Sequence record: MK295205 | Reading direction: 5' to 3' (one strand) | From: Shigella phage vB_SflM_004 | Length of the DNA stretch: 64,000 nucleotides | Part shown: one piece after another, positions 1-64,000 of the stretch | Layout of the letters: the number at the start of each line of letters is the position of its first letter | Position numbering within the stretch: position 1 is the first letter of the stretch | The notes under the pieces: model-generated | Seen by the model: the letters and a program-made list of their open reading frames with translations, nothing else | Databases searched by the model: none | What the model was told of the DNA's origin: nothing | Position numbers and translations under genes: made by a program

Positions 1-119
1 GCTGAAGGTGACTTTTACCGTTGCTACGATGCAGATTTAAAAGGTGTAACACCTAGAGGGAAAGTCCTGCAAAGACTTGTTGACCTTGAGTGGAATAAAC
101 GATTGAGAGAGGTTGGAAA

Positions 120-623
120 ATGATTTACGAAGAAAGATACAAGATAGATTATCAGGATACCCGTCATCACACTTCTTTGAGAGTAACCAAACCAAATGGG
201 GATACTGGTATCATAGCACATTTTGGTGGTGATTATTGGTACGGTACAGGTTGCTTTGAAGGCTACACTCAAGAATACTTGAAAGCCTTCTACAGAGACT
301 TTACAAACGACTACAACAGAGTTGTTGACGAAAAGAATAAGTGCATTAAGCATGAACACCATGCCAGAGGCTGCCTAAGTATTGTTATGGTACTGGCGTT
401 CTTCTTAGCAATGTTACTGGCAGTATCAGCAATTAGCTGCATAGCTCAAGATTTGACAATTACACAGATTACTTCAAAGATACATGATATCTGGTACTTG
501 TATGCTGTTCCTTTAGCTGGTATTATCATCTCACTAATGAGGTTCAGAGTTCATAAGAAACGACTTAAGGACTCTGAAGTTAAACTTGAAGAGGTAAGTA
601 AAGAATGCAACCTACAATTATAG
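120..623 (+). CDS. hypothetical membrane protein
   Basis: 167-aa ORF; hydrophobic stretch LSIVMVLAFFLAMLLAVSAISCIA consistent with a TM helix; no catalytic motif recognised. Confidence 0.4.
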   Translation: MIYEERYKIDYQDTRHHTSLRVTKPNGDTGIIAHFGGDYWYGTGCFEGYTQEYLKAFYRDFTNDYNRVVDEKNKCIKHEHHARGCLSIVMVLAFFLAMLLAVSAISCIAQDLTITQITSKIHDIWYLYAVPLAGIIISLMRFRVHKKRLKDSEVKLEEVSKECNLQL

Positions 624-1007
624 CTGTATGTGTTCGTTTTGCAATCGCTGAAATGATTAACAAGGCAATCTTAAAAGATGCCTATGGAGAGACTAAGTAA
701 TGATTAAGACACCTGTACCAATTTTTGGATTCCCTTCTATAGAAGAGTTCAAAGTTTATCTTGACAAAAACTTCTACAACGAGCAGCCTGTTACTTTGCT
801 GAAACCACTCACTTCTGTGAAGGTTTTTATCGGAGAGTGACTTATCAGAGCTTCTTGATATGGTTATTAAGGCAACTTCTGAGAAGGAGCCTGAACAGAA
901 AGCTGAGAAGAAGACTAGTAAGAAATCTGATAAGAAGACTGAAAAGTCTGAGTAATAACTTAGGGGTTACTTGATAGCCCCTTTGTAGAAACTTAGAAGG
1001 TAGCGAA

Positions 1008-1430
1008 ATGAAAGAGCTTATTGGTAAAAGATTGACAGTTTACTGCTCTAAAACAAAGAAACCACTCACTTCTGTGAAGGTTTTTGATGTTGACACCACT
1101 GGTGTAGAGTACCCAATCCAATGCACAATAATTACTCCATTCAATGCAGATGATATGGATTTTAAAGAGTGTGAAGTGATATCTTTTAATGCTGATGGGT
1201 ATTGGAGAGGTAAGTTAAACAAGCAATCAAAAGATTTTGATATGCAAATCCTTATCAATGAAGGCTATATCTGTGTAAAAGATATCCTCGTAGAAGCCTA
1301 TGAAGAGGGTATAATAGATGTTGTGCATGATGTTGAAAAAGCTTTAAAGCTTGTTATGCCACATTTAGAATCTGGAAAGCTGACTTTAGAGATGCTTAAT
1401 AGGGTTATTCGGAGAGCTTATGAAAATTAA
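1008..1430 (+). CDS. hypothetical protein, present only in copy 1 of the duplication
   Basis: 140-aa ORF using the duplicated leader/RBS (gaaggtagcgaaATG); shares a 28-nt stretch encoding KPLTSVKVF with an upstream mini-ORF at ~808-835. Confidence 0.45.
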   Translation: MKELIGKRLTVYCSKTKKPLTSVKVFDVDTTGVEYPIQCTIITPFNADDMDFKECEVISFNADGYWRGKLNKQSKDFDMQILINEGYICVKDILVEAYEEGIIDVVHDVEKALKLVMPHLESGKLTLEMLNRVIRRAYEN

Positions 1431-1884
1431 AGAAACAGTTCGAAAAGCAATGCTTGATAACTCAACTAAAGATGAAATGTACAAAGAAATTTGTGATAAG
1501 TTGAATTGCTCAAGACATGCTGCTAAGGTTCTTGTACATTGTTTTATCTGGGAATGCTCAGAAGCTTATATGCAGTACGTAGCGTTTGAGAGTTCTCACT
1601 TACTAGGTGATGTAGAAACTGGTGAGAAGCTAAAAGAACCTGAGATGAAAACAGTCCCTAAAGTTGGTAATGTATACCCTCTTAAAGATTTCAAGACTGG
1701 AAAGATTGTTGCAAAAGGTGTAGTAGAATCTGTTTATCACGATGGTAAATACTTACTTAAAATATTTGAGTATGATAGCCACTACACACACTTGTGTGGG
1801 ATTACATTCTTAGTAACAGAAGAAGACCTCATTAAGAACAACGGCAACAAGTTTGCGGTTCCAGCTTACCAAGTTTTACGATAA
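1420..1884 (+). CDS. hypothetical protein, paralog A copy 1
   Basis: 154-aa ORF, about 90% identical to ORF 2846-3310; Cys-rich HCFIWECSEAYMQ motif. Confidence 0.55.
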   Translation: MKIKETVRKAMLDNSTKDEMYKEICDKLNCSRHAAKVLVHCFIWECSEAYMQYVAFESSHLLGDVETGEKLKEPEMKTVPKVGNVYPLKDFKTGKIVAKGVVESVYHDGKYLLKIFEYDSHYTHLCGITFLVTEEDLIKNNGNKFAVPAYQVLR

Positions 1885-1897
1885 TGGTGTGATAGCT

Positions 1898-2446
1898 ATG
1901 GAAAAAGATAACTTAAAAGAAGTTGAAGGTAACTATCTAGTCCTTGATTGGAGTGATGCTCAAGAAGCACTCTCTGAAGAAAGTCTTGACAGATTAAAAC
2001 AGATTGTTTTTGCAGTACGGGGTTACAGAGAAGTTAAAAATGGTAAAGACCCACTTGAAGGAGTCTTTGTAGAGAAATCTTATCCGTTCTATGAAGACAC
2101 TTTGCAGAAAGTTAAGATGTACTTTAGACAGAAGAACCGTAAAGTGGTCACTATGGTCTCTCTTGGTGGACAGAGTATGTCTGTGATGGAAGATATCAAC
2201 CCTAAGAGACCGAGTAAAGGTGTTTGTATAAAAATCACAGGTCATGAAGAGTATATCTCAGTGGATGACTTTAGAGCATTCTGTAGTGGTTCTTGTGTCT
2301 TTAATGGTTTTCACTATGATATCCGAGTGTACCCAATCAAGGGAGATGATATCATGATGCAGGTATTTGATAACAACAATGGATTTACTCATTTTTATCA
2401 GACAACCAAGTCATCACTGAAGACAGTTCTGGAAACACTGATTTAA
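1898..2446 (+). CDS. hypothetical protein, paralog B copy 1
   Basis: ORF 1853-2446 begins on a TTG; first ATG at 1898 (MEKDNLKEV); paralog of 3324-3872. Confidence 0.5.
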   Translation: MEKDNLKEVEGNYLVLDWSDAQEALSEESLDRLKQIVFAVRGYREVKNGKDPLEGVFVEKSYPFYEDTLQKVKMYFRQKNRKVVTMVSLGGQSMSVMEDINPKRPSKGVCIKITGHEEYISVDDFRAFCSGSCVFNGFHYDIRVYPIKGDDIMMQVFDNNNGFTHFYQTTKSSLKTVLETLI

Positions 2447-2466
2447 AATATCTCAAGAGCCTCCTT

Positions 2467-2498
2467 AATTGGGGGCTTTTTAATTTTTATAAAATTTA
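2467..2498 (+). terminator. rho-independent terminator
   Basis: GC stem GAGCCTCC/GGGGGCTT followed by a T-run directly after the stop of ORF 1898-2446. Confidence 0.5.
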
Positions 2499-2845
2499 TC
2501 GGTTGTCCCAACCTCTGGGTCACCACCATATGTGAATAAAATATCTATCCTTCTTAACAACCTTCTTAATCTTACTCTCTATATAGTTATATAGTACTAT
2601 ATAGTATCTTAGTAACTATCTAGTGGTCTTAATAGCGACTCTGTATAGTCCTTCTAAACACTCTTCTAACTGAGTGACTTATCAGAGCTTCTTGATATGG
2701 TTATTAAGGCAACTTCTGAGAAGGAGCCTGAACAGAAAGCTGAGAAGAAGACTAGTAAGAAATCCGATAAGAAGACTGAAAAGTCTGAATAATAACTTGA
2801 GGGGTTACTTGATAGCCCCTTTGTAGAAACTTAGAAGGTAGCGAA

Positions 2846-3310
2846 ATGAAAATTAAAGAAGTCGTTCAAAAAGCCATGCTTAACAATTCAACTAAACATG
2901 AAATGTACATAGAGATTTGTGATAAGTTGAATTGTACAAGACATGCTGCTAAGGTTCTTGTACATTGTTTTATCTGGGAATGCTCAGAGGCTTATATGCA
3001 ACATGTAGCTTTTGAAAGTTCTAACTTACTAGGTGATGTAGAAGCTGGTGAGAAACTAAAAGAACCTGAGATGAAAACAGTTCCTAAAGTTGGTAATGTA
3101 TACCGCCTTAAAGACTTCAAGACTGGAAAGATTGTTGCAAAAGGTGTAGTAGAATCTGTTTACCATGATGGTAAATACTTACTTAAAATATTTGAGTATG
3201 ATAGCAGATATACACACTTGTGTGGTCTTACATTCTTAGTAACAGAAGAAGACCTCATTAAGAACAACAACAACAAGTTTGCAGTACCAGATTACCAAGT
3301 TTTACGATAA
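2846..3310 (+). CDS. hypothetical protein, paralog A copy 2
   Basis: 154-aa ORF; paralog of 1420-1884; preceded by the duplicated leader and RBS. Confidence 0.55.
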   Translation: MKIKEVVQKAMLNNSTKHEMYIEICDKLNCTRHAAKVLVHCFIWECSEAYMQHVAFESSNLLGDVEAGEKLKEPEMKTVPKVGNVYRLKDFKTGKIVAKGVVESVYHDGKYLLKIFEYDSRYTHLCGLTFLVTEEDLIKNNNNKFAVPDYQVLR

Positions 3311-3323
3311 TGGTGTGATAGAT

Positions 3324-3872
3324 ATGGAAAAAGATAACTTAAAAGAAGTTGAAGGTAACTATCTAGTACTTGATTGGAATGATATTCGGGAAGCACTCTC
3401 CGAAGAAAATCTTGACTGGTTCGAACAAATTATCTTTGCAGTACGGCATAACAGAGAAGTTGAAAATGGTAAAGAGCCACTTGAAGGAATCTTTGTAGAA
3501 AGGTCTTATCCGTTCTATGAAGACACTTTACAGAAAGTTAAGATGTACTTTAGACAGAAGAACCGTAAAGTGGTCACTATGGTATCTCTTGGTGGACAGA
3601 GCATGTCTGTGATGGAAGATATCAACCCTAAGAGACCAAGTAAAGGTATCTGTATAAAAATCACAGGGCATGAAGAGTATATCTCAGTGGATGACTTTAG
3701 TGCATTCTGTAATGGTTCTGCTGTATTTAATGGGTTTCACTATGATATCCGAGTGTATCCAATCAAGGGAGATGATATCATGATGCAGGTATTCGATAAC
3801 AACAATGGGTTTACTCATTTTTATCAGACAACCAAGTCATCACTGAAGACAGTTCTGGAAACACTGATTTAA
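3324..3872 (+). CDS. hypothetical protein, paralog B copy 2
   Basis: ORF 3279-3872 begins on a TTG; first ATG at 3324; paralog of 1898-2446. Confidence 0.5.
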   Translation: MEKDNLKEVEGNYLVLDWNDIREALSEENLDWFEQIIFAVRHNREVENGKEPLEGIFVERSYPFYEDTLQKVKMYFRQKNRKVVTMVSLGGQSMSVMEDINPKRPSKGICIKITGHEEYISVDDFSAFCNGSAVFNGFHYDIRVYPIKGDDIMMQVFDNNNGFTHFYQTTKSSLKTVLETLI

Positions 3873-3882
3873 AATATCTTAA

Positions 3883-3914
3883 GAGCCTCCTTAATTGGGG
3901 GCTTTTTAATTTTT
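3883..3914 (+). terminator. rho-independent terminator, duplicate of the one at 2467
   Basis: Same GC hairpin plus T-run after the stop of ORF 3324-3872. Confidence 0.5.
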
Positions 3915-3929
3915 ATAAAATTTTATCGG

Positions 3930-5990
3930 TTGTCCCAACCTCTGGGTCACCATCATATGTGAATAAAATATCTATCCTTCTTAACAACCTTCTTAAGCTT
4001 ACTCTCTATATATAGTTATATAGTACTATATAGTATCTTAGTATCTATCTAGTGGTCTTAATAGCCCCTCTGTATAGTCCTTCTAAATATCTTAATAGCG
4101 TGGGCCCTCTAAATAGCCCTCTAAATAGCCCTCTAACAAGCCTTCTTAACAACCTATACAATCACCTTAACCATCTCTCTATAGCCTCTTAGAAGCCCCT
4201 ATACACCTCTTAATCTCTAGAAAGCCTTCTTAACAACCTATACAATCACCTTAACCATACCTCTACACCCTCTTAGAAGCTCCTATACACCTCTTAATCT
4301 CTATGTTACCTATGTTACCCTCTATAGGTGTTCACTAGGTATTACTAAGCCTCTATATAGAATATACACACTTGTGTGGTCTTACATTCATTGTTTTATC
4401 TGGGAATCTGTTTTAACAAACTTAACAGGAATATCTTTACAGACCTTATCTCACAAGGTCTAACACGGTACTAACAAGGTATCTTATAAGCCTGTTTATG
4501 CCTGTATTTTTAGAAGACTGTCTAGGTAATTATTCAGAATTTTAAAATTTTTATAAAATAGGACTATCAAGTCATTTTTTAGGGTCTTTGAAGGAACTCA
4601 AAAATATCTGTAGAAGATGTATATCTGCTTGGTAGCCCTTAACATCCCTGTAACATCTCCTTTGCAGAATTTTAAAAACCTAGAGGGAAAGTCCTGCAAA
4701 GACTTGTTGACCTTGAGTGGAATAAACATGCCTGTATATCCTTAACAATCTCTTAACAGTTACTACATCCTCTTAACATCTCTTCAGAGGTCTTAACAGA
4801 TTCTTAACAGAACTAACAAGGGCTTAACAATTTCTTAACAGTTGATACATGGTCTTTATAGTTCCCTATGTCAAATCTATCCTTAACAATCTCTTAACAG
4901 TTACTACATCCTCTTAACATCTCTTCAGAGGTCTTAACAGATTCTTAACAGAACTAACAAGGGCTTAACAGTTTCTTAACAGTTGCTACATGGTCTTTAC
5001 AGAGTTTTTATAAAATTTTATCGGGGTCTTAACAGATGACTAACAAGAGCTAACAAGTTAATTTTTAAGAGTTATTTTGTTAAGATAATTAACAAGTTCC
5101 TAACAAGTGTCTAATCTTTTTAACAAGCTATTAACACGGTCACTATCTCTTTTCTTATCGTTCCCTCTCTTTCTTAGTGATTCTCTAAATAGCCCTCTTA
5201 AAAGCTCTCTATAGCTCTTTGTAAGCTCTTTTAAGTCTCTTCCTAGTAATTACACCCCAACTGTACAGATACCTCTTTATAAGGCTTTACGGCTGTGTGG
5301 CAATATTCCTTGAACCATAGTCAAAAGGTCACAGAAGCTTTAAAGGCTATGTCAAAGACTCTTACAAGGCTTTTACGTGGTCTTAACAGAGATTTAACAA
5401 GGGGCTAACAAGTTGCTAACAAGTGCCTTATTCTTCTTATGCTGAAACTGCACATAAGATGGTTATAAGAAATTGTTAAGAAAATGTTAAGGGGGCTAGC
5501 ATTTACGTAACTTTATAGCCTCTTTTACGTAACTTTATAGCCTCTTTCACGTAACTTTGAAGCCCCTATAACATACTTTTAAGGCACTAACAAGCCCTTT
5601 TCAGATATTCACAAGATAACTAACGAGATGATAAAGCTTATACCCTTATAAGATTCTTTTAAGGCTATAGGAAGCTCTATAAAGGGCTTTTAAGGGTGAG
5701 TTAATGCAATCCCTTAAGTTAGGTTGATAAGGCTGTTATAGAGCTTTATAGAGCGTTTAAACGGTTGCCCTTCCCTTTCGGGTTATGGGCTTTTATTTAA
5801 GTTGATTTGATAAGAGGTTATAGAGTAGACTATAGAGTTATTGTTTTTAAGGTATGAGATAGATTCTATTGAATCAGGAGGATAGATTCTGGAAAGGAAA
5901 GGGAAAGGGTTGTATAGAGGCTATTACATAGACGTAAAAAAGCCCCATTTAAGGGGCTGTAAAGGTATCTGGGGCTATTTAGCCCCGTTG
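3930..5990. repeat. gene-free repeat-dense region (iteron-like direct repeats)
   Basis: About 2 kb with no ORF of 60 aa or more on either strand; dense cttaacag/ctaacaag motifs; ~80-bp unit repeated at ~4141 and ~4221; tacgtaactttatagcctctt x3 at ~5500-5570; copy of window nt 24-72 at ~4681-4729. Confidence 0.7.
4740..5000. repeat. near-perfect tandem direct repeat, ~117 bp x2 with a 141-bp period
   Basis: ccttaacaatctcttaacagttactacatcctcttaacatctcttcagaggtcttaacagattcttaacagaactaacaagggcttaaca... occurs twice in tandem. Confidence 0.8.
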
Positions 5991-5996
5991 CGTCGA

Positions 5997-6245
5997 TTAG
6001 TTGTAACCTTGTTTATTGTAGTACAGTGAGATAATCAAGTCACCCCAGTAATGATAGTGATGCTCGTCGTTTAATGCCTCTTTTACAGCGTCTTTCCAGA
6101 AGTCATCAGTAGGGTTATAATCTGGGATAACTTGCTTGATAACTGTCTTCACTAATGAAAAGCATTCATCAGTTCCACCAATATCAAATTTAACGTCCAG
6201 AGTATAACAGCCATAAGCATTGATAGTTGCGCGGATAGTTGCCAT
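5997..6245 (-). CDS. hypothetical early protein
   Basis: 82-aa ORF; ATG preceded by ggagattcgaaa RBS inside a family-1 intergenic element. Confidence 0.5.
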   Translation of the reverse strand: MATIRATINAYGCYTLDVKFDIGGTDECFSLVKTVIKQVIPDYNPTDDFWKDAVKEALNDEHHYHYWGDLIISLYYNKQGYN

Positions 6246-6313
6246 TTTCGAATCTCCTAGTTTAAGGACTTTATTTAGTGGGGAAGGTCATTCCCTCCCC
6301 GTTGATTAGTAAT
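6246..6313 (-). promoter_or_regulatory. intergenic hairpin+RBS element, family 1
   Basis: GGGGAAGGtcattCCCTCCCC hairpin followed on the minus strand by ctaaactggagattc and the next ATG. Confidence 0.5.
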
Positions 6314-6577
6314 TTACTGCATGTTGGCGTATGTTGCAAGCCTTTTTTCGTTGTATTTTGTCAGAATCTCACAAGATAAAACATCATATTTTGTAACCGC
6401 TTTGCCTTTGTCGAGGTCAAAGAATCCAAATGATTTACCATCTTTGAATCCGACAACTTCGTAAGATTCTTTAATGATTTCACCATTGAACAAATCACTT
6501 TCGATACGGTGGAATAGTGCTACATCCTCTTTGTCGGTTGCAATTTGTAAAAGTGTGTTCAGTTCGACGTGTTCCAT
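6314..6577 (-). CDS. hypothetical early protein
   Basis: 87-aa ORF; ATG with GGAG RBS from a family-1 element. Confidence 0.5.
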   Translation of the reverse strand: MEHVELNTLLQIATDKEDVALFHRIESDLFNGEIIKESYEVVGFKDGKSFGFFDLDKGKAVTKYDVLSCEILTKYNEKRLATYANMQ

Positions 6578-6638
6578 TTTGAATCTCCAGTTTAGGATTT
6601 TATTTAGTGGGGGAGGTCATCCCCCGTTGATTGACAAT
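6578..6638 (-). promoter_or_regulatory. intergenic hairpin+RBS element, family 1
   Basis: GGGGGAGGtcatCCCCC hairpin variant. Confidence 0.5.
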
Positions 6639-6959
6639 TTACAGACTTTTGATTGTCTCGTCAATATCTTTTTCAATTTCTCTTAAAGTTTTTTCTAAGT
6701 TCTTGATATTCAGCATTAACCCCTCTCCCAGTGTCTTAGCGTAACCATTTGGGCGATGGTCATAAAGCTCGATTTCTTCCACTTCGTAAAGGCTGACATT
6801 GAAGCCCCCTACCCCGTAGGCTGTGGATGAAGTGCCTTCCGGTGCTTTGTAGTACTTATTGAGATTCTTTAAAGAGCGCTCGTAAGCCATACGATAACCG
6901 TTTAACACTGTTTTAGTTGCCTTAATAGCAATCTCGTACACCTTCACACTGTACCGCAT
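6639..6959 (-). CDS. hypothetical early protein
   Basis: 106-aa ORF; weak RBS; alternative ATG at 6890; overlaps the upstream gene end. Confidence 0.4.
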   Translation of the reverse strand: MRYSVKVYEIAIKATKTVLNGYRMAYERSLKNLNKYYKAPEGTSSTAYGVGGFNVSLYEVEEIELYDHRPNGYAKTLGEGLMLNIKNLEKTLREIEKDIDETIKSL

Positions 6960-7179
6960 ACTTTTCTAAGAACAGCGGGAGGAGTTCCGCTACCGCTTGC
7001 ATGAAGTTCGATACTACAACGGTAGAAACATTACGACGATGAACGTAATAAGCCCCGTTTTCTGATTTAGTGATAGTTGCGAAATGTTCACCATTGCAAC
7101 GGAATTCATAGGTATCTTTTACAGGCTTGGACATTACATGATTTGAACGAATGTAGTTGATAGCTTGAAACTTGTTCAT
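6922..7179 (-). CDS. hypothetical early protein
   Basis: 85-aa ORF; ggagattctaaaATG start. Confidence 0.5.
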   Translation of the reverse strand: MNKFQAINYIRSNHVMSKPVKDTYEFRCNGEHFATITKSENGAYYVHRRNVSTVVVSNFMQAVAELLPLFLEKYAVQCEGVRDCY

Positions 7180-7256
7180 TTTAGAATCTCCAGTTTAGGA
7201 TTTTATTTAGTGGGGGAGGTCATCCCCCGTTGATTAGTAATTTACTTGTTTTAATT
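7180..7256 (-). promoter_or_regulatory. intergenic hairpin+RBS element, family 1
   Basis: Same consensus as 6246-6313. Confidence 0.5.
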
Positions 7257-7529
7257 TTCACCAATGATGAGCATTGCTAATGGCAACACAACAGAAACAA
7301 TCATACCGCAAAGGATAGGGTTTTTAATGATATCTAACATTTAGTGATTCTCCAGTTTAGGAAGTTGCCTTTTGAAGATACTATATAGATGTCTTTGCAA
7401 GCAATTTTTTAAGTTTATCTATAAAGAATCTTTTAAGTTAATCCCTTTTAGATAAACCCCCTCGAACAAAGTTACCAATGTCAAGGGGAGTTGTCAATAC
7501 TTTTTTAAAAGTTTTTTGTAAGTTCTTGA

Positions 7530-7871
7530 TTAACTGATGAATATTTTTTCAGGTTTTACATAGCTGATACGCTGGCTTTTTAGCAGGTCATCCCAGATTA
7601 ACGCGGCAATATGAGAATAGCCGGATTCACGTAAAAGCTTCATTGTTTTACTTCTCGTTTCAAAACGGCTTGCATAGTACTCACTATTCAGTGTCGTTTT
7701 ATTCCCTTCGTTATCTGTATGGATGATTTGCATCACTTGAAAGGGGCTTACATCCTCGCCTTTGTTCCACTGCTCAAAGTATTTTAGGCACTGCATAGGT
7801 GACATCTTATCACTGACTTGAGTTGACCAAGATGAATCTTCTTTATTGGTAATTACAGTTACATAAGCCAT
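7530..7871 (-). CDS. hypothetical early protein
   Basis: ORF 7530-7955 trimmed to the ATG at 7871 (MAYVTVITNK), which follows the element-type RBS cctaaacttgagaatctgaaa. Confidence 0.5.
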   Translation of the reverse strand: MAYVTVITNKEDSSWSTQVSDKMSPMQCLKYFEQWNKGEDVSPFQVMQIIHTDNEGNKTTLNSEYYASRFETRSKTMKLLRESGYSHIAALIWDDLLKSQRISYVKPEKIFIS

Positions 7872-8381
7872 TTTCAGATTCTCAAGTTTAGGATTATTGG
7901 TAAAGCTCTTTGTTAGGGTCTCAGAATAATAGCACCCGGGCCACATGTAGAGCACTTTAATAAACTCTAGCCATCAGTTTATTTACTGCCATAAATGTAT
8001 TATCTTTGCAGTGTAGACGACAGCTCTTCTATAAGAAAAGAAATTCTCCGTTGGATGCTATTTCTAGGCCTATCCTTGAGGCTTCCATGTTAAGGTTACA
8101 CTCTACACCTTTTAAACACCACAAGGTAGAAAGTTTTTGCATCAGTGATAACATTTTAGATTCTCCAGTTTACCCCATGTAAAGCACTTTATTAGTTATT
8201 TGTAGTAATAATATGTAAACTCATTTATCAGGAGCTAGAATTTCATCAATCAACTTTTTAGCGTCATCATTGGGAATTCTAACTTCCAGCCTCATCATTA
8301 TACTGCTTATGACTAGCCAGATAACCGCCATTCTGTGACATTAGGAGGTTGTAGATGCGTACAACTAACACCTGAGTATTT

Positions 8382-8460
8382 ATTAATCTCCAGTTTAGGA
8401 TTTTATTTAGTGGGGAGGCTATCCCTCCCCGTTGATTAGTAATTTACAGACTTTTATCAG
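8382..8460 (-). promoter_or_regulatory. intergenic hairpin+RBS element, family 1
   Basis: GGGGAGGctatCCCTCCCC hairpin copy. Confidence 0.5.
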
Positions 8461-8466
8461 GCTTGT

Positions 8467-8700
8467 CTAGTCTTTTTCAATGATAATTTCATACTGACCA
8501 TCAACACTATCAAAATAGACGCCGTCTTCATCTTCTGTCTTAAAGTAGCATTGTATGTCATCACTGGCGGGGTAGTCTTGTCTTGCTATCTGGCAAACTT
8601 GAATAGCATTTTCTTTACTTCCTGTGAACTCTTCAAGCCCTTTAAAATCGCATGAATGGCCGTTACAAATGGAAAGGATGAGATAAATGGTTGTAAGCAT
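8467..8700 (-). CDS. hypothetical small protein with hydrophobic N-terminus
   Basis: 77 aa; MLTTIYLILSICNGHSC looks like a signal peptide or TM segment. Confidence 0.45.
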   Translation of the reverse strand: MLTTIYLILSICNGHSCDFKGLEEFTGSKENAIQVCQIARQDYPASDDIQCYFKTEDEDGVYFDSVDGQYEIIIEKD

Positions 8701-8763
8701 GGTTTAAGCCCTCTAAATGGCCCTGTATGGGCCTTAAGTTGGAAGTTGGTGTCTTTGTATTGA

Positions 8764-9327
8764 TTAACCTAAAAAGTCGCTTAGATTGCGTTCTGTGATG
8801 TTTGCCGTGATTTTATCCAGCAAGTCACAAAACACGGAACTATCACCGCTATTCTGTACAATTTTCGCCATACTTAACAAATCATCGTCAACATAGCCTA
8901 AATTGCGGTTAGTTGCATCTGGTACAAAGAAAGGTGCATACATCGCACTAAATTTCGTTGAGTGTATGCTAACAATCCAATTTTTATCAAAGTATCCGGT
9001 AAAGCTGGCAATTTCGCTCATGTTGTCACAAGAATAATCATCCTCTAGCTCTTCCTCTGGGATATCCATTTCAATAACAATCACTTCCTGCGTCTCCATT
9101 TGGAAAGCTGCCGTGATAAGCCCAGACTCTAAAGCGCTTTGAATGCAGCGTTCACGGATGTAAGAATCTTCCTCATCTTCCAGACATTCCGTTTTGATAA
9201 CCTTGTTCATTGGGTAAACGTAGAAACAATCGTCCATGTAGGAGCAGTTCCAGATTCCTTCCGGCTTGTCGCCACCATTCAGCAGGTTTACAAAGTTTTT
9301 GAGGGTAGTTCCGTGATAGCATTTCAT
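8764..9327 (-). CDS. hypothetical early protein
   Basis: 187-aa ORF; canonical ggagattcaaaaATG start. Confidence 0.5.
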   Translation of the reverse strand: MKCYHGTTLKNFVNLLNGGDKPEGIWNCSYMDDCFYVYPMNKVIKTECLEDEEDSYIRERCIQSALESGLITAAFQMETQEVIVIEMDIPEEELEDDYSCDNMSEIASFTGYFDKNWIVSIHSTKFSAMYAPFFVPDATNRNLGYVDDDLLSMAKIVQNSGDSSVFCDLLDKITANITERNLSDFLG

Positions 9328-9412
9328 TTTTGAATCTCCAGTTTAGGATTTAGTGGTAAAGCTCTTTATCTGGGGCTTACTTTATCGAACTATAAGCCCC
9401 TTGTAAAGTACT
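9328..9412 (-). promoter_or_regulatory. intergenic hairpin+RBS element, family 2
   Basis: GGGGCTTActttatcgaactaTAAGCCCC hairpin plus taaactggagattc RBS. Confidence 0.5.
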
Positions 9413-9661
9413 TTATTTAACTTTTTTTGAGAAAATTAGTTTAACTGCAACCGTAGGAATCTCGTCAGCGGTTGTAACCCGCATTACTTTTTGAGTGACC
9501 AACTTATAGCCGTTCTTTGCAGCGTATGCGGTAAAACGGTTAACGTTGTAACTATAAGTTTTTGGTGTGTTATCTGGCATGTGGTAAAGAAAAGGTTTAC
9601 CCAAATTTTCTTCTTGTGTCAACAGTCGGCAGGTATCAGGGATATTGAAATAGTTCATCAT
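9413..9661 (-). CDS. hypothetical early protein
   Basis: 82-aa ORF with ATGATG start after a family-2 element. Confidence 0.5.
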   Translation of the reverse strand: MMNYFNIPDTCRLLTQEENLGKPFLYHMPDNTPKTYSYNVNRFTAYAAKNGYKLVTQKVMRVTTADEIPTVAVKLIFSKKVK

Positions 9662-9751
9662 TTTTGAATCTCCTAGTTTAAGGATTATGTAAAGCTCTTT
9701 ATCTGGGGCTTACTGTACAGACTTATAAGCCCCTTGTAAAGTACTTTTTAT
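9662..9751 (-). promoter_or_regulatory. intergenic hairpin+RBS element, family 2
   Basis: GGGGCTTA...TAAGCCCC hairpin copy. Confidence 0.5.
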
Positions 9752-9949
9752 TTAATTTTTGACAACTTTTAAAACTGCAAGATAACCTAAGCAATAAGAG
9801 TCACCGAAGAGAGTCCTACCCATGAAAGAATCCTCTTTGATATCCTTTGCAGTGACAGTTTTTTCTACGCCGTGGGAAAGGACTACATCACCAACTTTGA
9901 TATCTTTGATGTGTGTTGTTTCAATGGTTAAGCCGTTAATAATAGCCAT
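9752..9949 (-). CDS. hypothetical early protein
   Basis: 65-aa ORF; element RBS. Confidence 0.45.
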   Translation of the reverse strand: MAIINGLTIETTHIKDIKVGDVVLSHGVEKTVTAKDIKEDSFMGRTLFGDSYCLGYLAVLKVVKN

Positions 9950-10030
9950 TTTAGAATCTCCTAATTTAAGGACTTTATTTAGTAGGGAGGTTATTGCCTC
10001 CCCGTTGATGAGTAATTTAATCTATCTAAA
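9950..10030 (-). promoter_or_regulatory. intergenic hairpin+RBS element, family 1
   Basis: GGGAGGttattgCCTCCCC hairpin variant. Confidence 0.5.
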
Positions 10031-10049
10031 AATCAGTGTCAACATCTTT

Positions 10050-10457
10050 TTAAAGTTCTGCGTAGATTGCATCACAGACATCACGGAAATCATGATTTGT
10101 TAAGTTACGTTGTAACCAAGTGGCAAAGAAATCAGCGATTGCAAAATTAGCGTCATACTCGACGGATAGCCACACTTTAACAGCAAATCGGAACATCTTT
10201 AAATCAAGCTCTTTATTCATTACCTTTGATTTGCCTAACATGTCGGCCATCTCATGTTGTGCACCGTCTAGCGTGATACCGGCTGCAACGTCAGCCAATG
10301 AGTTTTTTACGCTTTCAACGTCTAAGATAATACTTTGAATCTTCCCAATAATGTTTTGCAGTGTTTCATCTGGTGCTGATGATGTGATAACATTAATCCG
10401 GTTGACGGTCAAACGTGCTTTTAAGATAGATAACTCTTTACGATTATTAATAGCCAT
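10050..10457 (-). CDS. hypothetical early protein
   Basis: 135-aa ORF; element RBS. Confidence 0.5.
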   Translation of the reverse strand: MAINNRKELSILKARLTVNRINVITSSAPDETLQNIIGKIQSIILDVESVKNSLADVAAGITLDGAQHEMADMLGKSKVMNKELDLKMFRFAVKVWLSVEYDANFAIADFFATWLQRNLTNHDFRDVCDAIYAEL

Positions 10458-10545
10458 TTTTGAATCTCCAATTTAGGATTTAGTGGTAAAGCTCTTTATC
10501 TGGGGCTTACTTTATCGAACTATAAGCCCCTTGTAAAGTACTTTA
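10458..10545 (-). promoter_or_regulatory. intergenic hairpin+RBS element, family 2
   Basis: Near-identical to 9328-9412. Confidence 0.5.
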
Positions 10546-10818
10546 TTAGGCTAAATGCAGCTTTTTGCCTTTTACTATGATGTAACTTGATGCGCTATTG
10601 CCGCATACATCTTGATAAATTCTACGCAAACGGCCTTCGTAGTATACTTTCCAGCTAGTTGGAATCTTTTTCCCGTATCCGGTAGCAGTTTTTTGGAATC
10701 CTGCAAGTTGCCAATCCAAAATGTGCTGTTCAGCTTGTAAATCCTCGAAGTGCATTACACCGTTTACATAGTGGCGTAGGGTTACGTTTAAGGTGCGACC
10801 GTTGTTAGTAGTGTACAT
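10546..10818 (-). CDS. hypothetical early protein
   Basis: 90-aa ORF; element RBS. Confidence 0.5.
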   Translation of the reverse strand: MYTTNNGRTLNVTLRHYVNGVMHFEDLQAEQHILDWQLAGFQKTATGYGKKIPTSWKVYYEGRLRRIYQDVCGNSASSYIIVKGKKLHLA

Positions 10819-10895
10819 TTTTAGAATCTCCTAGTTTAAGGATTTTATTTAGTGGGGAAGGTCATTCCCTCCCCGTTGATGTGTAATTTAACCTA
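10819..10895 (-). promoter_or_regulatory. intergenic hairpin+RBS element, family 1
   Basis: GGGGAAGGtcattCCCTCCCC copy. Confidence 0.5.
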
Positions 10896-10909
10896 TCTAA
10901 AAATCAGTG

Positions 10910-11248
10910 TCAAACACTTTGTTTTCGTTTGCTCAATTGTATATCTTGAACAATTACAGCGTGATAGTCTTTCAAGTCACTGATGTTTAAAGCATTTATC
11001 AGAGAATTATAATCATCAACTAACTGGAAATCATCTTTGAAGATGTCACTTATCTGATAGGTTTTCGCTTTATATCTGAAGCTCATCTCTAGCCGCTTTA
11101 TTTGCTCATCACTTAAACGCCCTAGAAAGCTCTCTACAAGGTTATTGCTAACTTGCTGTGTGATTGCCTTATTTGCTAGATTATAGGCTTTATATGCCTT
11201 ATATAGCGCGAAAATGGCAATGATTGCAGTGATACCAGTCATTAACAT
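10910..11248 (-). CDS. hypothetical membrane protein
   Basis: 112 aa; N-terminal hydrophobic helix MLMTGITAIIAIFALY; GAGGA RBS. Confidence 0.5.
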   Translation of the reverse strand: MLMTGITAIIAIFALYKAYKAYNLANKAITQQVSNNLVESFLGRLSDEQIKRLEMSFRYKAKTYQISDIFKDDFQLVDDYNSLINALNISDLKDYHAVIVQDIQLSKRKQSV

Positions 11249-11538
11249 GGTGTTTCCTCTTTACGTGATACTTTGCCATTTACAGTTATCTCATAGGATT
11301 CTAATAAATCGCTTTTAGACTTTACAGGACTTTTAAAAGTATCATCATAAACATTAATTTGCAATACAGGCTTTTTATACTCCCTGCAACTATTCCATAA
11401 GCAAATCACTACACGACGGCCTTTTATTTTGCCGTGTAACCATTCCATAACATCATGACTATTCCTTGATGTCTCTATAAAATCAATTTTGTTGAGTAAT
11501 TTGCTAAGGTTTTCCCTAACTTTATTTGACAATTTCAT
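11242..11538 (-). CDS. hypothetical early protein
   Basis: 98-aa ORF; element RBS. Confidence 0.5.
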   Translation of the reverse strand: MKLSNKVRENLSKLLNKIDFIETSRNSHDVMEWLHGKIKGRRVVICLWNSCREYKKPVLQINVYDDTFKSPVKSKSDLLESYEITVNGKVSRKEETPC

Positions 11539-11626
11539 CTTTGAATCTCCTAGTTTAAGGGTTAATTTGATAAATCTCTTTATCTGGGGCTTAAGATATC
11601 AACTTTTAAGCCCCCTGTAAAGTACT
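11539..11626 (-). promoter_or_regulatory. intergenic hairpin+RBS element, family 2
   Basis: GGGGCTTAagatatcaacttttAAGCCCC variant. Confidence 0.45.
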
Positions 11627-11932
11627 TTAGATATTAAAGATATTCATAACAGAATCTTTCAAGGCTTCTAAACGTTCCATTACTTCAGATTCTCCATCGG
11701 AGTTCGACACTTCCTCTTCTAATCGTGAATCTAAATCTTCCCCGTCAAGATAGCACCAATCGAAGCCATAAGCAAGAGAAAAGCTATTTAATACTGTATT
11801 ACCTTCTTTATCTTCTACCTTTGCAAATAGCACGTAGCTGTTAGCCTCTAAATCTCTTTGTAATTCATCTTGTAAGCTCTTGTAAGCCTCTATAGATGGA
11901 TTTTCGCGGCCTTGTTTAGCATAATCACTCAT
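11627..11932 (-). CDS. hypothetical strongly acidic small protein
   Basis: ORF 11627-11935 starts on TTG; first ATG at 11932; very Asp/Glu-rich (EEEVSNSDGESEVMERLEALKD). Confidence 0.45.
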   Translation of the reverse strand: MSDYAKQGRENPSIEAYKSLQDELQRDLEANSYVLFAKVEDKEGNTVLNSFSLAYGFDWCYLDGEDLDSRLEEEVSNSDGESEVMERLEALKDSVMNIFNI

Positions 11933-12203
11933 CAATTGTGAAAGGCTGTAATGCTGTGGAATTGCATATTTGTACCCGTTACGCTCTGGATTTTTAAGTT
12001 TGATTGTAACCCCGCCTTTGTGCTCATCAGTTAATTTTCAGCTTTGCATACAATGGGATGCTTCACAAATATTGAATTTTTCTTTTTGAACTTCAAAGGT
12101 AGCTTCAACAAAATTCATTTTAACCTCTCATTGTACGAATGGGGGATGTTAAGGCTATGCGTCTAAATCTTATCTAACTATAAACCCCATGTAAAGCACT
12201 TTA

Positions 12204-12461
12204 TCAGATTAAATTGTCAGTTAATGATAAGTGCATTTTATATGCCTTTTTCGTGTATACATTTGTCTTCCCGATAGTGCTTACGCATGTAAAAAGGTTT
12301 ATCGGTGAATTTTTTAGCTTCAACTGTTTATCAACCTTTACGCCCCATCTTACAGCAGATTGTTTTCCGTTGTCAATCACTTTTCCGCATAACTTTTTAG
12401 CCATAACGCGAGCGTCATCACGAGTTTTTGCAGCAATTACAACGTTTTTGATAATAGCCAT
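12204..12461 (-). CDS. hypothetical early protein
   Basis: ORF 12204-12476 starts on TTG; ATG at 12461 (MAIIKNVV) with GGAG RBS. Confidence 0.5.
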   Translation of the reverse strand: MAIIKNVVIAAKTRDDARVMAKKLCGKVIDNGKQSAVRWGVKVDKQLKLKNSPINLFTCVSTIGKTNVYTKKAYKMHLSLTDNLI

Positions 12462-12476
12462 TTTTAAGTTCTCCAA

Positions 12477-12552
12477 TTTAGGTTATTTAGTGGTAAAGCT
12501 CTTTATCTGGGGCTTACTTTATCGAACTATAAGCCCCTTGTAAAGTACTTTA
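12477..12552 (-). promoter_or_regulatory. intergenic hairpin+RBS element, family 2
   Basis: Family-2 consensus copy. Confidence 0.5.
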
Positions 12553-12933
12553 TCAGTTAATTTTGAAAATTGTCACATAGCCGTCACTGCCGATTATTTG
12601 AGACACTCCAGCTTTTTCCACTGAATAGCCCATATTTTCAAGATGATAAGCAGCATCATCATAACCATATGCGCCACCCTGATAACGTCTCTTATCGCAT
12701 CTTATCAGGTTTTTACCACGTCCTGCAAGTGCATTCAGTACGGCTTTTTCACTTGATAGCGTACCATCTAACATGGTTGCCGTGTAATGGTTGATTTTAT
12801 TCCCGTTAATATCATACTTAAAATTGAATGCGTGAACAACAATCAATTTGCCGTTAAATTTTTCATCAAGTGACTTCTCCAGTACATTGCGAAAGTTGTC
12901 TTTATTGATAAATTTCGGTGCGCGATAAGCCAT
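12553..12933 (-). CDS. hypothetical early protein
   Basis: 126-aa ORF; element RBS. Confidence 0.5.
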   Translation of the reverse strand: MAYRAPKFINKDNFRNVLEKSLDEKFNGKLIVVHAFNFKYDINGNKINHYTATMLDGTLSSEKAVLNALAGRGKNLIRCDKRRYQGGAYGYDDAAYHLENMGYSVEKAGVSQIIGSDGYVTIFKIN

Positions 12934-13022
12934 TTTTGAATCTCCTAGTTTAAGGTTAGTTAGTAAAGCTCTTTATCTGGGGCTTACTTTATCGAACTAT
13001 AAGCCCCTTGTAAAGTACTTTT
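12934..13022 (-). promoter_or_regulatory. intergenic hairpin+RBS element, family 2, overlapping the 3-prime end of the upstream gene
   Basis: Family-2 consensus; the hairpin encodes the last codons of ORF 12984-13181. Confidence 0.45.
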
Positions 13023-13181
13023 TGCAATAATTTTTATAAAATCTTTCATGGTTATTTTGTCGCTATTTGTAAGGGCTATACAGTCATTACCCATAGCAGA
13101 CTTATAGAGATAGAAGACTTTACCAATTTTTGGGTATCCGTCTAAATCTTTGTATTGTATTAAATCGTTTTCTTTAATCAT
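12984..13181 (-). CDS. hypothetical early protein
   Basis: ORF 12984-13187 starts on TTG; ATG at 13181 (MIKENDL). Confidence 0.45.
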   Translation of the reverse strand: MIKENDLIQYKDLDGYPKIGKVFYLYKSAMGNDCIALTNSDKITMKDFIKIIAKSTLQGAYSSIK

Positions 13182-13183
13182 TG

Positions 13184-13402
13184 TCAAGCCTTTTTAAATT
13201 TATCGTAGTAGTAAATCGCTGTCTGCCTTGTAAAATTCCGTGTAGTTCTTGTCAGATAGCAATTCGAATTAATAGCTGTTTCTACATAGTTGCAATAATC
13301 GGCTTCTGATATTCTAGACCATACGCCACAGATTTGCATGTAAAAACGTTTTGCCTTTGTGTTAACGTTAGTTGTAACCATCAATTCACGACTATACAGC
13401 AT
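13184..13402 (-). CDS. hypothetical early protein
   Basis: 72-aa ORF; ggagaatccaaaaATG start. Confidence 0.45.
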   Translation of the reverse strand: MLYSRELMVTTNVNTKAKRFYMQICGVWSRISEADYCNYVETAINSNCYLTRTTRNFTRQTAIYYYDKFKKA

Positions 13403-13922
13403 TTTTGGATTCTCCAGTTTAGGAAGTGGGCTGTCTTGCCCGTCTGATGCAAATATTAAATAACCATAGTCAAAGAGTCAATAGGAATTTTAAAAATATT
13501 TTTGCAAAAAACTGTAATGAAACGGGCGCACGCGACTACCACAAAACAGAAATATAATCAAGAATTATTTTTCAATCCGCTACAAATTTTTCTGTTGACT
13601 TTTATTTCCAGATGTGGTATTTTTGTGAGAAATGGCGACATCCCCACCTGCACCCACCTACCTGCACAATTCTAAAATGATTTTTCTTGCCCGACCTGAG
13701 CGGGGTCTGCACGTTTTGAAAATAAAAAAGCTCTTTGGAGATTATCTGCACAGTTTGAAAATGAATTTTCTCTTTGGAGTTCAAAATTTTCTCTACAGAT
13801 TTCTGTCCAGAGTTCTATGCAACTCTACCTGCACAATCCTGAAATGAAAAAGCCCTCCTTACCTGAAAAATTTAACCCAGATAAGAAAGGCTTAACCTAT
13901 TGTGAATATTCTACAGAGTTTC
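13403..13922. promoter_or_regulatory. gene-free control region with repeated ctacctgcacaatYctRaaatga motifs
   Basis: Motif at ~13656 and ~13826 with related ctgcaca repeats between; only short ORFs, probably spurious. Confidence 0.35.
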
Positions 13923-14717
13923 TTAGTTCTTTGCGTCTAAGAAGGTTACTTCCGGTGAAGAGAAAATTTCCTCAACATCCTCATCAGTTCTTGCATAGAT
14001 ATATGTATCTGCATCACTGCCAAATGTTACTGCAATCCTGTGATTGCTCTTTGACAGGTGGGTAACTAGAGCGTTACTTAGAGACATCTTTTCAACCGGA
14101 GGGTTACTTTGATGTATCTTGCCTTTTCTTCGTCTGAAGAGGGTAACTATATCATCTGTGAACACAACTACACCTGCAAAGTATTCTGGTTCACAGTAGT
14201 TCTTCCAACCTGAGCCAGGACTAGGTAACTTGTGGTACATCTCTCCTTCATAGACATACAGATACACATCTACACTCTTCATCACCTGATTTATGATGAC
14301 TGTGACGGCTTGAGAGTCTAGTCCACCGATACCTGCACCAATCATAGGTAACCCAACTTTCTTCAACTGATTGACTTCACAGTATCTGTTTAATTGTTTC
14401 AAAGATGATTCTAAAGCACTGTATCGGGCATCTTTACCAGTCTTAAGCTGAGTGTAAAGGTTAGCTATACGGCCTTGTTCTAAACGTGCTACAGAGAAAT
14501 TCCCTAGTAAATTTTCACAGGGTTTGTGACCTATGCCACCTGCATACAGATAAACTTCTGTATCGGTTTCATATGCTTTTGGGTAAAGTTTGGAAATCTT
14601 GTCAGCGATACCTGCACCCATTAAGTTCATACAGTTGCAACCGTGGCCAATGATATCAAACTTACCTTTATCAAATGCGGAGAAGATATCCCCATTGATG
14701 ATTTTTACAATACCCAT
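13923..14717 (-). CDS. macro-domain protein (ADP-ribose binding/processing) with a C-terminal extension of ~100 aa
   Basis: N-terminal IINGDIF...GHGCNCMNLMGAGIA and second Gly loop PMIGAGIGGL match macro-domain ligand-binding loops; GGGAGAGA RBS. Confidence 0.6.
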   Translation of the reverse strand: MGIVKIINGDIFSAFDKGKFDIIGHGCNCMNLMGAGIADKISKLYPKAYETDTEVYLYAGGIGHKPCENLLGNFSVARLEQGRIANLYTQLKTGKDARYSALESSLKQLNRYCEVNQLKKVGLPMIGAGIGGLDSQAVTVIINQVMKSVDVYLYVYEGEMYHKLPSPGSGWKNYCEPEYFAGVVVFTDDIVTLFRRRKGKIHQSNPPVEKMSLSNALVTHLSKSNHRIAVTFGSDADTYIYARTDEDVEEIFSSPEVTFLDAKN

Positions 14718-15167
14718 TTAGCATCTCTCCCAAGATTCTTTATCTTCTGAAGGTTTTACACGTTGTCCTTCGTGGTCTACCCAGATACATCCACAACCTT
14801 CACAGATTACTGGCATTGCATAGCCAGCTTTAAAGTCATCTTCAGTGATAAGACCTTTTAAGTCTCCTGTATCACGCCCGAACATTTCGATAGCACAATC
14901 TTTGCAGAAGTCAGCCATGAATAATTGCCTCTTGAATGATGATACCTTTGCCACAACGACTTTTGAAGTCTTCCAATGGTCAAGTTCCTCTGTGAGATGA
15001 AGCCACGCAATATAGTGGCAATAACTAAATGCTAATTTTTCCCTGTAGGCTATCACATCATTTTTATAGATTCGTGCTGTAAATGGAATCACTTTATTCC
15101 TTCCAATGAATACTGCTGACCGGATAATTTTCCGTGTCTTTTTATCTCTGGCTAGAATTACTCTCAT
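14718..15167 (-). CDS. hypothetical protein with C-terminal Cys-rich (zinc-ribbon-like) region
   Basis: 149-aa ORF; CKDC...CEGCGC cysteine pairs; start uncertain (internal MADFCKDC possible). Confidence 0.4.
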   Translation of the reverse strand: MRVILARDKKTRKIIRSAVFIGRNKVIPFTARIYKNDVIAYREKLAFSYCHYIAWLHLTEELDHWKTSKVVVAKVSSFKRQLFMADFCKDCAIEMFGRDTGDLKGLITEDDFKAGYAMPVICEGCGCIWVDHEGQRVKPSEDKESWERC

Positions 15168-15468
15168 AATTTACCTTCTCAGTCAGTTCATACAAGTCAA
15201 CATGTTCAATGCTATCAATGTTGATACCAATCTTTTTGAAGCGTTCTATCACTTCGTTGTCAGTCATCCATATCAGACACCAATGATTGTGGATGGATTC
15301 TTCAAGGAGGTCAACACAATCTTTAAAAGTTTTTGTATCACTCCTTGTTCCGACTACTGCGATTGTCCCATACAACCACTTACCATTACCATAAGATACT
15401 TGTGCTACGCCAACTTCTTTATCTTTCTCGTAGTAAACGGCTACAAAGTCTCTTCCATTAATCTGCAT
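15142..15468 (-). CDS. hypothetical protein
   Basis: 108-aa ORF with GAGGG RBS. Confidence 0.45.
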   Translation of the reverse strand: MQINGRDFVAVYYEKDKEVGVAQVSYGNGKWLYGTIAVVGTRSDTKTFKDCVDLLEESIHNHWCLIWMTDNEVIERFKKIGINIDSIEHVDLYELTEKVNYESNSSQR

Positions 15469-15477
15469 AGTTAACCC

Positions 15478-15747
15478 TCACTTCCTCGTTTTAAGAACTG
15501 CTAAGATTTCTTTAGAATCTGGTAAGAACCATGTGTAGTGATTTTCTTTGATTTCTGGATGGGTGTCAACCTTTATTTTGCACTCTTTACCAACGTGCTT
15601 AAGCTGTGCTGTGACACCTTGCATAAAGATATGACACATCACATTATCCATAATGGTTGGTAAGAAGTCAATTCGCATATAAGTTTCTTTTGGTCGTGGT
15701 AACAGTAAGTAACCTTCTACGTAAAAAGTATCTTCATTCTCTGTCAT
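15478..15747 (-). CDS. hypothetical protein
   Basis: 89-aa ORF with AGGAAA RBS. Confidence 0.45.
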   Translation of the reverse strand: MTENEDTFYVEGYLLLPRPKETYMRIDFLPTIMDNVMCHIFMQGVTAQLKHVGKECKIKVDTHPEIKENHYTWFLPDSKEILAVLKTRK

Positions 15748-16013
15748 TGCTGTTTATTTCCTAATAAAATCATATCAATAAGGTTATTAGCTTTGATTGT
15801 GCACTGGTAAAAACCATCACGATAAAACTCAAGGGCTTCTGCCACATCACTACCAGTATTACCTTTAATGATATACCGTGATTCTTCTTGAGTGTACTTG
15901 TCACTCTCACTTACTTGGGAGTTTTTGAATGTACTGTTCATTTTGTTCGTTGAACACCCTGACATAATTATCAGTAACACAAACATTATAAAACTCTGGC
16001 TTAGTTTTTTCAT
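15744..16013 (-). CDS. putative o-spanin (outer-membrane lipoprotein)
   Basis: Signal peptide ending in the lipobox-like IMSGC; start lies inside the 3-prime end of the upstream membrane-protein gene in another frame. Confidence 0.5.
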   Translation of the reverse strand: MKKLSQSFIMFVLLIIMSGCSTNKMNSTFKNSQVSESDKYTQEESRYIIKGNTGSDVAEALEFYRDGFYQCTIKANNLIDMILLGNKQQ

Positions 16014-16254
16014 ATGTTAGTACCTCTTTTGTGTGCTTATTCTTAGCAAGCACATCTTTCAAATCATTTTTGTAATTGGTGCTGAGTGTGGCTAAACCTT
16101 CCTGATAAGCATCTTTAGCAACACTTATTAGTTTCTCATTGCTTAACTCAGCTTCAGCAACTTGGTAGTCTCTGTAAGAGTATCCTCCCCAGACACCTAC
16201 CCCAACTAAGAAAACAATTATGAAAGTAGCTTGACAGAACTCTTTAAATGTCAT
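15907..16254 (-). CDS. putative i-spanin (type II inner-membrane protein)
   Basis: N-terminal TM helix ATFIIVFLVGVGVWGGY, then a periplasmic region; overlaps the lipoprotein gene by ~107 nt; AGGAGA RBS. Confidence 0.5.
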   Translation of the reverse strand: MTFKEFCQATFIIVFLVGVGVWGGYSYRDYQVAEAELSNEKLISVAKDAYQEGLATLSTNYKNDLKDVLAKNKHTKEVLTYEKTKPEFYNVCVTDNYVRVFNEQNEQYIQKLPSK

Positions 16255-16273
16255 TTAACAATCTCCTGAAATG

Positions 16274-16294
16274 AAAAAGGCTCCCGAAGGAGCC
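16274..16294 (-). terminator. rho-independent terminator
   Basis: Minus strand GGCTCCttcgGGAGCC followed by TTTTT. Confidence 0.5.
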
Positions 16295-16306
16295 TGTATC
16301 TTAACC

Positions 16307-16771
16307 TTAACCGAGAACTTTAGCAAGGATATTTGCAGCCATCGAAGAAGCTTTTGCAGCAGCAACTACGCCAGCTTTGACAGTGCTATCCTTAATAGCA
16401 GATACCGTTGCAGCATCAGTAAAGAGGTAAGTGATTGTTTTAGAACCACTTGTAAAGGAAAGCATAAGAGTAGTTTCCAGATTGAAAGAGCGATACGGAG
16501 CACCTTCTTTAACGATACCTTCAGCACCTAACTCTGAAGCCTTACCCATATCATAAATAGTCATCAGGTTTTCTTTGTGTGCAGTCGTTGAACCAGCACC
16601 TTTTACGTGCTTTTTAACATTCAACAATGCGCGATATTCACGAATGCTGCCATCAGCTTTTACATTAACAGCACGAAAAATTTTACCTTCAAAGTTACCT
16701 TGAATCATTTTACGAACTACTTCAGATTTGTTTGCCGTATCGTCCAGTGCTACCGTAATGATATTGTTCAT
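16307..16771 (-). CDS. hypothetical protein
   Basis: ORF 16307-16786 starts on TTG; ATG at 16771 with GAGAGA RBS. Confidence 0.5.
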   Translation of the reverse strand: MNNIITVALDDTANKSEVVRKMIQGNFEGKIFRAVNVKADGSIREYRALLNVKKHVKGAGSTTAHKENLMTIYDMGKASELGAEGIVKEGAPYRSFNLETTLMLSFTSGSKTITYLFTDAATVSAIKDSTVKAGVVAAAKASSMAANILAKVLG

Positions 16772-16782
16772 AAGTTTTTCTC

Positions 16783-17478
16783 TCAATGTTTAACTAACAT
16801 GGTTTTAATGTGTGGAAGGATTCTGTTTACCTTCTGAACATTCTTCTCTGTATCTTCTATAAAACATACTATATTAAAGTAAGGCAGAATGCAAGATTGA
16901 ATCATCCTCACTTTCAAACTTTCTGCACTTATAGAGTTAGTTCCAAAACCACGCATAAAAAGCATGTAGTCATGCTCTATGTTATGCCTTAAGAACATCT
17001 CAGTAGGTATTCTCTGAGATTCACCTCTTGCTGTCAAGAGTCCAATGGCAGCATGATTAGCGATTGCATCAATAATACTAAAAACATACGTTGGTTTTGC
17101 TCTTACAGAGTCAAGAAGATTAGTGTACTGTGAGAATGACCCATCAGTCAATTCCGTTGAGCAATCTTCGTGATTAAAATTTGTAAGAACACCATCAATA
17201 TCTGCTAAGATGAGGTTACCTTTTTCTACAAGGTCTTTATTGACTATGACTAAACTGTCACGTCTTACACCTATAGATTGCCCCGTCTCTTTATCCACAA
17301 CGTTCACAACTGGTTGTGATGTGTGGAACTCTTCAAGTGAACATACAACTTCTCTTGCAGTATCTTCAAAATCCCTGCACTGTTCTGAAGTCCATACACA
17401 GGAATCAAGACCTAACTCATAAGGATGCAAGTCATAAGCATGACACAATACTTCATCAGACTTTCTTAATTTTTTCAT
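16783..17478 (-). CDS. HAD-family phosphatase (possible 5-prime deoxynucleotidase)
   Basis: HAD motif I LADIDGVLT (DxDG[TV]); 231 aa. Confidence 0.5.
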   Translation of the reverse strand: MKKLRKSDEVLCHAYDLHPYELGLDSCVWTSEQCRDFEDTAREVVCSLEEFHTSQPVVNVVDKETGQSIGVRRDSLVIVNKDLVEKGNLILADIDGVLTNFNHEDCSTELTDGSFSQYTNLLDSVRAKPTYVFSIIDAIANHAAIGLLTARGESQRIPTEMFLRHNIEHDYMLFMRGFGTNSISAESLKVRMIQSCILPYFNIVCFIEDTEKNVQKVNRILPHIKTMLVKH

Positions 17479-18004
17479 GATTTACCTTAGAAATGTTTGT
17501 TGCAAATTCACATTGAGCGATAACTTTCATATTGTTATAGACATCTTGAGAGTATTTCTTAGCTTTAGGTATTTTGTACGAATACCCAGCATTATATGAT
17601 GCTAAAACTTTTTGTAAAGTCTTCTTTGATTTTGGCTGACCATGTACCTTTGTCCAAAACTCAAGCTCTTTATGTGTTTCTTTTGCGGCATAATCAAAAT
17701 CTTTTAAGAGTTTCTTTTTAGCCACATTAGGACTGATTTTGTTACGCTTTACAACAGTCTTCAAGTGATTCTGGAAAATACCATAGTCATGGGTCTTTTT
17801 GTTCTCTACCTTCAGACCTAACTCTGACTCTTGTAAGGCTATAGCTGCTAGGGTGATACCCCAACCTTTACCCATATTATTCTCACCATACTGGTAAGCC
17901 TTTAACATGTTCACTTTTTGGCTAATTGATAGCTCTGGGCAGTCAACTGCATAAGCTAATTGTGCTGTAAACATTAAGCACAAACCTAGAATCAATTTCT
18001 TCAT
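17456..18004 (-). CDS. secreted lysozyme-like / lytic transglycosylase-like protein (candidate endolysin)
   Basis: N-terminal signal peptide MKKLILGLCLMFTAQLAYA; AIALQESELG resembles the SLT catalytic Glu-Ser motif. Confidence 0.45.
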   Translation of the reverse strand: MKKLILGLCLMFTAQLAYAVDCPELSISQKVNMLKAYQYGENNMGKGWGITLAAIALQESELGLKVENKKTHDYGIFQNHLKTVVKRNKISPNVAKKKLLKDFDYAAKETHKELEFWTKVHGQPKSKKTLQKVLASYNAGYSYKIPKAKKYSQDVYNNMKVIAQCEFATNISKVNHEKIKKV

Positions 18005-18061
18005 TGGTTCTCCTGTTTAGTTTATCGTGACAACAATTATACAGCACTCTGCACAAAATAC

Positions 18062-18088
18062 AAATAAAAAAGGCCGCCGAAGCAGCCT
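18062..18088 (-). terminator. rho-independent terminator
   Basis: Minus strand GGCTGCttcgGCGGCC followed by a T-run, downstream of rIIB. Confidence 0.45.
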
Positions 18089-18104
18089 TTTAAGAAATTA
18101 CTTA

Positions 18105-19244
18105 TTAGATTTCACGTTTACGTTGAGAGATAAGTTCACCAGCAGTACCAACGATGACATGCAAAGCTTCAGTCTTACCATCCCACGCTTTCAGCACTTT
18201 ACGCTGATTATCAACGATTGCTGCAACTTCATAGCGAGAGGAACGCATCTTCATATCATTGTAATCAGTTGGTACAGATACAACATCTCGTGGATGGACA
18301 CGAACCTTCAGGATGGTATCACCTGAGAAGCAACGAACATAATCCCAAGCACCAACATGAAGACCTTGAGAGCAAGTTACGTTACGGTTGTTATCAACCA
18401 TCCAACGTGGCATCTCTACAATGTTACCCAAATCATTAGGCACTTTGTAGGTGTGAGAGTCAACCAGCTTGCCTTCACGAGTAGAGACTTTCTTCCAACC
18501 AATGATGTAGCCTTCTTCATCAATTTCAACATCAAGGTGAGATACAAAGCCCCAAAGTTGTTCTACAGAATCTTTAGATGGGTTTTCCATCAGTTTTTCG
18601 AAGAACATTACAAGTCGTTCAAAACCTTTATCGCCAGTCTTCATCATGTGAAGAATACGGTCAACCAGAGTAGAACGCATCTCAACAGCACCGTAGAAGA
18701 GCTTATCGCCTTTGATTGTGATAGCACCCTGAGTGAAGTTTTCGATAGACTTACGAATGTTCATTAGTTCAAATGCTTTCTTGAACTCACCTTTCACAAC
18801 ATGAACTACAATTTCTTGATAGTTCGGATGAGTAGACTCAACAATTTCAGATTCTGAACCGTAAGTCATAATTACAGAGTCACCAGTAATCATGTACTCA
18901 ATCTTGTCATCTTTCTGCATAGCTTCATGCAGTTTATTTACTGGAGCTTTCTGTACAGCATCTTTAACGGCCTTTTCAACTGGTTTCTGCTTAGATACTT
19001 TCTTGGTCGCGCCAGCTTTCTTAGCACTTTTAACTGACTTAGCAACTTGCTTTAAGGTCTTCTTAGCTGGTGTAGAAGTCACCTTCTTCTTACCTTTTAA
19101 GGTTGCTTCATGACGCTCTACAGCACGACCAACTGAACGGGTTGAAGTATTGAACTTCTGTGCAATAGCTGTTTTAGTCAGCTTACCCTCTTTAACCAGT
19201 TCGTAAATTTCTGCGTCAATCTGTGCTTTAGTTTTAGTAGTCAT
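18105..19244 (-). CDS. rIIB: rIIB-like protein
   Basis: 379 aa; directly downstream of rIIA in T4 order; motifs recalled from T4 rIIB (GDKLFYG...LVDRIL, KVHPRDVVS.P.DYND.KMR); not alignment-verified. Confidence 0.65.
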   Translation of the reverse strand: MTTKTKAQIDAEIYELVKEGKLTKTAIAQKFNTSTRSVGRAVERHEATLKGKKKVTSTPAKKTLKQVAKSVKSAKKAGATKKVSKQKPVEKAVKDAVQKAPVNKLHEAMQKDDKIEYMITGDSVIMTYGSESEIVESTHPNYQEIVVHVVKGEFKKAFELMNIRKSIENFTQGAITIKGDKLFYGAVEMRSTLVDRILHMMKTGDKGFERLVMFFEKLMENPSKDSVEQLWGFVSHLDVEIDEEGYIIGWKKVSTREGKLVDSHTYKVPNDLGNIVEMPRWMVDNNRNVTCSQGLHVGAWDYVRCFSGDTILKVRVHPRDVVSVPTDYNDMKMRSSRYEVAAIVDNQRKVLKAWDGKTEALHVIVGTAGELISQRKREI

Positions 19245-19323
19245 CTTATTACTCTCTCTTGTTAGTTAATAAATCATTTTGTAAGGCTATTCTAAGGGGC
19301 TTTGAAGCCCCTTGTCAAACACC

Positions 19324-21696
19324 TTAATCGTAAATTGTAGTCCCTTCTGGAACACACTTCACATCAAAGCCTAAGAACTTACTCACTTCGATGGGTGACA
19401 CTTTATTCCAATCTAAATGAGAAAGCAAGAAGTTTTCTTGTTTTCTTTTTGAAAGGTAGTTTGTCACCTTAATGACCATGCGGTCACCAGCTTTCTTAAT
19501 TTTCTTGTACAGCTTTGTATCGTTGTCAAGACAACTTTTCAAATCTTGCAACACGCTAATAGTGTAAGTGTATGCAAACGGTGCAGCAACGTATTGGATT
19601 TTACCAAACATTGCCTCAACAGCGTCTTCATTGCCTTCTAAGAAGATAGTTTTGTTTGTGTCTCGTGAATAGCAATAGCCACGAGAAATCTTCCTGTTAT
19701 TGAACGTAAAGTTTCTGGCAATAATCCAACTGCTTGTGAGGTCAAGGACACCATTCATATAGATACGTGTCATATATCTGTTATGATTAATCCAGTGAAC
19801 ATCAGTTAAGCTGTCGTTCAAGAGCTTCTCATCTACTTCAATCCAATCTTCTGGTATCTTTTTCCAATTTGCTTTTCGGAAAACATAGACTGTCTTCCCT
19901 GTAACATTAGCAACTGACTTAGCTACATCTTCTGGAGATGAGCAAAAACATTCGCCATCAACTGTGTCGCCGACTGCCTTAATGTAAAGCTGAGGTTCTT
20001 CAATTGTGTCTAAGTCTTCTGACACCTCTTTATAGGAAGCTACACCTTCTGCTGGACACTTGACAGCTTTCCAGAGTTTTACAACACCTCTTACAGCTTC
20101 TTTACGCTGATAATGGTGTTCCTTCTCAGACATCTTCACAATCTTTAACAAGCTTTTATCAAGTTTGTGTAGATTGATTAAGTCGTCTAGCTCTTTTTCA
20201 GTCGAGAATACAAAGACAATACCATTGTATCTGTGAAACAGATTCGACTCACTGGCATAGTCTCGACATGCACCACGCAAGATTTGATTGCGCCCTACAG
20301 TCTTCTCAGTACCGTTTTTATTGCGACGGTCATTTATAACAAACAAAAACTGTTCAATTTGGCTTTTACGCATTGCGCCAAAGATATTGAACATACTTGC
20401 CTCTTGAGTGTAGGAAAGCGATGTTGCACGAATCTTACTCTCTAAAGAGTTGAACTTGACATAAGCAACTGGGTCATAAAGATAATCTACTTTAGGGATA
20501 TTGTTCCCGTTCCTATCAACCTTAATATTACCTTTACCGTCACGTTCGTAAATGACTGAGCCGTCTTCTGCGTAGATAATTCCACGACGAATGTTTAGTA
20601 ATTCTTCTTCCAGAGAATCAAGCTTAACACCTCCCCACTCTAGCTTTGGACACACAACATTAAACATCTCTCGTGAGTTCAAGCGTAACTCAGCATAAGC
20701 CTGTGCAGCATCCATGAGTGTAGGTTGACTATTAACTTTCTTGATGACATCCTTTGTAATTGCTTCAGTTATCTTTTTAGTAGCCTCGATGATAACATTT
20801 TTTGTCGTGTCATTCATCTGCAATGCTTCACGGGAAGCTGCAATAGCAACTGAACCAATAGGCATGTAGATGTTTACAAGGTCTATGCTCCTGCGGAAAA
20901 ATTCTGGTAATACTTTGAAGAAATCATCACCAAGTAATGCCTCCATATTAACTGGGTAGGCAATATTACCCATAACCACGTTAAACTCTGTTCTATTGCT
21001 GCTTGAACGCCAGCTATGCTTATGAGTCATGGCATCATAGACACCTTCTTCACGAGCAATCACATCCATATCTGCTAATATATCATTATACTCCACATTA
21101 CTCTCTGGTTTTACAGCAAAGTATGAGTATACATTACCAGCCTCTTCAAAGAACTTTGAAATACGGTGGTCAGCAACTGCCACGCGTACAGCTAAACCAT
21201 TAGGTTCTTTTGTTGGGTTAGTGGTCAGCTTAGTTACTTGAGGGATACCATTCTCAAGATAAACAGAGTACTTATTAACAACACCGTCAACATAGCTAGA
21301 CACTGTGAATGACTGAGCAATTGCAAATGGTGATTTTGAGCCGATACCCATTGCACCAATGTAGTCATTAGAGTCATTCTTCGTAGAAGCCCCATAGTTT
21401 AGGTACAAACTCATAACTTTATCATGAGTCAATCCAGTTCCAAAATCACGAACTTCAAAGTAAGGCTCAAAACGAGTAGGTAAATGCACATGGAACGGGA
21501 TGTTCTCTTTTCCAGCCTCTTTCTGAGCATCTACTGCGTTACATGACAGTTCACGAATCACTGCCCTTTCTTTAAAGGTATATACACCAGAACTCAAAAG
21601 GCTGAACATTTCAGGTGTCATTGTAATCTGTGCTTGAGACGTCTCTAAAGAAGTTGAACTCTTAATCACTTCTGCGTGGTCGTTTACCATGCGCAT
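19324..21696 (-). CDS. rIIA: rIIA-like protein with N-terminal GHKL-type ATPase domain
   Basis: 790 aa; RELSCNAVDA, VRDFGTGL, GIGSKSPF motifs (HATPase_c-like); ASREALQMND; strong RBS. Confidence 0.8.
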   Translation of the reverse strand: MRMVNDHAEVIKSSTSLETSQAQITMTPEMFSLLSSGVYTFKERAVIRELSCNAVDAQKEAGKENIPFHVHLPTRFEPYFEVRDFGTGLTHDKVMSLYLNYGASTKNDSNDYIGAMGIGSKSPFAIAQSFTVSSYVDGVVNKYSVYLENGIPQVTKLTTNPTKEPNGLAVRVAVADHRISKFFEEAGNVYSYFAVKPESNVEYNDILADMDVIAREEGVYDAMTHKHSWRSSSNRTEFNVVMGNIAYPVNMEALLGDDFFKVLPEFFRRSIDLVNIYMPIGSVAIAASREALQMNDTTKNVIIEATKKITEAITKDVIKKVNSQPTLMDAAQAYAELRLNSREMFNVVCPKLEWGGVKLDSLEEELLNIRRGIIYAEDGSVIYERDGKGNIKVDRNGNNIPKVDYLYDPVAYVKFNSLESKIRATSLSYTQEASMFNIFGAMRKSQIEQFLFVINDRRNKNGTEKTVGRNQILRGACRDYASESNLFHRYNGIVFVFSTEKELDDLINLHKLDKSLLKIVKMSEKEHHYQRKEAVRGVVKLWKAVKCPAEGVASYKEVSEDLDTIEEPQLYIKAVGDTVDGECFCSSPEDVAKSVANVTGKTVYVFRKANWKKIPEDWIEVDEKLLNDSLTDVHWINHNRYMTRIYMNGVLDLTSSWIIARNFTFNNRKISRGYCYSRDTNKTIFLEGNEDAVEAMFGKIQYVAAPFAYTYTISVLQDLKSCLDNDTKLYKKIKKAGDRMVIKVTNYLSKRKQENFLLSHLDWNKVSPIEVSKFLGFDVKCVPEGTTIYD

Positions 21697-21758
21697 AATA
21701 CTTTCCTCTTAGTTGTCGTTGCGGTTCGCTATATAATAGTATAGTTCTTACTGTTAAA

Positions 21759-21938
21759 TTACTTGTTAAACATTTTACCAGAACCACCACACATAGGGCA
21801 ACAATGTCCTGCCCTTATGTACCCCTCTCCATTACAGTAGTCACATTTTTTGTGCTCTGCAAAGTACTTACAAAGGAGGTAAACAAATACTGCTACACTA
21901 CCAAGTGACAGCAAAATTTCTATCCAATATGCTTGCAT
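21759..21938 (-). CDS. small membrane protein with C-terminal zinc ribbon (59 aa, below the ORF-track cutoff)
   Basis: Hand-translated MQAYWIEILLSLGSVAVFVYLLCKYFAEHKKCDYCNGEGYIRAGHCCPMCGGSGKMFNK; GAGGTGA RBS. Confidence 0.35.
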   Translation of the reverse strand: MQAYWIEILLSLGSVAVFVYLLCKYFAEHKKCDYCNGEGYIRAGHCCPMCGGSGKMFNK

Positions 21939-22255
21939 GACTCACCTCTCATATTCTTGTAAAGGATAAAGCTTCTGTCATGGACGATACTTGTAGACAC
22001 TGCAAAGTTACTTTCAAGCATCTGTTTGTTTGGATTGTAGAAGCTCTCTTTAAACTCGTCAAGTGCAAATTGGTGATTGTCTGGAAGACCTTTTACACAG
22101 ACCTTTATTGTGATTGCTGCTGCAATCTTACCAGTCAGTTCTTCTTTAGCTGCTACTAAAATTTTGTTAAGGAACTTATGACCATTTTCAGGCTTCTTAA
22201 TGTTCTCCCAACGCTCTTCTAAGACAATGTTGATATTCATCTCTTTGATTTTCAT
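21920..22255 (-). CDS. hypothetical protein
   Basis: 111-aa ORF. Confidence 0.45.
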   Translation of the reverse strand: MKIKEMNINIVLEERWENIKKPENGHKFLNKILVAAKEELTGKIAAAITIKVCVKGLPDNHQFALDEFKESFYNPNKQMLESNFAVSTSIVHDRSFILYKNMRGESCKHIG

Positions 22256-22467
22256 AATCTGTTAGTGCCTTTGCAGGTTTTACGCCACTCTCTCCGAAGC
22301 TTTCTAATCTGGCGTTTAGTAGGTTTTGCAGGGAACTTATAGTCCATTACAAAGACTTGTCTATCCTCTCTGTAATCTTCTGAAAACCATAACTGCCAAG
22401 ATGCTACACAATATCCACCAAAAAATCCAGTGCTATCTGTATAAAATAAATCTGTATTAAATCTCAT
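22252..22467 (-). CDS. hypothetical protein
   Basis: 71-aa ORF, stop/start-coupled to the downstream gene. Confidence 0.4.
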   Translation of the reverse strand: MRFNTDLFYTDSTGFFGGYCVASWQLWFSEDYREDRQVFVMDYKFPAKPTKRQIRKLRREWRKTCKGTNRL

Positions 22468-22485
22468 AACACTCTCCAGAAATTA

Positions 22486-22506
22486 AAAAGGCTCCCGTAG
22501 GAGCCT
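22486..22506 (-). terminator. rho-independent terminator
   Basis: Minus strand GGCTCCtacgGGAGCC + TTTTT after the NAMPT-like gene. Confidence 0.5.
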
Positions 22507-22520
22507 CTTATCATATACTT

Positions 22521-24335
22521 TTAAAGCTGCTTGTCAATATTATTTCGAATATCACCAAGAGTCGTGTAGCCGAACTGCTCAGAGTCGCTAAAGACTAGAC
22601 GTAAAGCACAAGCTGGATGCTCAAGTGCATCTGCAAAACTCTGGAATCCATAGCCATCTACAGCTTTCAGGTTCTCACCATCCCACATAGGGGCTACACC
22701 ACCAAAAGCAGACTTCTTAATACCACTATCTGTTTTAGGGTCTTTTGCAAGCATAATCTCTTTACCACCAATGCTTGCAAGAGTTGCTTTGACAGCAAAT
22801 GCAAAGGTGTCACGAGTCATGTACTGGTAAGTGTAAGAACCTACACCAAACACTACGTTAGAACTTGCAAAACCCATTTCATACAAACGCTTCAGTATTT
22901 CGTTTGCACGTTCCAACGTGATAGAGTCACCATAAATAAGTCCGATATGCTCATCCAGTACTTTAAAACCTTTAGAGTTGATAGTTCCTCCAAAGATGTT
23001 ATACAGTGTCTTGATAGCTCCATCAATCTCCGCCACAGGACGTGTTACAACGTTTGCAGAACCAACCATATAAGCGTTTTTCAACAGCACTGTATCAGCA
23101 ACTTCAAAGTCTTCTCTGTCAACAACCATTTCGTAGCCTTCTGACAGTAGCCATCCAGCAATACCATAATTGATGTTTTCAAGCTTCATGTTCAGAACAG
23201 CATTCAACATTGTGTCGCTGGCTTCCAGCTTGCTTAAGTGTTCGTAATAAGCCTTTTTAGCACACTCTAAATGGATTGCTTTGTATCCTGTGACAATATG
23301 TACAGGGTCTCCAGAATCAGGACGAATTACCAGTTTGCCATTGCGTTCCATAATCTCTTTACGGAGTTCTGGTAATATAACTGATACAGTTCTCCAGAAG
23401 TTATAAGTATCTGAAACAACACTTGCAATACCAGTTGGGTAAGTTTCTGTTAAGAAACGACGGAAGGTTTGTAACTCACCTTTAAAGCGTCTTTCTTCTA
23501 GCAAGTTGTCAGACTGTAACAGATGCCAATCATCAATCAACTCATTACCACCTTCCCAAGCAATGTTTGCACACATTACAGAATGTTCAGTGGCTGGTAC
23601 AGAACTACCAATATCAGAAATTGGGTAAGCCTGTCCATAGATGCGTTTAGCCGTGTATACAGCAGGGAAGCTATCAGTTCCTTTAAAGCTGGTTAAGTGG
23701 CCTACAGCGTTAAATGCGTCATCAGTAAAGCCAGACATACCACGCATAGCAAAGTCATGGCACTGATAAGGCAAATGTAAGTCGTTGTCACAAGTAAGGT
23801 CAGACCACTTCTTACAGATGCGTTTGTAGTGCAATGCAATAGTTGCAATGGTACAAGCCTTCCAAATCTCAGCAGAGAAAGCATCTTCCAGATACCCAGC
23901 TACCCAGTGGAAACCTGAAACAGTGTTCTGGAAGACAATCATTGGTACACGCATAGGGACAACTGTGCCTTCTTCTACAGCGTATACTTCAACTGGCAGA
24001 TAACCTAAGTCGTGAAGTGCTTCCCAATGCTCTCGACCAATAGCATCTTTACCCAGAACTCCGTTCATGACTTCTAAGATTTCATCAATTGCTTCTTTTT
24101 TGTCACGTTCGAAGAAGGTGGCGTTCCAGTGGTCTATCAGGTAATCTTTAACGAAACGTTGAATACCAAAAGCAACTACACCATCAATTGCTAAGGGGCT
24201 GTTAAACCATTTGTCACTACGTGGTGTCAGGTTCAACATAAGATATTGCGTAGCATCTGGATACTGATATATATGTGATGCCTTGTAAGCATCTGCATTA
24301 AGACCTGCTGGTACTGCGTAAAGTGACTTACTCAT
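22521..24335 (-). CDS. nicotinamide phosphoribosyltransferase family protein (NAMPT-like; candidate nicotinamide-ADPR transferase)
   Basis: 604 aa; NAMPT-type motifs GTDS, HSVM, RPDSGDP, YGDSIT; GAGAGAGA RBS. Confidence 0.85.
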   Translation of the reverse strand: MSKSLYAVPAGLNADAYKASHIYQYPDATQYLMLNLTPRSDKWFNSPLAIDGVVAFGIQRFVKDYLIDHWNATFFERDKKEAIDEILEVMNGVLGKDAIGREHWEALHDLGYLPVEVYAVEEGTVVPMRVPMIVFQNTVSGFHWVAGYLEDAFSAEIWKACTIATIALHYKRICKKWSDLTCDNDLHLPYQCHDFAMRGMSGFTDDAFNAVGHLTSFKGTDSFPAVYTAKRIYGQAYPISDIGSSVPATEHSVMCANIAWEGGNELIDDWHLLQSDNLLEERRFKGELQTFRRFLTETYPTGIASVVSDTYNFWRTVSVILPELRKEIMERNGKLVIRPDSGDPVHIVTGYKAIHLECAKKAYYEHLSKLEASDTMLNAVLNMKLENINYGIAGWLLSEGYEMVVDREDFEVADTVLLKNAYMVGSANVVTRPVAEIDGAIKTLYNIFGGTINSKGFKVLDEHIGLIYGDSITLERANEILKRLYEMGFASSNVVFGVGSYTYQYMTRDTFAFAVKATLASIGGKEIMLAKDPKTDSGIKKSAFGGVAPMWDGENLKAVDGYGFQSFADALEHPACALRLVFSDSEQFGYTTLGDIRNNIDKQL

Positions 24336-24353
24336 ATTTTATCTCTCTCTCTC

Positions 24354-24845
24354 TTAGTTATGTCTTGCAAACTCACCATGAAGTTCTATTCGCTTTTTAA
24401 TTACAGCTTCTTTTGCTTCTTCTACCGTTTTAAATCTTCCACAAAAGTATTCTTTATGGTAAAGCATGACTCTTGCTTTGTAAAGACCTGTTTGTTTACA
24501 AAAACTTACACCCTTCACACCAGTTTTATTATTCTTGTATATACCCCTATTCCTCTGATTTTGTGACTTTGTGCTAAGTCTTAAATTCTCCAACTTATTA
24601 TTAGATTTATCAAGGTCTATGTGGTCTATCTCATATCCACTTGGTATCTCACCTCCAGACATAATCCATGCAATATTATGTGCATAGTACCTCTTCTTAT
24701 TTATCTGGACTTGGATATAACCCTTCTTAGACCTTGTGCCAGCAACATTACCAGCAATAGCGGTATTGCAAAGGGTTACTTTCCAAATTAGTAAACCTGT
24801 CTCCGGTTCGTATATTAGGTATTTTTCGAAGTAACCCTTATCCAT
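24354..24845 (-). CDS. HNH homing endonuclease (HNH + AP2-like DNA-binding domain)
   Basis: 163 aa; YEPETGLLIW N-terminal motif, HIDLDKSNNKLENL HNH core, GVKGVSF...ARV AP2-like; sits between the NAMPT-like and Prs-like genes. Confidence 0.75.
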   Translation of the reverse strand: MDKGYFEKYLIYEPETGLLIWKVTLCNTAIAGNVAGTRSKKGYIQVQINKKRYYAHNIAWIMSGGEIPSGYEIDHIDLDKSNNKLENLRLSTKSQNQRNRGIYKNNKTGVKGVSFCKQTGLYKARVMLYHKEYFCGRFKTVEEAKEAVIKKRIELHGEFARHN

Positions 24846-24853
24846 TTTAATAC

Positions 24854-25735
24854 CTAATCCAAATTTGCTACAGTAACTTGACCATAATGTGTTAAACCAC
24901 GGTCTTTATCTTCCCCTAAAGAGTTTGTAGTGTAGATGTGGTCAATACCATTGTCAAGAAGGTTTTCAACACCTTTAGAAAAGATACCATGTGTTACATA
25001 GAGTTCCACACGTTTTGCACCTGCTTCACGAAGATGTTTAGCTGCTTCTATGAAGGTTCGTCCTCCATCACAAATATCATCCAGAATCATGACGGTTTTA
25101 TCTGTCAAATCAACATCATCAAGGATTCGTATACCAGTAATTTCACCAGTCTTAAGGTTACGTACTTTAGACATTGTGATGTATGGCTTATCCACCTCTT
25201 TAGCAGTCTCTGCAATCTTCTTAGCAGCACCTGCATCTGGGGCTACTAAGTAATCAACCAGTGGGTCATTTGCATAGTGGACTGCAATTTCCTTTTGAGG
25301 AATACTCTGGAAGCAGTTAAACAGGTTATCTGGTACATAACTGTGAGGGTCAACTGCACAGACTGCACCAAACCCCATTGCATTAACCTGTTTAGCAAAA
25401 ACCTTCAAAGCTGCTGCATCACCTTTAAACATGTGACGGTCATATCGTGCATTTGGTAAGTAGTAAAAAATGACAGTCTTTAAGGCATAGTCATGAGGGA
25501 CTAAATCATCAATTGCTTCTTTAGCAAGTGCCACAGCAAACAATGTGTCCTTATCATAACCTTTCACAATCATAATCACATTGTTGATAGATGATGCTGC
25601 ATAAGCAGTAAAATCAACAAGCTCTTGTGAAAAGTGTCCACCAATCTCACCAGAAGGGAATTGAATGATGTTAAACTCTTCTTCATGAGTCCCTTTAGTC
25701 GGTGAATGAACTGTAACACGGATAGATGTTTTCAT
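24854..25735 (-). CDS. ribose-phosphate pyrophosphokinase family protein (Prs-like; candidate ADP-ribose pyrophosphokinase)
   Basis: 293 aa; PRPP-synthetase fold signature including the ILDDICDGGRT loop; GAGAGAGAG RBS. Confidence 0.85.
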   Translation of the reverse strand: MKTSIRVTVHSPTKGTHEEEFNIIQFPSGEIGGHFSQELVDFTAYAASSINNVIMIVKGYDKDTLFAVALAKEAIDDLVPHDYALKTVIFYYLPNARYDRHMFKGDAAALKVFAKQVNAMGFGAVCAVDPHSYVPDNLFNCFQSIPQKEIAVHYANDPLVDYLVAPDAGAAKKIAETAKEVDKPYITMSKVRNLKTGEITGIRILDDVDLTDKTVMILDDICDGGRTFIEAAKHLREAGAKRVELYVTHGIFSKGVENLLDNGIDHIYTTNSLGEDKDRGLTHYGQVTVANLD

Positions 25736-25747
25736 AGTTTCTCTCTC

Positions 25748-26026
25748 TCAATCAAAAGTTACGTTTGTTACTGCCATTGCAGATTTGCATTTTGCAGGGT
25801 CTACAACGTGATAAAGTACACTACAGTTACCTGTGCTGTCTGGTACAGGTTTAACCCATTGTTGCTTGACAGTTGGTTCTCCTAAGTCTTTGTAAGAGCC
25901 ATCTGTAAAATTGTTTACCATCTCAAGTGCAATTGGTTCTGGGACATGACCACGTATCATGTACATTTCACAACCATTACCACCCTCACTGACTAGTGGT
26001 AAAATCTCCCACTTTTCTTTAGCCAT
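25748..26026 (-). CDS. hypothetical protein
   Basis: 92-aa ORF. Confidence 0.45.
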   Translation of the reverse strand: MAKEKWEILPLVSEGGNGCEMYMIRGHVPEPIALEMVNNFTDGSYKDLGEPTVKQQWVKPVPDSTGNCSVLYHVVDPAKCKSAMAVTNVTFD

Positions 26027-26534
26027 TGTAAGTTGCCCTATAAACTGTCTCGAACTTCAACAGGAGAGATATTGCCAAATATGTATAGTTGTTGTCAAGC
26101 ACATCTGGCATATTATTTTTGATATATTTCTCTTGCTCTTCATAGGTCATCTTAGGGGTGCTTAAAAGACTATCGCCTTGCCTCTGGTTATCAAGTTTAG
26201 TCTGGATAAACCAGTTTGCACAGTGATGTTCACCACCTTTTGTAACGGGTTTGTGATGACCTAATGTGAAGGATTGATTACCTGTGTATCTGCAAAGTTT
26301 ATTGAGAACTGTAATAGTGTTCTTCACAACAAAACATTCATACAGGTTGTCTATAGTGTAGTGTGGGTAATAGCGGAATAGTGCTCTTTCACGAGTACTA
26401 TCACGATTCCAGAGAATCATGTGATTAGAGTTAGAAGGGTCGTATTGGTGGGAGTCGATGAACTCTTGACGTTCCTCAAAGCTGAGTCTTAGAACTGACA
26501 TTGCAACCGAACGTTTCAGGTTTGACAGATACAT
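26019..26534 (-). CDS. HNH endonuclease domain protein
   Basis: 171 aa; LGHHKPVTKGGEHHCANWFIQTKLDN matches the HNH His-Me finger pattern; GGAG RBS. Confidence 0.6.
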   Translation of the reverse strand: MYLSNLKRSVAMSVLRLSFEERQEFIDSHQYDPSNSNHMILWNRDSTRERALFRYYPHYTIDNLYECFVVKNTITVLNKLCRYTGNQSFTLGHHKPVTKGGEHHCANWFIQTKLDNQRQGDSLLSTPKMTYEEQEKYIKNNMPDVLDNNYTYLAISLLLKFETVYRATYNG

Positions 26535-26585
26535 TTTATCTCCAAAATAAAAAGGGAACCTTTACAGTCCCCTTATAGTATCTGT

Positions 26586-26906
26586 TTACTGAGCTACTTT
26601 CAAGATGCTTGTGAATGAGATTTCACTCTCATCCATAAACTCTTTTGCTTCTCCAGTAACTTTTACAAAGTTATCTAGGCAGATAATCTTCTTATCTTTC
26701 TTGCTGTAGGTTAACTTAACCTTTTCAATATCTTTCTTAGGGCTTACCTCTTCATTGAAGAGTTTTACAGCCTCTTTGAATGGTAGATATGAGCCGTCAT
26801 TGTCACTGATGAATCCTGTACCACAGTAGTAGTAGTTATACTCTTTAGCCATAAACTGGCACAGTACGAAAATCTGTAATTTACGAGTGTTATAAACTTT
26901 GCTCAT
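26586..26906 (-). CDS. hypothetical protein
   Basis: 106-aa ORF with GAAGG RBS. Confidence 0.45.
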   Translation of the reverse strand: MSKVYNTRKLQIFVLCQFMAKEYNYYYCGTGFISDNDGSYLPFKEAVKLFNEEVSPKKDIEKVKLTYSKKDKKIICLDNFVKVTGEAKEFMDESEISFTSILKVAQ

Positions 26907-26908
26907 GA

Positions 26909-27166
26909 TTATTTAGCCTTCTTGTTACGTTTACGGTTACGAGCTTTCTTAGCTGCCCGTTTAATAGCTGCTGCACCAGTTGGTCGATGCGCTTGTTTTT
27001 TACCACCTTTGCCACGGCCTACATAGATACTTTTCATAATCTCATTAGCCAGCTTCTCATCCATCTTGAAGTTTTGCATGAGATGAGTCACATCAACACC
27101 AGTGAGCATACCTAGTGATGCCAGTGCTGCTTTTACTTTTGATTTAAAACTGTTCCAGAGTCCCAT
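26909..27166 (-). CDS. hypothetical protein with strongly basic C-terminal tail
   Basis: 85 aa; tail AAAIKRAAKKARNRKRNKKAK. Confidence 0.4.
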   Translation of the reverse strand: MGLWNSFKSKVKAALASLGMLTGVDVTHLMQNFKMDEKLANEIMKSIYVGRGKGGKKQAHRPTGAAAIKRAAKKARNRKRNKKAK

Positions 27167-27921
27167 TTCGTATCTCTCTCAATCTTTTCACAAAATGTTT
27201 TAAGTTCTTCTTCAGTGACACCAACAATACTGTCACCGACATTTAAATTTGTCGCGTAAAAGTTTGAGAAATGTGCTTTGTATTTTACTTTAAATACTCC
27301 GGCGTCCTCAATCTGCTTCAAGGCTGTCATTCCAGTGGAATCAAATAGGCTTTTTGTGTAGTTTCTCCACTCTTCAAGAGTTTCTGGATTGACTTTATAG
27401 CTACCAAACAGTGACATGTTACAAGCTACCATAACAATCTCACCACGTTTGAATCCACCATTTTCTGCTCGCCATTGACAATCACCTTGCCACCCATACT
27501 CTTTTCTCCAGAGGTTTTGGTTATCAGAACCGCGATAAGGTTTAACTGTTGGTTTAGATGAATCATACTTGCCGTCAATCACCACGTCAACATATTTCAT
27601 CACATCTAAGTGAATTTTTTCGTGTAACTGAAAACCTGTCCAAAGCCATATAGACTTCTCTGGGTAAACTGTCTTAATACGTTTGCAAATGTTGGTGACC
27701 TCTCGAATATTTCTATCATCCAGAGGTTCTCCACCAAGTATTGACAATCCACTAACGGCATTATCACCCATTAATTGGATGATTCCATAAAGGTTTGCAT
27801 AAGTAAACTCTTTACCAGCATTAAACTTCCAAGATTCCCTGTTAAAGCAGCCTTCACAGTGGTGCTTACAACCAGCTACAAAGAGGCTTACACGAACCCC
27901 TTCACCATTAGCGTGTGTCAA
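27133..27921 (-). CDS. nrdG: anaerobic ribonucleotide reductase activating protein (radical SAM)
   Basis: GEGVRVSLFVAGCKHHCEGCFN Cys cluster near the N-terminus; apparent TTG start with GGAG RBS ~10 nt upstream (no in-frame ATG nearby). Confidence 0.8.
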   Translation of the reverse strand: MTHANGEGVRVSLFVAGCKHHCEGCFNRESWKFNAGKEFTYANLYGIIQLMGDNAVSGLSILGGEPLDDRNIREVTNICKRIKTVYPEKSIWLWTGFQLHEKIHLDVMKYVDVVIDGKYDSSKPTVKPYRGSDNQNLWRKEYGWQGDCQWRAENGGFKRGEIVMVACNMSLFGSYKVNPETLEEWRNYTKSLFDSTGMTALKQIEDAGVFKVKYKAHFSNFYATNLNVGDSIVGVTEEELKTFCEKIERDTKWDSGTVLNQK

Positions 27922-27981
27922 ATGGTCGAATCTCCATGTAATTCATCTAGTTACCTCACCAATATTATTTAATTGTTTTAC

Positions 27982-28377
27982 TCATTCAAACACTACCTGA
28001 CAAGGAACCTGTTTAGTAATAAATTCTTCACAGTGTTCTTTAATGAAGTTTTGTAATGGCACACAGTCTTGTGCGCAAGTCATTAGCATAATGTACTCTG
28101 GATTCATGATATTTTCAAGACTGTAGAAGACAACATCACCAGATAGTTCGTGACCATCTTCTTCAGACCAAGTTCCAGTGACTACAGCTAATTTGTCAAG
28201 CAATTCATTAGGCAATGCTACACCGTCTTCTACGGAGTCACTTAGAACGTTGTCGCTGATGTACAATGTGAAGACCGTGTGGAATGTTGAGTATCTTACG
28301 TGATTCTTTTCGCAAGAGCCACACTCTGAGGCATAATCTTTAATCCACTCTAACTGTTTTTGGTTCAACTTAATCAT
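27982..28377 (-). CDS. hypothetical protein
   Basis: 131-aa ORF with AAGGTGA RBS. Confidence 0.45.
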   Translation of the reverse strand: MIKLNQKQLEWIKDYASECGSCEKNHVRYSTFHTVFTLYISDNVLSDSVEDGVALPNELLDKLAVVTGTWSEEDGHELSGDVVFYSLENIMNPEYIMLMTCAQDCVPLQNFIKEHCEEFITKQVPCQVVFE

Positions 28378-28420
28378 AATTTCACCTTAGTTGGTAATGC
28401 ACTGAATGCTATAGCTAACC

Positions 28421-28693
28421 CTAAGAATGGTTTGAAGCATGACCATAAATCCATATTGTTTGGTTGTTATCACAAACATACAGGTACTCTGTCCCGATTT
28501 GTGGGACGATGATTGTAGTGTTGCCTGATATGACTGTCATATAGTATAGGTAATTTCTACTCTGTGACGTTTGCTGACCATGATATGAGAAACCCCATTG
28601 TGGGTCTGAAAAACCCCACACCATAACACTAGCCCCAAAGAAGAAGACTAGAATATGTAGTATGTATATCAACGTTTTTGGTATTTTAAACAT
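28421..28693 (-). CDS. hypothetical membrane protein
   Basis: 90 aa; N-terminal hydrophobic helix LIYILHILVFFFGASVMVWGF. Confidence 0.4.
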   Translation of the reverse strand: MFKIPKTLIYILHILVFFFGASVMVWGFSDPQWGFSYHGQQTSQSRNYLYYMTVISGNTTIIVPQIGTEYLYVCDNNQTIWIYGHASNHS

Positions 28694-28847
28694 TTTAACT
28701 TATCTCTCAATTCACAATAAGAGAGTCCTAAAAAGAACCCTAGTAAGACAGAACCTATGAACAATCCAATAATATTCTCTGCCATATCTAACATCCAATA
28801 AAAAAGGTGATGTAAGCTTATCAAGACCCACATCACCTTGTCAAGTT

Positions 28848-30992
28848 TTACATAGAGATTCTGTCACGAATCTCAGCGATTTTTGCATCGTTCATTCGGG
28901 ATTCACCTTTAATCTTAGTCCATCCAAGATACCCACACACCCTGTTAATCACAGAGATATCATGTGAATGGCAAACCTCACATTCCTCAACATCAGCCTT
29001 TGGTCTGTTACCACAATGCTCACAGATTGCTAAGTCAAAGTTAAGCCCCTGATAAAAACCTTTCAACATCCCTCTTGTAATACAACTTTTAAGTGCTGGT
29101 AAGTTTTCTGGGTTAGCTACTCTTACATACTGGATTCTGCCACCTCTACAGATATGGAAGAATGGCTCTTCTAAGTCCTGCTTCTCAAATGGTGAGATGT
29201 CTGCTGCAACATTCATATGGAAACTGTTTGTAAAGTATTCTTTGTCAGAAACACCTTTAATAACACCAAACATATCTCTGAACTGTTTTAACTGAGTTCC
29301 ACAAAGTGATTCTGCTGGAGTGCCATAGACTGCATATAAGAAACCATCTTCATTTTTAAACTCTTCAGTCTTCATGTTGATGTATGCCAGAACATCGTAT
29401 GCAAAACTATAGCTTCCAACTTCATGAAGTCGTTTACCTTCAGCAAGAACAGATAACTCATCAAGTGCAGTAACCCCAAAAGAAGCTGTGAAGGACTTCA
29501 CGATATCCCAACCAACCTTATCAGTAGGTTTCTTAGTGCCTTTGTACAGACCGCCTTGTGTGAATGCAAGAGGGTTAGAACTTGCTGGCATATTAGCAAT
29601 CATTTCGTAGCGTTTCTTGTGGAAGCTGCGAATCATCTCTAGGTACTTATCAAGCTCTTTCCAGAAGTCTAAACCATTCTCTTTAGAATACTGGTAAATC
29701 ATTGGCAAGTTCAAAGATACAGCACCAATGTTAGCACGACCAACATAGAACTCTTCCCCATCCTCATTAAGATATGGAGATAAGAAGGCTCTGCAACCCA
29801 TCGGTGAAATCACCTTGCCAGAACGCTCAAAAGCCTCTGCTACAGCACCGTGACCAGATACACTTAAGAAATCTGGATACATTGCTTTAGAGCAACACTC
29901 AATAGCTTTACTGTACAGGTGACCTTGACAGATATTTTCATCATGTCTCTTCTGGTCATAGATATAAACCAGTTTAGGGAATACAACAGGTTTTTTGCTC
30001 TTACCTTGTCCATTCATACGAACATCTAAGAGAGTACTTGCAATCATGTATTGTAGTCGGTTGTCTTCATTAGACATATCTGAGTCAAGTAGTCCGAATG
30101 TCAAAGTTGTGAATGCAAAATCACCACGGCTGCAAGGTACAGTGTTCAGTTTCATTTCAAGTGACTGAAAACCTTGAGTTAATTCAATCTGTAGCTGCTC
30201 CATGACATAATTATGGTAATGTTCTTTAGGAATACCATAAGATGCTGCTTTCTCAGCATGGTAGCGTAGAGACTTCTTAGCATACGGTACAAGTACCTTA
30301 TCAATCTCTGCTAAAGTAAAGCCGCCAAATTGCTGTGCAGTTGCTGAAAGAACTACATCACCAATAACCTGTAAGGCTGACAGTACAGACTTCGGTTCAC
30401 AGTATTCGATGCCAGACATTTCAAAGCCACCTTTCAGTACTTTACCAATGTCAAACAGACAACAGTTGATACCACCAAAAATTAGGTCTCTTAAGTCATG
30501 GATGTAGATAAACCCTTTTTCAATGGCTTCAAGTTCCTCTGGTGTTAAATGGTACTGTTTAAAGATTTCTTTAGTCAGATAACCACGAATAATTGAGCCT
30601 TTTGTGGAAATTAAACTGCTGTCAAAGTTAGCATTTTCACGGTCACCTAAGAAGAGTGTGTCTCTAGTCTTTTGGTAAAGCTCATCCCAATTTTGAGCAA
30701 CCTCTTTACGGTAATTTCTATATGTTGAGTAAGACTCATAAATCTCGTGATTGACTTCTGCCAAAGCACCCTCAACAATACTGTGAATATCATTTACCGA
30801 GATTAGCAAATTATTCTGCTTAGTGGACTTTACCAGAATCCTCATAAATGCTGACTCAAGAGCTTGGGTAACATCTGGTGGAAGTTCTTTATACCCAACC
30901 CTGTTAGCTGACTTAGTTACTGCTGCTAAAACTTTTTTGATATCAGGTTCTTCAAGTGAGCCATTCTTTTTAATAATCTGTACTTTGTTCAT
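28848..30992 (-). CDS. nrdD: anaerobic ribonucleoside-triphosphate reductase, class III
   Basis: 714 aa; N-terminal ATP-cone; C-terminal glycyl-radical motif RVCGYLG; Zn-binding CEHCG...CEVCH. Confidence 0.9.
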   Translation of the reverse strand: MNKVQIIKKNGSLEEPDIKKVLAAVTKSANRVGYKELPPDVTQALESAFMRILVKSTKQNNLLISVNDIHSIVEGALAEVNHEIYESYSTYRNYRKEVAQNWDELYQKTRDTLFLGDRENANFDSSLISTKGSIIRGYLTKEIFKQYHLTPEELEAIEKGFIYIHDLRDLIFGGINCCLFDIGKVLKGGFEMSGIEYCEPKSVLSALQVIGDVVLSATAQQFGGFTLAEIDKVLVPYAKKSLRYHAEKAASYGIPKEHYHNYVMEQLQIELTQGFQSLEMKLNTVPCSRGDFAFTTLTFGLLDSDMSNEDNRLQYMIASTLLDVRMNGQGKSKKPVVFPKLVYIYDQKRHDENICQGHLYSKAIECCSKAMYPDFLSVSGHGAVAEAFERSGKVISPMGCRAFLSPYLNEDGEEFYVGRANIGAVSLNLPMIYQYSKENGLDFWKELDKYLEMIRSFHKKRYEMIANMPASSNPLAFTQGGLYKGTKKPTDKVGWDIVKSFTASFGVTALDELSVLAEGKRLHEVGSYSFAYDVLAYINMKTEEFKNEDGFLYAVYGTPAESLCGTQLKQFRDMFGVIKGVSDKEYFTNSFHMNVAADISPFEKQDLEEPFFHICRGGRIQYVRVANPENLPALKSCITRGMLKGFYQGLNFDLAICEHCGNRPKADVEECEVCHSHDISVINRVCGYLGWTKIKGESRMNDAKIAEIRDRISM

Positions 30993-31012
30993 TATTGCCC
31001 CTTTACATGCTA

Positions 31013-31033
31013 AAAAGGTCTCCGAAGAGACCC
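31013..31033 (-). terminator. rho-independent terminator
   Basis: Minus strand GGTCTCttcgGAGACC + TTTTT. Confidence 0.5.
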
Positions 31034-31040
31034 TTTCATT

Positions 31041-31247
31041 TTAAATCTTTTTAGAAAACTTTGAAACGAGTTTTCTTAGTTTTTCAGTGATGCCTAGCTG
31101 TATCTCTAATATTTCAAAGATAACCCATAGTAACATGGCTCCAAACAATGAACCTTGTTCAAAATCAGTAAATAGGTTAACAATGAGCATACCAATCACA
31201 ATGGCTGGTGCATCAACAACCAAGCCTTCCCAAAGGCGTTTAAGCAT
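31041..31247 (-). CDS. hypothetical small membrane protein
   Basis: 68 aa; hydrophobic core AIVIGMLIVNLF...LLWVIFEIL. Confidence 0.4.
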   Translation of the reverse strand: MLKRLWEGLVVDAPAIVIGMLIVNLFTDFEQGSLFGAMLLWVIFEILEIQLGITEKLRKLVSKFSKKI

Positions 31248-31482
31248 TATTCACCTCTGCCATAAAATTCTGTAGCGTTCCAACAGGTTTTAGATTTTGA
31301 CCATCAGTTTTCATGATGAATGGCATCTGACGAACTGGCATCTGTGCAATATCCATCAGGTCTGACAGTTCATAGTCCTGCCCTAACATTCTCACAACAT
31401 GGTCAATACCACGAGCTTTTGCAAAATTCTTTGCAGTCTCACACTGAGGGCATCCAGTTTTGGAGTAAATTACATAAGTCAT
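31240..31482 (-). CDS. glutaredoxin-like redoxin (RNR hydrogen donor)
   Basis: 80 aa; CPQC active-site motif near the N-terminus; immediately downstream of nrdB. Confidence 0.7.
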   Translation of the reverse strand: MTYVIYSKTGCPQCETAKNFAKARGIDHVVRMLGQDYELSDLMDIAQMPVRQMPFIMKTDGQNLKPVGTLQNFMAEVNNA

Positions 31483-32555
31483 TAAGGAACCTCTAAAAAT
31501 CCACTATTCAAATCATCTACAACAGTATTCAATAAATACGCACCGTTTTGTTGCTCCTGATTAGCATTCTGCTCTTTATCAATTTCCATCTTCTTAATCA
31601 TATACTTCAAAGGTGGTTCTTTAGGAGCTACAAAATCTCTGGGAATGCCAAACATATCATACAGTGGGGCAGCATTATAGTAAACCCACTCATGAAGAAG
31701 TTTTGTATTTAAACCAACTACAGCACGTCCTTCGGAGAAGATATAATACGACCATTTTTCTTCACTTTCAACTACTTCATCTAAGATTACTTTAATCTCT
31801 GGAAGAATTTGTTGGAAAGCTTTTTGCCACTCATCATCTCTTAAAGTTTCTTTTAAAACTTCAATATCAATTTTAGTGTGAAGGATTTCATCAAGCATAA
31901 TTTTCTGGACAGCTTGAGCAATACCCTGAAATTTATCTTGAGCATCAAGTGCAAAAGTACATGCAAAGGATGCCATAAAGGATATTCCTTCAAGTGCAGT
32001 CACTGCAAATAAACCTTTTAGAATCACTTTATGGAAGTGCAAAGGGTCTTTGTCCAGAAGTGAGTCACGTACATAACCCAGTCGATAGTTTATACCTTCA
32101 TCCAGTAATTCTTCAAGAACACGATTTACAGTTTTTAATCGGTCTTGTACAGCAATGTTCTGGTTAATCTCATCTAAGATTGTTTCAGGGTTTTTAATAC
32201 ATTGCCTTACAATCTCCGAGTAAGTCAGAGCGTGTAGGTTTTCAATCTCAGACTGCTTCATAATTGCAGTTGCATAAATGTCATCAGAGATGAATGGTGC
32301 AAAAGCAAACGCTAAACTCTTAGCAACTTGGGTATCTGCTTCCCACTGCCACTTAAGAATCTCAAGCATTACACCTGACATTGATGCTGGTACACTCTCA
32401 AAATCAAGACGTGATTGTTCAAAAGGAAACTCATCTTCTGACCAGTCTTGTGCTTTTTGTTGTTTATATAGCTCAAAGATTTTTGGGTAGTGTTTGTTAA
32501 GTGAGTCGAATGTCTTTCTCTCACCACCTAAAAAGATTGGGTGTTGGTTAATCAT
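31482..32555 (-). CDS. nrdB: ribonucleotide reductase small subunit, class Ia
   Basis: ORF 31482-32615 starts on TTG; first ATG at 32555 (MINQHPIFLGG); ferritin-like di-iron fold; follows nrdA. Confidence 0.85.
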   Translation of the reverse strand: MINQHPIFLGGERKTFDSLNKHYPKIFELYKQQKAQDWSEDEFPFEQSRLDFESVPASMSGVMLEILKWQWEADTQVAKSLAFAFAPFISDDIYATAIMKQSEIENLHALTYSEIVRQCIKNPETILDEINQNIAVQDRLKTVNRVLEELLDEGINYRLGYVRDSLLDKDPLHFHKVILKGLFAVTALEGISFMASFACTFALDAQDKFQGIAQAVQKIMLDEILHTKIDIEVLKETLRDDEWQKAFQQILPEIKVILDEVVESEEKWSYYIFSEGRAVVGLNTKLLHEWVYYNAAPLYDMFGIPRDFVAPKEPPLKYMIKKMEIDKEQNANQEQQNGAYLLNTVVDDLNSGFLEVP

Positions 32556-32809
32556 AATGTGATTTCTCCTTTCTTTATCATCTCTAAGGCTTGTTTTCTG
32601 TCTAAAACTTCCCAATTTTCTTTATTAAACATGTCATAAGGTCTTGCATAGATTTTACCATCTGCTGTAGAGATGTAAGAGACACCAGCGACCCATGAAT
32701 CATCAGCCTGTTTTATCATCATATCTGTGCTACTCACATAGTACAGTGTTTTTCGAGGTTTGTGGAGCAAGTATATAGGTCGCTCGTGATTTGCTATCAA
32801 ATCTTTCAT
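32552..32809 (-). CDS. hypothetical protein between nrdA and nrdB
   Basis: ORF 32552-32893 trimmed to the ATG at 32809 (MKDLIANHERPIY) with GGAG RBS. Confidence 0.4.
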   Translation of the reverse strand: MKDLIANHERPIYLLHKPRKTLYYVSSTDMMIKQADDSWVAGVSYISTADGKIYARPYDMFNKENWEVLDRKQALEMIKKGEITL

Positions 32810-32864
32810 AGTTTCTCCAAAGTTAATTTTAGAGGGTCTTTTACGACCCTCATAGTTATTAAAA

Positions 32865-35099
32865 CTAAACACCACAACCCTCGCAATAAGCATCTTGCAG
32901 TGCAGATTTACCTACACCGATGCGACTGTTAAGGTAGTACATGGTTTTCATACCTACCGAGTTGGCATAAACCATATACTTCAAAGCTTGAGCCAATGAT
33001 ACCTTCTTAGACTTTGCATAGTCAACATAGAAATCTGAAGAGATAGCTTGACCAGTGAACTTTTGAACAATTGCATAACAATCAATCAGGTCAAAGGTAT
33101 CAATATCCCAAGCAATTTCATAGACATACTTCAACTCTTCATAATCTGGAACAATAAACAGTACGTTACCAGTTGCAGACTTTTTAGTTAAAATAAAGTC
33201 ACGAATTGGGTACAATCCATTTGTTGTATTAGTCGCCAGTGAAGAACTCTCGTTAGGCATGTAAGCTTCTAATACAGAGTTGCGGATGCCACCATTTTCT
33301 TTGATACGTTGTGCTAAGTCATCCCAATCATATCTTAGTTTTGCATCATGCTTCTCATCAATCTTCTTGTTAGCTGTCTTCGGAGGAACCCAACCTTCAG
33401 GATACTTAGTGAACTTCATGTATTCGGGTACACCACGCTCTTTAGCAAGTCTTAGAGAAGCTTCATGCAGATAGTAAGAGTGCATCTCTGCAAGTTCGTG
33501 AAGCTTTGTCTTACCTGCTCTTGAAGAGTAGTTCACATAGTTTTTCGCAAGGTAATGAGCCACATTTGTAAGGCCAATCCCAACAGAGCGACGCTTCTGA
33601 ACATGGTTGCGCATCGACGGATACGGATAATCCATAAGGTCAATAACGGAGTCAACCATTGCAAGAGCATAATAAGCAACGTCAGCGTATTCATCTTCTG
33701 AAATTCTCCCTGCAACCAAACTAGCTAGGAAGCAAAGAGCTACCTCACCATCCTCTTTCACAGCATCATCTCTGTAAAGGTCTGTCTCTTTCTCAAATCC
33801 GTACACTGGCAACACAATTTCCATACAAAGATTTGACATCTTCAAAGGCTCTTTAAATGGTGTATGTGTGTTTGCATTATTTGTGAAGAATGGATACACA
33901 CGACCTGTTGCATAACGCTGCTGGATAAACAGTTTAGCAATTTCACGAGCCTTGACTCGTCTGTGTTTAACACCAGAATGTACTGCGTGACCAACTGCCA
34001 TAGCAAACTCATCAGCAGATGCAGTGTAGAACATATCATAAAGTTTTGGTGCATCCTTGTAAGAGAATAGCAACCAATCTGTATCATACTGAACACACTG
34101 CCAGAAATAATCATTTGTACCAAATGAGTAGTCCATCTCGTTAATACGTTTAGAAGGAACCGTTGTAGGGTGCTTCAAACGCAGTAAATCTTCAATCTGC
34201 GGGTCTAGAGCAGTGTAGAAGTTGTTAGCTGAACCACCACGACTCTTCTGTTTATTTGCCTCTACAGATGAACGTACAAGCTTGTAATAAGGCAGTTTAC
34301 CCATGTGTTCGATAGTGTTTTGACGGATACCATCACCAATAGTCCGAGTCTCCATCAGCATACCGATACCAGCTTGCTTTGTAGTCATGTCATAAGCAAC
34401 CTTTGCAGCAATACCAAGAGATTCAGCAGTATCGTTTGCCTTAATCAAACAGCATGACGCATAACCTGACTTAGTAGCACGTAAGCCATTCAGATAAGGC
34501 GTAGGTGCGTTAATCTTCAGGTCAGATAGGTAAGTGTACAGCTTAATAACATCTTGCAGTCTACGGTGCTTTGGTTGCTTCTCAAAGGCTTTCATAGCCA
34601 TACCCATAAACATAAATTGTGGTGACTCAAAAAGTCTTCCCGTTTTAATATCACGGATACCATATTTATCTCTGAACTGTTTCAACACTGCATAGCCGTA
34701 AGAGATATCTTTTGAGTGCACAATGTACCCTTGCAGATATTCAAGCTCTTCCTGAGAATAGTCCATCTTCTCCCAAAGTCCTGCTCTCTCCATATTTTTA
34801 ACGAAGGTAACCAGTGTAGGAACCTTAGTAAAGCCCCCAAAGGCTTCTTTGTAGATAATCCCCAGAAGTAGCCGCCCAGCCATGTCTGAGTACTCTTGAG
34901 TTTGCTTATCAACACAAACATCAATCATGGCTTGGTGCATCTCTTTTGTAGTGCAACCCTCATAGACACGCTTCATGGCTTCCATAGTGACTTCTGACCA
35001 GATGATTCCACGCTTATCTGCCCATGATGCCCACTTATTCAATCTTTCTGGGTCAAAGCTTACTACTGTACCGTTTGATTTTTTAATTGTCTTAATCAT
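32865..35099 (-). CDS. nrdA: ribonucleotide reductase large subunit, class Ia
   Basis: 744 aa; N-terminal ATP-cone; C-terminal Cys pair (CEGCGV) typical of NrdA tails. Confidence 0.9.
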   Translation of the reverse strand: MIKTIKKSNGTVVSFDPERLNKWASWADKRGIIWSEVTMEAMKRVYEGCTTKEMHQAMIDVCVDKQTQEYSDMAGRLLLGIIYKEAFGGFTKVPTLVTFVKNMERAGLWEKMDYSQEELEYLQGYIVHSKDISYGYAVLKQFRDKYGIRDIKTGRLFESPQFMFMGMAMKAFEKQPKHRRLQDVIKLYTYLSDLKINAPTPYLNGLRATKSGYASCCLIKANDTAESLGIAAKVAYDMTTKQAGIGMLMETRTIGDGIRQNTIEHMGKLPYYKLVRSSVEANKQKSRGGSANNFYTALDPQIEDLLRLKHPTTVPSKRINEMDYSFGTNDYFWQCVQYDTDWLLFSYKDAPKLYDMFYTASADEFAMAVGHAVHSGVKHRRVKAREIAKLFIQQRYATGRVYPFFTNNANTHTPFKEPLKMSNLCMEIVLPVYGFEKETDLYRDDAVKEDGEVALCFLASLVAGRISEDEYADVAYYALAMVDSVIDLMDYPYPSMRNHVQKRRSVGIGLTNVAHYLAKNYVNYSSRAGKTKLHELAEMHSYYLHEASLRLAKERGVPEYMKFTKYPEGWVPPKTANKKIDEKHDAKLRYDWDDLAQRIKENGGIRNSVLEAYMPNESSSLATNTTNGLYPIRDFILTKKSATGNVLFIVPDYEELKYVYEIAWDIDTFDLIDCYAIVQKFTGQAISSDFYVDYAKSKKVSLAQALKYMVYANSVGMKTMYYLNSRIGVGKSALQDAYCEGCGV

Positions 35100-35115
35100 T
35101 TTTGAATCCTACAGA

Positions 35116-35139
35116 TGAAAAGAGCCTCCGAAGAGGCTC
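35116..35139 (-). terminator. rho-independent terminator
   Basis: Minus strand GGAGCCTCttcgGAGGCTC + T-run. Confidence 0.5.
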
Positions 35140-35145
35140 CCTAGT

Positions 35146-35484
35146 TTAAATCTTGAAAATTTGCTCGTTCTGCCACATATCGTAAAACTTATCACTTACC
35201 TTTGTGACTGAAGAAGTGTGCATACAATTCAGGGAGAACCATGATGATGTATTATCATCCATAAGTGTTTCAAGTTTTTGTGTGATATTCACATCCATGT
35301 CTGCAACAACGTAATTACCTCGCATCTTGCAAACAATTCTTCCAAACAAGATTGCACTTCTGCCTCTTCGGTCGTCACAGTACATGACTGTGTCCCCGTG
35401 CTTAACGTCTTGTCCGATACTATCAACACCTAATTTAGCACCTGAGATAATGTCATCATAAGATAGCTTTTTTGCTTTAGACAT
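35146..35484 (-). CDS. hypothetical protein
   Basis: 112-aa ORF. Confidence 0.45.
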   Translation of the reverse strand: MSKAKKLSYDDIISGAKLGVDSIGQDVKHGDTVMYCDDRRGRSAILFGRIVCKMRGNYVVADMDVNITQKLETLMDDNTSSWFSLNCMHTSSVTKVSDKFYDMWQNEQIFKI

Positions 35485-35809
35485 GGTATTTCTCCAAGTT
35501 TCTTTTTAGATATAACCAACCATAGTCAGTTCTTTCTACACCCATGAAGAGTGGAGCCATTACAACTTTACCAAAAGTATTCCTGTGTTGACAGATTTCA
35601 AAAGAATACTCTTTCTCAATATCAATCCCGTATTTGTACAGAACTGCTTTTAAAACTTGTTCATTATCCAGAAGTGTATCTGGAGTCTCACCATACTTCT
35701 CAAGTAACGGGTCATTCATAAACACCGTCATAGAGATATTGTAGTTTGAGAAGTGGCTCTTCTGAGCCACACCTTCTTTATTAATGTTCTGTGAATCCAT
35801 TATAACCAA
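35477..35809 (-). CDS. hypothetical protein
   Basis: 110-aa ORF. Confidence 0.45.
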   Translation of the reverse strand: MVIMDSQNINKEGVAQKSHFSNYNISMTVFMNDPLLEKYGETPDTLLDNEQVLKAVLYKYGIDIEKEYSFEICQHRNTFGKVVMAPLFMGVERTDYGWLYLKRNLEKYHV

Positions 35810-36536
35810 CCCCTTTTAACCAGCACTTCAGGTTATTAGCATCATAATTCAGTTTTGGGTATGAGGTTACATGGAACTGCTCACCATCATAGTAGACAAT
35901 ATCTGCAATCCATAGTCCATTCTCTTTACAGAAATCTTTATCTGCTTTAGAGGTAATTGGATTAACTTCTACAAAACCATCTACACCCAAATCCTTTAAG
36001 CTACATACAATACCTTTGCAGATAACGCATGTCTCAGATACTACCACAAAAAGTTCTTGGCTTTCAAGTTCTACAATGTATTCACCAAGCTGAACTTTAG
36101 GGAGATTAGATTGCTTCATAATCTTCCCATCGGCTGCACGAACAATTGCATACCATTCTTTGCCATCAACTACTGACATTCTGATGATACACTCTTGACC
36201 AGTACGCTTCTCAATATCTGCAAGACGTTTTAAAGCTTCTTCATAGTCGTCTGTGTACTTCAGGTCATTATTATGGCAAACAGCTTCCATAGCACCATTA
36301 TGGTCATGTTGTGACAGGTAAATCAAACCGTCAAGAACATATTGCAAATCTGCCTGAGCATCCAGTGCCTCAATGGGGTCTTTCTCTTCAATTGCTTTTA
36401 CAAGCTCTTTTGCTTCTTCAAGCATACACAGGGACTGGGATTTCAAAGATTCCCAATACTCATCACTGTAAGGTTGCTTTTGGGTGTTTCCGCAACGAAG
36501 ATTCCAGTTTTTTACTGATTCTCTTGAGTTAAACAT
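35781..36536 (-). CDS. MazG-like nucleotide pyrophosphohydrolase domain protein (N-terminal) with C-terminal domain of unknown function
   Basis: LEEAKELVKAIEE...EALDAQADLQYVLDGLIYL resembles the MazG EExxE...D motif; 251 aa. Confidence 0.4.
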   Translation of the reverse strand: MFNSRESVKNWNLRCGNTQKQPYSDEYWESLKSQSLCMLEEAKELVKAIEEKDPIEALDAQADLQYVLDGLIYLSQHDHNGAMEAVCHNNDLKYTDDYEEALKRLADIEKRTGQECIIRMSVVDGKEWYAIVRAADGKIMKQSNLPKVQLGEYIVELESQELFVVVSETCVICKGIVCSLKDLGVDGFVEVNPITSKADKDFCKENGLWIADIVYYDGEQFHVTSYPKLNYDANNLKCWLKGVGYNGFTEH

Positions 36537-36774
36537 TCGGACTCCTTAAAAATCTGTTAACTTTTAGCTCTCGTGTTTCAATATATTCCAGATGCTCACG
36601 TAACTCTTGACGTTTAAGCATTAGGTGCTGCATTTGAGATTCAACAGCTTCAACCTCTTTAATTATTGACTCTCTGGCATTTGCAAGAATGCGCTCAAGT
36701 TCTTCAATCTTGCTGTCAACTTTTGCTACATGACTCACAGCTTTACTTTTGTTAAACATTTTATTCTCTCTCAA
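36529..36774 (-). CDS. hypothetical coiled-coil protein
   Basis: 81-aa ORF, charged/helical. Confidence 0.4.
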   Translation of the reverse strand: MRENKMFNKSKAVSHVAKVDSKIEELERILANARESIIKEVEAVESQMQHLMLKRQELREHLEYIETRELKVNRFLRSPNV

Positions 36775-36780
36775 TAGTTA

Positions 36781-37278
36781 TCAAGCACAGTTTGCTTTCA
36801 TTACCTTATGGATTCTTTTTTCAGCATCTTCATAAGTTTCTTTAGTAATAAACTTAATTGCTGCAATATTGGCATTGTAGAAGAGTCTGAGCTTAGAGTC
36901 AATCCTTTTTGTCATTACATCGAATTTATGTTGAAGGTTTGCTTCACCATAAACTAGACCACCTTTTGTGTAGTAGGTTTGAATAATGTAAAAGTCAAAA
37001 AACTCTTTTCCAAAACTCTCAATATCTTTTTTAATATACTCAGAAGAAGTCTCATAAGTCATCCAATCACTTTCCTTAGTGACTACCTTCTTCCGAGTCT
37101 TACCAGCAACTTTTCTTTTGGTCACACTATTAAGCTGTTTCTTTCCAATATAGTATTGTCCGGTTTTCTTACAGTGTACTAAATAGACAAAACCAAAATG
37201 TTTAGTGGGGTCAACTTCCCCACATAAAGATACCCAATGACCATAGGTGGGACAATTGCCAAATCCTTTAATCTTCAT
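36781..37278 (-). CDS. GIY-YIG-like domain protein (possible homing endonuclease)
   Basis: FGFVYLVHCKKTGQYYIGKK resembles the GIY...YIG core; adjacent to an HNH endonuclease. Confidence 0.4.
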   Translation of the reverse strand: MKIKGFGNCPTYGHWVSLCGEVDPTKHFGFVYLVHCKKTGQYYIGKKQLNSVTKRKVAGKTRKKVVTKESDWMTYETSSEYIKKDIESFGKEFFDFYIIQTYYTKGGLVYGEANLQHKFDVMTKRIDSKLRLFYNANIAAIKFITKETYEDAEKRIHKVMKANCA

Positions 37279-37774
37279 TCATACACGGCTCCTGATTTGT
37301 GAACTCTCTGTGAAGTTCTTCTCTTTTCTTTCTAATTGCTTCTTTGGCATCATCAACGTTATCAAACAGACCAAGGAAATGTGTTACACCGTGAACCATA
37401 ATCCTTGCTCTCCACTTCTGTGAAGCTTTGTTGAATGATACACCTTTTACACCAGATGTATTGTTGGAGTGTATTTTTCTATTCCAACAATTTTCAGCTT
37501 GAGTGCAAACTCTCAAGTTCATTCTTCGGTTGTCATCAGTAATTCCGTTACGATGGTCTACACGGTCTGGTAAGAACCCCTCTGTGTAAAGAATGGCTAA
37601 ATCATGAGCCATGTATGATTTTCTCTTTATGGTAATCCTGATATAACCCCTTTTATGGGGTGTTCCAGCAACTGAACCAATGACTGTCCTATTAGCCGAT
37701 TTCTTCAACCAAGTAAAGACCCCTGTTTCGGGGTCATAATGAAGATACTCTTTAAGTGTCTGCTGAGTCAACAT
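37268..37774 (-). CDS. HNH homing endonuclease (HNH + AP2-like domain)
   Basis: 168 aa; YDPETGVFTW, VDHRNGITDDNRRMNL HNH core, GVKGVSF...ARI AP2-like. Confidence 0.75.
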   Translation of the reverse strand: MLTQQTLKEYLHYDPETGVFTWLKKSANRTVIGSVAGTPHKRGYIRITIKRKSYMAHDLAILYTEGFLPDRVDHRNGITDDNRRMNLRVCTQAENCWNRKIHSNNTSGVKGVSFNKASQKWRARIMVHGVTHFLGLFDNVDDAKEAIRKKREELHREFTNQEPCMNED

Positions 37775-38798
37775 TTGGAGTCCAATTATATTTCTTAAAA
37801 GAGAAATTATCTTTTGGATTTCTCTCTTGATATGCTATCCAGAAATGCTGTTCCATTAGTTCTAATGGTGTCTTTGTGACAGTCTGTCCATCCCATGACA
37901 CATAGGTGTAAGACTCTTTTTTAGCATAGAGTTCATAGATAGCGTCAAGACACTCTTTATAGGTCTCTTTACCATCTAAAGCATTCATCACAGCTACTTT
38001 GCCAGCACCTTTAAGGCCGAAGTAGTTGTCTGCATTATCTCCAGCAACAGCCTGATAACACAAAAATTTAAAACCTACACCAACAGTTTTTGCAGCTTTT
38101 GGTTTTGATTTGATAGGACAATCCCAGATATCACCAACATTATTATCAGCAATAAAAATTAGTGGTGACTTTTCATAAGTCATATCAATACAATAAGTCC
38201 CTTCAGCTTGTCGAAGGTCTTTGTCAATACTCATAAGAGCAGCCTTCTTACCCATCTTTTCAGCTTTAGCAATTACGATGGAATCGGCTTCGAAGCCTCC
38301 CTTTAAGAGCTTGAACTCTGGTCTTGATAGAAGATATTCACGACAAGCAACTAAGTGTGTTGGTGTGACAGCCTCTTTACGGTTACCTTGATATTGGTGC
38401 TCAAGACCTTTAATGTCTTTATGTTTATGTACACCCTTCTCTGTTAAATAACCTACCCAAGTTCTTTCTTTACCAACAACCTTAAGCCATTCCTGAAGAA
38501 CCTGCTGAGTAGCCATGATAGCTTCTTTTTCACTCTTAGCTTCTTTCCAAGTCTGTCTTTCCCATTCATCTTCATCAAATGTCAGGCCAAGTTCTTCCAC
38601 AAGGATTCTCTGGTCTGCTAACCATCTTGCAGCATCTTTTGCATTATCAAATGGTTCAGATTCTTCTGCTGTGAGTTTATTGACATATTTATATTTTGCT
38701 TTCTCAACTACACAAGCACCTTTATAGGCAATACTGTCAGAGTCAATAAAGACATGTGTAACTGAATCGGGAAGTTTTTTTAATGTGTACTTCTCCAT
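37752..38798 (-). CDS. 5-prime-3-prime exonuclease / flap endonuclease (FEN, RNase H family)
   Basis: 348 aa; FEADSIVIA and MSIDKDLRQ match FEN acidic-cluster motifs; GGAGAG RBS. Confidence 0.6.
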   Translation of the reverse strand: MEKYTLKKLPDSVTHVFIDSDSIAYKGACVVEKAKYKYVNKLTAEESEPFDNAKDAARWLADQRILVEELGLTFDEDEWERQTWKEAKSEKEAIMATQQVLQEWLKVVGKERTWVGYLTEKGVHKHKDIKGLEHQYQGNRKEAVTPTHLVACREYLLSRPEFKLLKGGFEADSIVIAKAEKMGKKAALMSIDKDLRQAEGTYCIDMTYEKSPLIFIADNNVGDIWDCPIKSKPKAAKTVGVGFKFLCYQAVAGDNADNYFGLKGAGKVAVMNALDGKETYKECLDAIYELYAKKESYTYVSWDGQTVTKTPLELMEQHFWIAYQERNPKDNFSFKKYNWTPNVDSADT

Positions 38799-38860
38799 TG
38801 TGACTCTCCATATGAAAAAGCCCCATACTAAGTACAGGGCTTTAAAGTAACTTTTAGATA

Positions 38861-39718
38861 TTAGTCTTCTGTATCGAAGTCTTCATCTTCTTCGTCATCT
38901 GGGTCTGGCAAGTCTTCATCGTCACCATCATCAGAATTATTCGAAGGTTTGTGGTCTGTTGCGTCTTCTTCAGTGATTTCACCGTTATCTTCAACGCCGT
39001 CAAGACCAAGCATAGCCAGTTCGTCTTCATCCAGTTCAGGTTCACCGTTAGCACCATTACCGTCAGTGTAAGGCACAAGAGTATCAATGATAAACTGTTC
39101 CTGAATAGGTTTTGTCAGGACATTGTTCTCAAAAGTGTAGAAGTGAGTAGAAAGAATCACACTACCAAAAGAACCGTTACCAACTGCAATATCTGGATGA
39201 ATTACATCATAGTTTTTGTCATCTTCATGTTTGTCAGATGCTTGAGCTTTGATTTTCTTCATCGGTTGTTTAACAGCTACACGCTTACCATTTACTTCTT
39301 CAATCAGCATTACAGGGAATGACTGTTTAGCTGTCCACACAGCACCATCTTTATAAGCTGCTGCACGACTTACTTTCAAGATGTAGTAAGTGTCTGCTTC
39401 AAATGGTGGTTTGCAACCAAACTTCTCTTCGAAGTCATCTGCATCAACTGCTTCAGTAGTAACTTTATCCCAACCTTCTGGGTTTTTCTTAGACTTAGTA
39501 AACTCTTTAAACAGCTTGTTACCATCTTCTGCCAGAATTGAAACACTGTAGTTACAGTCTTTGCCTGGGAATTTCTTATCAATGGATTTACCTTTTCCCG
39601 GACGTGGTGAAGTGTTCAGGTAATAAAACCAGACATCTTTCAGAAGGTAACGCAGAGTTTGACGTTCAGTACCGTTGTACTTCTCTACCGGAGCTTTCAT
39701 TTTAACAACTTTAGACAT
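38861..39718 (-). CDS. putative ssDNA-binding protein with acidic C-terminal tail
   Basis: 285 aa; long Asp/Glu-rich C-terminus (DDGDDEDLPDPDDEEDEDFDTED) typical of phage SSBs; sits between FEN and primase-helicase; no alignment done. Confidence 0.4.
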   Translation of the reverse strand: MSKVVKMKAPVEKYNGTERQTLRYLLKDVWFYYLNTSPRPGKGKSIDKKFPGKDCNYSVSILAEDGNKLFKEFTKSKKNPEGWDKVTTEAVDADDFEEKFGCKPPFEADTYYILKVSRAAAYKDGAVWTAKQSFPVMLIEEVNGKRVAVKQPMKKIKAQASDKHEDDKNYDVIHPDIAVGNGSFGSVILSTHFYTFENNVLTKPIQEQFIIDTLVPYTDGNGANGEPELDEDELAMLGLDGVEDNGEITEEDATDHKPSNNSDDGDDEDLPDPDDEEDEDFDTED

Positions 39719-39936
39719 TATTTAAACCTCTATCTCAATTTATGAAGAGTACCAATTCTAATTTGTTGATACTCTATTGTCAAACATTAATTACTGGAAG
39801 TTGTGCTTATCTTTAGAAGCTGCTTTACGTGCAGTTTTTCCAGTTCTTACACGCTTCTCTTCATAGTATTTTGCTGGTTTACCAGCAGTGGCTTTTAAGG
39901 AATCCCCAAAAACTTGTTCAAATGCTTTAGAGTGTT

Positions 39937-40230
39937 TCATGATATTCTCCGATATACTTGATATTCAAACACATTTTCTTTAATTATAAACAGCCAACCA
40001 ATATTATGTTTAGGTATAGTAATGGTGACTGTGATTATGCTGTGATGGAACTTTTCCTCTACCTCAACGCCTCCATCACATTTCATGTAGAGCATTCTAT
40101 AGAACCTATCAACCTTTGTCAAACACTCTTCCTGAAATTCATTTAAACTTTTTTCTTCAAAGAAGGGTATGAAACCCTCTCTTTTGTAACTATCACTCAG
40201 TTTCAAACGGGCAGTCATCTGCATCCTCAC
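39937..40230 (-). CDS. hypothetical protein
   Basis: 97-aa ORF. Confidence 0.35.
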   Translation of the reverse strand: MRMQMTARLKLSDSYKREGFIPFFEEKSLNEFQEECLTKVDRFYRMLYMKCDGGVEVEEKFHHSIITVTITIPKHNIGWLFIIKENVFEYQVYRRIS

Positions 40231-42178
40231 TTAATACAGGTGGAATCGTTGAGCTTTGACGCTGTTCTTCAGTATAGACTTCACCAGTCTCACGGTCAAA
40301 CACTTCATCCTCATAATGAGGTAAAGAGTCGTCATAATGGTCTTCAGCTTCACCAATACCAAACTGTTGACGAATATTTTCTGCTGCACCATCAATGTCA
40401 ACACCACATCCAGAAGCTTTGATAAGACGTCCTGTGTCTGGATTGTACCAAGTATGACCAGCAATACCTGTTGACTTACCATGACGACGACACTTAGTTA
40501 ACTTGATTTTTGTCAAGTTTTTCTTAACAGGGTCTGGGTCAACCTTATTACGCATTAACAGAATGTTGTTCATGGAAATCTGGAAATACGCACCAGAACC
40601 CTTAATATCTTCTTCAGAGATATCTCCACCTTCAGAGTTAGCTTTCTGACCACCTGCACTCTTACGAACGTGACAGACGTTTACCTGTGCATACTGGTAG
40701 CGTTTGCAACGACGCAATAGTTCAGACAAGACTTCCTCTTCATCCGTATCAGAACGTGACAGAGCCAATGTAATAGGGTCAAGAATAATAATCTTACAGT
40801 CTAAACTGTTAACAAGATAGTCAACAAACTCCAGCAGGTTATCTTGGTCAATCGCCCCTTGATGGTCAACGATATGGATGCGACGACCTTTTGAAAGCTC
40901 GGCGTGTGCTCCCTTTAATTCATCCCAATCTCGTTCATCATAAGGAATCTCAGAAATCTGCTTGCTCAGGTGGATTGCACAGAGCATCTCCATCAACTCT
41001 TCATAGGTATCTTCTACAGGAATTACACCGATATTATAATCAGTTTCTTTCCAAGCTGAATAAATCATCTCACGAGTGTAAGCTGACTTACCTACTGAAG
41101 ATGGTGCTGCAATAGTCGTAATCTCACCTAAACCGTAACCACCGTAAGTTAGCCTGTTCAAGTCTCCGAAAGATTCTGGAAAAGGAATCAATGGAATCTG
41201 ACCACGATTCTTCATTGCCTCGAAACCATCTGCAAAGTTCTTGATACCAGCAGGGCAATAACGAGGTGCGTTGTAGATACGCTGCTTAAATCCTTCCAGA
41301 ACTGTATCTTTCTCTTTATAGAACTTTGTCCACCATTCATTAAGGTCTTTTACACCTTCTGGATACTGGAATAAACGAACCTTCTCAATAGGTAGGATGC
41401 CAGCAGCCTCTTTTGTTGCTTTAGCACCTGCTTCATCGTTATCAAAGCACAAGTAAATCTCATCAAATGATGTAATGTACTGATAGTTGTCTTTGATAGA
41501 CTTAATGTTTGCACCTGATGGAACAGATACGTGACAGTAGTTCTTACGACGAGACTTGTCTTTAATTGCCAGAGAAGTCATGTAGATTGCTGTAGCACAC
41601 TCCATCTCACCTTCCCAGATGAATAGACGGTTGCCACCTTCTGGAGCAATCCATGAACCGAACATTGCCAGTTCACCTTTAATGTCTCCAACACCACCTG
41701 AAAAGTCTTTTAACTTACCACGTAGGTGTTCTTTTGGATGGTCTTCTGGGTAACGGTGACGAACACGGTAGCCAACATGTTCTAGCTTGCCATCTTCATT
41801 ACGCTTGTAAGTCGGATAGAAATGTGCATCAATTTCACCATCACTGTCAATGTCAACCTTGATACCTAAGCGTTCAAGAACTTTTGCAGGAATCTTCCTG
41901 TCTTTCAAGTCCATTGCTTCAAGGTTTTCTTTTACATCGTCTAAATCCATTCCACGGAAAGTACGGTTTTTATTATCTGAACCAGTAGAATAAGTGCTCA
42001 CAATCTGTCCTTTATCAAAATCCCACTCTGGGAAACCTTTATTACAACTAAAGCAAGTCATCGAATAAGAATCATCGTCGTGATGGTAGATTGAACCAGC
42101 ATCTGATGAACCACAACGTGGACATGCACAATGACCAACAAACTGACCAGCCTCTTTCAATTTACGACCTTTAGACAT
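40193..42178 (-). CDS. bifunctional DNA primase-helicase (T7 gp4-like: zinc ribbon, TOPRIM, DnaB-type helicase)
   Basis: ORF begins on GTG; ATG at 42178; CPRCGSSD...CFSC zinc ribbon, TOPRIM FIWEGEMECATAI, Walker A APSSVGKSA. Confidence 0.85.
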   Translation of the reverse strand: MSKGRKLKEAGQFVGHCACPRCGSSDAGSIYHHDDDSYSMTCFSCNKGFPEWDFDKGQIVSTYSTGSDNKNRTFRGMDLDDVKENLEAMDLKDRKIPAKVLERLGIKVDIDSDGEIDAHFYPTYKRNEDGKLEHVGYRVRHRYPEDHPKEHLRGKLKDFSGGVGDIKGELAMFGSWIAPEGGNRLFIWEGEMECATAIYMTSLAIKDKSRRKNYCHVSVPSGANIKSIKDNYQYITSFDEIYLCFDNDEAGAKATKEAAGILPIEKVRLFQYPEGVKDLNEWWTKFYKEKDTVLEGFKQRIYNAPRYCPAGIKNFADGFEAMKNRGQIPLIPFPESFGDLNRLTYGGYGLGEITTIAAPSSVGKSAYTREMIYSAWKETDYNIGVIPVEDTYEELMEMLCAIHLSKQISEIPYDERDWDELKGAHAELSKGRRIHIVDHQGAIDQDNLLEFVDYLVNSLDCKIIILDPITLALSRSDTDEEEVLSELLRRCKRYQYAQVNVCHVRKSAGGQKANSEGGDISEEDIKGSGAYFQISMNNILLMRNKVDPDPVKKNLTKIKLTKCRRHGKSTGIAGHTWYNPDTGRLIKASGCGVDIDGAAENIRQQFGIGEAEDHYDDSLPHYEDEVFDRETGEVYTEEQRQSSTIPPVLSEDADDCPFETE

Positions 42179-42371
42179 TAGCACCTCTTCGTTGTAGTTC
42201 TGCCTTCAATCCATTTTCAATCTTGTCAAGTTCATGGACTTCATCTGCAATCTCTTTCCTTCGTGATTCAACTCTCTTAAGACGTTCAATCATTACCTCA
42301 TTGGAAAGAGATGAGAGTTCCACTAAACGATGGTCAATAACTTTGAAATTATCTTTTACTCTCATCTTCAT
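42171..42371 (-). CDS. hypothetical coiled-coil protein
   Basis: 66-aa ORF. Confidence 0.4.
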   Translation of the reverse strand: MKMRVKDNFKVIDHRLVELSSLSNEVMIERLKRVESRRKEIADEVHELDKIENGLKAELQRRGANV

Positions 42372-42379
42372 TCTCTCTT

Positions 42380-43123
42380 TTAAATTTTAAGGATAGCTCT
42401 TAGCTTGCTTTCAAGGTCTGCAAGAGTACCATTATTATGAATAATGTCACGCGCATATTTGGTAGAAATCCCATTTTCTGAAACATGTGACGAAACCTTA
42501 TCCACATTGTCTCTTTTTACTTCAATAATTTGGTGTGCAAATCTGCTCAGCCACTCAGCTTCAGAGTCAAACCTTAAGTCACTGATTAAAACAACACCAT
42601 CTTGATTCTTAAGTGAGCAAACGTCAAAGAAATTTGCCATTCGTTTTTCGAGGTCTTTAGCCCAGAATTTGTCACCCATAACTTTACGGATAACTTCAGT
42701 GCCCCAAATCTGTTGAATCTGTCTTGATGAGAATTTATACTTTTTACTAAATCCCAGACGTGTTAATAGAGTCGGTTTAGCAACCTTCTTTAGTTCCATA
42801 ATTAGTCGTCCGGTCAACTCTGACATGAGTTTGAAGTCATTATGGTAACTTTCACCTCTGAAGGTAAACTCCATAGCTTCTTTGACTTTGAACATCAGTT
42901 CATGGTATGATAAATCAAAAACCTGTGGAGTCTCTTTAGTTTCACCGTACAGGTCATTCCATGTCAAGTCAAATATCTTTGACGCAGATAGCTTAAGATT
43001 GTCTGCATAGGCCATTACTGCAACATTGTATCCGTACTCATCCTCTAAGATGTTCTTCACAATAGAACATGAGGTATCTTTTCCAGAACGTGCCTTTCCA
43101 GTAAATGCGATAATATTACTCAT
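42380..43123 (-). CDS. deoxynucleoside monophosphate kinase
   Basis: N-terminal P-loop IIAFTGKARSGKDT resembles T4 gp1 dNMP kinase (FLSGVKRSGKDT). Confidence 0.65.
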   Translation of the reverse strand: MSNIIAFTGKARSGKDTSCSIVKNILEDEYGYNVAVMAYADNLKLSASKIFDLTWNDLYGETKETPQVFDLSYHELMFKVKEAMEFTFRGESYHNDFKLMSELTGRLIMELKKVAKPTLLTRLGFSKKYKFSSRQIQQIWGTEVIRKVMGDKFWAKDLEKRMANFFDVCSLKNQDGVVLISDLRFDSEAEWLSRFAHQIIEVKRDNVDKVSSHVSENGISTKYARDIIHNNGTLADLESKLRAILKI

Positions 43124-43184
43124 TCTATCTCCCTTAATTACTAAAAAGCCCCCAACTAAGGAGGCTTGTAAGGTTTATAAAGAC

Positions 43185-43997
43185 TTAGTGCAGTTGGTCA
43201 GTATTAATCTGTGAATACTCTTTTTCAGCCATAGCCGAGATTTGCTTCACAAAATCATCGCCAAAGTTAATGCGAAGCTTCTCTTCAATGATTGAAGCAC
43301 CAATGTTCACCAAAACATCGTTGATTGCTTGCATACTTACACCACCAGTCATGCTCTCAATGAACTCAATGCTTGTACCCATCATCTGTGAAAGCTGGAT
43401 TAGTGCAACGATATTCATCATCGTAGAGATGGCTGGAACCATCAATGCAACTTTCACCTGAAGTGGCTCTATGTCAGCTACAGAATCATTTTTTACAGCT
43501 TCTTCCAAAGAATCTTTGGTTTGCTGGATAATCTCTTTGATTCGTGGGTTTAATTCCTCTACACCCCAATCAAGCTTTTCATATCGTGACAGCTTCTCTT
43601 CCATTCGTTTCTCAAGAGCAGCCATAACAGCACTCGTTGACGAAATTAATAGGTCAATTAGCTCATTATAATCTAAGAGCAGCAGTGAGTCTTTTTCTTC
43701 AGAGGTCATGGCAATATAGTCATTTTTCTGCATCTCATAAAAAATGAACTCTGCAAGGGCATCAACACCTACAACAATAGATGCTAAAGCAAGTGTTTTG
43801 TCACACAGCATCATGTTAACCTGTTCTGCAAAAGCACCGTTATCAGACTTGTCTTTAGGCATGTTATAGCTTGCAGGCATAAACTGTTCTGTGTAGTTAT
43901 TTCCACGAAGAATCATAGCCATGCTTTCTACGGCATTGATTAAGAATGCTTCGTCAATACCTTTTTCTTCAAGCATTTGTTCTACATTGATATTCAT
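43185..43997 (-). CDS. hypothetical protein
   Basis: 270-aa ORF. Confidence 0.45.
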   Translation of the reverse strand: MNINVEQMLEEKGIDEAFLINAVESMAMILRGNNYTEQFMPASYNMPKDKSDNGAFAEQVNMMLCDKTLALASIVVGVDALAEFIFYEMQKNDYIAMTSEEKDSLLLLDYNELIDLLISSTSAVMAALEKRMEEKLSRYEKLDWGVEELNPRIKEIIQQTKDSLEEAVKNDSVADIEPLQVKVALMVPAISTMMNIVALIQLSQMMGTSIEFIESMTGGVSMQAINDVLVNIGASIIEEKLRINFGDDFVKQISAMAEKEYSQINTDQLH

Positions 43998-43998
43998 A

Positions 43999-44421
43999 TT
44001 ATTTCTCTCTCAGTTGGTTAAGTTTCTTTCTAGAACATTTTAAGTTTTCGGATGAAGAAAAGTCAAGTGTCTTTTCAGAACGTGGATAGTAATGTCTATC
44101 CCAAGAAGTTTCAACATCATTAATCAGTGACGCTAGATTACACAGGTCTGTACCACTTTGCAACCTCTTTTTAAGAGAATCTAGTAAAGCAACTGTGTCT
44201 TTAGCTTTACGTCTCGCTGTAGCAACATCTTTCATATGCTCAAATACAGAGCATTTTAAGTCATCTTCATAGTTTTCAGACAACTCTATTTCATGTTGTA
44301 TATCAACCATTCTCCTGTGATGGTGAGCATATTCCCGTTGAGCAGCAATGTCAAGTTCTTCCAACTTCTGCAAAGCTCTAACAAAGTCAGCTATGTCTGG
44401 GTGAACAAACATTTTCTGCAT
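43999..44421 (-). CDS. hypothetical protein
   Basis: 140-aa ORF. Confidence 0.45.
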   Translation of the reverse strand: MQKMFVHPDIADFVRALQKLEELDIAAQREYAHHHRRMVDIQHEIELSENYEDDLKCSVFEHMKDVATARRKAKDTVALLDSLKKRLQSGTDLCNLASLINDVETSWDRHYYPRSEKTLDFSSSENLKCSRKKLNQLREK

Positions 44422-44678
44422 GTAAGCCTCTTTTAAGTAACTATTAAGTTTTAATCTTTTATCTTAACGTATTCTATACGTTATACTTTAAAGCTTTTTA
44501 AAAGCTATTAAATAATCTTTTAAGAGTTTTAAAGTATCTGTATAGTTAAACTGTTAAGTAACCTTTTAAGTAAAAACCCACTTCGCAAAGATTAACACCT
44601 TGTCAAGTACATTGTCAACTTGCTTTTTATAATTTTTTGCAGTAATGTATGAGGTTAATGATTTTAGAGGGAGTAAAA

Positions 44679-47378
44679 ATGGAAAACGTAGATTTTAAAA
44701 ACTTACATTTAGTTGGTGATACAGAAACTGATGGTTTACTCCTTGAGTTCACTAAAGTGCACGTAATGGCTTTCGCAGACTATAAATCTGACGATGAAGA
44801 GCCACCTGTATGGGTCTTTACAGATGAGCCTATCCTCGGTCACAAATACACTAAGTACATCAAAGGTGGTTTACGTGAAGGTATTGAGTTTGCGTTAAAG
44901 GCAAAACGACTTTGCATCCACAATGGTCTAGGGTATGACTGGTGGGTTTTCAATCACATTGCACCTGATTTGTGGAACTTTGATAATCCAAAGTGTAAGC
45001 CGTGGAGTAACTTCTTTCAGGATTCTCTTATCCAGTCTCGTGTTCAGTGGATGGATAGACCAACTCCAAAAGGTTATAAAGGTGCTCATGGCTTGGCAGC
45101 ATGGGGTGCTCGTGTTGGTGTCCGTAAACCAGAGATTGAGCATTGGGGTGTGTGGAATGCAGAAATCTTCACTCGTGTTGTAGAAGATATCCGTATTAAC
45201 GCCAAAACTAAACGTGCACTGGATAATGAATATCTGAAGCTAAAGAAGTGTGGTATAGACACTTATGAAACCTATATGCGAGCTAAAGAAACATCTTTCT
45301 GGATGAGTCAACAAGCTATCAATGGTTGGAAAGCTGATAAAGAGCTTATGGAGTTCCATGTAAAGGAACTTGACAAGTTGACCAATGAGCTTGCTTCAGA
45401 AGTTGAACCACATCTTCCTCCAACTATTAAGACTAAAGGTAAAGTTACTGGAGAAGAGTTTGCAAAAGCTTGGAATGAGTATGTTGAAACATTCGGTCAT
45501 GCAGATGGACTGAAGAGAATTACCAAGTACCCTAAGACGAAGTACCGTCAGCAGGTACGTAACGGTGAGATGCAGACATATGAAATCAAGCCATTTGGTA
45601 AACCAACTACAAAGATTTTTAACATTGAAAAGAGAAATTGCTATACACCAACCAACTCTGTAACTGGTGAAGAGTACAAGGAAGGTTTTGTAGCAATGAA
45701 GGATGCTCGTGCAATTTGCAATGAGTTGAATGCAAAGATTGGTAAGAAATGCAAAGACTGGAAGCCAGTAAAAACAGTTAAAACTGTGAAGTACTATAAT
45801 AGTCATGTTGTTAATCACTTTGAACTGGAGTCAAGTCGCTACACAGGATTGATTGATGCACCATATACACCAATTGAGTTTGAAGTTTCTCGTATGACTC
45901 AGGTAGCAGTTGTTAAAGACTACTTAAAATCAGTTGGTTGGATTCCAGATGACTGGAACTACAAGAAAGACTCAGATGGTCGCCCTGTAAAAGTTTGCCG
46001 TTTCAAAGACAACAAAAAGATGATTACAAAACATCCTAAGTGGCAGGAGATGGTTGAACGGTGTGGCTTGAGTTATGTTGAACATGAAGGTGTCCAGTAC
46101 ATTGAACATAACTGGTCTGTGAAGAAGTACACAGATTTGCTTGAGCCTTGCTTAATCCGTACTTCACCAAAACTTACTGAATCATCTTATGATACGATTG
46201 AAGGTGAGCTTGGACAGAAGATTGCTAAATACTATACTTTGATGCACCGACGCAGAACTATTGAGAACTCAAAGGATGATGAGAAAGGTTGGCTAAACCA
46301 GATTCGTCCAGATGGTCGCCTTAGTGCTGGTGCAATGGTGTTTGGTACTTCAACTGGACGTATGACACAATACGGTATTGTAAACGTACCGTCTGGTGCT
46401 GCTGTCTATGGGGAACCAATGAGGGCAGTGTGGATTTGTGAAGAAGGTACTAACGTTGTCTCTGTAGACATGAACTCAGCCCAGCTAGTTCTCCTTTGTA
46501 ACTTTATGGGTGACAAAGACTTCACCAAAGCGGTAACGCAAGGTAAAGAAGAGATTGAGTTTATTCGTCAAGAAGATGGACGCTATTACTGCAAACACTT
46601 TGATGAGTACCTCAATCCAGATATTGATAAGTACCTTCGCTATGACTCTGAGAATGACCTGTACGTTGTCTATTCAGGGACTGATGCACACACACTGAAC
46701 AGTATTTACTTTAGCTTGAATGATGAGCAGGATATCTTGACTTGTCGAGCTACTCAGGATGAGAACCTTCTCCATGAGATTAGCAAGGGTCGTAAGAAAG
46801 CTAAGAATGGTATCTATGCACTGCTGTTCGGTGCAGGTGATGAGAAGTTTGCTAAGACAATTAAAGCTGCAACTACTCAGGAAGGTGCACTGACTAAACA
46901 GACTTACTTTATTCGTTTGCCTAAAATTAAGAAGCTGCTGGATGACTTGGAAGCTGACTACAAAGCAACTAAAAAGGCACTTGAAGAGGTATTTGGTAAG
47001 ACTGCTGCAATATCTAAAGGGGGTTTTGTAAAGGTTGCTGGAGCTTGGTTGTGGTGTAAATCTCCACATAAGTTGTTGAATTATTTGCTCATGGGTTCAG
47101 AGGCTCAGATTCAAAATGAGGCAATTAACCTTGCTTGTAGAAGAGCATGTGAAGAAGGGTTGACAAAATTAAATGGACGAAAACCAGCAATTGGTGCTAG
47201 GCTTTTGCTGGCATACCACGATGAAAACAGTTGGGAATGCCCAGAAAGTATGACTCAAGAAGTTAAAGCCATAACTGACTGGATGTATGGTCAGGCATCT
47301 AAGAATTTAGGTTTGAAGAGTGAGACGCTTGTAACTGGCACAGGTAAGGTTGGTAAGAGCTGGTTGGAAGTACATTGA
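44679..47378 (+). CDS. DNA polymerase, family A, with 3-prime-5-prime exonuclease domain
   Basis: ORF 44649-47378; best start ATG 44679 after GAGGGAG RBS; Exo I motif VGDTETDG; motif C YHDE; canonical PolA C-terminus ...GKSWLEVH. Confidence 0.9.
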   Translation: MENVDFKNLHLVGDTETDGLLLEFTKVHVMAFADYKSDDEEPPVWVFTDEPILGHKYTKYIKGGLREGIEFALKAKRLCIHNGLGYDWWVFNHIAPDLWNFDNPKCKPWSNFFQDSLIQSRVQWMDRPTPKGYKGAHGLAAWGARVGVRKPEIEHWGVWNAEIFTRVVEDIRINAKTKRALDNEYLKLKKCGIDTYETYMRAKETSFWMSQQAINGWKADKELMEFHVKELDKLTNELASEVEPHLPPTIKTKGKVTGEEFAKAWNEYVETFGHADGLKRITKYPKTKYRQQVRNGEMQTYEIKPFGKPTTKIFNIEKRNCYTPTNSVTGEEYKEGFVAMKDARAICNELNAKIGKKCKDWKPVKTVKTVKYYNSHVVNHFELESSRYTGLIDAPYTPIEFEVSRMTQVAVVKDYLKSVGWIPDDWNYKKDSDGRPVKVCRFKDNKKMITKHPKWQEMVERCGLSYVEHEGVQYIEHNWSVKKYTDLLEPCLIRTSPKLTESSYDTIEGELGQKIAKYYTLMHRRRTIENSKDDEKGWLNQIRPDGRLSAGAMVFGTSTGRMTQYGIVNVPSGAAVYGEPMRAVWICEEGTNVVSVDMNSAQLVLLCNFMGDKDFTKAVTQGKEEIEFIRQEDGRYYCKHFDEYLNPDIDKYLRYDSENDLYVVYSGTDAHTLNSIYFSLNDEQDILTCRATQDENLLHEISKGRKKAKNGIYALLFGAGDEKFAKTIKAATTQEGALTKQTYFIRLPKIKKLLDDLEADYKATKKALEEVFGKTAAISKGGFVKVAGAWLWCKSPHKLLNYLLMGSEAQIQNEAINLACRRACEEGLTKLNGRKPAIGARLLLAYHDENSWECPESMTQEVKAITDWMYGQASKNLGLKSETLVTGTGKVGKSWLEVH

Positions 47379-47634
47379 TGGTGTTGAAATGATGCTCATG
47401 GAAGAGTACCTTATACTATATATTGTATAGGAGACTTGTATGACTATTTCAGAAATTGAAGTTCAACTGCAATGTGCTGGATATTCTCAAAGTGAGATTG
47501 AGGCTATGTGCATCATCATTTGCAGTAGCCATAAGCACCTCAAGCTTTCCAGAAATTCGTCTTAAGGTTGATATTTTTATTGCTGGAGGTAAGATTATCA
47601 AGGATAAGACAGGCTACCTTAAAGGTGAACGTCT

Positions 47635-47844
47635 ATGAGCCATCGTGGAAGAACTCATCTTGCCATGATGCAAGGTGCTTCAAAAGAGACTATCAAGAAT
47701 CGGAAGAAAACTCTTTTTGACAGAATGAATAGACTCATTGATAATGCAAGCCTACCTAACTCTGAAAAGGTTTTCTTGAAAGGGAATCTGAAGAGTATTG
47801 CACAGGAACTTATTGACATTGAATTTTGGAGACACCAAAAATGA
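47635..47844 (+). CDS. hypothetical small protein (cassette ORF1)
   Basis: 69 aa (MSHRGRTHLAMMQGASKETIKNRKK...). Confidence 0.4.
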   Translation: MSHRGRTHLAMMQGASKETIKNRKKTLFDRMNRLIDNASLPNSEKVFLKGNLKSIAQELIDIEFWRHQK

Positions 47845-48092
47845 CATACGCAGACGTTATTCAGCAACTTCACGACAACTGCTATACCCCAGAGTTGATT
47901 CAGGAGATGTGTATTGTAGTGATGCCTAGCAAGTTCGTAAAAGCCTTTAGAAATGAAAATTTCACATCTGATGAGTTCTTTGAAATAAAAGACGGAAAGG
48001 TTGTATGTGAAATGGGTTACCCAATGGCTGCATGGTACAAGGGGGAACCTTGGCAGAAAACTGGATGGAGTATCTTTAATGAAACTTTATAG
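47826..48092 (+). CDS. hypothetical small protein (cassette ORF2)
   Basis: 88 aa (MTYADVIQQL...[11 protein letters not shown]...). Confidence 0.4.
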   Translation: METPKMTYADVIQQLHDNCYTPELIQEMCIVVMPSKFVKAFRNENFTSDEFFEIKDGKVVCEMGYPMAAWYKGEPWQKTGWSIFNETL

Positions 48093-48888
48093 CATTTGGG
48101 GAAGAGTTGGTGAAGGTTATGACTGGACTCTTCTTAAAACAAATGTTAAAAGTAACGAGATAGCTTACTACAAAATCTATTACCATAAAACTTTTAGAGA
48201 GGTAGAGTATCGTGAGCAATAAAGAGCAAGAAGCTTTAGCAATCTTCAAGAGCGAAGACAAATCAATAGCTATTGGACTACGACCCCGAAACAGGGGTCA
48301 GACTATCAATGGTACTTAGATTTGTGTAAAATGAAATCTGTAGAGCCAGTTGATGAAACCCGATTCAAAGAACTGTATAATATCTGCCAAGAGGGTTATG
48401 AAGAACATTACGAAGGTTCTTTGAATCCTGTAAATTCAAAAGCTTCAGACTTATTTTACTTGGAAGTTTAGAGAGAGTAGTCCTACTGGTTGGATGTAAC
48501 CCTTCTTATGAGAATAAGGATGCTTCTTACAGACTTCCTCCGGTATCACGAGGCAATAAGAACTTCAACTCTCGTGCCATTAGCAGGGATGTTATTGTAG
48601 TTCGCTGCCCAAATTCTCAAGACTACTACTTCTTACAAGTATGGAAAGAATAGTCAGTCACATACTACTGTTTTTGATTGAGGATATTAATATGCAGGTT
48701 CTTGTAAATTTTATCTATAAGTATGAAAACATCTTCAGTAACATGACTGTAGCACAACGTAATCCTGTTATACCACGAGAAGGAAAAAAGGCAGGAAATT
48801 ATAGTTGGAACTACAAAGTTGAAGAAGTCAAACACAAATTCAAAGATGGTTATGACCACCAAGTTGTAAATGTGTATTTAAAAGGTAA

Positions 48889-49284
48889 GTGGCAATGAGT
48901 GAAAAAAGGTTATTCAAAGAGTCCTACAGTAATCTGAAGATGGGTTATCAAGGCTACTCAATACCTTGGTATGAAGATAAGAAAAAACAGTATTCAAACC
49001 CTTTTATATATCAACCTGTAAAACTCTCTGTACTGGAGTTTTGGCATGAAACTGGAGCTACGCCATACCAATTTGACAACATGGAATATGCGCGTATTTG
49101 TAAAAGTCTTGGTGCAAGACAAGTTGATAATATCATTGAACATTTGAAGGATTTGTATAAAGATTTTGCTGGATACTTATACGAGAAACAGTTTGGGGAG
49201 TGCTTAAAATACCCAGATGGGCACTCGTTTTTCACAAAAGGTTGTCTTAATGGTAACATAAAAATTGCATACAAAGGCTTGTGA
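48889..49284 (+). CDS. hypothetical protein
   Basis: 131-aa ORF. Confidence 0.4.
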   Translation: MAMSEKRLFKESYSNLKMGYQGYSIPWYEDKKKQYSNPFIYQPVKLSVLEFWHETGATPYQFDNMEYARICKSLGARQVDNIIEHLKDLYKDFAGYLYEKQFGECLKYPDGHSFFTKGCLNGNIKIAYKGL

Positions 49285-49379
49285 GGCACGTAATATGATT
49301 TTTATACTAGATTGAGACTACCATACCCAGATAGCTCCTTTTCCTTATCTAGCAATGCAATGACGCACTCTGGGAATAT

Positions 49380-50001
49380 TGTTTCTGTTGAAAAATGATA
49401 AACACAGATGGTCACAAGTCTGTTCAGTTATTGCTTGATGGTAAAGGCTACCAAGCTAACCGTCTAGCAATACTATATGTGGATGGATACCTGCCTGATA
49501 AAACCTTAGAGCGTAATGCTGAACAGCAAGCTCCAGGTTGACCATAAGAATGGAGATGGTTGGGACAATAGGTCCAAGATAAGTCATAAGAAATATTTGA
49601 AGTTCCCTGCTGACGCTCAACTTAAATTTAAGGGTTTCGTTGCAGGATTTCAAGAGATGCTGACTCAGAAAGCTTTTACAGCATATTCTCGTGAGAACAC
49701 GGTATACAACATTCCTATAGAGTTGATTCCTGATGTTCTTCTTATGCTGAAACTGCACAAAGATGTTGAGGATTTCGATGGTGAGATTTATGCTCATGGT
49801 TGGGACTTAGAAGATATTGTTTCGATGATTAAGAATGCTGACAATCCAGACCGTCACCTTCTTAAATTCTACTGGTATGATATCTGTGACAAGACTAAAT
49901 CTTGGCCTGAGCGTCGTGAAGTTTCACCATTGTACAGCTTCACAAAACTCTTGCAATCGGTCAAGAAAGAAAACTCCTTCAACGAGTGTTGTCACCGTTA
50001 A
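49380..50001 (+). pseudogene. HNH endonuclease remnant (frame-disrupted)
   Basis: Frame a reads ...GKGYQANRLAILYVDGYLPDK...APG then stop; frame b continues VDHKNGDGWDNR (HNH core); a matching N-terminal fragment LLDYDPETGV lies ~1.1 kb upstream at ~48270. Confidence 0.5.
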
Positions 50002-50369
50002 TACTCCGGGATTAAGCAAGATGCACGGGGGGGGGGTTAAATTAAAGTAACTGGTGTCAAAACTGATAAACGTGGTCATGGTAAGTTCGTTGTAGAGACT
50101 CTTCCTAACGTCCCTATCTGGGTTGCCAAAAGGTGTACAGAAGATAAGTAAAAGCCCTGAAGAGTTTATCGGGAAACCTTTAACTGTTCAGTTCCAGAAG
50201 ATGAGTTTCGAGCAATGATACGTTTATTATCATTGGCTTACTTCACAAGTAAACTCTTAAGTATAACATACAAAGCCAAGGTAAAAACTATCATCTTGGT
50301 ATGTTTGACACACCGTAACTGACTTAGAAAATTTGGTGAGTATACTGAGCATCATAAACCAACGGGTAC

Positions 50370-50715
50370 TCACCAACATCACTTAAGAGTCTTTCTAAGG
50401 GGTTTTTAAGTGATGCTCGGTAAGGTTCGGTTCGGTTGGGTGTGGTATGGTGGTGTAAGGTGGTGTAAGGTGGTGTCAGGTGTAGTATGGTGCGGTGAGG
50501 TTCGGTATGGGTAGTTAGTCTCAGCTACATTAAAATGAGACTTACCTTTTTAAAAGGTCTTTAATAGGGTCTTTTAATAAGGTGATGTGAGGTGGGGTCT
50601 GGTCTGGTTTGGTAAGGCGCGGTCTGGTTTGGTAAGGTAAGGCTCGGTAGGATGTATGGTAGTAGCCACGTTAAAAATCTACAGGCATCTAAGAAATCTT
50701 CTGTTGAGGGTTCTT
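50370..50715. repeat. GGT-rich composite repeat element, copy 1 (two GGT-rich tracts around a hairpin/T-run core)
   Basis: Tracts of the form ggttcggttcggttgggtgtggtatggtggtgtaagg...; core gggtagttagtctcagctacattaaaatgagac + ttttaaaaggtctttaa; repeated at 51805-52245. Confidence 0.7.
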
Positions 50716-50740
50716 TACAAACAACTTAACAATTAACTAA

Positions 50741-51340
<600 letters not shown>

Positions 51341-51342
51341 TT

Positions 51343-51783
51343 ATGAATACAAAAGCATTAGCAGCAAAATTTAGTTACGGTGATACTGTATCACACTCTG
51401 AGATGGACACCTTCTTAGGTATTGTGAAGCCGACTTATCAAGGTGACATTGTTAAGTACGAAGATGAAATGAAAGCTTACGCACTTACACGTCTAAACCG
51501 ACTTGAGAAGTTTATTGAGAAGCTTCTTAAAGAAGAGAAGATTTATCTGGTCACTTCAATGGGTGTTGGTTATCGTGTGGTGGAACCTAAGCATCAAGCA
51601 ACTATTGCAAAACGTAAAATGTCTGGTAAGATTGGTCGTGCTTTAAAACAAGCCACTCAAGCGATTGAGAATGTGAACACTATGGTACTTAGCCATCAAG
51701 AACGTTCACGACTGATTGAACAGCAAAACCACTTAGCTGCTATGAAAGCTAACATTAATAAGCAACGTAGAAAACCTTTCTAA
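51343..51783 (+). CDS. hypothetical protein
   Basis: 146-aa ORF; start overlaps the upstream stop. Confidence 0.45.
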   Translation: MNTKALAAKFSYGDTVSHSEMDTFLGIVKPTYQGDIVKYEDEMKAYALTRLNRLEKFIEKLLKEEKIYLVTSMGVGYRVVEPKHQATIAKRKMSGKIGRALKQATQAIENVNTMVLSHQERSRLIEQQNHLAAMKANINKQRRKPF

Positions 51784-51794
51784 GTTGACTAGGT

Positions 51795-51820
51795 AGCCTC
51801 TTCGGAGGCTCCTTTTTAAA
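51795..51820 (+). terminator. rho-independent terminator
   Basis: AGCCTCttcgGAGGCT + CCTTTTT after ORF 51343-51783. Confidence 0.5.
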
Positions 51821-52245
51821 AGGTCTTTAAACAGGGTCTTTTAATGAGGTAGTGTTCGGTCTGGTTAGGTCTGGTCTAGTTCGGTTTGGCAAGGTGGGGT
51901 TAGGTATGGGTAGTTAATCGGAGCTACATAAAAATTCGATTGCACCACTTAAGAGTCTTTAAATTATATTCGAAAGAGTATCTCATAGGGTTTTTAAGTG
52001 TTGTTTGGTATGGTACGGTTCAGTGGTGTATGGTTTGGTTCGGTGGTGTAAGGTGTGGTCCGGTAAGGTATGGGTAGTTAGTCTCAGCTACATTAAAATG
52101 AGACTTATCTTTTTAAAAGGTCTTTAAACAGGGTCTTTTAATGAGGCTGTGCTCGGTACGATTCGGTTGGGTCAGGTAAGGTTGGCGAGGTCAGGTCGGG
52201 TGCGGAAGGATGGCAGTAGCCTTATAAAAAATCTGCCAAATAAGC
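51805..52245. repeat. GGT-rich composite repeat elements, one half copy plus one full copy
   Basis: Same hairpin/T-run core and GGT-rich tracts as 50370-50715, in direct orientation. Confidence 0.7.
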
Positions 52246-52329
52246 TATAAAATCTGTTGACAAGTCAGGTGTTATAGCTTATTTTTATACTCAATGTAAT
52301 ACAAAATTTAATATAACTTTGAGGTCATT

Positions 52330-52713
52330 ATGAAAAAGATTTTATTAGCTTCTGCAATGGTTATGGCAATGAATTTACCAGTCAAGGCTATGAAGATGCC
52401 TGAAGCAAACTTTAACGGTGTTGCTTTAGAATCTTGTAAGATTGTACAGAAAATTGCTTCAAATGCTGGAGAGTTGACGAAACCATTATCTGCTCCAACT
52501 GTTCAAGAAATGACTGATAAGATGGTTGACTACAACTACCATTTTATGGGAGATTACTATGACAGATTGGCAGATGAGATGGTTACCCAGAATGTTGATG
52601 TTCTTGACAGCAAAGGTATCGAAGCTGTAGAAGATGTGAAAGATAATTTTATGCGTGAGTCTTTCAAAGGTGTCCAATATTTTATTGAAAATCGTAACTG
52701 CATAGGTTTATAA
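52330..52713 (+). CDS. hypothetical secreted protein
   Basis: 127 aa; N-terminal signal peptide MKKILLASAMVMAMNLPVKA. Confidence 0.45.
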   Translation: MKKILLASAMVMAMNLPVKAMKMPEANFNGVALESCKIVQKIASNAGELTKPLSAPTVQEMTDKMVDYNYHFMGDYYDRLADEMVTQNVDVLDSKGIEAVEDVKDNFMRESFKGVQYFIENRNCIGL

Positions 52714-52913
52714 TCATGAAGAAGAACATCCCAGAAGCGGTTATGGTAAGATAATTGACGATACAGACGGCTTTACAGTTTACAGAGTTTGGGCTAATGA
52801 TTTTTCAACCGTTGTAGAGTCTTTAGATAACTACATCAACGGGACTCGTGAAAACGTCAGAGCAACTAATCTTGATTCGTTAATAGACACTTCTCGAAAG
52901 CGGAGAAAGAAAG

Positions 52914-53213
52914 ATGAATGAAGTCTTTGACCCTTATGCACCTCAAGATTCTTGGGAGGCTGATAGTGAGGCTGAAATGGAGAGTTATATCTATCCAATG
53001 GATATTGAAGAGATGAAGGACTTTGTAGCCTTCCGATTCTCTAAAGAGGTTGAGAATCAGAAACTTTCTCAGGCTCAGGCAGCAATTATTTGTGAAATCT
53101 CACAGAGTCGTGTTTCAAATATCATTAACGACCCTCAAAAGATTTCTTTAGAGTACATGCTTAATGCTTGTGCAAAACTTGGTGTAAACTTTAACTTAAG
53201 GCTGGCAGATTAA
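52914..53213 (+). CDS. putative helix-turn-helix DNA-binding protein
   Basis: 99 aa; LSQAQAAIICEISQSRVSNIIN resembles an XRE-type HTH. Confidence 0.4.
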   Translation: MNEVFDPYAPQDSWEADSEAEMESYIYPMDIEEMKDFVAFRFSKEVENQKLSQAQAAIICEISQSRVSNIINDPQKISLEYMLNACAKLGVNFNLRLAD

Positions 53214-53554
53214 TATGAAACGTGAAAATGCAATCTTTAACGATAACTTTGCAATTGGCTTCTATGGTAAACCAACTCCGGCAGAGAAGCTTTATGGTAA
53301 TGCAATTCTGGAGACCTTGAAAGAGGTTTAAGAGCTGGTATGAGGTACATTGATGCAAACCGTGTAAGAGGTTATATGGCAATTGGCTCTGCAATCTCTA
53401 ACATTAAGCTGGAGACTACCAGTGCTAAGAAGGTACGAGACCACTTCATCAAAGAGTTGTCAGAGATTGTGGATGGTGTTGATATCAAGGCTGTCTGGTT
53501 AGATGTTGAAGGTCACAACTACACCACTTTTGTATTTAAAAATGAGGATATCAA

Positions 53555-53947
53555 ATGTCTCTTCCCTTAAAACTTGATTTATACTTTGGTTACAGTGTAT
53601 TACAGGGTAGCATACTTTCACTACCAAAGTCAGATTACCGTTGTGATTTAGGTTCTGTGAAACGTGCATCACACATGAACAGCAACATTTTAGGCTTGCA
53701 GACACTTCACAGGTGGCTTGAGGAAGATGGGCATTTGAATGAGTATCTTCACCAACTCGAACTAGCCAAAGAAGAAGGGCATATGGGTTGGGATTTACTA
53801 CCCCATCTGTACAAACCTGCAAGCCCTATGGAGATACGCTATAACGAACAAGCGATTGATAGTTATAACAAATATAATATAACTATTGGCTTAAAATCTT
53901 GGTTAGATTATGACAAATCATTATACAGACCATTGGAAAGCGTGTAG
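53555..53947 (+). CDS. hypothetical protein
   Basis: 130-aa ORF. Confidence 0.35.
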   Translation: MSLPLKLDLYFGYSVLQGSILSLPKSDYRCDLGSVKRASHMNSNILGLQTLHRWLEEDGHLNEYLHQLELAKEEGHMGWDLLPHLYKPASPMEIRYNEQAIDSYNKYNITIGLKSWLDYDKSLYRPLESV

Positions 53948-54069
53948 CAAAAGGTATTGCTTATGATGAAAAGGTTGACTGGAATACACAAAAGTGTATA
54001 AAATTCTTCAAGTACGATAATGACAAAGATACTTTTGTAGAGGTTTAACATGAAAATTGGAATTACCCT

Positions 54070-54381
54070 TTGCCAGCCCGAAACAGGGGTCTTAACATTA
54101 TGAAAGCTACAAATCATACTGAGAAGACATTCTTGATTGATACAAACTATGATGCAGGAACTATTGAGTTCATTGATGAAGACACTGCTGATTCCTTGTG
54201 TGTTCTTCCTGCTCACTTATTTACTCCAGAGCTACGTGAGAGTCGTTCTATTGAAGTTAATCTTGAGCCAAGTATTGAACTGTACTCAGATACACAGTAT
54301 CCAAGAAGTTTTAAAGGATTGGCAGACCTCCACATAGTAGTAGGATGGTTATTGGAAGCCAAGCCGGAGGTGGTCATGTAG
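54070..54381 (+). CDS. hypothetical protein
   Basis: 103-aa ORF. Confidence 0.35.
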   Translation: MPARNRGLNIMKATNHTEKTFLIDTNYDAGTIEFIDEDTADSLCVLPAHLFTPELRESRSIEVNLEPSIELYSDTQYPRSFKGLADLHIVVGWLLEAKPEVVM

Positions 54382-54813
54382 TAACTGCTGAGTGTGAACA
54401 AGGCACTATCAAGCTGACAGGTGATTTTGGTTCTATGAGTTTCTTAGACTTTGTTCCAAAACACTTTGAAGACTTCCTGTCAAGTGAAGTTGATGACCTT
54501 GATTTCATACTAAAATTTGAACGCACTTTTAAGGTAAACAAAAAATGAAAATCTTAAGCGGAGTATCACAGTGTTACATGAATGATGGTGAGCCAGTTAA
54601 ATGCTGCCATTGTGGAGGTGAGAACTTCCAAGGTGAAGTTTCAGAGATTGTCTCTGGCAATATCAATTAAGCGCACAAGGTCTGGTGTGTATATGCACAC
54701 ATTTTATCTTTTTGGGCTTATGGAAGTTATGAACCACAACCCCACCTTATTTACCATCCAAACAGGATTGTGAAGCGTGTTCTGAACTGGTTCATTATCA
54801 AAGGATTTACAAA

Positions 54814-55253
54814 ATGATTAAGTTAATTTTTGCAAGTGGTATTAACGGGGAGTTTGGCACAGCTACTGGAATGCCTTGGCCTCGTAATAAACAGATTTTA
54901 GGAAGCAGACTGTTAACCAGTTAGTCTTGATGGGTAGCGAAACTTGGAAGACTCTTGGGAGCAAGCCTTTGCCAAACCGTGAGAACATTGTCTTGACAAA
55001 CTCTCTTGACTTTTATGGTCTGGATTTTAAAGATGACTCTCATTGTAAAGCAAGAGTTAAGCCTGAAGCTTTTGGGGCTTTCCTGAAGTATATTGATAGC
55101 TCTATTGATGAAGATGTTTTAGTAATCGGTGGAGCCAATATCTTAATCTCAGCTTTGCCGTATGCTGACGTAGTTTTCCACAGCGTCATTCAGGAAGTTA
55201 CAGGACAGGTAATCACCGAATTGCTTGGTGGGTTTCTTCCAGTACTTGTATGA
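54814..55253 (+). CDS. frd: dihydrofolate reductase, with an apparent -1 frameshift near 54880-54900
   Basis: N-terminal MIKLIFASGINGEFGTATGMPWP in one frame, then DFRKQTVNQLVLMGSETWKTLGSKPLPNRENIVLT...VIGGANILISALPYAD in another; AAGGA RBS. Confidence 0.7.
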
Positions 55254-56237
55254 CACAGATTTATTTGCTAAAGTACAGTCCAAACCTCTGGATGACAGGT
55301 AAGTGGCCTGACAAACACATTGACCACAAAGAAGAGGGCTTTTCTAATATGTCACAAGCAGATGTAAGCTACAAAGCTATTTTAAACCATGTTTTATCAG
55401 TTGGTGAGTTGCGTAAAACCAGAACTGGCTCAGTGATTTCTACCTTTGCTCCACCTGAGTTCCGTTTTGATATGCGTAGTGGATTTCCATTAATCACCTC
55501 AAAACAAACGTTTATGCGTCAAGTCCTCGGTGAAGCATTATGGTTTATGAACGGTGAAAACCAACTAGGCCATTTGCGTTACAGAACTTGGGGGGAGAAT
55601 GACGGAGAGCGTTGGACTATCTGGACAGATGATTTTAAACGTTGGTTGAAAACAACCTATGCTACAGAGAATGATTGGCTGGAGGACGCTGGAGGAAGAA
55701 TCTATGGAGTCCAATGGAGAGCCTACGAAGGTCATGGTGGAGTTGTTGGAGATGGTTTGAATAACGCTTGGGACAATCTAAGAGAGGCCACAAAAGAACA
55801 GAACATGTCTAATAACGCATGGAATGCAGCAGATATATCAAGTAACTCTATGGCATTAGCACCTTGCCATGTACTTTTTCAGATTTACATCTCGAACACT
55901 AATGAGGTAGATTTGAAATGGTATCAGCGCTCTTGTGATACGTTCTTAGGATTACCATTTAACATTGCTTCCTATGCCTTTATCTTGGAAGTGTTGTGTA
56001 AACTGACGGGGTATACACCGCGATATCTGATTGGTACTTATGGTGATACTCAAATCTATCAGAACCATATGTCGCAGGTTTTTCAGCTTCTTGGTAATGG
56101 AGACAACCTAGAACATCAATCAAGATTTGAAGTCTCTTGAAGACTTGAGACATATGACAGCAGATGACTTCCTAGGTGGGTTGAAAGGGTATAAACATGC
56201 TGGTAAGATTGAAGCACCTTTATCAGTAGGTAAGTAA
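55250..56237 (+). CDS. td: thymidylate synthase, with an apparent +1 frameshift near 56110
   Basis: MALAPCHVLFQIY (catalytic Cys), RSCDTFLGLPFNIASYAF, YGVQWRAY; the C-terminal ...DDFLGGLKGYKHAGKIEAPLSV continues in another frame after the ORF stop at 56140; true start may be the internal ATG at ~55349. Confidence 0.75.
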
Positions 56238-56334
56238 AAACTTAAAAGGTACAAGTAGAAGCAAGTCTGGTAAGTTGTTCTGTAATTGCTTGCAAAGCTG
56301 ATATGGATAGCCCAGATTAACCATAACGGCAAGA

Positions 56335-56622
56335 CTATACATATAGGAACATACACAACTTTGCGTTCTCACCCTTAACATTCTCTAGCTGAACTTTCTG
56401 GTTCTCCATCCCTAATTGTAGGAGCTTCATATCAGATTGTAAATCACGAATAGCTGAATAGTTACCTTTTGAGTAACTATCCAACTGTTGTAACTTTGTG
56501 TTGATAGAAACTTCTTGCTTTCCGTCAGAGACCTGCATCGTAGTGTACATACCAATTACACTGAAAATACCTACAACGATTGCACCAATATTGTTCTTGA
56601 AAGCATCTTCTAACCACTTCAT
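56335..56622 (-). CDS. hypothetical membrane protein
   Basis: 95 aa; TM helix IGAIVVGIFSVIGMYTT then coiled coil; a 59-aa TM mini-ORF lies upstream at ~56635-56812. Confidence 0.4.
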   Translation of the reverse strand: MKWLEDAFKNNIGAIVVGIFSVIGMYTTMQVSDGKQEVSINTKLQQLDSYSKGNYSAIRDLQSDMKLLQLGMENQKVQLENVKGENAKLCMFLYV

Positions 56623-56887
56623 TATTTCTCACCTTTAAAAGCCTTTTCCAAGGTATCAACAAATTCATCATCAATAGGTGTATCTGTTTTACTCGCAAGG
56701 TATCTTGCAAGCTTAAAGAACACTTTTTCAATCATGTATTCACTGAGAAGAGGAAGAAGAAGCCCATAAAGTTTCATGAGGATTGCTAGAATGGTCGGCA
56801 TTTAATCACCTTACTTCTTGAGCCAAGATGGTGAGAATACCTATTAAGAAATATTAACACCATCTTGTCAGTTAGTCAACAAGGTAA

Positions 56888-57844
56888 TTAAGCAGTTTTT
56901 ACCCAAGCCATTAATTTAATAAAGGCGTTAGTAACATCAAATGCTGCACCAGAACCTGTACCACCAGTTGTACCACTTAATGTGTGGGCATGAGCACCAA
57001 TTGTCACAGTGTGTGTATGGTCACCTACCCAACTTGTTCTCCCTGTCCAAGTTCTTGATGCGTAGAAGTTAACTGGTGTACCATAAGTGAACTGTGAACC
57101 AGTATAACCTCTAGAGGCTTGCGATGACATCTTACTACCACCTGCACCAGTCCCGTTCCATCTTACTGTGAAGCTGCTATTTGCAACATTATGGGCGTGA
57201 CCACCCGCACCAGAGATTTCCATGTTACCTCTGTCATGGTCGTGAGCACCTTGAGCGTCTGTGTACTTAGTACCATAATCAAAGGTAGTGGTTGTTCCAG
57301 AGAAGCTGTGAGTATGACTTGGAAGATGACCTACAGCAATACTCTTAGAGTCTGAGCCACCTACAGAACCAACATCCTCACCAGTTGAAGAGGCAATTCT
57401 AATAGTTCTGAACTGACCATTTGATAGGTAAGCCCAAGTAGTTCCTGCAAATGCTGTATTAGGGTTTACATTCGATGCAAAGAACGTTACCATACCAACT
57501 GGATAGATTTTGTTAAGGTCTGTTGAGTTAGAAATAGCTGTTGCAATCTTCTGGTCAGTCTCTGCTTTAGTGTAAGCTCCAACATCTCCAGCAGAAGGTT
57601 TCTGTGCTTCCGTGAAAGTGTTGTAATCAATTACCACATAACCATCAACCGCATTAGCTGGCTTAGTAGATGACACAGTAGGAGCAGAATGGACAGTAAT
57701 AACTGCACCATTGTTGTAGTTAAATTTAAACTGTGCAGTCGGTGTAGATGTACAAACTCCACGCATCATAGTTATCTCCACCAACTGAAACAGTACATAC
57801 ATCAACACCAACACCACTATCTGTACTTCTGTAAAGAACAGCAT
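56888..57844 (-). CDS. tail fibre protein (His-rich distal/receptor-binding type); N-terminal limit uncertain
   Basis: HxH repeats (GHLPSHTHS, GDHTHTVTIGAHAHT) and C-terminus ...AFIKLMAWVKTA paralogous to the end of ORF 59486-60481. Confidence 0.5.
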   Translation of the reverse strand: MLFFTEVQIVVLVLMYVLFQLVEITMMRGVCTSTPTAQFKFNYNNGAVITVHSAPTVSSTKPANAVDGYVVIDYNTFTEAQKPSAGDVGAYTKAETDQKIATAISNSTDLNKIYPVGMVTFFASNVNPNTAFAGTTWAYLSNGQFRTIRIASSTGEDVGSVGGSDSKSIAVGHLPSHTHSFSGTTTTFDYGTKYTDAQGAHDHDRGNMEISGAGGHAHNVANSSFTVRWNGTGAGGSKMSSQASRGYTGSQFTYGTPVNFYASRTWTGRTSWVGDHTHTVTIGAHAHTLSGTTGGTGSGAAFDVTNAFIKLMAWVKTA

Positions 57845-57899
57845 TTAGACCCGATGGGTTTGCATTTCCACTTCTCAATACTAGTTCATTTTTGCAAAA

Positions 57900-59440
57900 C
57901 TAAGTTGAACCAACGTTGAAACCTGTACCACCATAGAGTCTTAAAGTTGCTGTTGATGGTGTTTGTGGCATTGTTACAGTAGCAATTTTCACCCAACCAC
58001 TGTCATAAGTTGTTGCATTCATAGCAGTAGCTCTTGAGAATACAGTATTAGCAACACTTTGTGTGTAGTACCTTGCATCAAAGTTAGATACATCTGTAGG
58101 GATAACTTGACCTTCAACTCTTAAAGGTTTATTGAGATAAGCTACATCCCTTAACTCTAGATATGTATTCACTGACAAGGTGCTCAGGGAAGAGTACCTT
58201 AGTCTGCTACCTTCACCGTTACCAACATACCAACGTCGCATCAGTACTATCTTTTGCAATAACCCCGTTGCTATTCATTGGCTGGGTAGCTGTCCCACTT
58301 TGCAATGTGAAAGCAGCATCTGTAGTAACAATAGTTTGAGCACCTGTGAAAGTGTTTGCAGAGTTATTTCTTGCAAGACTACTTAATAAAGAGCTTACAA
58401 TATCTTATATAGGAGGACTTATGAGCCACCGTGGAAGAACCCATGCAGCGATGATGAAAGGTGCTTCAAAGGAGACACCAGATGAGTAGAGTCTCATAGT
58501 TGCACCTGTCATCTGGTTAAACAAGTTAACATCCTGCTTAGTCCCATCAGGTTGACCAAGATACCAAGACTCTGAACCAGAACCTGCGTAGGCTTGAACA
58601 AATACTGCACCGTTTGCTGTAGCTGGTTTCAATCTAAGCAAAGACCCATCAGAAATAATTGTCTGATAGTTTGTGAAGTTGTTTGCACCTGAGAAGGTAT
58701 TATTTTCAGTTAGTCTTGCAAATCTTTGGTCAGCAGCTATCAAAAATCGTAAGCAGAAGTTGTTTGAGAGAATGAACAGGTTAATTGACAATTCATCTCT
58801 TTCAGGTTCTGAGAAGGTTTTTAACTAGGGAACCGGTCTTGTTGTTGTAGAAAATAACATCGTCACTTCCGAATCATTACCTACATACCACCTATTAGCT
58901 CCAGTACTATCCTGGCTACAATAGCGGAGTATGCCTCACTTGCACCAGCAGGGGTCTTCAGTGTCATAGCTTCACCATTTGCTTGAATAACTTGTTGGGA
59001 GGTAAAGATGTTATTTGCAGCTAGTCTTGAGTATCTTGCATCATTTTCCTCATTTGTTCTCATACCTAATTCATTAGGAGATGGTTTATTAAGTGTGTGA
59101 TAAACTGTTGCAGACCTTGAAGCATCTGCAATAGTTAGTCTAAGACCGTTTGAGTTAATTTTAAATCTTGAAAGGTAATCTGAAAAGCATTGCACAAGAA
59201 CTTGTAGAATAAATCTTTTCCACCGTAAGTTAACTTAACAATACCCAGATTACCTGTCATATTCCCGCCAGCTAATTGCAAGAATCTTTCAAGTCTGAAT
59301 GAAGCTAAGAAATTTGCATAGGTCATTTTACGGTCTTCATCACCTAGCATATCAGACCTTTTAATTACTCTCAAATGTAATAGGTCGTCTGAGCGAACTG
59401 TATCAATTGTGTTTAGTTCACTTAGTTTGTATTCAGCCAT
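57900..59440 (-). pseudogene. tail-fibre repeat region broken into at least four ORFs, with embedded cassette fragments
   Basis: ORFs 57900-58259, 58405-58791, 58881-59195 and 59135-59440 carry tail-fibre-like repeats (RL..NN.F.G.N.F...QTI); cassette-derived fragments at ~58394-58476, ~58738-58823 and ~59166-59207; frequent frame changes. Confidence 0.35.
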
Positions 59441-59485
59441 TTATCAATCCTCTTTATAGGGGCTGTGTAGCCCCTTTATAAATTT

Positions 59486-60481
59486 TTAAGCAACTCTCTT
59501 CCACACATAAACAACATAAGATGGTTGTTCAACACTGAAAGCTTGTCCACCACCAGATGCACCAGTTGTACCTGAGTGAGTGTGCTCAGAAGATTGAACT
59601 GTCACAGTACCACTGTGTGTATGTGAACCAATACCGACTGTGTGGCTGTGAGCACCAATACCGACTGTGTGGCTGTGGTCACCGGATGCACCAGATGTAA
59701 CATCTCCAATCGTCACAACGTGAGAGTGGTCACCTGCCCCATAAGTTGGTTGTGACGCATTACCAACACCTGCATCAGCCGTTGCCGTAATAGCATTCAC
59801 ACCACGTCCACCAACGTTCTGTACAAGAGCTTGGTGAGTGTGATTGCCAGAGTTGTTTGTATTCCTTGAACCATAGTCAAAAGTACTGGTATACTTAGTT
59901 CCATAGTCAAAGTCACTTGTAGATTTTGTACCATAATCAAACACACTCGTTGTCTTATTTCCGTGGTCGAAACTTGAAGCTGACGCACTATTACCATGCG
60001 TGTGTCCACCACCAGTTAACAATACAGAGTGTGTGTGACTTGGAATGTTATTTTGAGAAAGTGCTACAGATGCACTACCAAAATTAGTTTCAACTGGTCT
60101 TGTGTCAGAATCATAACCAACTAATGCTCTACCTTTAGAGACAAGTTCCCAAGTACCACCACAAAGTAAATATGTAGATGGGTTTGCAGGGTTAACTGAC
60201 AAATGGATAGTACCAATTGGGTAACTATTCTGGATAGCTCTATAAAGAGCATTCACAGCTTTTGCAGTAGCATACTTATCAGCATCTTCAGAGTAAGAGT
60301 TTGAATAAGTCCAGTATTGAATATTGGAGACATCTACCTGAATCTTGTTAGTATTGTGAGGGTTGTTCTTATCATTGATGTGGTTCTGAATAAGAGTATT
60401 AACTTCATCACTTGATAGAATATTAAGGTTCTGCCTAGCCTCTTCAACACTAACCACGTCTGACAAGTTATTAGCAGCCAT
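59486..60481 (-). CDS. tail fibre protein (His-rich)
   Basis: 331 aa; repeated HTH/HSH motifs (GDHSHVVTIG, GDHSHTVGIGAHSHTVGIGSHTHSG); conserved C-terminus ...YVVYVWKRVA. Confidence 0.6.
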   Translation of the reverse strand: MAANNLSDVVSVEEARQNLNILSSDEVNTLIQNHINDKNNPHNTNKIQVDVSNIQYWTYSNSYSEDADKYATAKAVNALYRAIQNSYPIGTIHLSVNPANPSTYLLCGGTWELVSKGRALVGYDSDTRPVETNFGSASVALSQNNIPSHTHSVLLTGGGHTHGNSASASSFDHGNKTTSVFDYGTKSTSDFDYGTKYTSTFDYGSRNTNNSGNHTHQALVQNVGGRGVNAITATADAGVGNASQPTYGAGDHSHVVTIGDVTSGASGDHSHTVGIGAHSHTVGIGSHTHSGTVTVQSSEHTHSGTTGASGGGQAFSVEQPSYVVYVWKRVA

Positions 60482-60677
60482 TAATTGGAGTGCGTTAACA
60501 ACATTACCAAGTTCTACGTGAACCTTTGTAACGCCGTGTGGGTTATTTCTTAAAGATGCGTGTGGAGCAAGTAATTGCTCAAGTGTGCAACGCTTATCCT
60601 CAAAAAAATGACACTTGTGTCAATAGGTAAAGAGGCTTGAGGCAATGCACTAATTTGAATTTCACCAACTGCCATTA

Positions 60678-62061
60678 TTAGCTCCCTTTATATTCGTATG
60701 TGTAAAGGTTAGTCGTGCTAGTGGGTGCAGTTCCTGTTACTGTGTCAATTAATTCCCAACCATTGGAAACTAAATCAGGTTGCTCCGTAGCAAATGAACG
60801 AACCTCTCCAACCGTACCATTTACTTTGTTAAGCAAATAGTTAATAATATAGTTAAACCACTGGCGACCCATAGGCTCTCCCCTTAATAGGCCAGTGGCT
60901 TGAATTTCTGGAGGTGGTAATACTTTAAGCTGGTTACTCCCTTCTTGTTGTGATTTATCTTTTCTACCTTTGACGATTTGAGCAACTTCTGCCATAATAC
61001 CATAATCGCCACCAGTTACCATTTCTTTACCAGCAATAAAATAGTCACTGCTATTGTTTGTCTTGCTGACTTTCATATAATCTTTACTGGTACTTCCACC
61101 AGTTTTGTCAACTCTAAAGTAACCATCCCTAATACCAGCATCTGCAAAGCTACCAAGCTTGTTAGCCTCCAGAGAACCACCTGTGTTGTTCGTAATAAGA
61201 CCCTTGTTAGTGTCTGTAACAAACCAGTTGTTGTTCTCATCAGTAATTGCCAGACGTTATTCAGCAACTTCTACAGGAGTCCACGCAGTACCATTTAGCG
61301 TAATATCTCTTATGATAACTGCTACACTAATAGTTGCCAGAGTTAATTCAGGAGATGTGTATGCTGTATCTACAACGTTGTTTCGAGTGTTTACACGAAC
61401 AACAATACCACCCGTCATAGGTGTGATATGTTCAAAGATTTGACTAAACGTTGCATTGTAGTGATGCCTAGCAAGTTCGTAAAAGCCTTTAACAGTGACA
61501 CTTTAAGGTCTGCACCAAATGCACGAATACCAGCAGGTTTTGTGTCCCAGATTGCTTGTGCGATGTTAACATTCTTATTGTTGAAAGAAGAAGCCCATAA
61601 AGCTTACTGTGAAGCCCATCATAATTTGTAGTCTCTGTGTCGTTCTCTACACCAGAAGCATCAGATACACCTTGAACCCTCTTGACAGCAGCTACAATAG
61701 CATCTAAAGTACCTACACCAGTAACGGCTAAGGATTCTAGATAACGCTGTCTAAGTTCTGTATCAGTTTCTTCGTTACGACCTGCTGTTAAATCGTATCT
61801 GTTAAATACCCCATCAAGACCATCTACAGTCGTTTCAATCTCAATAAAAACTCCACGGAGAGTTTGCAAAACTCCAGTTTCTTCAGCTACAACGTCACTA
61901 ATTGATACAATCTTTGTAAATGTTAGGAAGGTCGTTGCAGTTACAACCATAGGGTTTGTTCTTGCAATGATATCTCCAGTATCTTTATAGATTCTCAGAA
62001 GAGAACCGTCATTGATGACTTCAGCTTTTGCTGCAATACCACCATTGATAGAGTCTGCCAA
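60678..62061 (-). pseudogene. virion structural (baseplate/tail-fibre-like) coding region, fragmented
   Basis: ORFs 60678-61076 and 61489-62061 separated by frame breaks; cassette fragments at ~61251-61272, ~61336-61362 and ~61451-61512. Confidence 0.3.
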
Positions 62062-62117
62062 GTGTTGTAACAGAGTCGTAATGGTATCTGAGCTTGTAGG
62101 ATGGTAAGAGTACTAAG

Positions 62118-62650
62118 TTGACAAGGTGCCCTTATACAATATCTTATATAGGAGGGCTTATGAGCCACCGTGGAAGAACCCATGCAGCGATGATGAAAGG
62201 TGCTTCAAAGGAGACTATCAAGAATCGTAAGCAGAAGTATTTCAAATGTGGTGTCATCTGTTGTTACTTTATTCTTTTGAGATGTTTGAGAGAATGAACA
62301 GGCTAATTGACAATTCATCTCTTTCAGGTTCTGAGAAGGTTTTCTTGAAAGGTAATCTGAAAAGCATTGCACAAGAACTTATTGACATTGAGTATTGGAG
62401 ACATCAAAAATGACACTTGCAGACGTTATTCAGCTCCAGAGTTAATTCAGGAATGTCCATTGTAGTCATGCCTAGCAAGTTCGTAAAAACCTTTAACAAC
62501 GACGCTTTAAGGTCTACACACATCCTTATCGTGATTGCAAAAGACCGTACTGGAGTACTCAAAGGTGAACGTATTGATATTCTGGAGTCTGGGGAAGTGT
62601 TGGTAAAGGTTTTGACTGGACACTTCTTCGTGATTCCTTAAAAGTTCTGG
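62118..62650 (+). repeat. small-gene cassette, copy 2 (promoter-like leader, ORF1 with a 46-nt insertion, ORF2 variant)
   Basis: ttgacaaggtgcccttatacaatatcttatataggagggcttATG leader; MSHRGRTHAAMMKGASKETIKNRKQK... reading frame; ORF 62417-62641. Confidence 0.6.
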
Positions 62651-62658
62651 TATAAAAA

Positions 62659-62690
62659 CACAAAAGGGGAAGACCTTTTACAGTCTCCCC
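62659..62690 (-). terminator. rho-independent terminator
   Basis: Minus strand GGGGAGACtgtaaaagGTCTTCCCC followed by TTTTGTGTTTTT, after ORF 62740-63144. Confidence 0.45.
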
Positions 62691-62739
62691 CTTATTAGGA
62701 TTTGTCAAACGTTAAACGTAGTGATTGTTGAAGTGTAGT

Positions 62740-63144
62740 CTAACTTCTCACAACCAAAAATCCAAGTTTTAGAGTTCTGGTCACGTCCAAGTTCAATCTG
62801 TGGAAGCTCTTGCAACCAAGCATTATTACCAGAACTGAACCGGATGGGTCATAAATTACGAAGTTAGATGAAATGTCTTCTTCAAGTTCCATGTCATCTT
62901 GTTTAGCTTGAATTGCAGAAAGCATCTGGTTAGATAGAGAAGTCTGCATTAGCTCAATCTCAATCGTACCTGTTTTATCTGCGTTTCTTGTCAGAGCTAC
63001 TTGACCACCTGCACCTACAACTGGCGTAACAAGTGGAGAAGTTCTCTGAAGACGTAAGAATGAGTCTGGTGCAAAACCTTCAATGGCAATGCCATTCCAG
63101 CTACAAACTACATCTTTAGGGGAATATTGCTGATACATAGCCAT
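62740..63144 (-). CDS. putative virion structural protein
   Basis: 134-aa ORF in the structural block; no specific motif. Confidence 0.35.
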   Translation of the reverse strand: MAMYQQYSPKDVVCSWNGIAIEGFAPDSFLRLQRTSPLVTPVVGAGGQVALTRNADKTGTIEIELMQTSLSNQMLSAIQAKQDDMELEEDISSNFVIYDPSGSVLVIMLGCKSFHRLNLDVTRTLKLGFLVVRS

Positions 63145-63159
63145 TCCTATTTACTCCTA

Positions 63160-63468
63160 TTATTCGTAAGCCACTGTGCCTTTCAAGTCCACATCCAAGA
63201 TTGCCCCTGCTAAGATACCGTGGAAGGTAATGTCTTTCAGGATACGAGCTTTCTTATCTGCAAGTGATACTTGTGAGGCTTTAGGAACAGTAACGGTATA
63301 AGTAGACAAAAAGTTTCTGTTAACTGCTCTCTGAAGAGATGTTTCAATGACCTGACGAACACGAGTAATACCTGTATCATCATAAGTAATCTTACCACCC
63401 TTCTGATTAATTAGCAAGTCTCTTAGAGAAGTTTTCAAGTCTGATTCAAGCCAATCGACATCACTCAT
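63160..63468 (-). CDS. putative virion structural protein
   Basis: 102-aa ORF; 3-nt gap to the upstream ORF, so possibly one frame-broken gene. Confidence 0.35.
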   Translation of the reverse strand: MSDVDWLESDLKTSLRDLLINQKGGKITYDDTGITRVRQVIETSLQRAVNRNFLSTYTVTVPKASQVSLADKKARILKDITFHGILAGAILDVDLKGTVAYE

Positions 63469-63471
63469 TAT

Positions 63472-63816
63472 TTAAAAACATACACCACCAGAAGTGATAC
63501 CTCTACGCACTACGAGAGGTAGACTATCGTGAACAATAAGGTTACAGCTACGTGCATCAAGTGCTGACTTCTGAATGCTTGTCAGAGGTCTCTTGTTAGC
63601 TGGCTGCATAGATGCTGCTACACCAGTTAACTGAGCATTACCCCAAGCAATAGAACCTGCATCGTATGGAGCACCATAAGCAATGTAAGCCATTTCTGGG
63701 TAGTCAAAGCTTGCTGTGTGATGCCATAGACATACTGTACGAGTGTACTTACTCTTAGAGAGTTGTGTGAAAGCAATGGTTGCAGAAGCCAGTTCAGTTC
63801 CTTGCAGAGCTTTCAT
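63472..63816 (-). CDS. putative virion structural protein
   Basis: 114-aa ORF in the same block. Confidence 0.35.
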   Translation of the reverse strand: MKALQGTELASATIAFTQLSKSKYTRTVCLWHHTASFDYPEMAYIAYGAPYDAGSIAWGNAQLTGVAASMQPANKRPLTSIQKSALDARSCNLIVHDSLPLVVRRGITSGGVCF

Positions 63817-64000
63817 GTCATTGCTTGCCTTGGAGTAATTTTTCTATCTGGCTGTAATCCCTCATTGCAGTAACGAACTGTGAAGTTCTGTCTTCAGTTG
63901 CAATAAAGTACCAATCAGTTGAGTACGTTTCAATTGCAGCCAGAGCTACAGAAGCACTATCAGCAGTTGTTGCAGAGATTGAAAGAGTCTGTGCAGTTGT

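Follow-up and report, generated by a model that had tools for sequence, protein, structure and literature searches.

In Felix O1, the leftward-numbered 40-24 transcription unit closes with the coding block ORF26-ORF25-ORF24, and ORFs 24-26 reach their peak expression at 25 min, in mid-infection (Whichard et al. 2010, PMC3185647). They are the final genes ahead of a non-coding region of about 2 kb that houses the terminal repeat. The corresponding genes of phage Bas63 are gp112-gp113-gp114(-gp116), and in knock-outs the loss of gp113 was tolerated and that of gp112 was mildly negative, with gp114 and gp116 mattering more in host S17-1.

The window, by which we mean the whole 64,000-nt stretch of DNA that was analysed, belongs to a Felixounavirus (Felix O1-like phage), and the locus under study is its version of this block. 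Orthologues of Felix O1 ORF24-ORF25-ORF26(-ORF27) and of their Bas63 counterparts are found here with order and orientation kept, and the genes are followed by the terminator, the 16-bp palindrome and the ORF-free repeat region common to both phages; the coding block ends about 0.75 kb short of the terminal-repeat region. Unlike the Felix O1 and Bas63 blocks, the locus has the ORF25-ORF24 pair twice, a split ORF26 and a further truncated ORF26 fragment, as well as one ORF140, which both of those phages lack. Judged by sequence comparison, the two copies look like alleles of two phage lineages that were illegitimately recombined near the genome end. The arrangement is best seen as an oddity of how phage genomes evolve, and it does not amount to a new system.

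The tandem repeat and its contents

The first-pass annotation had described the tandem duplication of a segment with a gene pair. The repeat is real, both copies are intact, and the parts listed for the units were found. The two units form a direct repeat, arranged head to tail with one novel junction. A repeat is indeed present in the interval of 800-3930 given for it earlier, but unit 2 continues to 4137. The features are as follows.

835-2671, plus strand: duplication unit 1 (haplotype with ORF140); colinear with the relatives' single copy
2672-4137, plus strand: duplication unit 2, the ORF140-less haplotype
2665-2678: novel junction J1, non-coding TCTAAC, then T, then GAGTGAC (inside ORF74)
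962-1010, plus strand: conserved hairpin (962-982) with spacer, RBS and ATG (996-1010), 100% identical between copies
1008-1430, plus strand: ORF140 (phrog_7193), in unit 1 only
1420-1884, plus strand: ORF154 copy a, orthologue of Felix O1 ORF25 and Bas63 gp113
1898-2446, plus strand: ORF182 copy a, orthologue of Felix O1 ORF24 and Bas63 gp112
2455-2490, plus strand: intrinsic terminator a, strong (-15.3 kcal/mol, z = -3.0)
2588-2603: 16-bp perfect palindrome TATATAGTACTATATA, copy a
2846-3310, plus strand: ORF154 copy b, in unit 2
3324-3872, plus strand: ORF182 copy b, in unit 2
3881-3916, plus strand: intrinsic terminator b, strong
4017-4032: 16-bp palindrome TATATAGTACTATATA, copy b

Between the units, 1,329 of 1,425 aligned positions are identical (93.3%), with values of 98.8% in the 74C/hairpin/RBS part, 91.6% in ORF154, 92.7% in ORF182 and 93.8% in the post-gene DNA. 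The amino-acid divergence of about 10% noted earlier was reproduced, as the proteins differ at 14 of 154 (ORF154) and 18 of 182 (ORF182) residues, or 9-10%. The length of ORF182 is 182 aa counted from the ATG and 197 aa with an upstream TTG start. Each unit has the 8-bp hairpin AGGGGTTA/TAGCCCCT (-14.8 kcal/mol), and the RBS GAAGGTAGCGAAATG lies at 996-1010 and 2834-2848, with no further exact copies in 64 kb. A narrower placing of the two terminators is 2455-2480 and 3881-3906. For the palindrome, no third match was found in the window with up to 2 mismatches allowed, and exactly one perfect copy exists in every relative locus covering the site (32/32). The extra ORF140 of the first copy was also confirmed as present there and not in unit 2; among relatives its slot is variable, being occupied, swapped for a 56-59% allele, or empty.

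The 74-aa gene ORF74, orthologous to Felix O1 ORF26 and Bas63 gp114, remains only in parts.

700-840, plus strand: 5' part of the gene, a 46-aa ORF with a premature TGA
804-834: private templated 31-nt insertion splitting ORF74
860-955, plus strand: mini-ORF copy 1, the final 31 codons of ORF74 by comparison with relatives
2697-2792, plus strand: mini-ORF copy 2, an ORF74 3' fragment with an in-frame TAA (2667-2669) just upstream

Residues 1-35 of the 5' part are 100% identical to the ORF74 of relatives, after which the frame is shifted. The 31-aa mini-ORF, identical in both units, had been taken for a leader, but it corresponds to the C-terminal 31 codons of a 74-aa gene conserved in all relatives. 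A leader peptide or attenuator was rejected on the grounds that the ORF is the ORF74 3' end, that no SD precedes its ATG and that there is one hairpin only. Rfam gave no family above threshold.

The donors of the 31-nt insertion were located within the locus, where 801-828 equals ORF140 1058-1085 and 825-833 (TTTTATCGG) equals a post-terminator motif at 3921-3929. The 28 nt reported to be common to ORF140 and another mini-ORF just upstream exist, but at 801-828 and not at 808-835. The insertion was found in no phage record, nor in IMG/VR. Its right edge and the start of unit 2 are the identical nucleotide, in both cases immediately before GAGTGACTTATC. A physical genome end at this ORF74 breakpoint was considered and ruled out, as the DTR of phage D4 corresponds to 4631-5496, some 3.8 kb beyond it.

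Relationship of the two copies and their origin

There are 242 matching phage records, and both query copies fall on one stretch of about 2.2 kb, i.e. a single copy in about 240 relatives. Each of 27 relative loci has one ORF154 and one ORF182, and the duplication occurs in no other genome. A second place for the gene pair exists in 2 of 211 records, one of which is an over-long record of 109 kb. Junction J1 was found in no phage record, IMG/VR sequence, metagenome contig or genome contig (GTDB).

In the gene trees of both ORF154 and ORF182, copy a and copy b were sisters in 0 of 200 bootstraps, and the partner copy ranks only 12th-18th among 26-27 relatives. Copy b has an outside match of up to 97.0% and copy a one of up to 94.8%, compared with 92% between the copies. 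Between the paralogs dN/dS is 0.18 and 0.25 (orthologue pairs: median 0.20), and the dS of 0.20-0.28 matches the depth of the genus. Of the marks of a duplication in situ, adjacent head-to-tail copies with one novel junction are present, but the copies are neither mutual closest relatives nor common to descendants. That the duplication is not recent, as had been concluded from the divergence, does not follow, because the copies are never sisters, each is nearer to the genes of other phages and their dN/dS is orthologue-like.

We account for these observations, with a probability of roughly 0.6, by two allelic versions of the block (units 1 and 2) joined through illegitimate template switching or recombination between two co-infecting genomes near the terminus. 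Two Felixounavirus genomes diverged by about 8% would have co-infected, and a non-allelic switch would have joined the ORF140-bearing version to the ORF140-less one. Natural ORF140-less phages are colinear with unit 2 across its RBS-ATGAAA-ORF154 junction, e.g. pEP20, with 98.3% identity in one piece. The genus is so mosaic, the nearest relative switching every few hundred bases, that the parental pair cannot be named.

A different history, which we consider unlikely, is a recent in-situ tandem duplication followed by the overwriting of one copy, or part of it, through homologous recombination with a co-infecting relative. Short segments are constantly exchanged across the genus, and the 74C/hairpin/RBS part is nearly the same in both units, which speaks for this history, but that segment is 95-99% conserved across all relatives regardless. 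Moreover, at least two events are needed, which must recreate the natural ORF140-less junction of unit 2 exactly, and the 84-nt repeat described below also consists of two natural alleles, for which a single inter-genome event is simpler.

An assembly or library artefact, whether a chimeric join between two Felixounaviruses in one mixed lysate or a set of amplification chimeras, also appears improbable. It is favoured by the fact that the tandem arrangement and all patches are known from one assembly; an exact look-up of the ORF154 proteins (copies a and b) in the assembly collection gave no independent contig of the phage, and two alleles within one contig could come from a mixed sample. On the other hand, the patches differ from collapse or expansion errors in being clean, on the same strand as their donors, built of several pieces and 100% identical to those donors. 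The two sides of J1 are non-homologous and share no k-mer, which means that an assembly graph could produce the join only from reads that contain it. A further point against an artefact is that most chimeras made by amplification are inverted and would not make it into the consensus.

An old in-situ duplication, diverged by about 10% within the lineage and kept for dosage or diversification, would agree with two intact copies under purifying selection, but we give it very little credence, since the trees contradict it, many closer orthologues exist elsewhere for each copy and no other member is duplicated despite the genus-deep dS.

Private patches beside the terminal repeat

About nine private rearrangements lie within 4.7 kb, the duplication among them. 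Phage Shy, 97.7% identical across the aligned non-coding DNA, was used as the reference for the patches, and the private insertions relative to it are clean and 100% identical to donors in the window's own genome. The position of the terminal repeat, for which a PhageTerm statement is available (PMC11737134), was transferred from phage D4.

4091-4128: private 38-nt insertion or 12-mer repeat expansion
4131-4298: private 84-nt tandem duplication, 92% identical, its units resembling Shy-like and nataliec-like natural alleles
4362-4407: private two-piece patch from ORF154 (4362-4389 = 3208-3235, copy-b specific; 4389-4407 = 2963-2981)
4631-5496: equivalent of the direct terminal repeat (581 bp) found at each end of the D4 record
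4678-4877: private 200-nt insertion with a 50-nt copy of 51-100, 9 nt and an extra 141-nt tandem unit (98%)
5004-5025: private 22-nt patch (5005-5024 = 3910-3929)
5289-5330: private patch (5304-5327 = 59860-59883)
5431-5464: private patch (5431-5454 = 49736-49759)

All seven significant donors (7/7) are on the same strand as their patches, and the patches were found in no phage record. Coding-to-non-coding patches of at least 18 nt number five in the window and none in 17 relatives. The templated insertions are donor-identical, clustered and multi-piece, as expected of a template-switching cluster. Junction microhomology, read by eye, is 0-3 nt, which is not above chance and fits template switching and end joining alike. 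The patches taken from copy b match their donor at 100%, which dates the rearrangement episode as recent and counts against an old duplication.

From these patterns we infer a replication-based mechanism and a link to the terminus; any functional consequence would be equally conjectural. Break-induced or recombination-dependent replication starting near the genome end would drive the join, and the same process or episode would leave the 31-nt templated insertion at the ORF74 nucleotide where unit 2 begins, the 84-nt two-allele and 141-nt tandem duplications, and at least six short patches that keep the strand of their donors elsewhere in the genome. Two of the duplications consist of alleles of two genomes, which implies that co-infecting genomes, rather than sister molecules, would have been the partners in the switching. 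It is a tentative suggestion that the duplication and the eight other same-strand templated changes represent one template-switching episode from a virion DNA end in a mixed infection. If so, Felix O1-like phages that carry a DTR would make errors in the first few kilobases of end-initiated recombination-dependent replication, and terminus-proximal DNA would generate new gene arrangements, including instant "heterozygous" tandem pairs. The terminus link may instead be positional, with insertions surviving only where the DNA is non-coding or the gene dispensable.

Gene products, expression and known systems

The locus proteins belong to PHROG families 4713, 4330, 7193 and 4457, all annotated as unknown function. 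Searches of Pfam, NCBI-style family names, PADLOC and PDB sequences gave nothing above threshold for them, and PADLOC matched no defence or anti-defence family. ORF154 had been called a Cys-motif protein, but its invariant cysteines are C30 and C46 only; C25 is almost so, and one whole subgroup has Ser in place of C41. A Cys4 zinc finger was rejected, as the four cysteines are not conserved and the region is predicted to fold as a three-helix HTH. In the predicted structure this N-terminal HTH, which superposes on LuxR/FixJ-type or sigma-70 region-4 members, is followed by a small beta-barrel of Tudor/SH3-like type. The Pfam search of ORF154 returned only HTH_23 (E = 0.19, 12 bits against a cut-off of 24.6), and the PDB profile search gave nothing relevant. 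For ORF182, which has no match at the sequence level in Pfam or PDB, a Whirly-type beta-sheet plus helix (Whirly / MRP / SsgA fold) is predicted at the C-terminus. Both are probably accessory nucleic-acid-binding proteins, the modelled fold of ORF182 being of an ssDNA/RNA-binding type. Nothing supports the earlier proposal of a host-interaction gene pair, and the predicted folds are nucleic-acid-binding. Together with the perfectly conserved and otherwise single-copy 16-bp palindrome downstream, these fold predictions provide leads on the gene pair.

No sigma-70 consensus site was found between terminator a and ORF154b, and promoter-like matches in the region are no commoner than in shuffled sequence. 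Copy b lies behind the strong terminator a, so it would be expressed only through read-through or from an unrecognised promoter.

If the arrangement is real, a virulent phage obtained a diverged paralogous pair in one step from alleles of co-infecting relatives, and paralogue divergence is uninformative on the age of a duplication. The patch cluster beside the terminal repeat provides a readable mutational signature for studying how Felix O1-like phages, much used in diagnostics, biocontrol and therapy, recombine illegitimately.

PeSL-type mobile regulatory cassettes reportedly mediate modular shuffling in T4-type phages (Arbiol et al. 2010). The locus resembles them in that a conserved hairpin-plus-RBS linker flanks the variable ORF140 slot, and the early region of this phage repeats 75-93-nt hairpin/RBS cassettes between small genes, the 57-bp repeats of Felix O1 being of the same kind. 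It differs in that the linker is restricted to the two duplicated positions in 64 kb and has no consensus promoter, and J1 falls outside it. A genome-wide mobile hairpin/RBS cassette was ruled out at this locus by the presence of two copies only.

The other comparison is with microhomology-mediated break-induced replication, or template switching during BIR (reviewed in PMC3678771), and with T4-type recombination-dependent replication. As in these pathways, duplications and short templated insertions cluster here, with donors both near and distant. The kept strand polarity, the little or no junction homology and the closeness to a DNA end are likewise shared, whereas the locus is distinguished by two duplications that combine alleles of two genomes; by analogy, such a pathway may apply to Felixounavirus.

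Setting and composition of the duplication

The two head-to-tail units are a private and probably recent tandem duplication of two alleles, placed in an accessory locus that is hypervariable and close to the terminus. The elements that the first-pass annotation had listed for them are all present in the sequence; the observation itself is confirmed, while its interpretation was partly wrong.

Main features of the locus
835-2671: unit 1, carrying the copy a genes
2672-4137: unit 2, carrying the copy b genes
2588-2603 and 4017-4032: 16-bp palindrome TATATAGTACTATATA, about 145 nt beyond the ORF182 stop
end at 3872, plus strand: plus-strand gene cluster
ends near 5997, minus strand: cluster of small genes with its own terminator

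The units are 93.3% identical across 1,425 aligned bases, setting aside 412 ORF140 bases private to unit 1, and their gene products differ by 9-10%, close to the ~10% originally described. A 28-mer common to ORF140 and the upstream region had also been reported; it exists, but its true positions are 801-828 and 1058-1085, slightly different from those reported. From the alignment, positions 1-2669 are colinear with the single copy of relatives. In unit 2, RBS-ATGAAA leads straight into ORF154, without ORF140. A private deletion of ORF140 was rejected for this unit, since the same layout occurs as one colinear piece in many relatives (for example pEP20, REP7, heid, momo, NBEco005 and JH2, and also Bas63 and Felix O1). 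Among 27 relative loci, the ORF140 slot holds a 92-98% allele or a 56-59% allele, is empty, or has an extra upstream gene alongside; several allele classes exist for ORF154 and ORF182 too. ORF140 is flanked by short direct repeats (ATGAAA at 1008-1013 and 1420-1425; GAGCTTAT at 1014-1021 and 1412-1419), through which it could be recurrently gained and lost between haplotypes.

The region matched 242 phage records, almost all of them Felixounavirus, with top identities of 92-95%, and over 23 kb of backbone the identity to the closest relatives is about 92-93%. Therefore, the phage belongs to a distinct lineage, itself absent from the collections. An exact-protein look-up found no record for the ORF154 proteins of copies a and b. 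Felixounaviruses are Felix O1-like myoviruses of Escherichia, Salmonella and Shigella, and they carry 17-22 tRNA genes. No tRNA genes were found across the 64-kb window, and the tRNA cluster of this phage must lie beyond it, elsewhere in the genome.

The two gene clusters point towards each other across about 2 kb of repeat-rich, ORF-free DNA (3.9-5.95 kb), which contains 11-nt-phased CTTAACAG/CTAACAAG motifs and tandem repeats of 12, 22, 84 and 141 nt; many GenBank Felixounavirus records were opened within its counterpart. The record of phage D4 has an identical 581-bp repeat at each end, mapping to ~4631-5496. Its authors reported direct terminal repeats called by PhageTerm (PMC11737134), and short terminal repeats were likewise inferred for Felix O1 by Whichard et al. 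(PMC3185647). Thus, the coding block that holds the duplication is the final one ahead of the terminal repeat.

Relatedness and age of the two copies

Each relative examined has one copy. Both query copies land on a single stretch of ~2.2 kb in 242 records, and 27 relative loci have one ORF154 and one ORF182 each. The gene pair was found at 213 places in 211 records, one of the two extras being an over-long 109-kb record. J1, the novel junction between the units (2671/2672), did not occur in phage records, IMG/VR, JGI metagenome contigs or GTDB genomes. That the arrangement is an artefact appears improbable to us; against a graph misassembly, J1 unites unrelated sequences without a common k-mer.

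The nearest relative of ORF154a is ULIM9 (95.9%), and those of ORF154b are SP116-like and NBEco005-like phages (96-97%); when 26-27 relatives are ranked, the partner copy comes no higher than 12th to 18th. In the neighbour-joining tree of either gene, the copies were sisters in none of 200 bootstraps. The dN/dS values between the copies, 0.18 and 0.25, are the same as for orthologues from phages with an equal degree of divergence (median 0.20). From the non-sister placement and the orthologue-like dN/dS, we conclude that the 8% divergence built up in separate lineages, each of which carried one version as its only copy. A duplication followed by allele replacement is the other way to arrive at two such alleles, and we regard it as unlikely. 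The 8% gives no date for the duplication. The first-pass annotation had called it "not recent" on the basis of copy divergence, which does not date it; the duplication looks young.

Gene content and conserved non-coding elements

In Felix O1 numbering, the locus comprises ORF27 (membrane protein), ORF26 (74 aa), ORF25 (154 aa) and ORF24 (182 aa), equivalent to gp116, gp114, gp113 and gp112 of Bas63. All locus genes fall in PHROG families of unknown function, with no Pfam or PADLOC matches, and their homologues are found only in Ounavirinae-type phages. The alignment-based structure models of ORF154 and ORF182 have mean pLDDT values of 81 and 83. According to published data, Felix O1 ORFs 24-26 peak 25 min after infection; in Bas63, gp113 knock-outs are tolerated, gp112 scores are noisy and mildly negative, and gp114 and gp116 are more important in host S17-1. 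The disruption of the 74-aa gene (ORF74) in this phage fits a conditionally dispensable gene. The strong terminator a, 3' of ORF182a, stands 5' of copy b, and no consensus promoter was found between them, so any dosage effect is putative.

Each of the 32 relative loci covering the site (L001-L027, L029 and L031-L034, with Felix O1 and the divergent L022 among them) holds exactly one perfect copy of the palindrome TATATAGTACTATATA, despite variation in the flanking DNA. It looks like a protein-binding site, for which the neighbouring predicted HTH protein ORF154 would be the obvious candidate binder. Cassettes of 72-93 nt, made of a hairpin plus an RBS, recur between small genes of the minus-strand cluster (6245-13024); one family numbers 7 copies and another 3, with identities of 94-99% among some of them. 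Their Felix O1 counterparts are the published 57-bp direct repeats. The cassettes have TTTACA-hairpin-TAAAGT on the coding strand, so they may combine a promoter and a stem-loop.

Private rearrangements and a possible mechanism

Beyond terminator b (3' of ORF182b), the aligned non-coding DNA of the window shares 97.7% identity with phage Shy. The identity is 97-100% in most 100-nt windows of 3846-5145, with clean insertions as the exceptions.

Private insertions
804-834: 31 nt, breaking ORF74; frameshift leading to a stop at 838-840
4091-4128: 38 nt, insertion or 12-mer repeat expansion
4185-4268: 84 nt, additional unit of the 84-nt repeat; the two units resemble Shy-type and nataliec-type alleles
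4362-4407: 46 nt, two ORF154 pieces (first piece copy-b-specific)
4678-4877: 200 nt, segment 51-100 copied (50 nt, 4678-4727), followed by 9 nt and an additional 141-nt unit
5004-5025: 22 nt, of which 20 nt are copied from 3910-3929
about 5289-5330: 42 nt, with a 24-mer (5304-5327) identical to 59860-59883
5431-5464: 34 nt, with a 24-mer (5431-5454) identical to 49736-49759

There are about nine private structural changes in 4.7 kb, the largest being the 1.47-kb duplication. The patches, 804-834 among them, measure 19-50 nt, with donors in ORF154, ORF140, 51-100, 3910-3929, 59860-59883 and 49736-49759. All seven donors of at least 19 nt are on the same strand as their patch and 100% identical to it; about 1e-4 chance exact matches of at least 18 nt are expected per patch. 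Exact coding-to-non-coding repeats of at least 18 nt number five in the window vs none in the 8-kb loci of 17 relatives. The three patches searched for in phage records (4362-4407, 5289-5330 and 5431-5464) were in none of them. Among 28 relative loci, the ORF154-derived patch is absent, one match per locus was seen for the 84-nt unit and for the 51-100 segment, and the 141-nt unit has two matches in a few. Shy has small local duplications of its own (L032 ~1790-1900 vs 5860-5950; TATGAGATAGATTCTAT.GAATCA), missing from the window, so the non-coding region gains tandem changes, not dispersed patches, in other lineages too.

The supposed 31-aa leader proved, on alignment with relatives, to be the C-terminal 31 codons of ORF74, a conserved 74-aa gene. 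The 31-nt insertion that breaks it was absent from every other phage searched (phage records, IMG/VR). The 28 nt identical to ORF140 span its left edge, and its final 9-10 nt match the TTTTATCGG motif found after the terminators. Unit 2 begins within ORF74, where non-coding ...TCTTCTAAC is followed by one T and then directly by GAGTGACTTATC...; the right-hand edge of the insertion is likewise ...|GAGTGACTTATC. Within alignment ambiguity, the insertion and the start of unit 2 thus have one breakpoint. We put the chance that independent breaks within a 1.8-kb unit would land so near each other at about two in a thousand, and, judging from these edges, we take the two scars to be mechanistically linked.

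Repeated template switches by a nascent strand from one co-infecting genome to another, of the type known from break-induced or recombination-dependent replication (reviewed with template switching in PMC3678771), would fit two duplications composed of different natural alleles, the re-use of a breakpoint, multi-piece patches with strand polarity kept, and an entire cluster near a DNA end. The junction homology of 0-3 nt is not above chance and is compatible with template switching and with end joining alike. For the clustering, the alternative is that non-coding DNA and a dispensable gene are simply the only places where insertions are tolerated. A two-allele tandem duplication, for which we favor template switching, is an already-known kind of event; here the accompanying scars are unusually legible.

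Follow-up and report, generated by a model that had tools for sequence, protein, structure and literature searches.

A gene-free gap at positions 3873–5996 of the 64,000-nt stretch of Felixounavirus (Felix O1-like) DNA analyzed here (the window) carries arrays of a short word, YTAACAR, repeated head to tail at helical spacing, with cores that are more conserved than the DNA between them. Judged by comparison among relatives, the gap appears to be a cis-acting non-coding DNA element of 1.6–2.1 kb common to the subfamily Ounavirinae (four genera examined). Most likely it is a protein-binding control site, possibly a replication origin.

Layout of the gap

The gap lies between two convergent operons, the flanking genes of which end at 3872 (+ strand) and 5997 (– strand). 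The first-pass annotation reported no ORF of 60 aa or more in the region, and we agree: the longest ORF in 3873–5996 is 46 aa. We found no conserved small ORFs in the gap, two relatives are without any ORF of at least 30 aa there, and a tRNA/tmRNA scan of the whole 64-kb window returned zero. The features of the gap are listed below by window position, with the strand in parentheses (a dot where the feature has none).

3881–3906 (+): intrinsic terminator at the left border, closing the left operon (terminator scan; likewise annotated there in AYO145A and Mordin)
3910–3929 (.): TTTTTATAAAATTTTATCGG, a near-palindromic AT-rich word (repeat family D15)
3993–4053 (.): TATATAG array, candidate unwinding element 1 (TRF periods 8 and 18)
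4104–4146 (+): GCCCTCTAAATA, 3.6 copies, period 12 (TRF; repeat family D2)
4131–4298 (+): 84-bp unit, two copies (TRF and repeat families); relatives have one copy, the second being genome-specific
4362–4407 (+): private insert combining two patches copied exactly from the 154-aa gene: 3208–3235 (28 nt) and 2963–2981 / 1537–1555 (19 nt)
4414–4480 (+): TAACA cluster A, sites at 4414, 4423, 4461, and 4472 (motif positions)
4527–4567 (.): AT-rich block, candidate unwinding element 2 (dG –39.7, rank 3; entropy 0.16)
4604–4677 (+): deeply conserved unique core, TGTATATCTGCTTGGTAG ... CCTTTGCAGAATTTTAAAA, with TAACA at 4640 and 4651 (entropy 0.14)
4678–4736 (+): private insert, an exact copy of 51–100 (50 nt) plus 9 nt (sequence comparison)
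4737–5002 (+): TAACA cluster B, a tandem duplicate with 16 sites (period 141, 98% identical)
5025–5140 (+): TAACA cluster C, seven forward sites and one inverted (5077), surrounding the invariant AT-rich block 5051–5091
5051–5091: AT-rich block in cluster C, candidate unwinding element 3 (dG –41.0, rank 10; entropy 0.14–0.15)
5171–5241 (+): CTCTAAATAGCCC / CTCTTAAAAGC / CTCTATAGC repeats, period 11–12 (repeat families D2 and D4)
5289–5330 (+): private 42-nt insert, with an exact 24-nt copy of 59860–59883 at 5304–5327
5379–5423 (+): TAACA cluster D, GGTCTTAACAG and then three further sites at uniform 11-bp intervals, conserved in all genera
5431–5454 (+): private patch, an exact copy of 49736–49759, whose source is inside a ligase-like ORF
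5466–5493 (–): cluster E, two opposite TAACA sites facing cluster D (inverted repeats I1–I9)
5502–5558 (+): TTTACGTAACTTTATAGCCTCT, 2.6 copies, period 22; copy number differs between relatives
5663–5754 (+): long imperfect inverted repeat of 27 pairs (RNAalifold, 18 distinct sequences)
5767–5798 (+): conserved terminator-like hairpin GCCC..CCC-TTTC-GGG..GGGC, then TTTTATTT (alignment)
5856–5884 (.): palindromic mini-element of ~24 nt, GAGATAGATTCTATTGAATC..., present or absent at differing places in relatives
5941–5958 (–): intrinsic terminator at the right border, closing the right operon (terminator scan; annotated in AYO145A and Mordin)

The repeats that had been noticed by eye were recovered with adjusted borders. 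The ~80-bp unit placed at ~4141 and ~4221 is the 84-bp unit (4131–4214 and 4215–4298, 92% identical), the threefold TTTACGTAACTTTATAGCCTCT near 5500–5570 lies at 5502–5558 (97% matches in TRF), and the threefold GCCCTCTAAATA repeat lies at 4104–4146, with related units at 5171–5223. The tandem with a 141-bp period was found by TRF at 4737–4999 (1.9 copies, 98% matches), but its unit, given earlier as 117 bp, is 125 nt long (4737–4861 and 4878–5002). A 12-nt core of TTTTTATAAAATTTTATCGG, TTTTTATAAAAT, recurs at 5005–5016, 4548–4559, and 2484–2495. We rejected this core as a phage-wide promoter word: the 64-kb window has just five exact copies, of which the gap or its duplicate accounts for four, and the word is thus local.

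Several of these features are specific to this genome. Among them are five short stretches of the gap (19, 24, 24, 28, and 50 nt) that exactly match segments elsewhere in the genome. One of them had been described as a copy of window nt 24–72; the copy is real, but its source is 51–100 and it spans an exact 50 nt at 4678–4727. For this insert (4678–4736), 209 of 209 matching phage records carry only the source in its native gene context, and none has the junction. Relatives have lineage-specific inserts of their own in the gap, for example one of 48 nt in L013. A CRISPR array was rejected as an account of the captured patches, the flanks of which are unrelated and have no constant common repeat. 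In addition, a 1.43-kb segmental duplication extends 215 bp into the gap, and there are two tandem duplications. Because the spaces between the modules of the gap accommodate insertions of 42–59 nt as well as duplications, the exact geometry between clusters is not critical, a point against the origin reading considered below.

Phased YTAACAR arrays and their conservation

Reiterations of CTTAACAG and CTAACAAG, noted in the first-pass annotation among other repeats, proved to be the dominant feature of the gap: TAACA (consensus YTAACAR) occurs 39 times on the + strand versus six times on the – strand. The density of YTAACAR is 15.1/kb in the gap versus 0.37–0.61/kb observed in the rest of the window, where ~0.4/kb is expected, giving a ~37-fold enrichment with a strong strand bias. 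Likewise, CTTAACAG has 12 copies in the gap versus one on the same strand across the other 62 kb. We found no clusters of YTAACAR elsewhere in those remaining 62 kb; a pair, TTTAACAAGTAATTTAACAG, lies immediately upstream of the rIIA-like gene.

The sites are helically phased. Of the 38 spacings between TAACA words, 16 are exactly 11 bp, a number reached in none of 20,000 random placements, and 25 fall within 9–11 or 20–22 bp. Phasing at 11 bp well beyond chance is also seen in Felix O1, Mordin, SUSP1, and the locus L022 from contig IMGVR_UViG_645044533. Each array holds two to five YTAACAR copies, often opened by the longer site GGTCTTAACAG, and orientation is uniform except for the small opposed array at the right of the gap. 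In cluster B the sites begin at GGTCTTAACAG and are spaced by 11, 9, 11, and 11 bp; relatives have one copy of this cluster with the identical spacing pattern. Cluster E is nearly invariant in relatives, with four copies in two of them (L048 and L089). We also considered T7-primase-like sites and rejected them, as [GT]GGTC is enriched solely as part of the extended site GGTCTTAACAG.

Felix O1 is a phage of classical standing in diagnostics and biocontrol, and sequence databases abound in its relatives. The gap is present in 256 of 256 matching records and is collinear across Felixounavirus, Suspvirus, and Mooglevirus, over an underlying scaffold of 1.6 kb. Against Mooglevirus and Suspvirus it is 77–78% identical in nucleotides, compared with 61–71% for the flanking genes, the proteins of which are about 50% identical. 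The spacing pattern of the arrays is retained between genera. Among 20 relatives, 82% of the columns in TAACA cores are invariant versus 58% in spacers (Mann–Whitney p = 2.6e-7), and no block of the gap is better conserved than the segment 4444–4483, in the stretch of cluster A (entropy 0.06). In this comparison, the phased cores are under stronger purifying selection than the spacers.

The pattern extends to a fourth genus. DNA searches of the phage collection did not recover Erwinia phage phiEa21-4; its syntenic gap has 20 forward TAACA words with the 9/11/11 spacing, an opposed array (in which ATGTTR recurs about 8 times, every 11 bp), an AT-rich block at the place matching 4527–4567, and the shared unique core (4604–4677 here). 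The YTAACAR word is common to phages of Escherichia, Salmonella, Shigella, Citrobacter, and Erwinia. Outside these phages we found no trace of the element: searches of plasmids and E. coli genomes with the gap sequence gave zero matches. Among the matches listed in scans for phased TAACA (viral contigs; 185,579 genomes), large arrays occurred only in 84–90-kb contigs with gap-type cluster sequences, some of which are those recovered via the gap-flanking protein, and the remaining matches were simple 11-bp tandem repeats of unrelated organisms. The region is one in which repeat number varies and assemblies are broken, and it is usually left unannotated or given spurious small ORFs.

Origin-like properties of the element

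The general idea of the first-pass annotation, that such repeats are protein-binding arrays, is supported by cores that are more conserved than spacers and by a gap that is kept across four genera. We infer that the gap is a cis-acting site for assembly of a nucleoprotein complex, most likely an origin made of iterons and an unwinding element, and we hold this combined reading tentatively, at slightly less than an even chance. A putative sequence-specific DNA-binding protein would bind YTAACAR head to tail on one face of the helix, and a large nucleoprotein complex would assemble on 25–40 sites. This complex would open the adjacent low-stability blocks, onto which a T7-type replisome would be loaded, while the terminators on both sides would shield the element from the two converging operons.

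The candidate unwinding elements stand out in the whole window. Segment 4007–4047 is its least stable 40-bp duplex (rank 1, dG –37.4, compared to a window mean of –51.1 and sd of 3.0), and rank 2 is a duplicate of this same segment. When every 40-bp segment of the 64-kb window is ranked by instability, the gap holds numbers 1, 3, and 10, and these match its best conserved blocks; of these blocks, 3993–4034 (entropy 0.09 over 20 relatives) is second only to 4444–4483. On computed duplex stability, all three conserved blocks are predicted to melt easily. The gap thus has the same-orientation direct repeats, helical phasing, and adjacent low-stability AT-rich blocks (computed) of an iteron origin.

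The origin proposed at first pass is favored by the direct-repeat arrays, the conserved low-stability blocks, and the small opposed array, but lacks a recognizable initiator and enrichment of DnaA or IHF sites, and its convergent position speaks against it. No Rep, DnaA-like, or origin-binding families were recognized in the scanned ORFs (the neighbors and the large ORFs of the window). One DnaA box is present in the gap (3958–3966, not conserved), the window as a whole has 10 versus 11 expected, and IHF sites in the gap are at chance level. The window does encode a T7-type replisome (a gp4-like primase-helicase and a family A polymerase), and its divergent replication-gene region lies at ~44 kb. 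T7-type replisomes classically start at transcription-primed origins and not at iteron origins.

The gap sits at a point of transcriptional convergence and at a peak of GC skew, which counts against an origin. Because two transcription units converge there, forks leaving the gap would meet transcription head-on on both sides; origins are more often found at points of divergence. Cumulative GC skew, proposed at first pass as a check, does peak at the gap (maximum at ~4 kb, minimum at ~44 kb of the window), but both extremes coincide with switches in gene orientation, and the skew is therefore no independent evidence. Inside the gap there is a local inversion of skew, from –0.70 at 4175–4324 to +0.54 at 5825–5974.

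As to the binder, the proteins neighboring the gap have a predicted HTH fold and a predicted Whirly-like fold (the 182-aa protein, Whirly/MRP-like). Pfam, PHROGs, and NCBIfam assigned zero known functions to ten neighboring ORFs, and profiles of the two proteins, run against PDB sequences, gave zero matches. An 18-kb stretch around the gap of phiEa21-4 yielded neither of these two candidate binders, and for the 154-aa protein there were zero Erwinia phage records among the matches listed or tallied. Because homologs are undetected near the phiEa21-4 gap, we rejected the neighboring proteins as the universal partner of YTAACAR.

Comparison with known systems places the gap closest to iteron origins, though with differences. 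Iteron origins (P4 ori/crr, lambda ori, P1 oriR, and theta plasmids) have same-orientation direct repeats beside easily melted AT-rich DNA. The gap likewise has direct repeats of a short site on one helix face with AT-rich DNA adjoining, and its 141-bp duplication resembles P4 crr, which consists of two long direct repeats with several short sites each. Unlike these origins, the gap has 25–39 sites over more than 1.3 kb, its word is 7 bp and not 17–22 bp, it has no recognizable adjoining initiator gene and no DnaA or IHF enrichment, and it lies between converging operons. The low-affinity DnaA arrays of E. coli oriC, with 11-bp repeats in one orientation, a stronger nucleating site, two opposed arrays, and an unwinding element alongside, are similar to the gap in all of these respects except for the word itself: TTCTTAACA departs from the DnaA box TTWTNCACA in two of the specified positions, and the departure is greater in the CTAACAAG variants. 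Pho boxes and the Cox and Apl arrays of P2 and 186 share with the gap a conserved heptamer plus ~4 variable bases, head to tail at helical spacing. These arrays are bound cooperatively and have two to seven sites at promoters or attachment sites, whereas the gap has 25–40 sites in a dedicated gene-free region. Finally, the T7 primary origin consists of two phage-polymerase promoters without site arrays. It serves a gp4-like/family A replisome and, like the gap, has AT-rich DNA and lies ~15% from one genome end; however, the gap has no strong promoter, and Felix O1-type phages encode no RNA polymerase (Felix O1 transcription study).

The papers on Felix O1, VpaE1, UAB_Phi87, and BASEL describe no replication origin and do not mention the gap, and full-text literature searches gave zero descriptions of either. 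To the question of where Felix O1 replication starts, our analysis brings a defined word, its phasing, unwinding-prone blocks, and two neighboring candidate binders. If the gap is an origin, it would pair an iteron-like origin with a T7-type replisome; otherwise, the gap would be a large conserved regulatory element of some other kind.

Alternatives to an origin

The main rival to the origin reading is a structured non-coding RNA, which we consider unlikely, though deserving of weight. The gap or its right part would give rise to a + strand RNA, the UAACA repeats of which are sponge or scaffold sites for an RNA- or single-strand-binding protein, for example the neighboring Whirly-like protein. 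In a sliding RNAalifold scan, z-scores against column shuffles were inflated, and we kept only the hairpins at 5663–5754 and 5767–5798. The former is retained in 18 distinct relatives: 16 of its 27 pairs are standard in all 18, one pair shows GT/AT/GC, and the changes are mostly G-U-compatible on the + strand only, consistent with a + strand RNA hairpin. The outer stem of the latter, GCCC/GGGC, is GCCA/TGGC in L016 and L019, a compensatory change by direct reading of the alignment. The motif and composition are strongly strand-asymmetric, and the fold predicted for the adjacent 182-aa protein is one whose members (Whirly/MRP) bind single-stranded DNA or RNA. Nineteen of 20 relatives have a weak promoter-like GTAACA-N17-TAAAAT at the 4604–4677 core, ahead of cluster B; in this window the match is disrupted. 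Against an RNA, a scan for sigma-70 promoters found 10 sites in the gap versus 7.8 in shuffles, and the promoters conserved in 20 relatives were only 9/12 matches, the best two of which are disrupted in this window, leaving no strong conserved sigma-70 promoter. Rfam 15 (E up to 1, window 1–10000) gave zero family matches beyond two chance-level Phe_leader matches on the terminators (E ~0.7). Phasing at exactly 11 bp and the presence of an opposed array are what one would expect if the sites act as duplex DNA, and the terminators at both borders face inward. The Felix O1 RT-PCR study covered ORFs only.

Less probable still, in our estimate, is that the gap is a strand-specific nucleic-acid scaffold and not a conventional origin, with 25–40 units coated by the neighbor-encoded Whirly-like and HTH-Tudor proteins. 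Melting of the TA-rich blocks would expose the YTAACAR units as single strands of DNA, or else they would be exposed as RNA, and the locus would be prone to breaks and template switching and would thereby pick up short blunt copies of the genome, of which there are five here. Such a scaffold would represent a new kind of phage organizing center together with a natural record of template switching.

We give a small chance to a barrier or terminus zone, in which oriented protein-bound arrays stop forks, or transcription that passes the terminators, where the two units converge. The gap lies exactly at the convergence of the Felix O1 transcriptons 97–131/1–23 and 40–24, and at the cumulative GC-skew maximum. 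The divergent replication genes (~44 kb) are ~39–40 kb away, nearly opposite on a circular map of ~87 kb, and the forward arrays and the smaller opposed array face each other. However, the skew follows gene orientation and adds nothing independent, and at least 30 sites one way versus two the other would make a poor fork trap of the Tus/RTP type. These genomes are linear with short terminal repeats, and phages of this type replicate via concatemers and need no terminus. A barrier leaves the conserved low-stability blocks without a role, and we know of no terminator protein for these phages.

A comparably small chance goes to a titration or regulatory array that soaks up a host or phage transcription factor as copies rise, or is a remote bank of operators, with no part in replication. 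A single 7-bp word across phages of five host genera is what a conserved partner would lead one to expect, seven conserved plus four variable bases every 11 bp head to tail resemble pho boxes and other response-regulator sites, and there is the pair just upstream of the rIIA-like gene. Yet the remaining 62 kb have no other clusters of the word, and the conserved unique core and low-stability blocks are left unexplained. We know of no enterobacterial factor with a YTAACAR consensus. The PhoP half-site in reverse, TAAACA, is a mismatch, as position 2 of the word is almost never A in the gap.

A packaging signal beside the genome terminus and a T5-like injection-stop region, both raised at first pass, are very improbable. 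Repeat Region 3 of T5 is, like the gap, a non-coding 1–2 kb crowded with direct and inverted repeats and better conserved than neighboring ORFs across its phage group (bioRxiv 10.1101/866236). Several database records open inside or beside the gap, and the distance from the gap to one physical end is ~15% of the genome. In UAB_Phi87, however, Bal31 digestion combined with run-off sequencing located the ends (PMC4837284), and its record carries a 542-bp repeat at either end, within the tRNA cluster. This repeat is 97–98% conserved and internal in other records, ~13 kb from the gap, and it is absent from this window; for two further relatives, PhageTerm gave terminal repeats of 581 and 613 bp. 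In the relatives the gap is thus not adjacent to a physical end, and we rejected it as a terminase site (pac/cos). The injection-stop region of T5 has eight paired DnaA boxes in the terminal repeat, at the boundary of first-step transfer (bioRxiv 10.1101/866236), whereas 13 kb separate the gap from a terminal repeat of ~0.6 kb, and the gap has zero DnaA-box pairs. The DNA between end and gap encodes tRNAs, a vWFA protein, endolysin, and tail protein, with no dedicated take-over module, and the break points of records are scattered, at variable-number repeats.

That the gap is functionless, decaying debris of duplications and gene remnants is hardly credible: the 1.43-kb segmental duplication, the two tandem duplications, and the gene-derived patches that suggest it are private additions to a 1.6-kb scaffold that is collinear in three genera, better conserved than its flanking genes, selectively conserved in its motif cores, and found in every matching record.

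Genomic setting and conservation of the gap

A megablast search with 3900-6000 matched 256 phage records (best coverage 92-95%, identity 87-91%), which came from phages of Escherichia, Salmonella, Shigella, Citrobacter, Enterobacteria or Felixounavirus, with one exception filed under Staphylococcus; all matching records that were inspected are classified as Ounavirinae. Because of these matches, we assign the window, on sequence grounds, to a portion of a Felixounavirus genome. The gene-free gap (3873-5996) is flanked by homologues of Felix O1 ORF24 and ORF23, each of which closes one of two convergent transcription units (named "transcriptons 40-24 and 97-131/1-23" in the Felix O1 publication).

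Boundaries of the gap
ending at 3872, + strand: left neighbour, Felix O1 ORF24 homologue
3881-3906, + strand: intrinsic terminator of the left unit, facing the gap
5958-5941, - strand: intrinsic terminator of the right unit, facing the gap
5997-6245, - strand: right neighbour, Felix O1 ORF23 homologue (82-aa protein)

Gp23 of Felix O1 is a virion protein according to proteomics. Its 82-aa homologue is unusually divergent compared with the adjacent non-coding DNA: in many records identity is 47-62%.

Felixounavirus, Suspvirus (SUSP1), and Mooglevirus (Mordin, KPS64) share the gap in collinear form, with a length of 1.6-1.75 kb in relatives compared to 2.1 kb in the window. Positions of its largest ORFs are not conserved across relatives, and two relatives have no ORF of at least 30 aa anywhere within it. 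Over aligned columns, identity to Moogle- and Suspvirus is 77-78% in the gap, while the flanking genes reach 61-71% and their proteins are just ~50% identical to their counterparts. Judged from these comparisons, the gap is non-coding and under selection.

The Erwinia phage phiEa21-4 (Kolesnikvirus, the most distant genus) was not recovered by DNA searches of the phage collection; at the corresponding syntenic position it, too, carries a gap free of genes. In the window's orientation this gap holds 20 copies of TAACA (14/kb, compared with ~1.5/kb nearby) and repeats the window's 9/11/11 spacing; the TAACA sites are followed by ~8 opposed ATGTTR units at 11 bp and then by 12 TTAGAAG units at 10-12 bp. 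The unique core TGTATATCTGCTTRGTRG ... CCTTTGCAAAATCTTAAMATATC is common to both phages. Because the gap is collinear in three genera and has a counterpart in phiEa21-4, we conclude from sequence comparison that the element is a feature of the whole subfamily. No match to the gap was found in plasmids or E. coli genomes, and motif-array scans of viral and bacterial collections returned, among the matches listed, comparable arrays only in 84-90-kb contigs carrying the gap's cluster sequences.

Phased TAACA arrays and low-stability DNA

The dominant feature of the gap is the word TAACA, present in 39 copies on the + strand compared with 6 on the - strand; its consensus is c-Y-TAACA-R, and arrays often open with GGTCTTAACAG. 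YTAACAR density is 15/kb in the gap; across the remaining 62 kb, expectation and observation both stand at ~0.4/kb. Successive TAACA spacings are exactly 11 bp in 16 of 38 cases and fall within 9-11 or 20-22 bp in 25 of 38, counts matched by none of 20,000 random placements; the excess is likewise seen in Felix O1, Mordin, SUSP1, and L022 (the locus from contig IMGVR_UViG_645044533). All repeats listed in the first-pass annotation are present alongside these sites.

TAACA clusters and other repeats
4104-4146: GCCCTCTAAATA repeats
4131-4298: 84-bp unit, two copies
4414-4480: TAACA cluster A
4737-5002: TAACA cluster B, duplicated in the window (tandem duplication, period 141 bp, 98% identical)
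5025-5140: TAACA cluster C
5379-5423: TAACA cluster D
5466-5493: TAACA cluster E, small, opposed, facing D
5502-5558: 22-bp unit, 2.6 copies

The TAACA spacing pattern is identical across all genera compared. In a 20-sequence alignment, TAACA core columns were 82% invariant (entropy 0.10) and non-core array columns 58% invariant (entropy 0.32; Mann-Whitney p = 2.6e-7), with CTTAACA cores fixed and the intervening 3-4-nt spacers varying freely. Duplex stability, calculated as nearest-neighbour dG for 40-bp segments along the entire 64 kb, placed three of the least stable segments inside the gap, and these blocks are among its best conserved.

Low-stability segments, by rank
4007-4047: rank 1, TATATAG array, dG -37.4 (mean -51.1, sd 3.0), entropy 0.09
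2579-2619: rank 2, duplicate of the TATATAG segment
4527-4567: rank 3, entropy 0.16
5051-5091: rank 10, entropy 0.14

The only close word pair with near-helical spacing outside the gap is TTTAACAAGTAATTTAACAG (21757-21776, - strand, 12 bp apart), just upstream of the start of a rIIA-like ORF (790 aa, 19324-21696) and inside a less stable segment (21730-21770).

Proposed function of the element and candidate partners

The first-pass annotation had proposed a protein-binding array, and the comparative evidence supports this: the gap is probably a protein-bound cis element under selection. The most likely reading of its architecture is an iteron-plus-unwinding-element origin, in which a sequence-specific protein would polymerise along one DNA face on the phased arrays and open neighbouring DNA. 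We favor binding and unwinding because a 7-bp word plus four variable bases recurs head-to-tail each helical turn, because the arrays start with a longer site and include a small opposed array, and because conserved, easily melted blocks lie between the arrays. The nearest models are P4 ori/crr, lambda ori, and the low-affinity DnaA arrays of oriC. The element is of a familiar kind, that of phased arrays of binding sites with unwinding elements, but takes an unusual form: it is very large, built on a very short word, sited between converging operons, conserved better than neighbouring genes, and with no visible initiator. None of the literature searched appears to describe it.

That the gap is a replication origin is plausible and now sharply testable, and we put it forward tentatively. 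Three points count against it: no initiator protein was found in the ORFs scanned; the two transcription units converge at the gap, where the cumulative skew also peaks; and T7-type replisomes, whose genes this phage carries (gp4-like primase-helicase, 40193-42184; family A polymerase, 44649-47378), classically use transcription-primed origins. No replication origin is described for the Felix O1 phage group in the literature searched.

A + strand non-coding RNA from the right part of the gap, possibly bound by the Whirly-like protein described below, is a serious alternative or additional layer, because of an imperfect inverted repeat (5663-5754, 27 pairs) and a conserved hairpin (5767-5798) with a compensatory outer-stem change and a T-run. 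Across 18 distinct relatives, most of the changes in the inverted repeat are G-U-compatible on the + strand, and GT, AT, and GC all occur at one pair. A weak promoter-like GTAACA-N17-TAAAAT precedes cluster B in 19 of 20 relatives; an insertion breaks the window's copy. The gap has no Rfam family or tRNA match, and neither CRISPR-like regularity nor promoter enrichment.

Packaging, terminus, and injection-stop roles, also raised in the first-pass annotation, are rejected. For the relative UAB_Phi87, the physical ends are known from Bal31 digestion and run-off sequencing (PMC4837284), and its record has an identical 542-bp stretch at both ends, within a tRNA cluster beside the terminase gene. 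It is 97-98% conserved and, in nearly all other records, internal; its distance from the gap is ~13 kb (EF202P1: gap 296-1907, repeat 14788-15329; EC6: gap 860-2499, repeat 15498-16039). The 64-kb window lacks this stretch. PhageTerm terminal repeats in two other relatives are 581 and 613 bp. On this evidence, neither a packaging nor a terminus role finds support. Two hallmarks define the T5 injection-stop region (10.1101/866236): a place within the long terminal repeat, and eight paired DnaA boxes. The gap, in contrast, lies ~13 kb from the terminal repeat and has one DnaA box, which is not conserved; DnaA boxes and IHF sites occur at chance level only. Between the physical end and the gap lie tRNAs and genes for a vWFA protein, an endolysin, and a tail protein rather than a dedicated take-over module.

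Many deposited relatives' genomes start inside or right beside the gap, several at the variable 22-bp repeat (~5500; examples of records opened at the gap are OL825705, NC_031939, PP461118, MN994498, MK524176, OP172796, and JX560968). These starts are probably assembly breaks at variable-copy repeats, not real ends.

The last two genes of the operon ending at the gap belong to no known family, and both are duplicated in this genome.

Candidate partner genes
2846-3310 (duplicate 1420-1884): 154-aa protein, predicted LuxR/sigma-region-4-type HTH and Tudor-like domain
3324-3872 (duplicate 1898-2446): 182-aa protein, predicted Whirly-like domain

Both are predicted to have nucleic-acid-binding folds; adjacency and fold make them leads as possible binding partners of the element. 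The 18 kb surrounding the phiEa21-4 gap yielded no homologue of either, and the listed or tallied matches to the 154-aa protein included no Erwinia phage. The N-terminal 54 residues of this HTH protein also match Gamaleyavirus and ~40-kb Klebsiella phage proteins.

Private features of this genome

Compared with the gap sequences of 19 relatives, the window has 450 bp of extra gap DNA, comprising both tandem duplications, a 22-nt copy of the TTTTTATAAAAT block, and four inserts with five blunt, exact copies (patches) of distant segments of its own genome.

Patches
within 4362-4407: 28 nt and 19 nt, sources 3208-3235 and 2963-2981/1537-1555
4678-4727: 50 nt, source 51-100
5304-5327: 24 nt, source 59860-59883
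5431-5454: 24 nt, source 49736-49759

The 50-nt patch is the copy that the earlier annotation had correctly noticed but wrongly traced to nt 24-72. None of the five patches has flanking homology, and the inserts are absent from the other 19 gap sequences. All 209 phage records matching the 50-nt patch have only the source sequence in its native gene context and none the junction, and nothing passed the E-value threshold applied to the other junction query. The patches resemble filler DNA, which we would attribute to template switching or break repair. The inserts all lie between clusters, never within one, a placement consistent with a modular element whose linkers are tolerant.

Upstream, duplication of a 1.43-kb segment (1420-2658, again at 2846-4087) has doubled the 154-aa and 182-aa genes and carried along 215 bp from the start of the gap, TATATAG low-stability block included. 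The segments 837-1007 and 2664-2845 are also involved, and the 140-aa gene (1008-1430) is missing in the second copy. In Salmonella phages SWJM-02, pSJ21, FM4b, and SUT_S920, a 3.2-kb "place" may reflect a similar duplication.

Elsewhere in the window, HNH/homing-endonuclease-like ORFs lie at 36781-37774, and a thymidylate synthase ORF (55250-56140, +) has a weak HNH-endonuclease match mid-ORF (residues 167-186). A palindromic mini-element of ~24 nt, TATGAGATAGATTCTATYGAATC, is present as a single copy at 5856-5884 and varies in presence, position, and orientation in relatives' gaps, occurring also in the left terminator loop of loci L009 and L010 and the right terminator loop of L006, with L013, L016, and L017 also among the gaps concerned. 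L013, L017, L018, and L022 show similar variation of a second small palindrome, ATTGGTATTGTTACCAA.

What the first reader, a model, noticed from the sequence alone, without database searches (positions are those of the whole stretch)
5997..13402. Array of about 20 small early-type genes, each preceded by one of two stereotyped hairpin+RBS intergenic elements
Between 6.0 and 13.4 kb nearly every minus-strand ORF (60-190 aa, none with a recognisable enzymatic motif) is preceded by a 65-90-bp element: family 1 has a GGGGAAGG...CCCTCCCC hairpin and family 2 a GGGGCTTA...TAAGCCCC hairpin, each followed by ctaaactggagattc(a/t)aaaATG. There are at least 12 copies, and some hairpins overlap the 3-prime end of the upstream gene. 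The architecture resembles the promoter/stem-loop cassettes of phage hyperplastic regions that drive modular gene shuffling, and such regions typically hold host-takeover and anti-defence genes. The elements could act as RNA processing sites, terminators/attenuators or recombination modules.
Basis: seen in the sequence. Interest (0 to 1): 0.55.

Follow-up and report, generated by a model that had tools for sequence, protein, structure and literature searches.

The report
Promoter–hairpin gene cassettes in Felix O1-like phage
A 7.5-kb block of small early genes of unknown function in a Felix O1-like phage is built from repeated promoter + hairpin + ribosome-site units, which mark the points where related phages gain, lose and swap single genes; this is the same design already described for T4-like phages, now found in a different phage group.

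Summary
The window is a Felixounavirus. Between 5997 and 13481 (minus strand) lie 6 full family-1 and 6 full family-2 elements plus 5 degenerate or variant copies, and none elsewhere in the 64 kb.

Both families read as host sigma-70 promoters fused to a GC-rich stem-loop and a standard leader/Shine-Dalgarno module.
- Family 1: TTGACA-17-TAAATT, with the hairpin about 3 nt after the predicted start.
- Family 2: TTTACA-17-TAnnnT, with the hairpin inside the spacer and -10.

Across about 60 related loci the promoter hexamers keep their spacing while loops vary, and the family-2 inner stem covaries. Related genomes keep one gene order but differ by whole [element+ORF] cassettes, and homology breakpoints concentrate in the elements (p≈4e-9).

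All ORFs are of unknown function. This matches the PeSL (promoter-early stem-loop) cassettes of T4-like phages and is a new member of that kind, in the Ounavirinae. The Felix O1 genome paper listed both sequences only as unexplained direct repeats. Promoter activity, the hairpin's role and recombination at the elements are inferred from sequence, not shown. A RegB-type mechanism was tested and rejected.

The parts
13842..13891 (-). Intrinsic terminator ending the upstream unit (after the macro-domain gene 13923-14717); homologue of Felix O1 terminator t13
   Evidence: Sequence; same sequence listed as t13 in PMC3185647 Table 2
13453..13481 (-). Strong sigma-70-type promoter TTGACT-17-TAATAT that opens the block
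13403..13441 (-). Variant leader: small hairpin GGGC-aagaca-GCCC (13428-13441), then acttCC + SD module TAAACTGGAGAATC (13408-13421), before gene 13184-13402
   Evidence: the same hairpin type is joined to family-1 promoters in L014/L054
12934..13021 (-). Family-2 element: box 1 at 13004-13021, -35 TTTACA at 13009-13014, -10 TAAAGT at 12986-12991, hairpin 12979-13007, box 2 at 12963-12978, SD module 12938-12952
12462..12551 (-). Family-2 element: -35 at 12539-12544, -10 TAAAGT at 12516-12521, hairpin 12509-12537, box 2 at 12493-12508, SD module 12467-12480
12121..12202 (-). Degenerate family-2 element: TTTACA-17-TAAGAT is kept (12167-12195), but the hairpin is lost and the SD is non-standard; it precedes a split gene
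   Evidence: (z = +0.76)
11539..11628 (-). Family-2 element: -35 at 11616-11621, -10 TATCTT at 11593-11598, hairpin GGGGCTTAA/TTAAGCCCC at 11586-11614, box 2 variant at 11570-11585, SD module 11543-11557
10819..10913 (-). Family-1 element: -35 TTGACA at 10908-10913 (contains the stop codon of 10910-11248), -10 TAAATT at 10885-10890, hairpin 10854-10874, leader ACTAAAT.., SD module 10824-10838
10458..10544 (-). Family-2 element: -35 at 10532-10537, -10 at 10509-10514, hairpin 10502-10530, box 2 at 10486-10501, SD module 10462-10475
9950..10042 (-). Family-1 element: TTGACA at 10037-10042, TAAATT at 10014-10019, hairpin GGGGAGG/CCTCCCT at 9984-10003, SD module 9954-9968
9662..9747 (-). Family-2 element: -35 at 9735-9740, -10 TACAGT at 9712-9717, hairpin 9705-9733, box 2 at 9689-9704, SD module 9666-9680
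9328..9414 (-). Family-2 element: -35 at 9402-9407, -10 TAAAGT at 9379-9384, hairpin 9372-9400, box 2 at 9356-9371, SD module 9332-9345
8382..8469 (-). Family-1 element: TAGACA at 8464-8469 (contains the stop of 8467-8700), TAAATT at 8441-8446, hairpin 8412-8430. Its SD module (8384-8397) is followed by no ATG. It is the left edge of a ~495-bp segment (8385-7890) absent from the relatives compared
8155..8190 (-). Truncated family-2 element: box 1 (8173-8190) fused directly to the SD module (8159-8172), before the 41-aa ORF 8029-8154
7872..7958 (-). Degenerate family-2 element: box 1 at 7941-7958, TCTACA-17-TATTCT, weak hairpin, box 2-like AAAGAGCTTTACC, SD module with TTGAG at 7877-7890; before gene 7530-7871
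   Evidence: (z = +0.38)
7341..7365 (-). Variant leader acttCC + SD module (7346-7359) before the 29-aa hydrophobic ORF 7251-7340. The segment ~7257-7390 is absent from the relatives compared
7180..7267 (-). Family-1 element with a weak -35 (TCATTG): TAAATT at 7239-7244, hairpin GGGGGA/TCCCCC at 7212-7228, SD module 7184-7197
6578..6664 (-). Family-1 element: TTGACG at 6659-6664, TAAATT at 6636-6641 (its TAA is the stop codon of 6639-6959), hairpin 6609-6625, SD module 6581-6594
6246..6339 (-). Family-1 element: TTGCAA at 6334-6339, TAAATT at 6311-6316 (its TAA is the stop codon of 6314-6577), hairpin 6280-6300, SD module 6250-6264
5931..5958 (-). Canonical intrinsic terminator (AGCCCC-ttaaat-GGGGCT + TTTTT) closing the block; homologue of Felix O1 t23
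   Evidence: PMC3185647 Table 2
13184..13402 (-). ORF 72 aa, phrog_5293, unknown function (cluster g21)
12984..13181 (-). ORF 65 aa, phrog_14219, unknown function (g31); no element upstream, always found with g21
12553..12933 (-). ORF 126 aa, phrog_4495, unknown function (g4); preceded by family 2 in 15 and family 1 in 12 related copies
12204..12461 (-). ORF 85 aa, phrog_5089, unknown function (g7)
11627..12120 (-). Split gene: 27-codon ORF 12037-12120 plus ORF 11627-11932, which matches residues 70-170 of phrog_4190; homologue of the intact 170-aa gene (g15) of relatives
11242..11538 (-). ORF 98 aa, phrog_4401, unknown function (g6)
10910..11248 (-). ORF 112 aa, phrog_4375, unknown function (g2); overlaps g6, no element between them, found together in 27 of 29 cases
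10546..10818 (-). ORF 90 aa, phrog_3436, unknown function (g0)
10050..10457 (-). ORF 135 aa, phrog_4327, unknown function (g3)
9752..9949 (-). ORF 65 aa, phrog_3623, unknown function (g12); variable cassette
9413..9661 (-). ORF 82 aa, phrog_9030, unknown function (g26); variable cassette, found on either side of g12 in different genomes
8764..9327 (-). ORF 187 aa, phrog_3303, unknown function (g8)
8467..8700 (-). ORF 77 aa, phrog_4640, unknown function (g5); no family element upstream, found with g8 in 26 of 28 cases
8029..8154 (-). ORF 41 aa, matches residues 1-40 of the 65-aa phrog_13570 (truncated)
7530..7871 (-). ORF 113 aa, phrog_4318, unknown function (g1)
7251..7340 (-). ORF 29 aa, hydrophobic, matches residues 1-28 of the 46-aa phrog_7482
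6639..7179 (-). Split gene: 6922-7179 matches residues 1-82 and 6639-6959 matches residues 78-176 of phrog_4725 (frameshift or sequencing error); intact as a 176-aa gene (g10) in relatives
6314..6577 (-). ORF 87 aa, phrog_7022, unknown function (g24); variable cassette
5997..6245 (-). ORF 82 aa, phrog_4559, unknown function (g13); last gene of the block
19289..19318 (-). Outside the block: rIIA/rIIB junction promoter TTGACA-18-TAGAAT, with the hairpin GGGGCT-tcaa-AGCCCC filling the spacer (same design principle)
   Evidence: weak family-2 hit at the same junction in Felix O1

Best explanation
The block 5931-13481 is one early transcription unit of a Felix O1-like phage. It opens with a strong promoter, closes with a canonical terminator, and is subdivided into self-contained expression cassettes. 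Each cassette has three parts: (i) a host sigma-70 promoter, (ii) a GC-rich stem-loop, and (iii) a standard leader ending in a Shine-Dalgarno (SD) mini-hairpin and ATG, followed by one or two small ORFs of unknown function.

There are two layouts. In family 1 (TTGACA-17-TAAATT) the hairpin begins 10 nt after the -10. The transcript should therefore start about 3 nt before it and carry a 5'-terminal stem-loop. I infer that this stabilises the mRNA, and that the hairpin also forms in read-through RNA from upstream.

In family 2 (A-rich box + TTTACA-17-TAnnnT) the 5' arm lies in the spacer and the -10 spans the loop and the 3' arm. The element's own transcript should start at the A just after the hairpin. 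The hairpin is then made only in RNA coming from the upstream cassette, where it would act as an attenuator or a 3'-end structure that insulates neighbouring cassettes.

Because the same 60-95-bp elements recur in one orientation every 250-650 bp, homologous recombination between copies deletes, inserts, duplicates and re-orders cassettes without breaking expression signals. Crossovers fall especially in the leader/SD module that both families share.

Shown from sequence: the anatomy, conservation of the hexamers and their spacing, stem covariation, cassette-level variation and breakpoint enrichment. Inferred: promoter activity, transcription start points, what the hairpins do, and that recombination occurs at the elements.
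For: Identity and boundaries:
- The region matches 256 phage records, almost all Felix O1-like (Escherichia, Salmonella, Shigella and Citrobacter phages), and none covers 80% of it.
- A terminator and a strong promoter lie upstream, and a terminator lies downstream.

Promoters:
- The consensus scan lists TTGACA/TTGACG/TAGACA-17-TAAATT at four of the six family-1 copies and TTTACA-17-TAnnnT at seven family-2 copies.
- Among 135 distinct family-2 copies from about 60 loci, TTTACA occurs in 134. TAnnnT lies exactly 17 nt downstream in 93% and 18 nt in 6%, against 0-4% at the other offsets tested. At least 12 different hexamers fill that slot, so only T1, A2 and T6 are held.
- Among 110 distinct family-1 copies, the -10 is TAAATT or TAAAGT in 108. 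A -35 match of at least 4/6 lies exactly 17 nt upstream in 106, although that hexamer sits in different upstream genes. The distance from the -10 to the stem is always 10 nt.
- The 20 nt upstream of the -35 are 75-77% A+T, against 62% background.

Hairpins:
- Folds are stable, and there are 50 and 23 sequence variants that all still pair.
- In the family-2 inner helix, 5 of 10 pairs change on both sides. The covariation score is 0.127 against 0.056 for shuffles (0 of 500 reach it), and all slid registers score worse.
- Native hairpins beat chimeras made from halves of different copies (0 of 500 permutations).
- Family 1 is more stable on the gene strand (p = 1.4e-3).

Conservation in another genus:
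- Erwinia phage phiEa21-4 keeps TTTACA-17-TAGTAT/TAATCT while its stem changes from GGGG/CCCC to GGTG/CACC. Its SD mini-hairpin co-varies too, from UCC..GGA to CCUU..AAGG.

Modularity:
- 33 of 57 unique breakpoint clusters lie in the 22% of sequence covered by elements (p = 4e-9), including most clusters with five or more ends.
- Gene order is conserved with cassettes present or absent. g12/g26 swap order, g32 and g60 occupy two positions, and g7 is duplicated.
- The same gene is preceded by family 1 in some genomes and family 2 in others (g4: 12 versus 15).
- Gene pairs without an element between them stay together.
- At nucleotide level, the promoter half stays with the upstream gene and the exchange lies in the shared leader/SD.
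- Block size ranges from 5.2 kb with 7 elements to 8.8 kb with 17.

Confinement, timing and precedent:
- The elements occur only in this block, in the window and in the rest of the Felix O1 genome.
- Felix O1 homologues are transcribed at 5-25 min, and that phage encodes no RNA polymerase (PMC3185647).
- The same architecture, including hairpins between the -35 and -10, overlapping the -10, or just downstream of it, was shown experimentally to have promoter and terminator activity in T4-like phages (PMC2839356).
Against: - No transcript mapping exists for any Felix O1-like phage in the searchable literature, so no promoter or RNA end has been observed.
- Overall, promoter-like matches in the region are not far above shuffles (32 against 23.9 ± 5.2). 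The case rests on position-specific conservation, not on the count.
- None of the hairpins has a U tract, so they fail a canonical terminator test. Attenuation is an analogy with one tested PeSL.
- Family 1 covariation is weak (Mann-Whitney p = 0.17), and family 2 shows no strand bias, so an RNA-level role for family 2 is not established.
- One family-1 copy has a poor -35 (7262-7267).
- Breakpoints at gene boundaries are expected for any viable recombinant. The enrichment shows that cassettes are the unit of exchange, not that crossovers physically occur inside the elements.
- Breakpoint clusters are not fully independent, because the genomes share ancestry.
- The strict conservation of box 2 (AGATAAAGAGCTTTAC) downstream of the predicted start is not explained by this model.
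Confidence: 0.75

Rival explanations
1. RNase III-type processing sites. In read-through RNA, family 2 folds into a long irregular hairpin: the 9-10-bp inner stem, a 3x3 internal loop, and about 10 bp formed by box 1 (AAAGUACUUUA) with box 2 (UAAAGAGCUUU). This resembles the inter-genic RNase III sites of T7 early mRNA. Cleavage would leave a protective 3' hairpin on the upstream message and a downstream 5' end at about the same base as the predicted promoter start. This could coexist with the promoter function.
For: The extended structure is the minimum-energy fold in the window copies (-22.7 to -24.3 kcal/mol, z = -3.8 to -4.4) and in 61 of 63 distinct variants. It would explain why box 2, which lies downstream of the predicted start, is nearly invariant in both Felixounavirus and the Erwinia phages. 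The resemblance to T7 RNase III sites comes from my own knowledge of that system.
Against: In the outer helix, 7 of 10 pairs never vary and none changes on both sides, so there is no covariation support. Box 1 is already constrained as the A-rich upstream region plus -35. Boxes 1 and 2 are also direct repeats of a near-palindrome, which would pair by default. Family 1 has only a 6-8-bp stem, too short for RNase III. No Rfam family matches.
Confidence: 0.2
2. The near-palindromic boxes AAAGnnCTTT that flank the family-2 promoter core are operators for a phage-encoded or host DNA-binding protein. One box overlaps the -35 and the other lies at about +3 to +14. The protein would switch this promoter class off, or on, during the early-to-middle transition. 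Family 1 lacks the boxes and would escape this control.
For: Both boxes are nearly invariant across 114 trimmed distinct copies and are conserved in the Erwinia phages, where box 1 becomes AAAGAGCTTTACA, almost identical to box 2. AAAGTACTTT is a perfect 10-bp palindrome (read directly from the sequence). The distance from box 1 to box 2 is fixed, at 58 nt in nearly all copies. The Felix O1 paper states that temporal control in this phage is unexplained.
Against: No candidate regulator was identified. The small ORFs tested have no significant DNA-binding domain hit. Felix O1 RT-PCR timing does not separate genes behind family 1 from genes behind family 2: ORFs 16 and 20 (family 2) and ORFs 21 and 22 (family 1) all peak at 5 min. 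Conservation of box 1 is already explained by promoter function.
Confidence: 0.12
3. The hairpins are simply intrinsic (Rho-independent) terminators between genes, as annotated in the GenBank record of phage XTG1.
For: XTG1 annotates five family-1 hairpins as Rho-independent terminators. One PeSL stem-loop in a T4-like phage reduced downstream expression as strongly as rrnB T1 (PMC2839356).
Against: The terminator scan finds none of them. On the gene strand the stems are followed by ACTAAAT.. or AGATAAAG.., not a U tract, whereas the true terminator at 5941-5958 is found. The XTG1 features lie on the strand opposite to the genes. Full termination after every gene would conflict with the lack of a recognisable promoter in some elements.
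Confidence: 0.1
4. The uniform GGAG Shine-Dalgarno sequences are targets of a T4 RegB-like endoribonuclease that inactivates early mRNAs. Phage Mushroom annotates a 'T4 RegB-like' gene upstream of the homologous block.
For: Nearly every standard element carries GGAG at a fixed distance from the ATG. Mushroom gene 127 is labelled 'endoribonuclease, T4 RegB-like'.
Against: The window homologue (17456-18004) has no RegB Pfam match, only a sub-threshold SLT hit. It is a homologue of T4 Vs.1 (E = 1e-13), while T4 RegB finds nothing in the window (best E = 4.8). In the sampled rows, the 1138 phage records with a RegB homologue are T4-like genomes of about 160-175 kb, and no Felixounavirus name appears in the organism counts shown. 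In the Erwinia phages the SD is AAGGA, not GGAG.
Confidence: 0.03
5. The conserved boxes are promoters for a phage-encoded RNA polymerase or sigma factor, or the repeats are selfish mobile elements (MITE-like).
For: Family 2 has a long invariant box followed by GGGG, which superficially resembles single-subunit RNA polymerase promoters.
Against: Felix O1 encodes no RNA polymerase and no known modifier of host promoter specificity (PMC3185647). The variable-interior TAnnnT at exactly 17 nt after TTTACA is the sigma-70 signature. Every copy lies in one orientation, at a fixed distance from a start codon, in a single block. That pattern does not fit a transposing element.
Confidence: 0.03

Closest known systems
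PeSL (promoter-early stem-loop) cassettes of T4-like phages RB49/phi1, T4/PST and KVP40/nt-1 (Arbiol et al. 2010, PMC2839356; Comeau et al. 2014, PMC4122927)
   Same: Both are short intergenic repeats made of an AT-rich stretch, a sigma-70-like -35/-10, a GGGG..CCCC-type stem-loop and an SD + ATG. The stem-loop sits between the -35 and -10, overlaps the -10, or lies just downstream of it. Both are concentrated in a hyperplastic region of small early ORFs of unknown function. In both, insertions, deletions and replacements between related phages begin and end at the elements.
   Different: The host phage is an Ounavirinae myovirus of about 88 kb, not a T4-like phage. No sequence homology to T4-like PeSLs was tested or is claimed. 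Here the elements fall into two or three sharply stereotyped sequence families that share a fixed 3' leader with an SD mini-hairpin, and family 2 has a second conserved box downstream of the predicted start. All copies lie in a single block rather than several. Promoter and terminator activity and mini-circle formation, shown for PeSLs, are untested here.
The '57-bp' and '39-bp' direct repeats reported in the Felix O1 genome paper (Whichard et al. 2010, PMC3185647)
   Same: They are the same sequences. The 57-bp repeat CTTTACATGGGGCTTAAAAGTCTGTAAAGTAAGCCCCAGATAAAGAGCTTTACCACT is family 2, and the 39-bp repeat TTGACACTGGTTTTTAGATAGATTAAATTACACATCAAC is the promoter half of family 1. They lie between Felix O1 genes 15/16, 19/20, 18/19 and 20/21.
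   Different: That paper listed them only as direct repeats with two copies each. It did not recognise them as promoters or hairpins, did not include them among its predicted promoters, and stated that temporal control of transcription was unknown.
RNase III processing hairpins between T7 early genes (from my own knowledge of T7 biology)
   Same: An irregular hairpin of about 20 bp with an internal loop, located between consecutive early genes on a polycistronic RNA (the family-2 extended fold).
   Different: T7 sites are not promoters and are not repeated as recombination modules. There is no covariation support for the outer helix here, and family 1 is too short.

Membership tests
PeSL (promoter-early stem-loop) cassettes | Sigma-70-like -35 and -10 hexamers at canonical spacing | tested here: met
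   Family 1: TTGACA-like hexamer, 17 nt, then TAAATT in 106 of 110 distinct copies. Family 2: TTTACA-17/18-TAnnnT in 99% of 135 distinct copies.
PeSL (promoter-early stem-loop) cassettes | [quoted passage not shown] | tested here: met
   75-77% A+T (50% A) in the 20 nt upstream, against 62% A+T (34% A) background.
PeSL (promoter-early stem-loop) cassettes | Stable stem-loop, often GGGG..CCCC, placed between the -35 and -10, overlapping the -10, or just downstream of the -10 | tested here: met
   In family 2 the stem lies in the spacer and overlaps the -10. In family 1 it starts 10 nt after the -10. PeSL classes as described in PMC2839356.
PeSL (promoter-early stem-loop) cassettes | Shine-Dalgarno sequence and start codon of the downstream gene at the 3' end of the element | tested here: met
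   15 SD modules lie 3-5 nt from an ATG.
PeSL (promoter-early stem-loop) cassettes | Concentrated in a hyperplastic region of small non-essential ORFs of unknown function | tested here: met
   confined to this block; all ORFs of unknown function; the block varies from 5.2 to 8.8 kb and 9 to 20 ORFs. Non-essentiality is inferred from absence in some genomes.
PeSL (promoter-early stem-loop) cassettes | Insertions, deletions and replacements between related phages begin and end at the elements | tested here: met
   (p = 4e-9).
PeSL (promoter-early stem-loop) cassettes | Demonstrated promoter activity and attenuation/termination by the stem-loop in vivo | not testable with these tools
   Requires reporter fusions or transcript end mapping. 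None has been published for this phage group.
PeSL (promoter-early stem-loop) cassettes | Formation of mini-circles by recombination between neighbouring elements | not testable with these tools
   Requires inverse PCR on infected cells or virions.
PeSL (promoter-early stem-loop) cassettes | Occurrence in T4-like (Straboviridae) genomes, the only group in which PeSLs have been described | tested here: not met
   the host phage is a Felixounavirus (Ounavirinae). This is a matter of where the class has been described, not a structural criterion, so I file it as a new member outside the original host group.
Intrinsic (Rho-independent) terminator | GC-rich stem followed directly by a U tract on the transcribed strand | tested here: not met
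   none of the 17 elements is called, while the true terminator at 5941-5958 is.
RNase III processing site (T7 early type) | About two helical turns of mostly double-stranded RNA, supported as a conserved structure | tested here: inconclusive
   family 2 can form about 20 bp; the outer 10 bp never co-vary. Family 1 is too short.
T4 RegB target sites | A RegB endoribonuclease encoded by the phage | tested here: not met
Any curated RNA family (Rfam 15) | Match to a covariance model | tested here: not met
   no match with E ≤ 1 in 5800-13700.

The most novel reading that the evidence does not exclude
Family 2 may be more than a promoter placed next to a hairpin. It could be a structured regulatory switch in which several features act together: a covarying hairpin holds the first half of the -10 in its loop, the length is fixed at 58 nt, and two copies of the near-palindrome AAAGnnCTTT flank the core. 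Two forms are possible. The promoter's activity could depend on hairpin or cruciform extrusion, or on a protein bound to the two boxes, giving a phage-wide early-to-middle switch. Alternatively, the element could be a dual promoter and RNase III site that gives the same mRNA 5' end whether the RNA is initiated there or processed from read-through. Either would be a mechanism not described for PeSLs.
Probability: 0.15. Interest if true: 0.65.

Novelty: new member of a known kind. Interest (0 to 1): 0.4.

Why it matters
Felix O1 is a classic Salmonella typing phage, and its relatives are widely used in biocontrol and phage therapy. Yet its genome paper stated that it is unknown how its transcription is organised and timed.

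This analysis gives explicit, testable predictions for the most variable part of the genome: about 15 early promoters, their start sites, and the RNA structures next to them. It also extends the PeSL idea, in which standard promoter/stem-loop linkers let single accessory genes be exchanged without breaking expression, from T4-like phages to an unrelated myovirus subfamily spanning two genera. That suggests the design is a convergent or general solution for accessory-gene turnover.

In practice, the elements mark natural cassette boundaries. These could be used to delete, screen or replace the unknown early genes, which are candidates for host-takeover or anti-defence functions, and to insert payload genes with native expression signals.

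Tried and rejected
1. RegB mechanism. The idea came from the uniform GGAG and the 'T4 RegB-like' label in phage Mushroom. I rejected it: the labelled gene is a Vs.1 homologue and no RegB homologue is present. The label probably derives from the old name 'protein in vs-regB intergenic region'.

2. Canonical terminators. Rejected, because there is no U tract. The XTG1 'terminator' features are these hairpins annotated on the wrong strand.

3. T4 MotA-box reading of AAAGTGCTTTA. Considered by inspection: TGCTTTA matches the MotA box, but it lies 19 nt from the -10 instead of about 12, whereas TTTACA lies at 17. I dropped it. This rests on my own knowledge of T4 middle promoters.

4. Phage RNA polymerase promoter. 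Rejected (and the pattern).

5. Fixed-anchor stem pair counts. These were blurred by differences in stem length and gave only a modest signal. I replaced them with native-versus-chimera folding and a gap-free alignment.

6. Strand asymmetry as a test of RNA-level function. Informative for family 1 only.

7. Rfam: no match.

8. Pfam and PHROGs on all ORFs: no function.

9. Literature searches for PeSL-like elements or transcript mapping in Felix O1-like phages found nothing relevant. Several of these searches were loosely targeted, so absence of a report is not proof that none exists.

Full report
**What the window is.** The region 5900-13500 matches 256 phage records. Almost all are Felix O1-like myoviruses of Escherichia, Salmonella, Shigella and Citrobacter (genus Felixounavirus, subfamily Ounavirinae). 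No record covers 80% of it, which already indicates a mosaic region (taxonomy). All ORFs between 5997 and 13402 are on the minus strand. Upstream in the same direction lie rIIA, rIIB, a Vs.1 homologue, polynucleotide kinase and a macro-domain gene. The macro gene is followed by a terminator at 13842-13891, the Felix O1 t13 homologue. Then come about 400 bp of non-coding DNA and a strong promoter, TTGACT-17-TAATAT, at 13453-13481. The block ends at a canonical terminator at 5941-5958. It is therefore a bounded transcription unit, corresponding to Felix O1 ORFs 15-23.

**Check of the observation.** The repeats are real and are not due to chance. AAACTGGAGAWTC occurs 9 times against 0.28 expected, and the family-2 box 9 times against 0.23 expected. 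Direct-repeat families of up to 93 nt are found. Profile models built from the window copies hit 6 family-1 and 8 family-2 sites, all between 6244 and 13024 on the minus strand and nowhere else in the 64 kb. The same models hit Felix O1 coordinates 1-45,000 only at 8.6-12.06 kb, plus one weak hit at the rIIA/rIIB junction. Together with the window, this covers a whole genome. The junction catalogue gives six full family-1 copies, six full family-2 copies, two degenerate and one truncated family-2 copy, and two variant leaders. The hairpins fold at -14 to -24 kcal/mol. Several elements overlap the upstream gene: stop codons lie inside the -10 TAAATT, inside the -35, or inside the family-2 3' arm.

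**Anatomy.** Family 1, in 5'-to-3' order on the gene strand, consists of:
- a -35 (TTGACA, TTGACG, TTGCAA or TAGACA);
- a 17-nt spacer;
- TAAATT;
- ac..ATCAAC;
- a 6-8-bp G-rich stem;
- the leader ACTAAATAAA(A/G)TCC;
- the SD module TAAACT(A)GGAGATTC;
- 3-5 nt, then ATG.

Family 2 consists of:
- an A-rich box 1, AAAGT(A/G)CTTTACA, whose last six bases are the -35 TTTACA;
- a 9-bp stem, GGGGCTTAT..GTAAGCCCC, with an 11-nt loop;
- box 2, AGATAAAGAGCTTTAC;
- a short leader;
- the same SD module.

The two families thus share their 3' third. A third promoter/hairpin type (TAATAT with GGGC..GCCC) opens the block. In relatives the promoter, hairpin and SD parts occur in other combinations, so the elements are themselves mosaics of three modules.

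**Promoters.** The consensus scan lists four of the six family-1 copies and seven family-2 copies as sigma-70-like, with a 17-nt spacer. The overall number of promoter-like matches in the region is not remarkable (32 against 23.9 in shuffles). The argument therefore rests on conservation across copies harvested from 63 related loci. In 135 distinct family-2 copies, TTTACA occurs in 134. TAnnnT occupies the position 17 nt downstream in 93% and 18 nt in 6%, against 0-4% at the other offsets tested. At least 12 different hexamers fill the slot (TAAAGT, TATCTT, TAAGAT, TAGTAT, TACCTT and others). Only the three positions that matter most for sigma-70 are fixed, which is the signature of a -10 element. 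In 110 distinct family-1 copies the -10 is TAAATT or TAAAGT in 108. A -35 match of at least 4/6 lies exactly 17 nt upstream in 106, although it is embedded in the 3' ends of different genes. The 20 nt upstream of both -35 elements are A-rich. A further example of the design lies outside the block: TTGACA-[AGGGGCTtcaaAGCCCC]-T-TAGAAT between rIIA and rIIB. Felix O1 encodes no RNA polymerase of its own (PMC3185647), and its homologues of these genes are expressed maximally at 5 or 25 min.

**Hairpins.** Fifty family-2 and 23 family-1 hairpin variants all retain a stem. On a gap-free alignment of 29 distinct family-2 cores, including three distinct copies from an Erwinia phage, 5 of the 10 inner-stem pairs change on both sides. 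The covariation score exceeds all 500 shuffles, and all slid registers are worse. Native hairpins are more stable than chimeras of halves from different copies. Family 1 shows weaker covariation but is more stable on the gene strand than on its complement (p = 1.4e-3), which suggests an RNA-level role. Family 2 shows no strand bias.

The geometry differs between families. In family 1 the stem always begins 10 nt after the -10. A transcript started 7-8 nt after the -10 would therefore carry a stem-loop about 3 nt from its 5' end. From my own knowledge of E. coli mRNA decay, that arrangement protects against 5'-end-dependent RNase E attack. In family 2 the 5' arm fills the spacer and the -10 spans the loop and 3' arm, so the element's own transcript should start at the A just after the stem. 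The hairpin then exists only in RNA read through from the upstream cassette. No hairpin is followed by a U tract.

**SD module.** The Shine-Dalgarno sequence sits in a 3-4-bp mini-hairpin, UCC[UAAACU]GGA. Its other allele, UCCU[UAAACU]AGGA, has a T and an A inserted on opposite sides. The two insertions are perfectly linked: 172 versus 104 distinct copies, with no mixed forms. In the Erwinia phage the SD is AAGGA and its partner becomes CCUU. This is suggestive covariation for a weak SD-masking structure, but it rests on few independent events.

**Modularity.** BLAST of the block against the related loci gives 57 unique breakpoint clusters. Of these, 33 lie in the 22% of sequence covered by elements (binomial p = 4e-9). 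Most clusters with five or more ends lie in elements or within a few nt of their edges. The main exception is 13181-13201, the element-free junction after the first gene. Clustering all ORFs shows one conserved gene order in which [element+ORF] units come and go:
- g4, g7, g12, g24, g26, g36, g39 and g100 are variably present.
- g12 and g26 occur in both orders.
- g32 and g60 occupy two different positions.
- g7 is duplicated in one genome.

The same gene is preceded by family 1 in some genomes and family 2 in others (g4: 12 versus 15; g26: 5 versus 6; g8: 4 versus 24). Gene pairs with no element between them stay together (g6-g2 in 27 of 29; g8-g5 in 26 of 28). At nucleotide level, the promoter half of an element stays with the upstream gene whatever follows, and the exchange point lies in the shared leader/SD. 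The block ranges from 5.2 kb with 7 elements (Felix O1) to 8.8 kb with 17. Family 2 also occurs in 29 Erwinia phage records at 77-84% identity. Those genomes are reported as only about 52% identical overall to a Felix O1-like phage (PMC4472883).

**Gene content.** All 20 ORFs fall in PHROG families of unknown function, and none has a significant Pfam domain. Two genes are split in this genome, and two short ORFs are truncated relative to their families. The segments 8385-7890 and about 7390-7257 are absent from the relatives compared.

**Interpretation and comparison.** The features match, one by one, the PeSL cassettes described in T4-like phages. Those comprise an AT-rich stretch, sigma-70 hexamers, a GGGG..CCCC stem-loop in the same set of positions relative to the promoter, and an SD + ATG. 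They are located in a hyperplastic region of ORFs of unknown function, and indels between related phages end at the elements (PMC2839356; PMC4122927). For PeSLs, promoter activity, attenuation and mini-circle formation were shown experimentally. None of these can be tested here.

The Felix O1 genome paper reported both sequences only as direct repeats with two copies each. It did not count them among its predicted promoters. The XTG1 record annotates the family-1 hairpins as terminators on the wrong strand. I found no paper linking these elements to PeSLs or mapping transcripts in this phage group. I therefore classify the finding as a new member of a known kind.

**What remains unexplained.** Three things:
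- the near-invariance of box 2, which lies downstream of the predicted family-2 start;
- the fixed 58-nt length from box 1 to box 2;
- why the hairpin must be embedded in the promoter.

Box 1 and box 2 can pair to extend the family-2 stem to about 20 bp, like an RNase III site. They are also direct repeats of a near-palindrome, which could be protein-binding sites. The outer helix never co-varies, so the data do not decide between these.

**Verdict.** The mechanism is well grounded in sequence and comparative evidence but has not been tested experimentally. Interest is moderate.

Noticed in passing
window 3873-5996: A 2.1-kb non-coding gap between the convergent late (+) and early (-) units is packed with repeat arrays: 141 nt x1.9 (4737-4999), 84 nt x2.1 (4131-4303), 22 nt x2.6 (5502-5558), 12 nt x3.6 (4104-4146), and many CTTAACA/CTAACAAG words spaced 11 nt apart (5362-5430). 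It may be a replication origin, a packaging site or a genome-end region. Felix O1 has a similar 1.6-kb gap between ORF23 and ORF24.
   Followed up: partly
window 13650-13850 (minus strand): Four copies of an approximately 20-nt motif, ATTTTCAnAAnTGTGCAGrTA, lie between the upstream terminator and the strong promoter at 13453-13481 that opens the block, some spaced about 83 nt apart. They could be binding sites for a regulator controlling entry into the block.
   Followed up: no
window 1420-2446 and 2846-3872 (+ strand): The ORF list shows the same pair of overlapping ORFs (154 aa + 197 aa) twice, 1426 nt apart, which suggests a tandem two-gene duplication in the late region. Sequence identity between the two copies was not checked.
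   Followed up: no
window 6639-7179 and 11627-12120: Two genes that are intact in relatives (phrog_4725, 176 aa; phrog_4190, 170 aa) are each split into two ORFs here. This is either a frameshift or a sequencing error. The second also has a decayed upstream element (hairpin lost), as if the whole cassette were degenerating.
   Followed up: partly
window 17456-18004; L004 15758-16306 (phage Mushroom gene 127): The GenBank label 'endoribonuclease, T4 RegB-like' is very probably an annotation error. The protein is a homologue of T4 Vs.1 (E = 1e-13) with a weak SLT/lysozyme-like Pfam hit, and shows no similarity to T4 RegB.
   Followed up: yes
window 19289-19318 (minus strand): The rIIA/rIIB junction carries a promoter, TTGACA-18-TAGAAT, whose spacer is filled by the hairpin GGGGCT-tcaa-AGCCCC. 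The promoter-with-embedded-hairpin design is therefore not limited to the variable block.
   Followed up: partly
L001 (phage XTG1) 1985-2005, 3146-3166, 4700-4720, 5565-5585, 8177-8197: The GenBank record annotates the family-1 hairpins as Rho-independent terminators on the strand opposite to the genes.
   Followed up: yes
L065 (Erwinia phage phiEa21-4) 11136-11510: Two copies of a further promoter type, TTGACA-18-TAAAAT, in which the whole -10 lies in the loop of GAGGGG..CCCCTC and is followed by ATCAAC. That motif precedes the hairpin in Felixounavirus family 1, so the same parts occur in a different order.
   Followed up: no
window 7251-7340: A 29-aa strongly hydrophobic peptide (MLDIIKNPILCGMIVSVVLPLAMLIIGEN) has its own SD module and lies on a ~130-bp segment absent from the relatives compared. 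It may be a small membrane peptide cassette.
   Followed up: no
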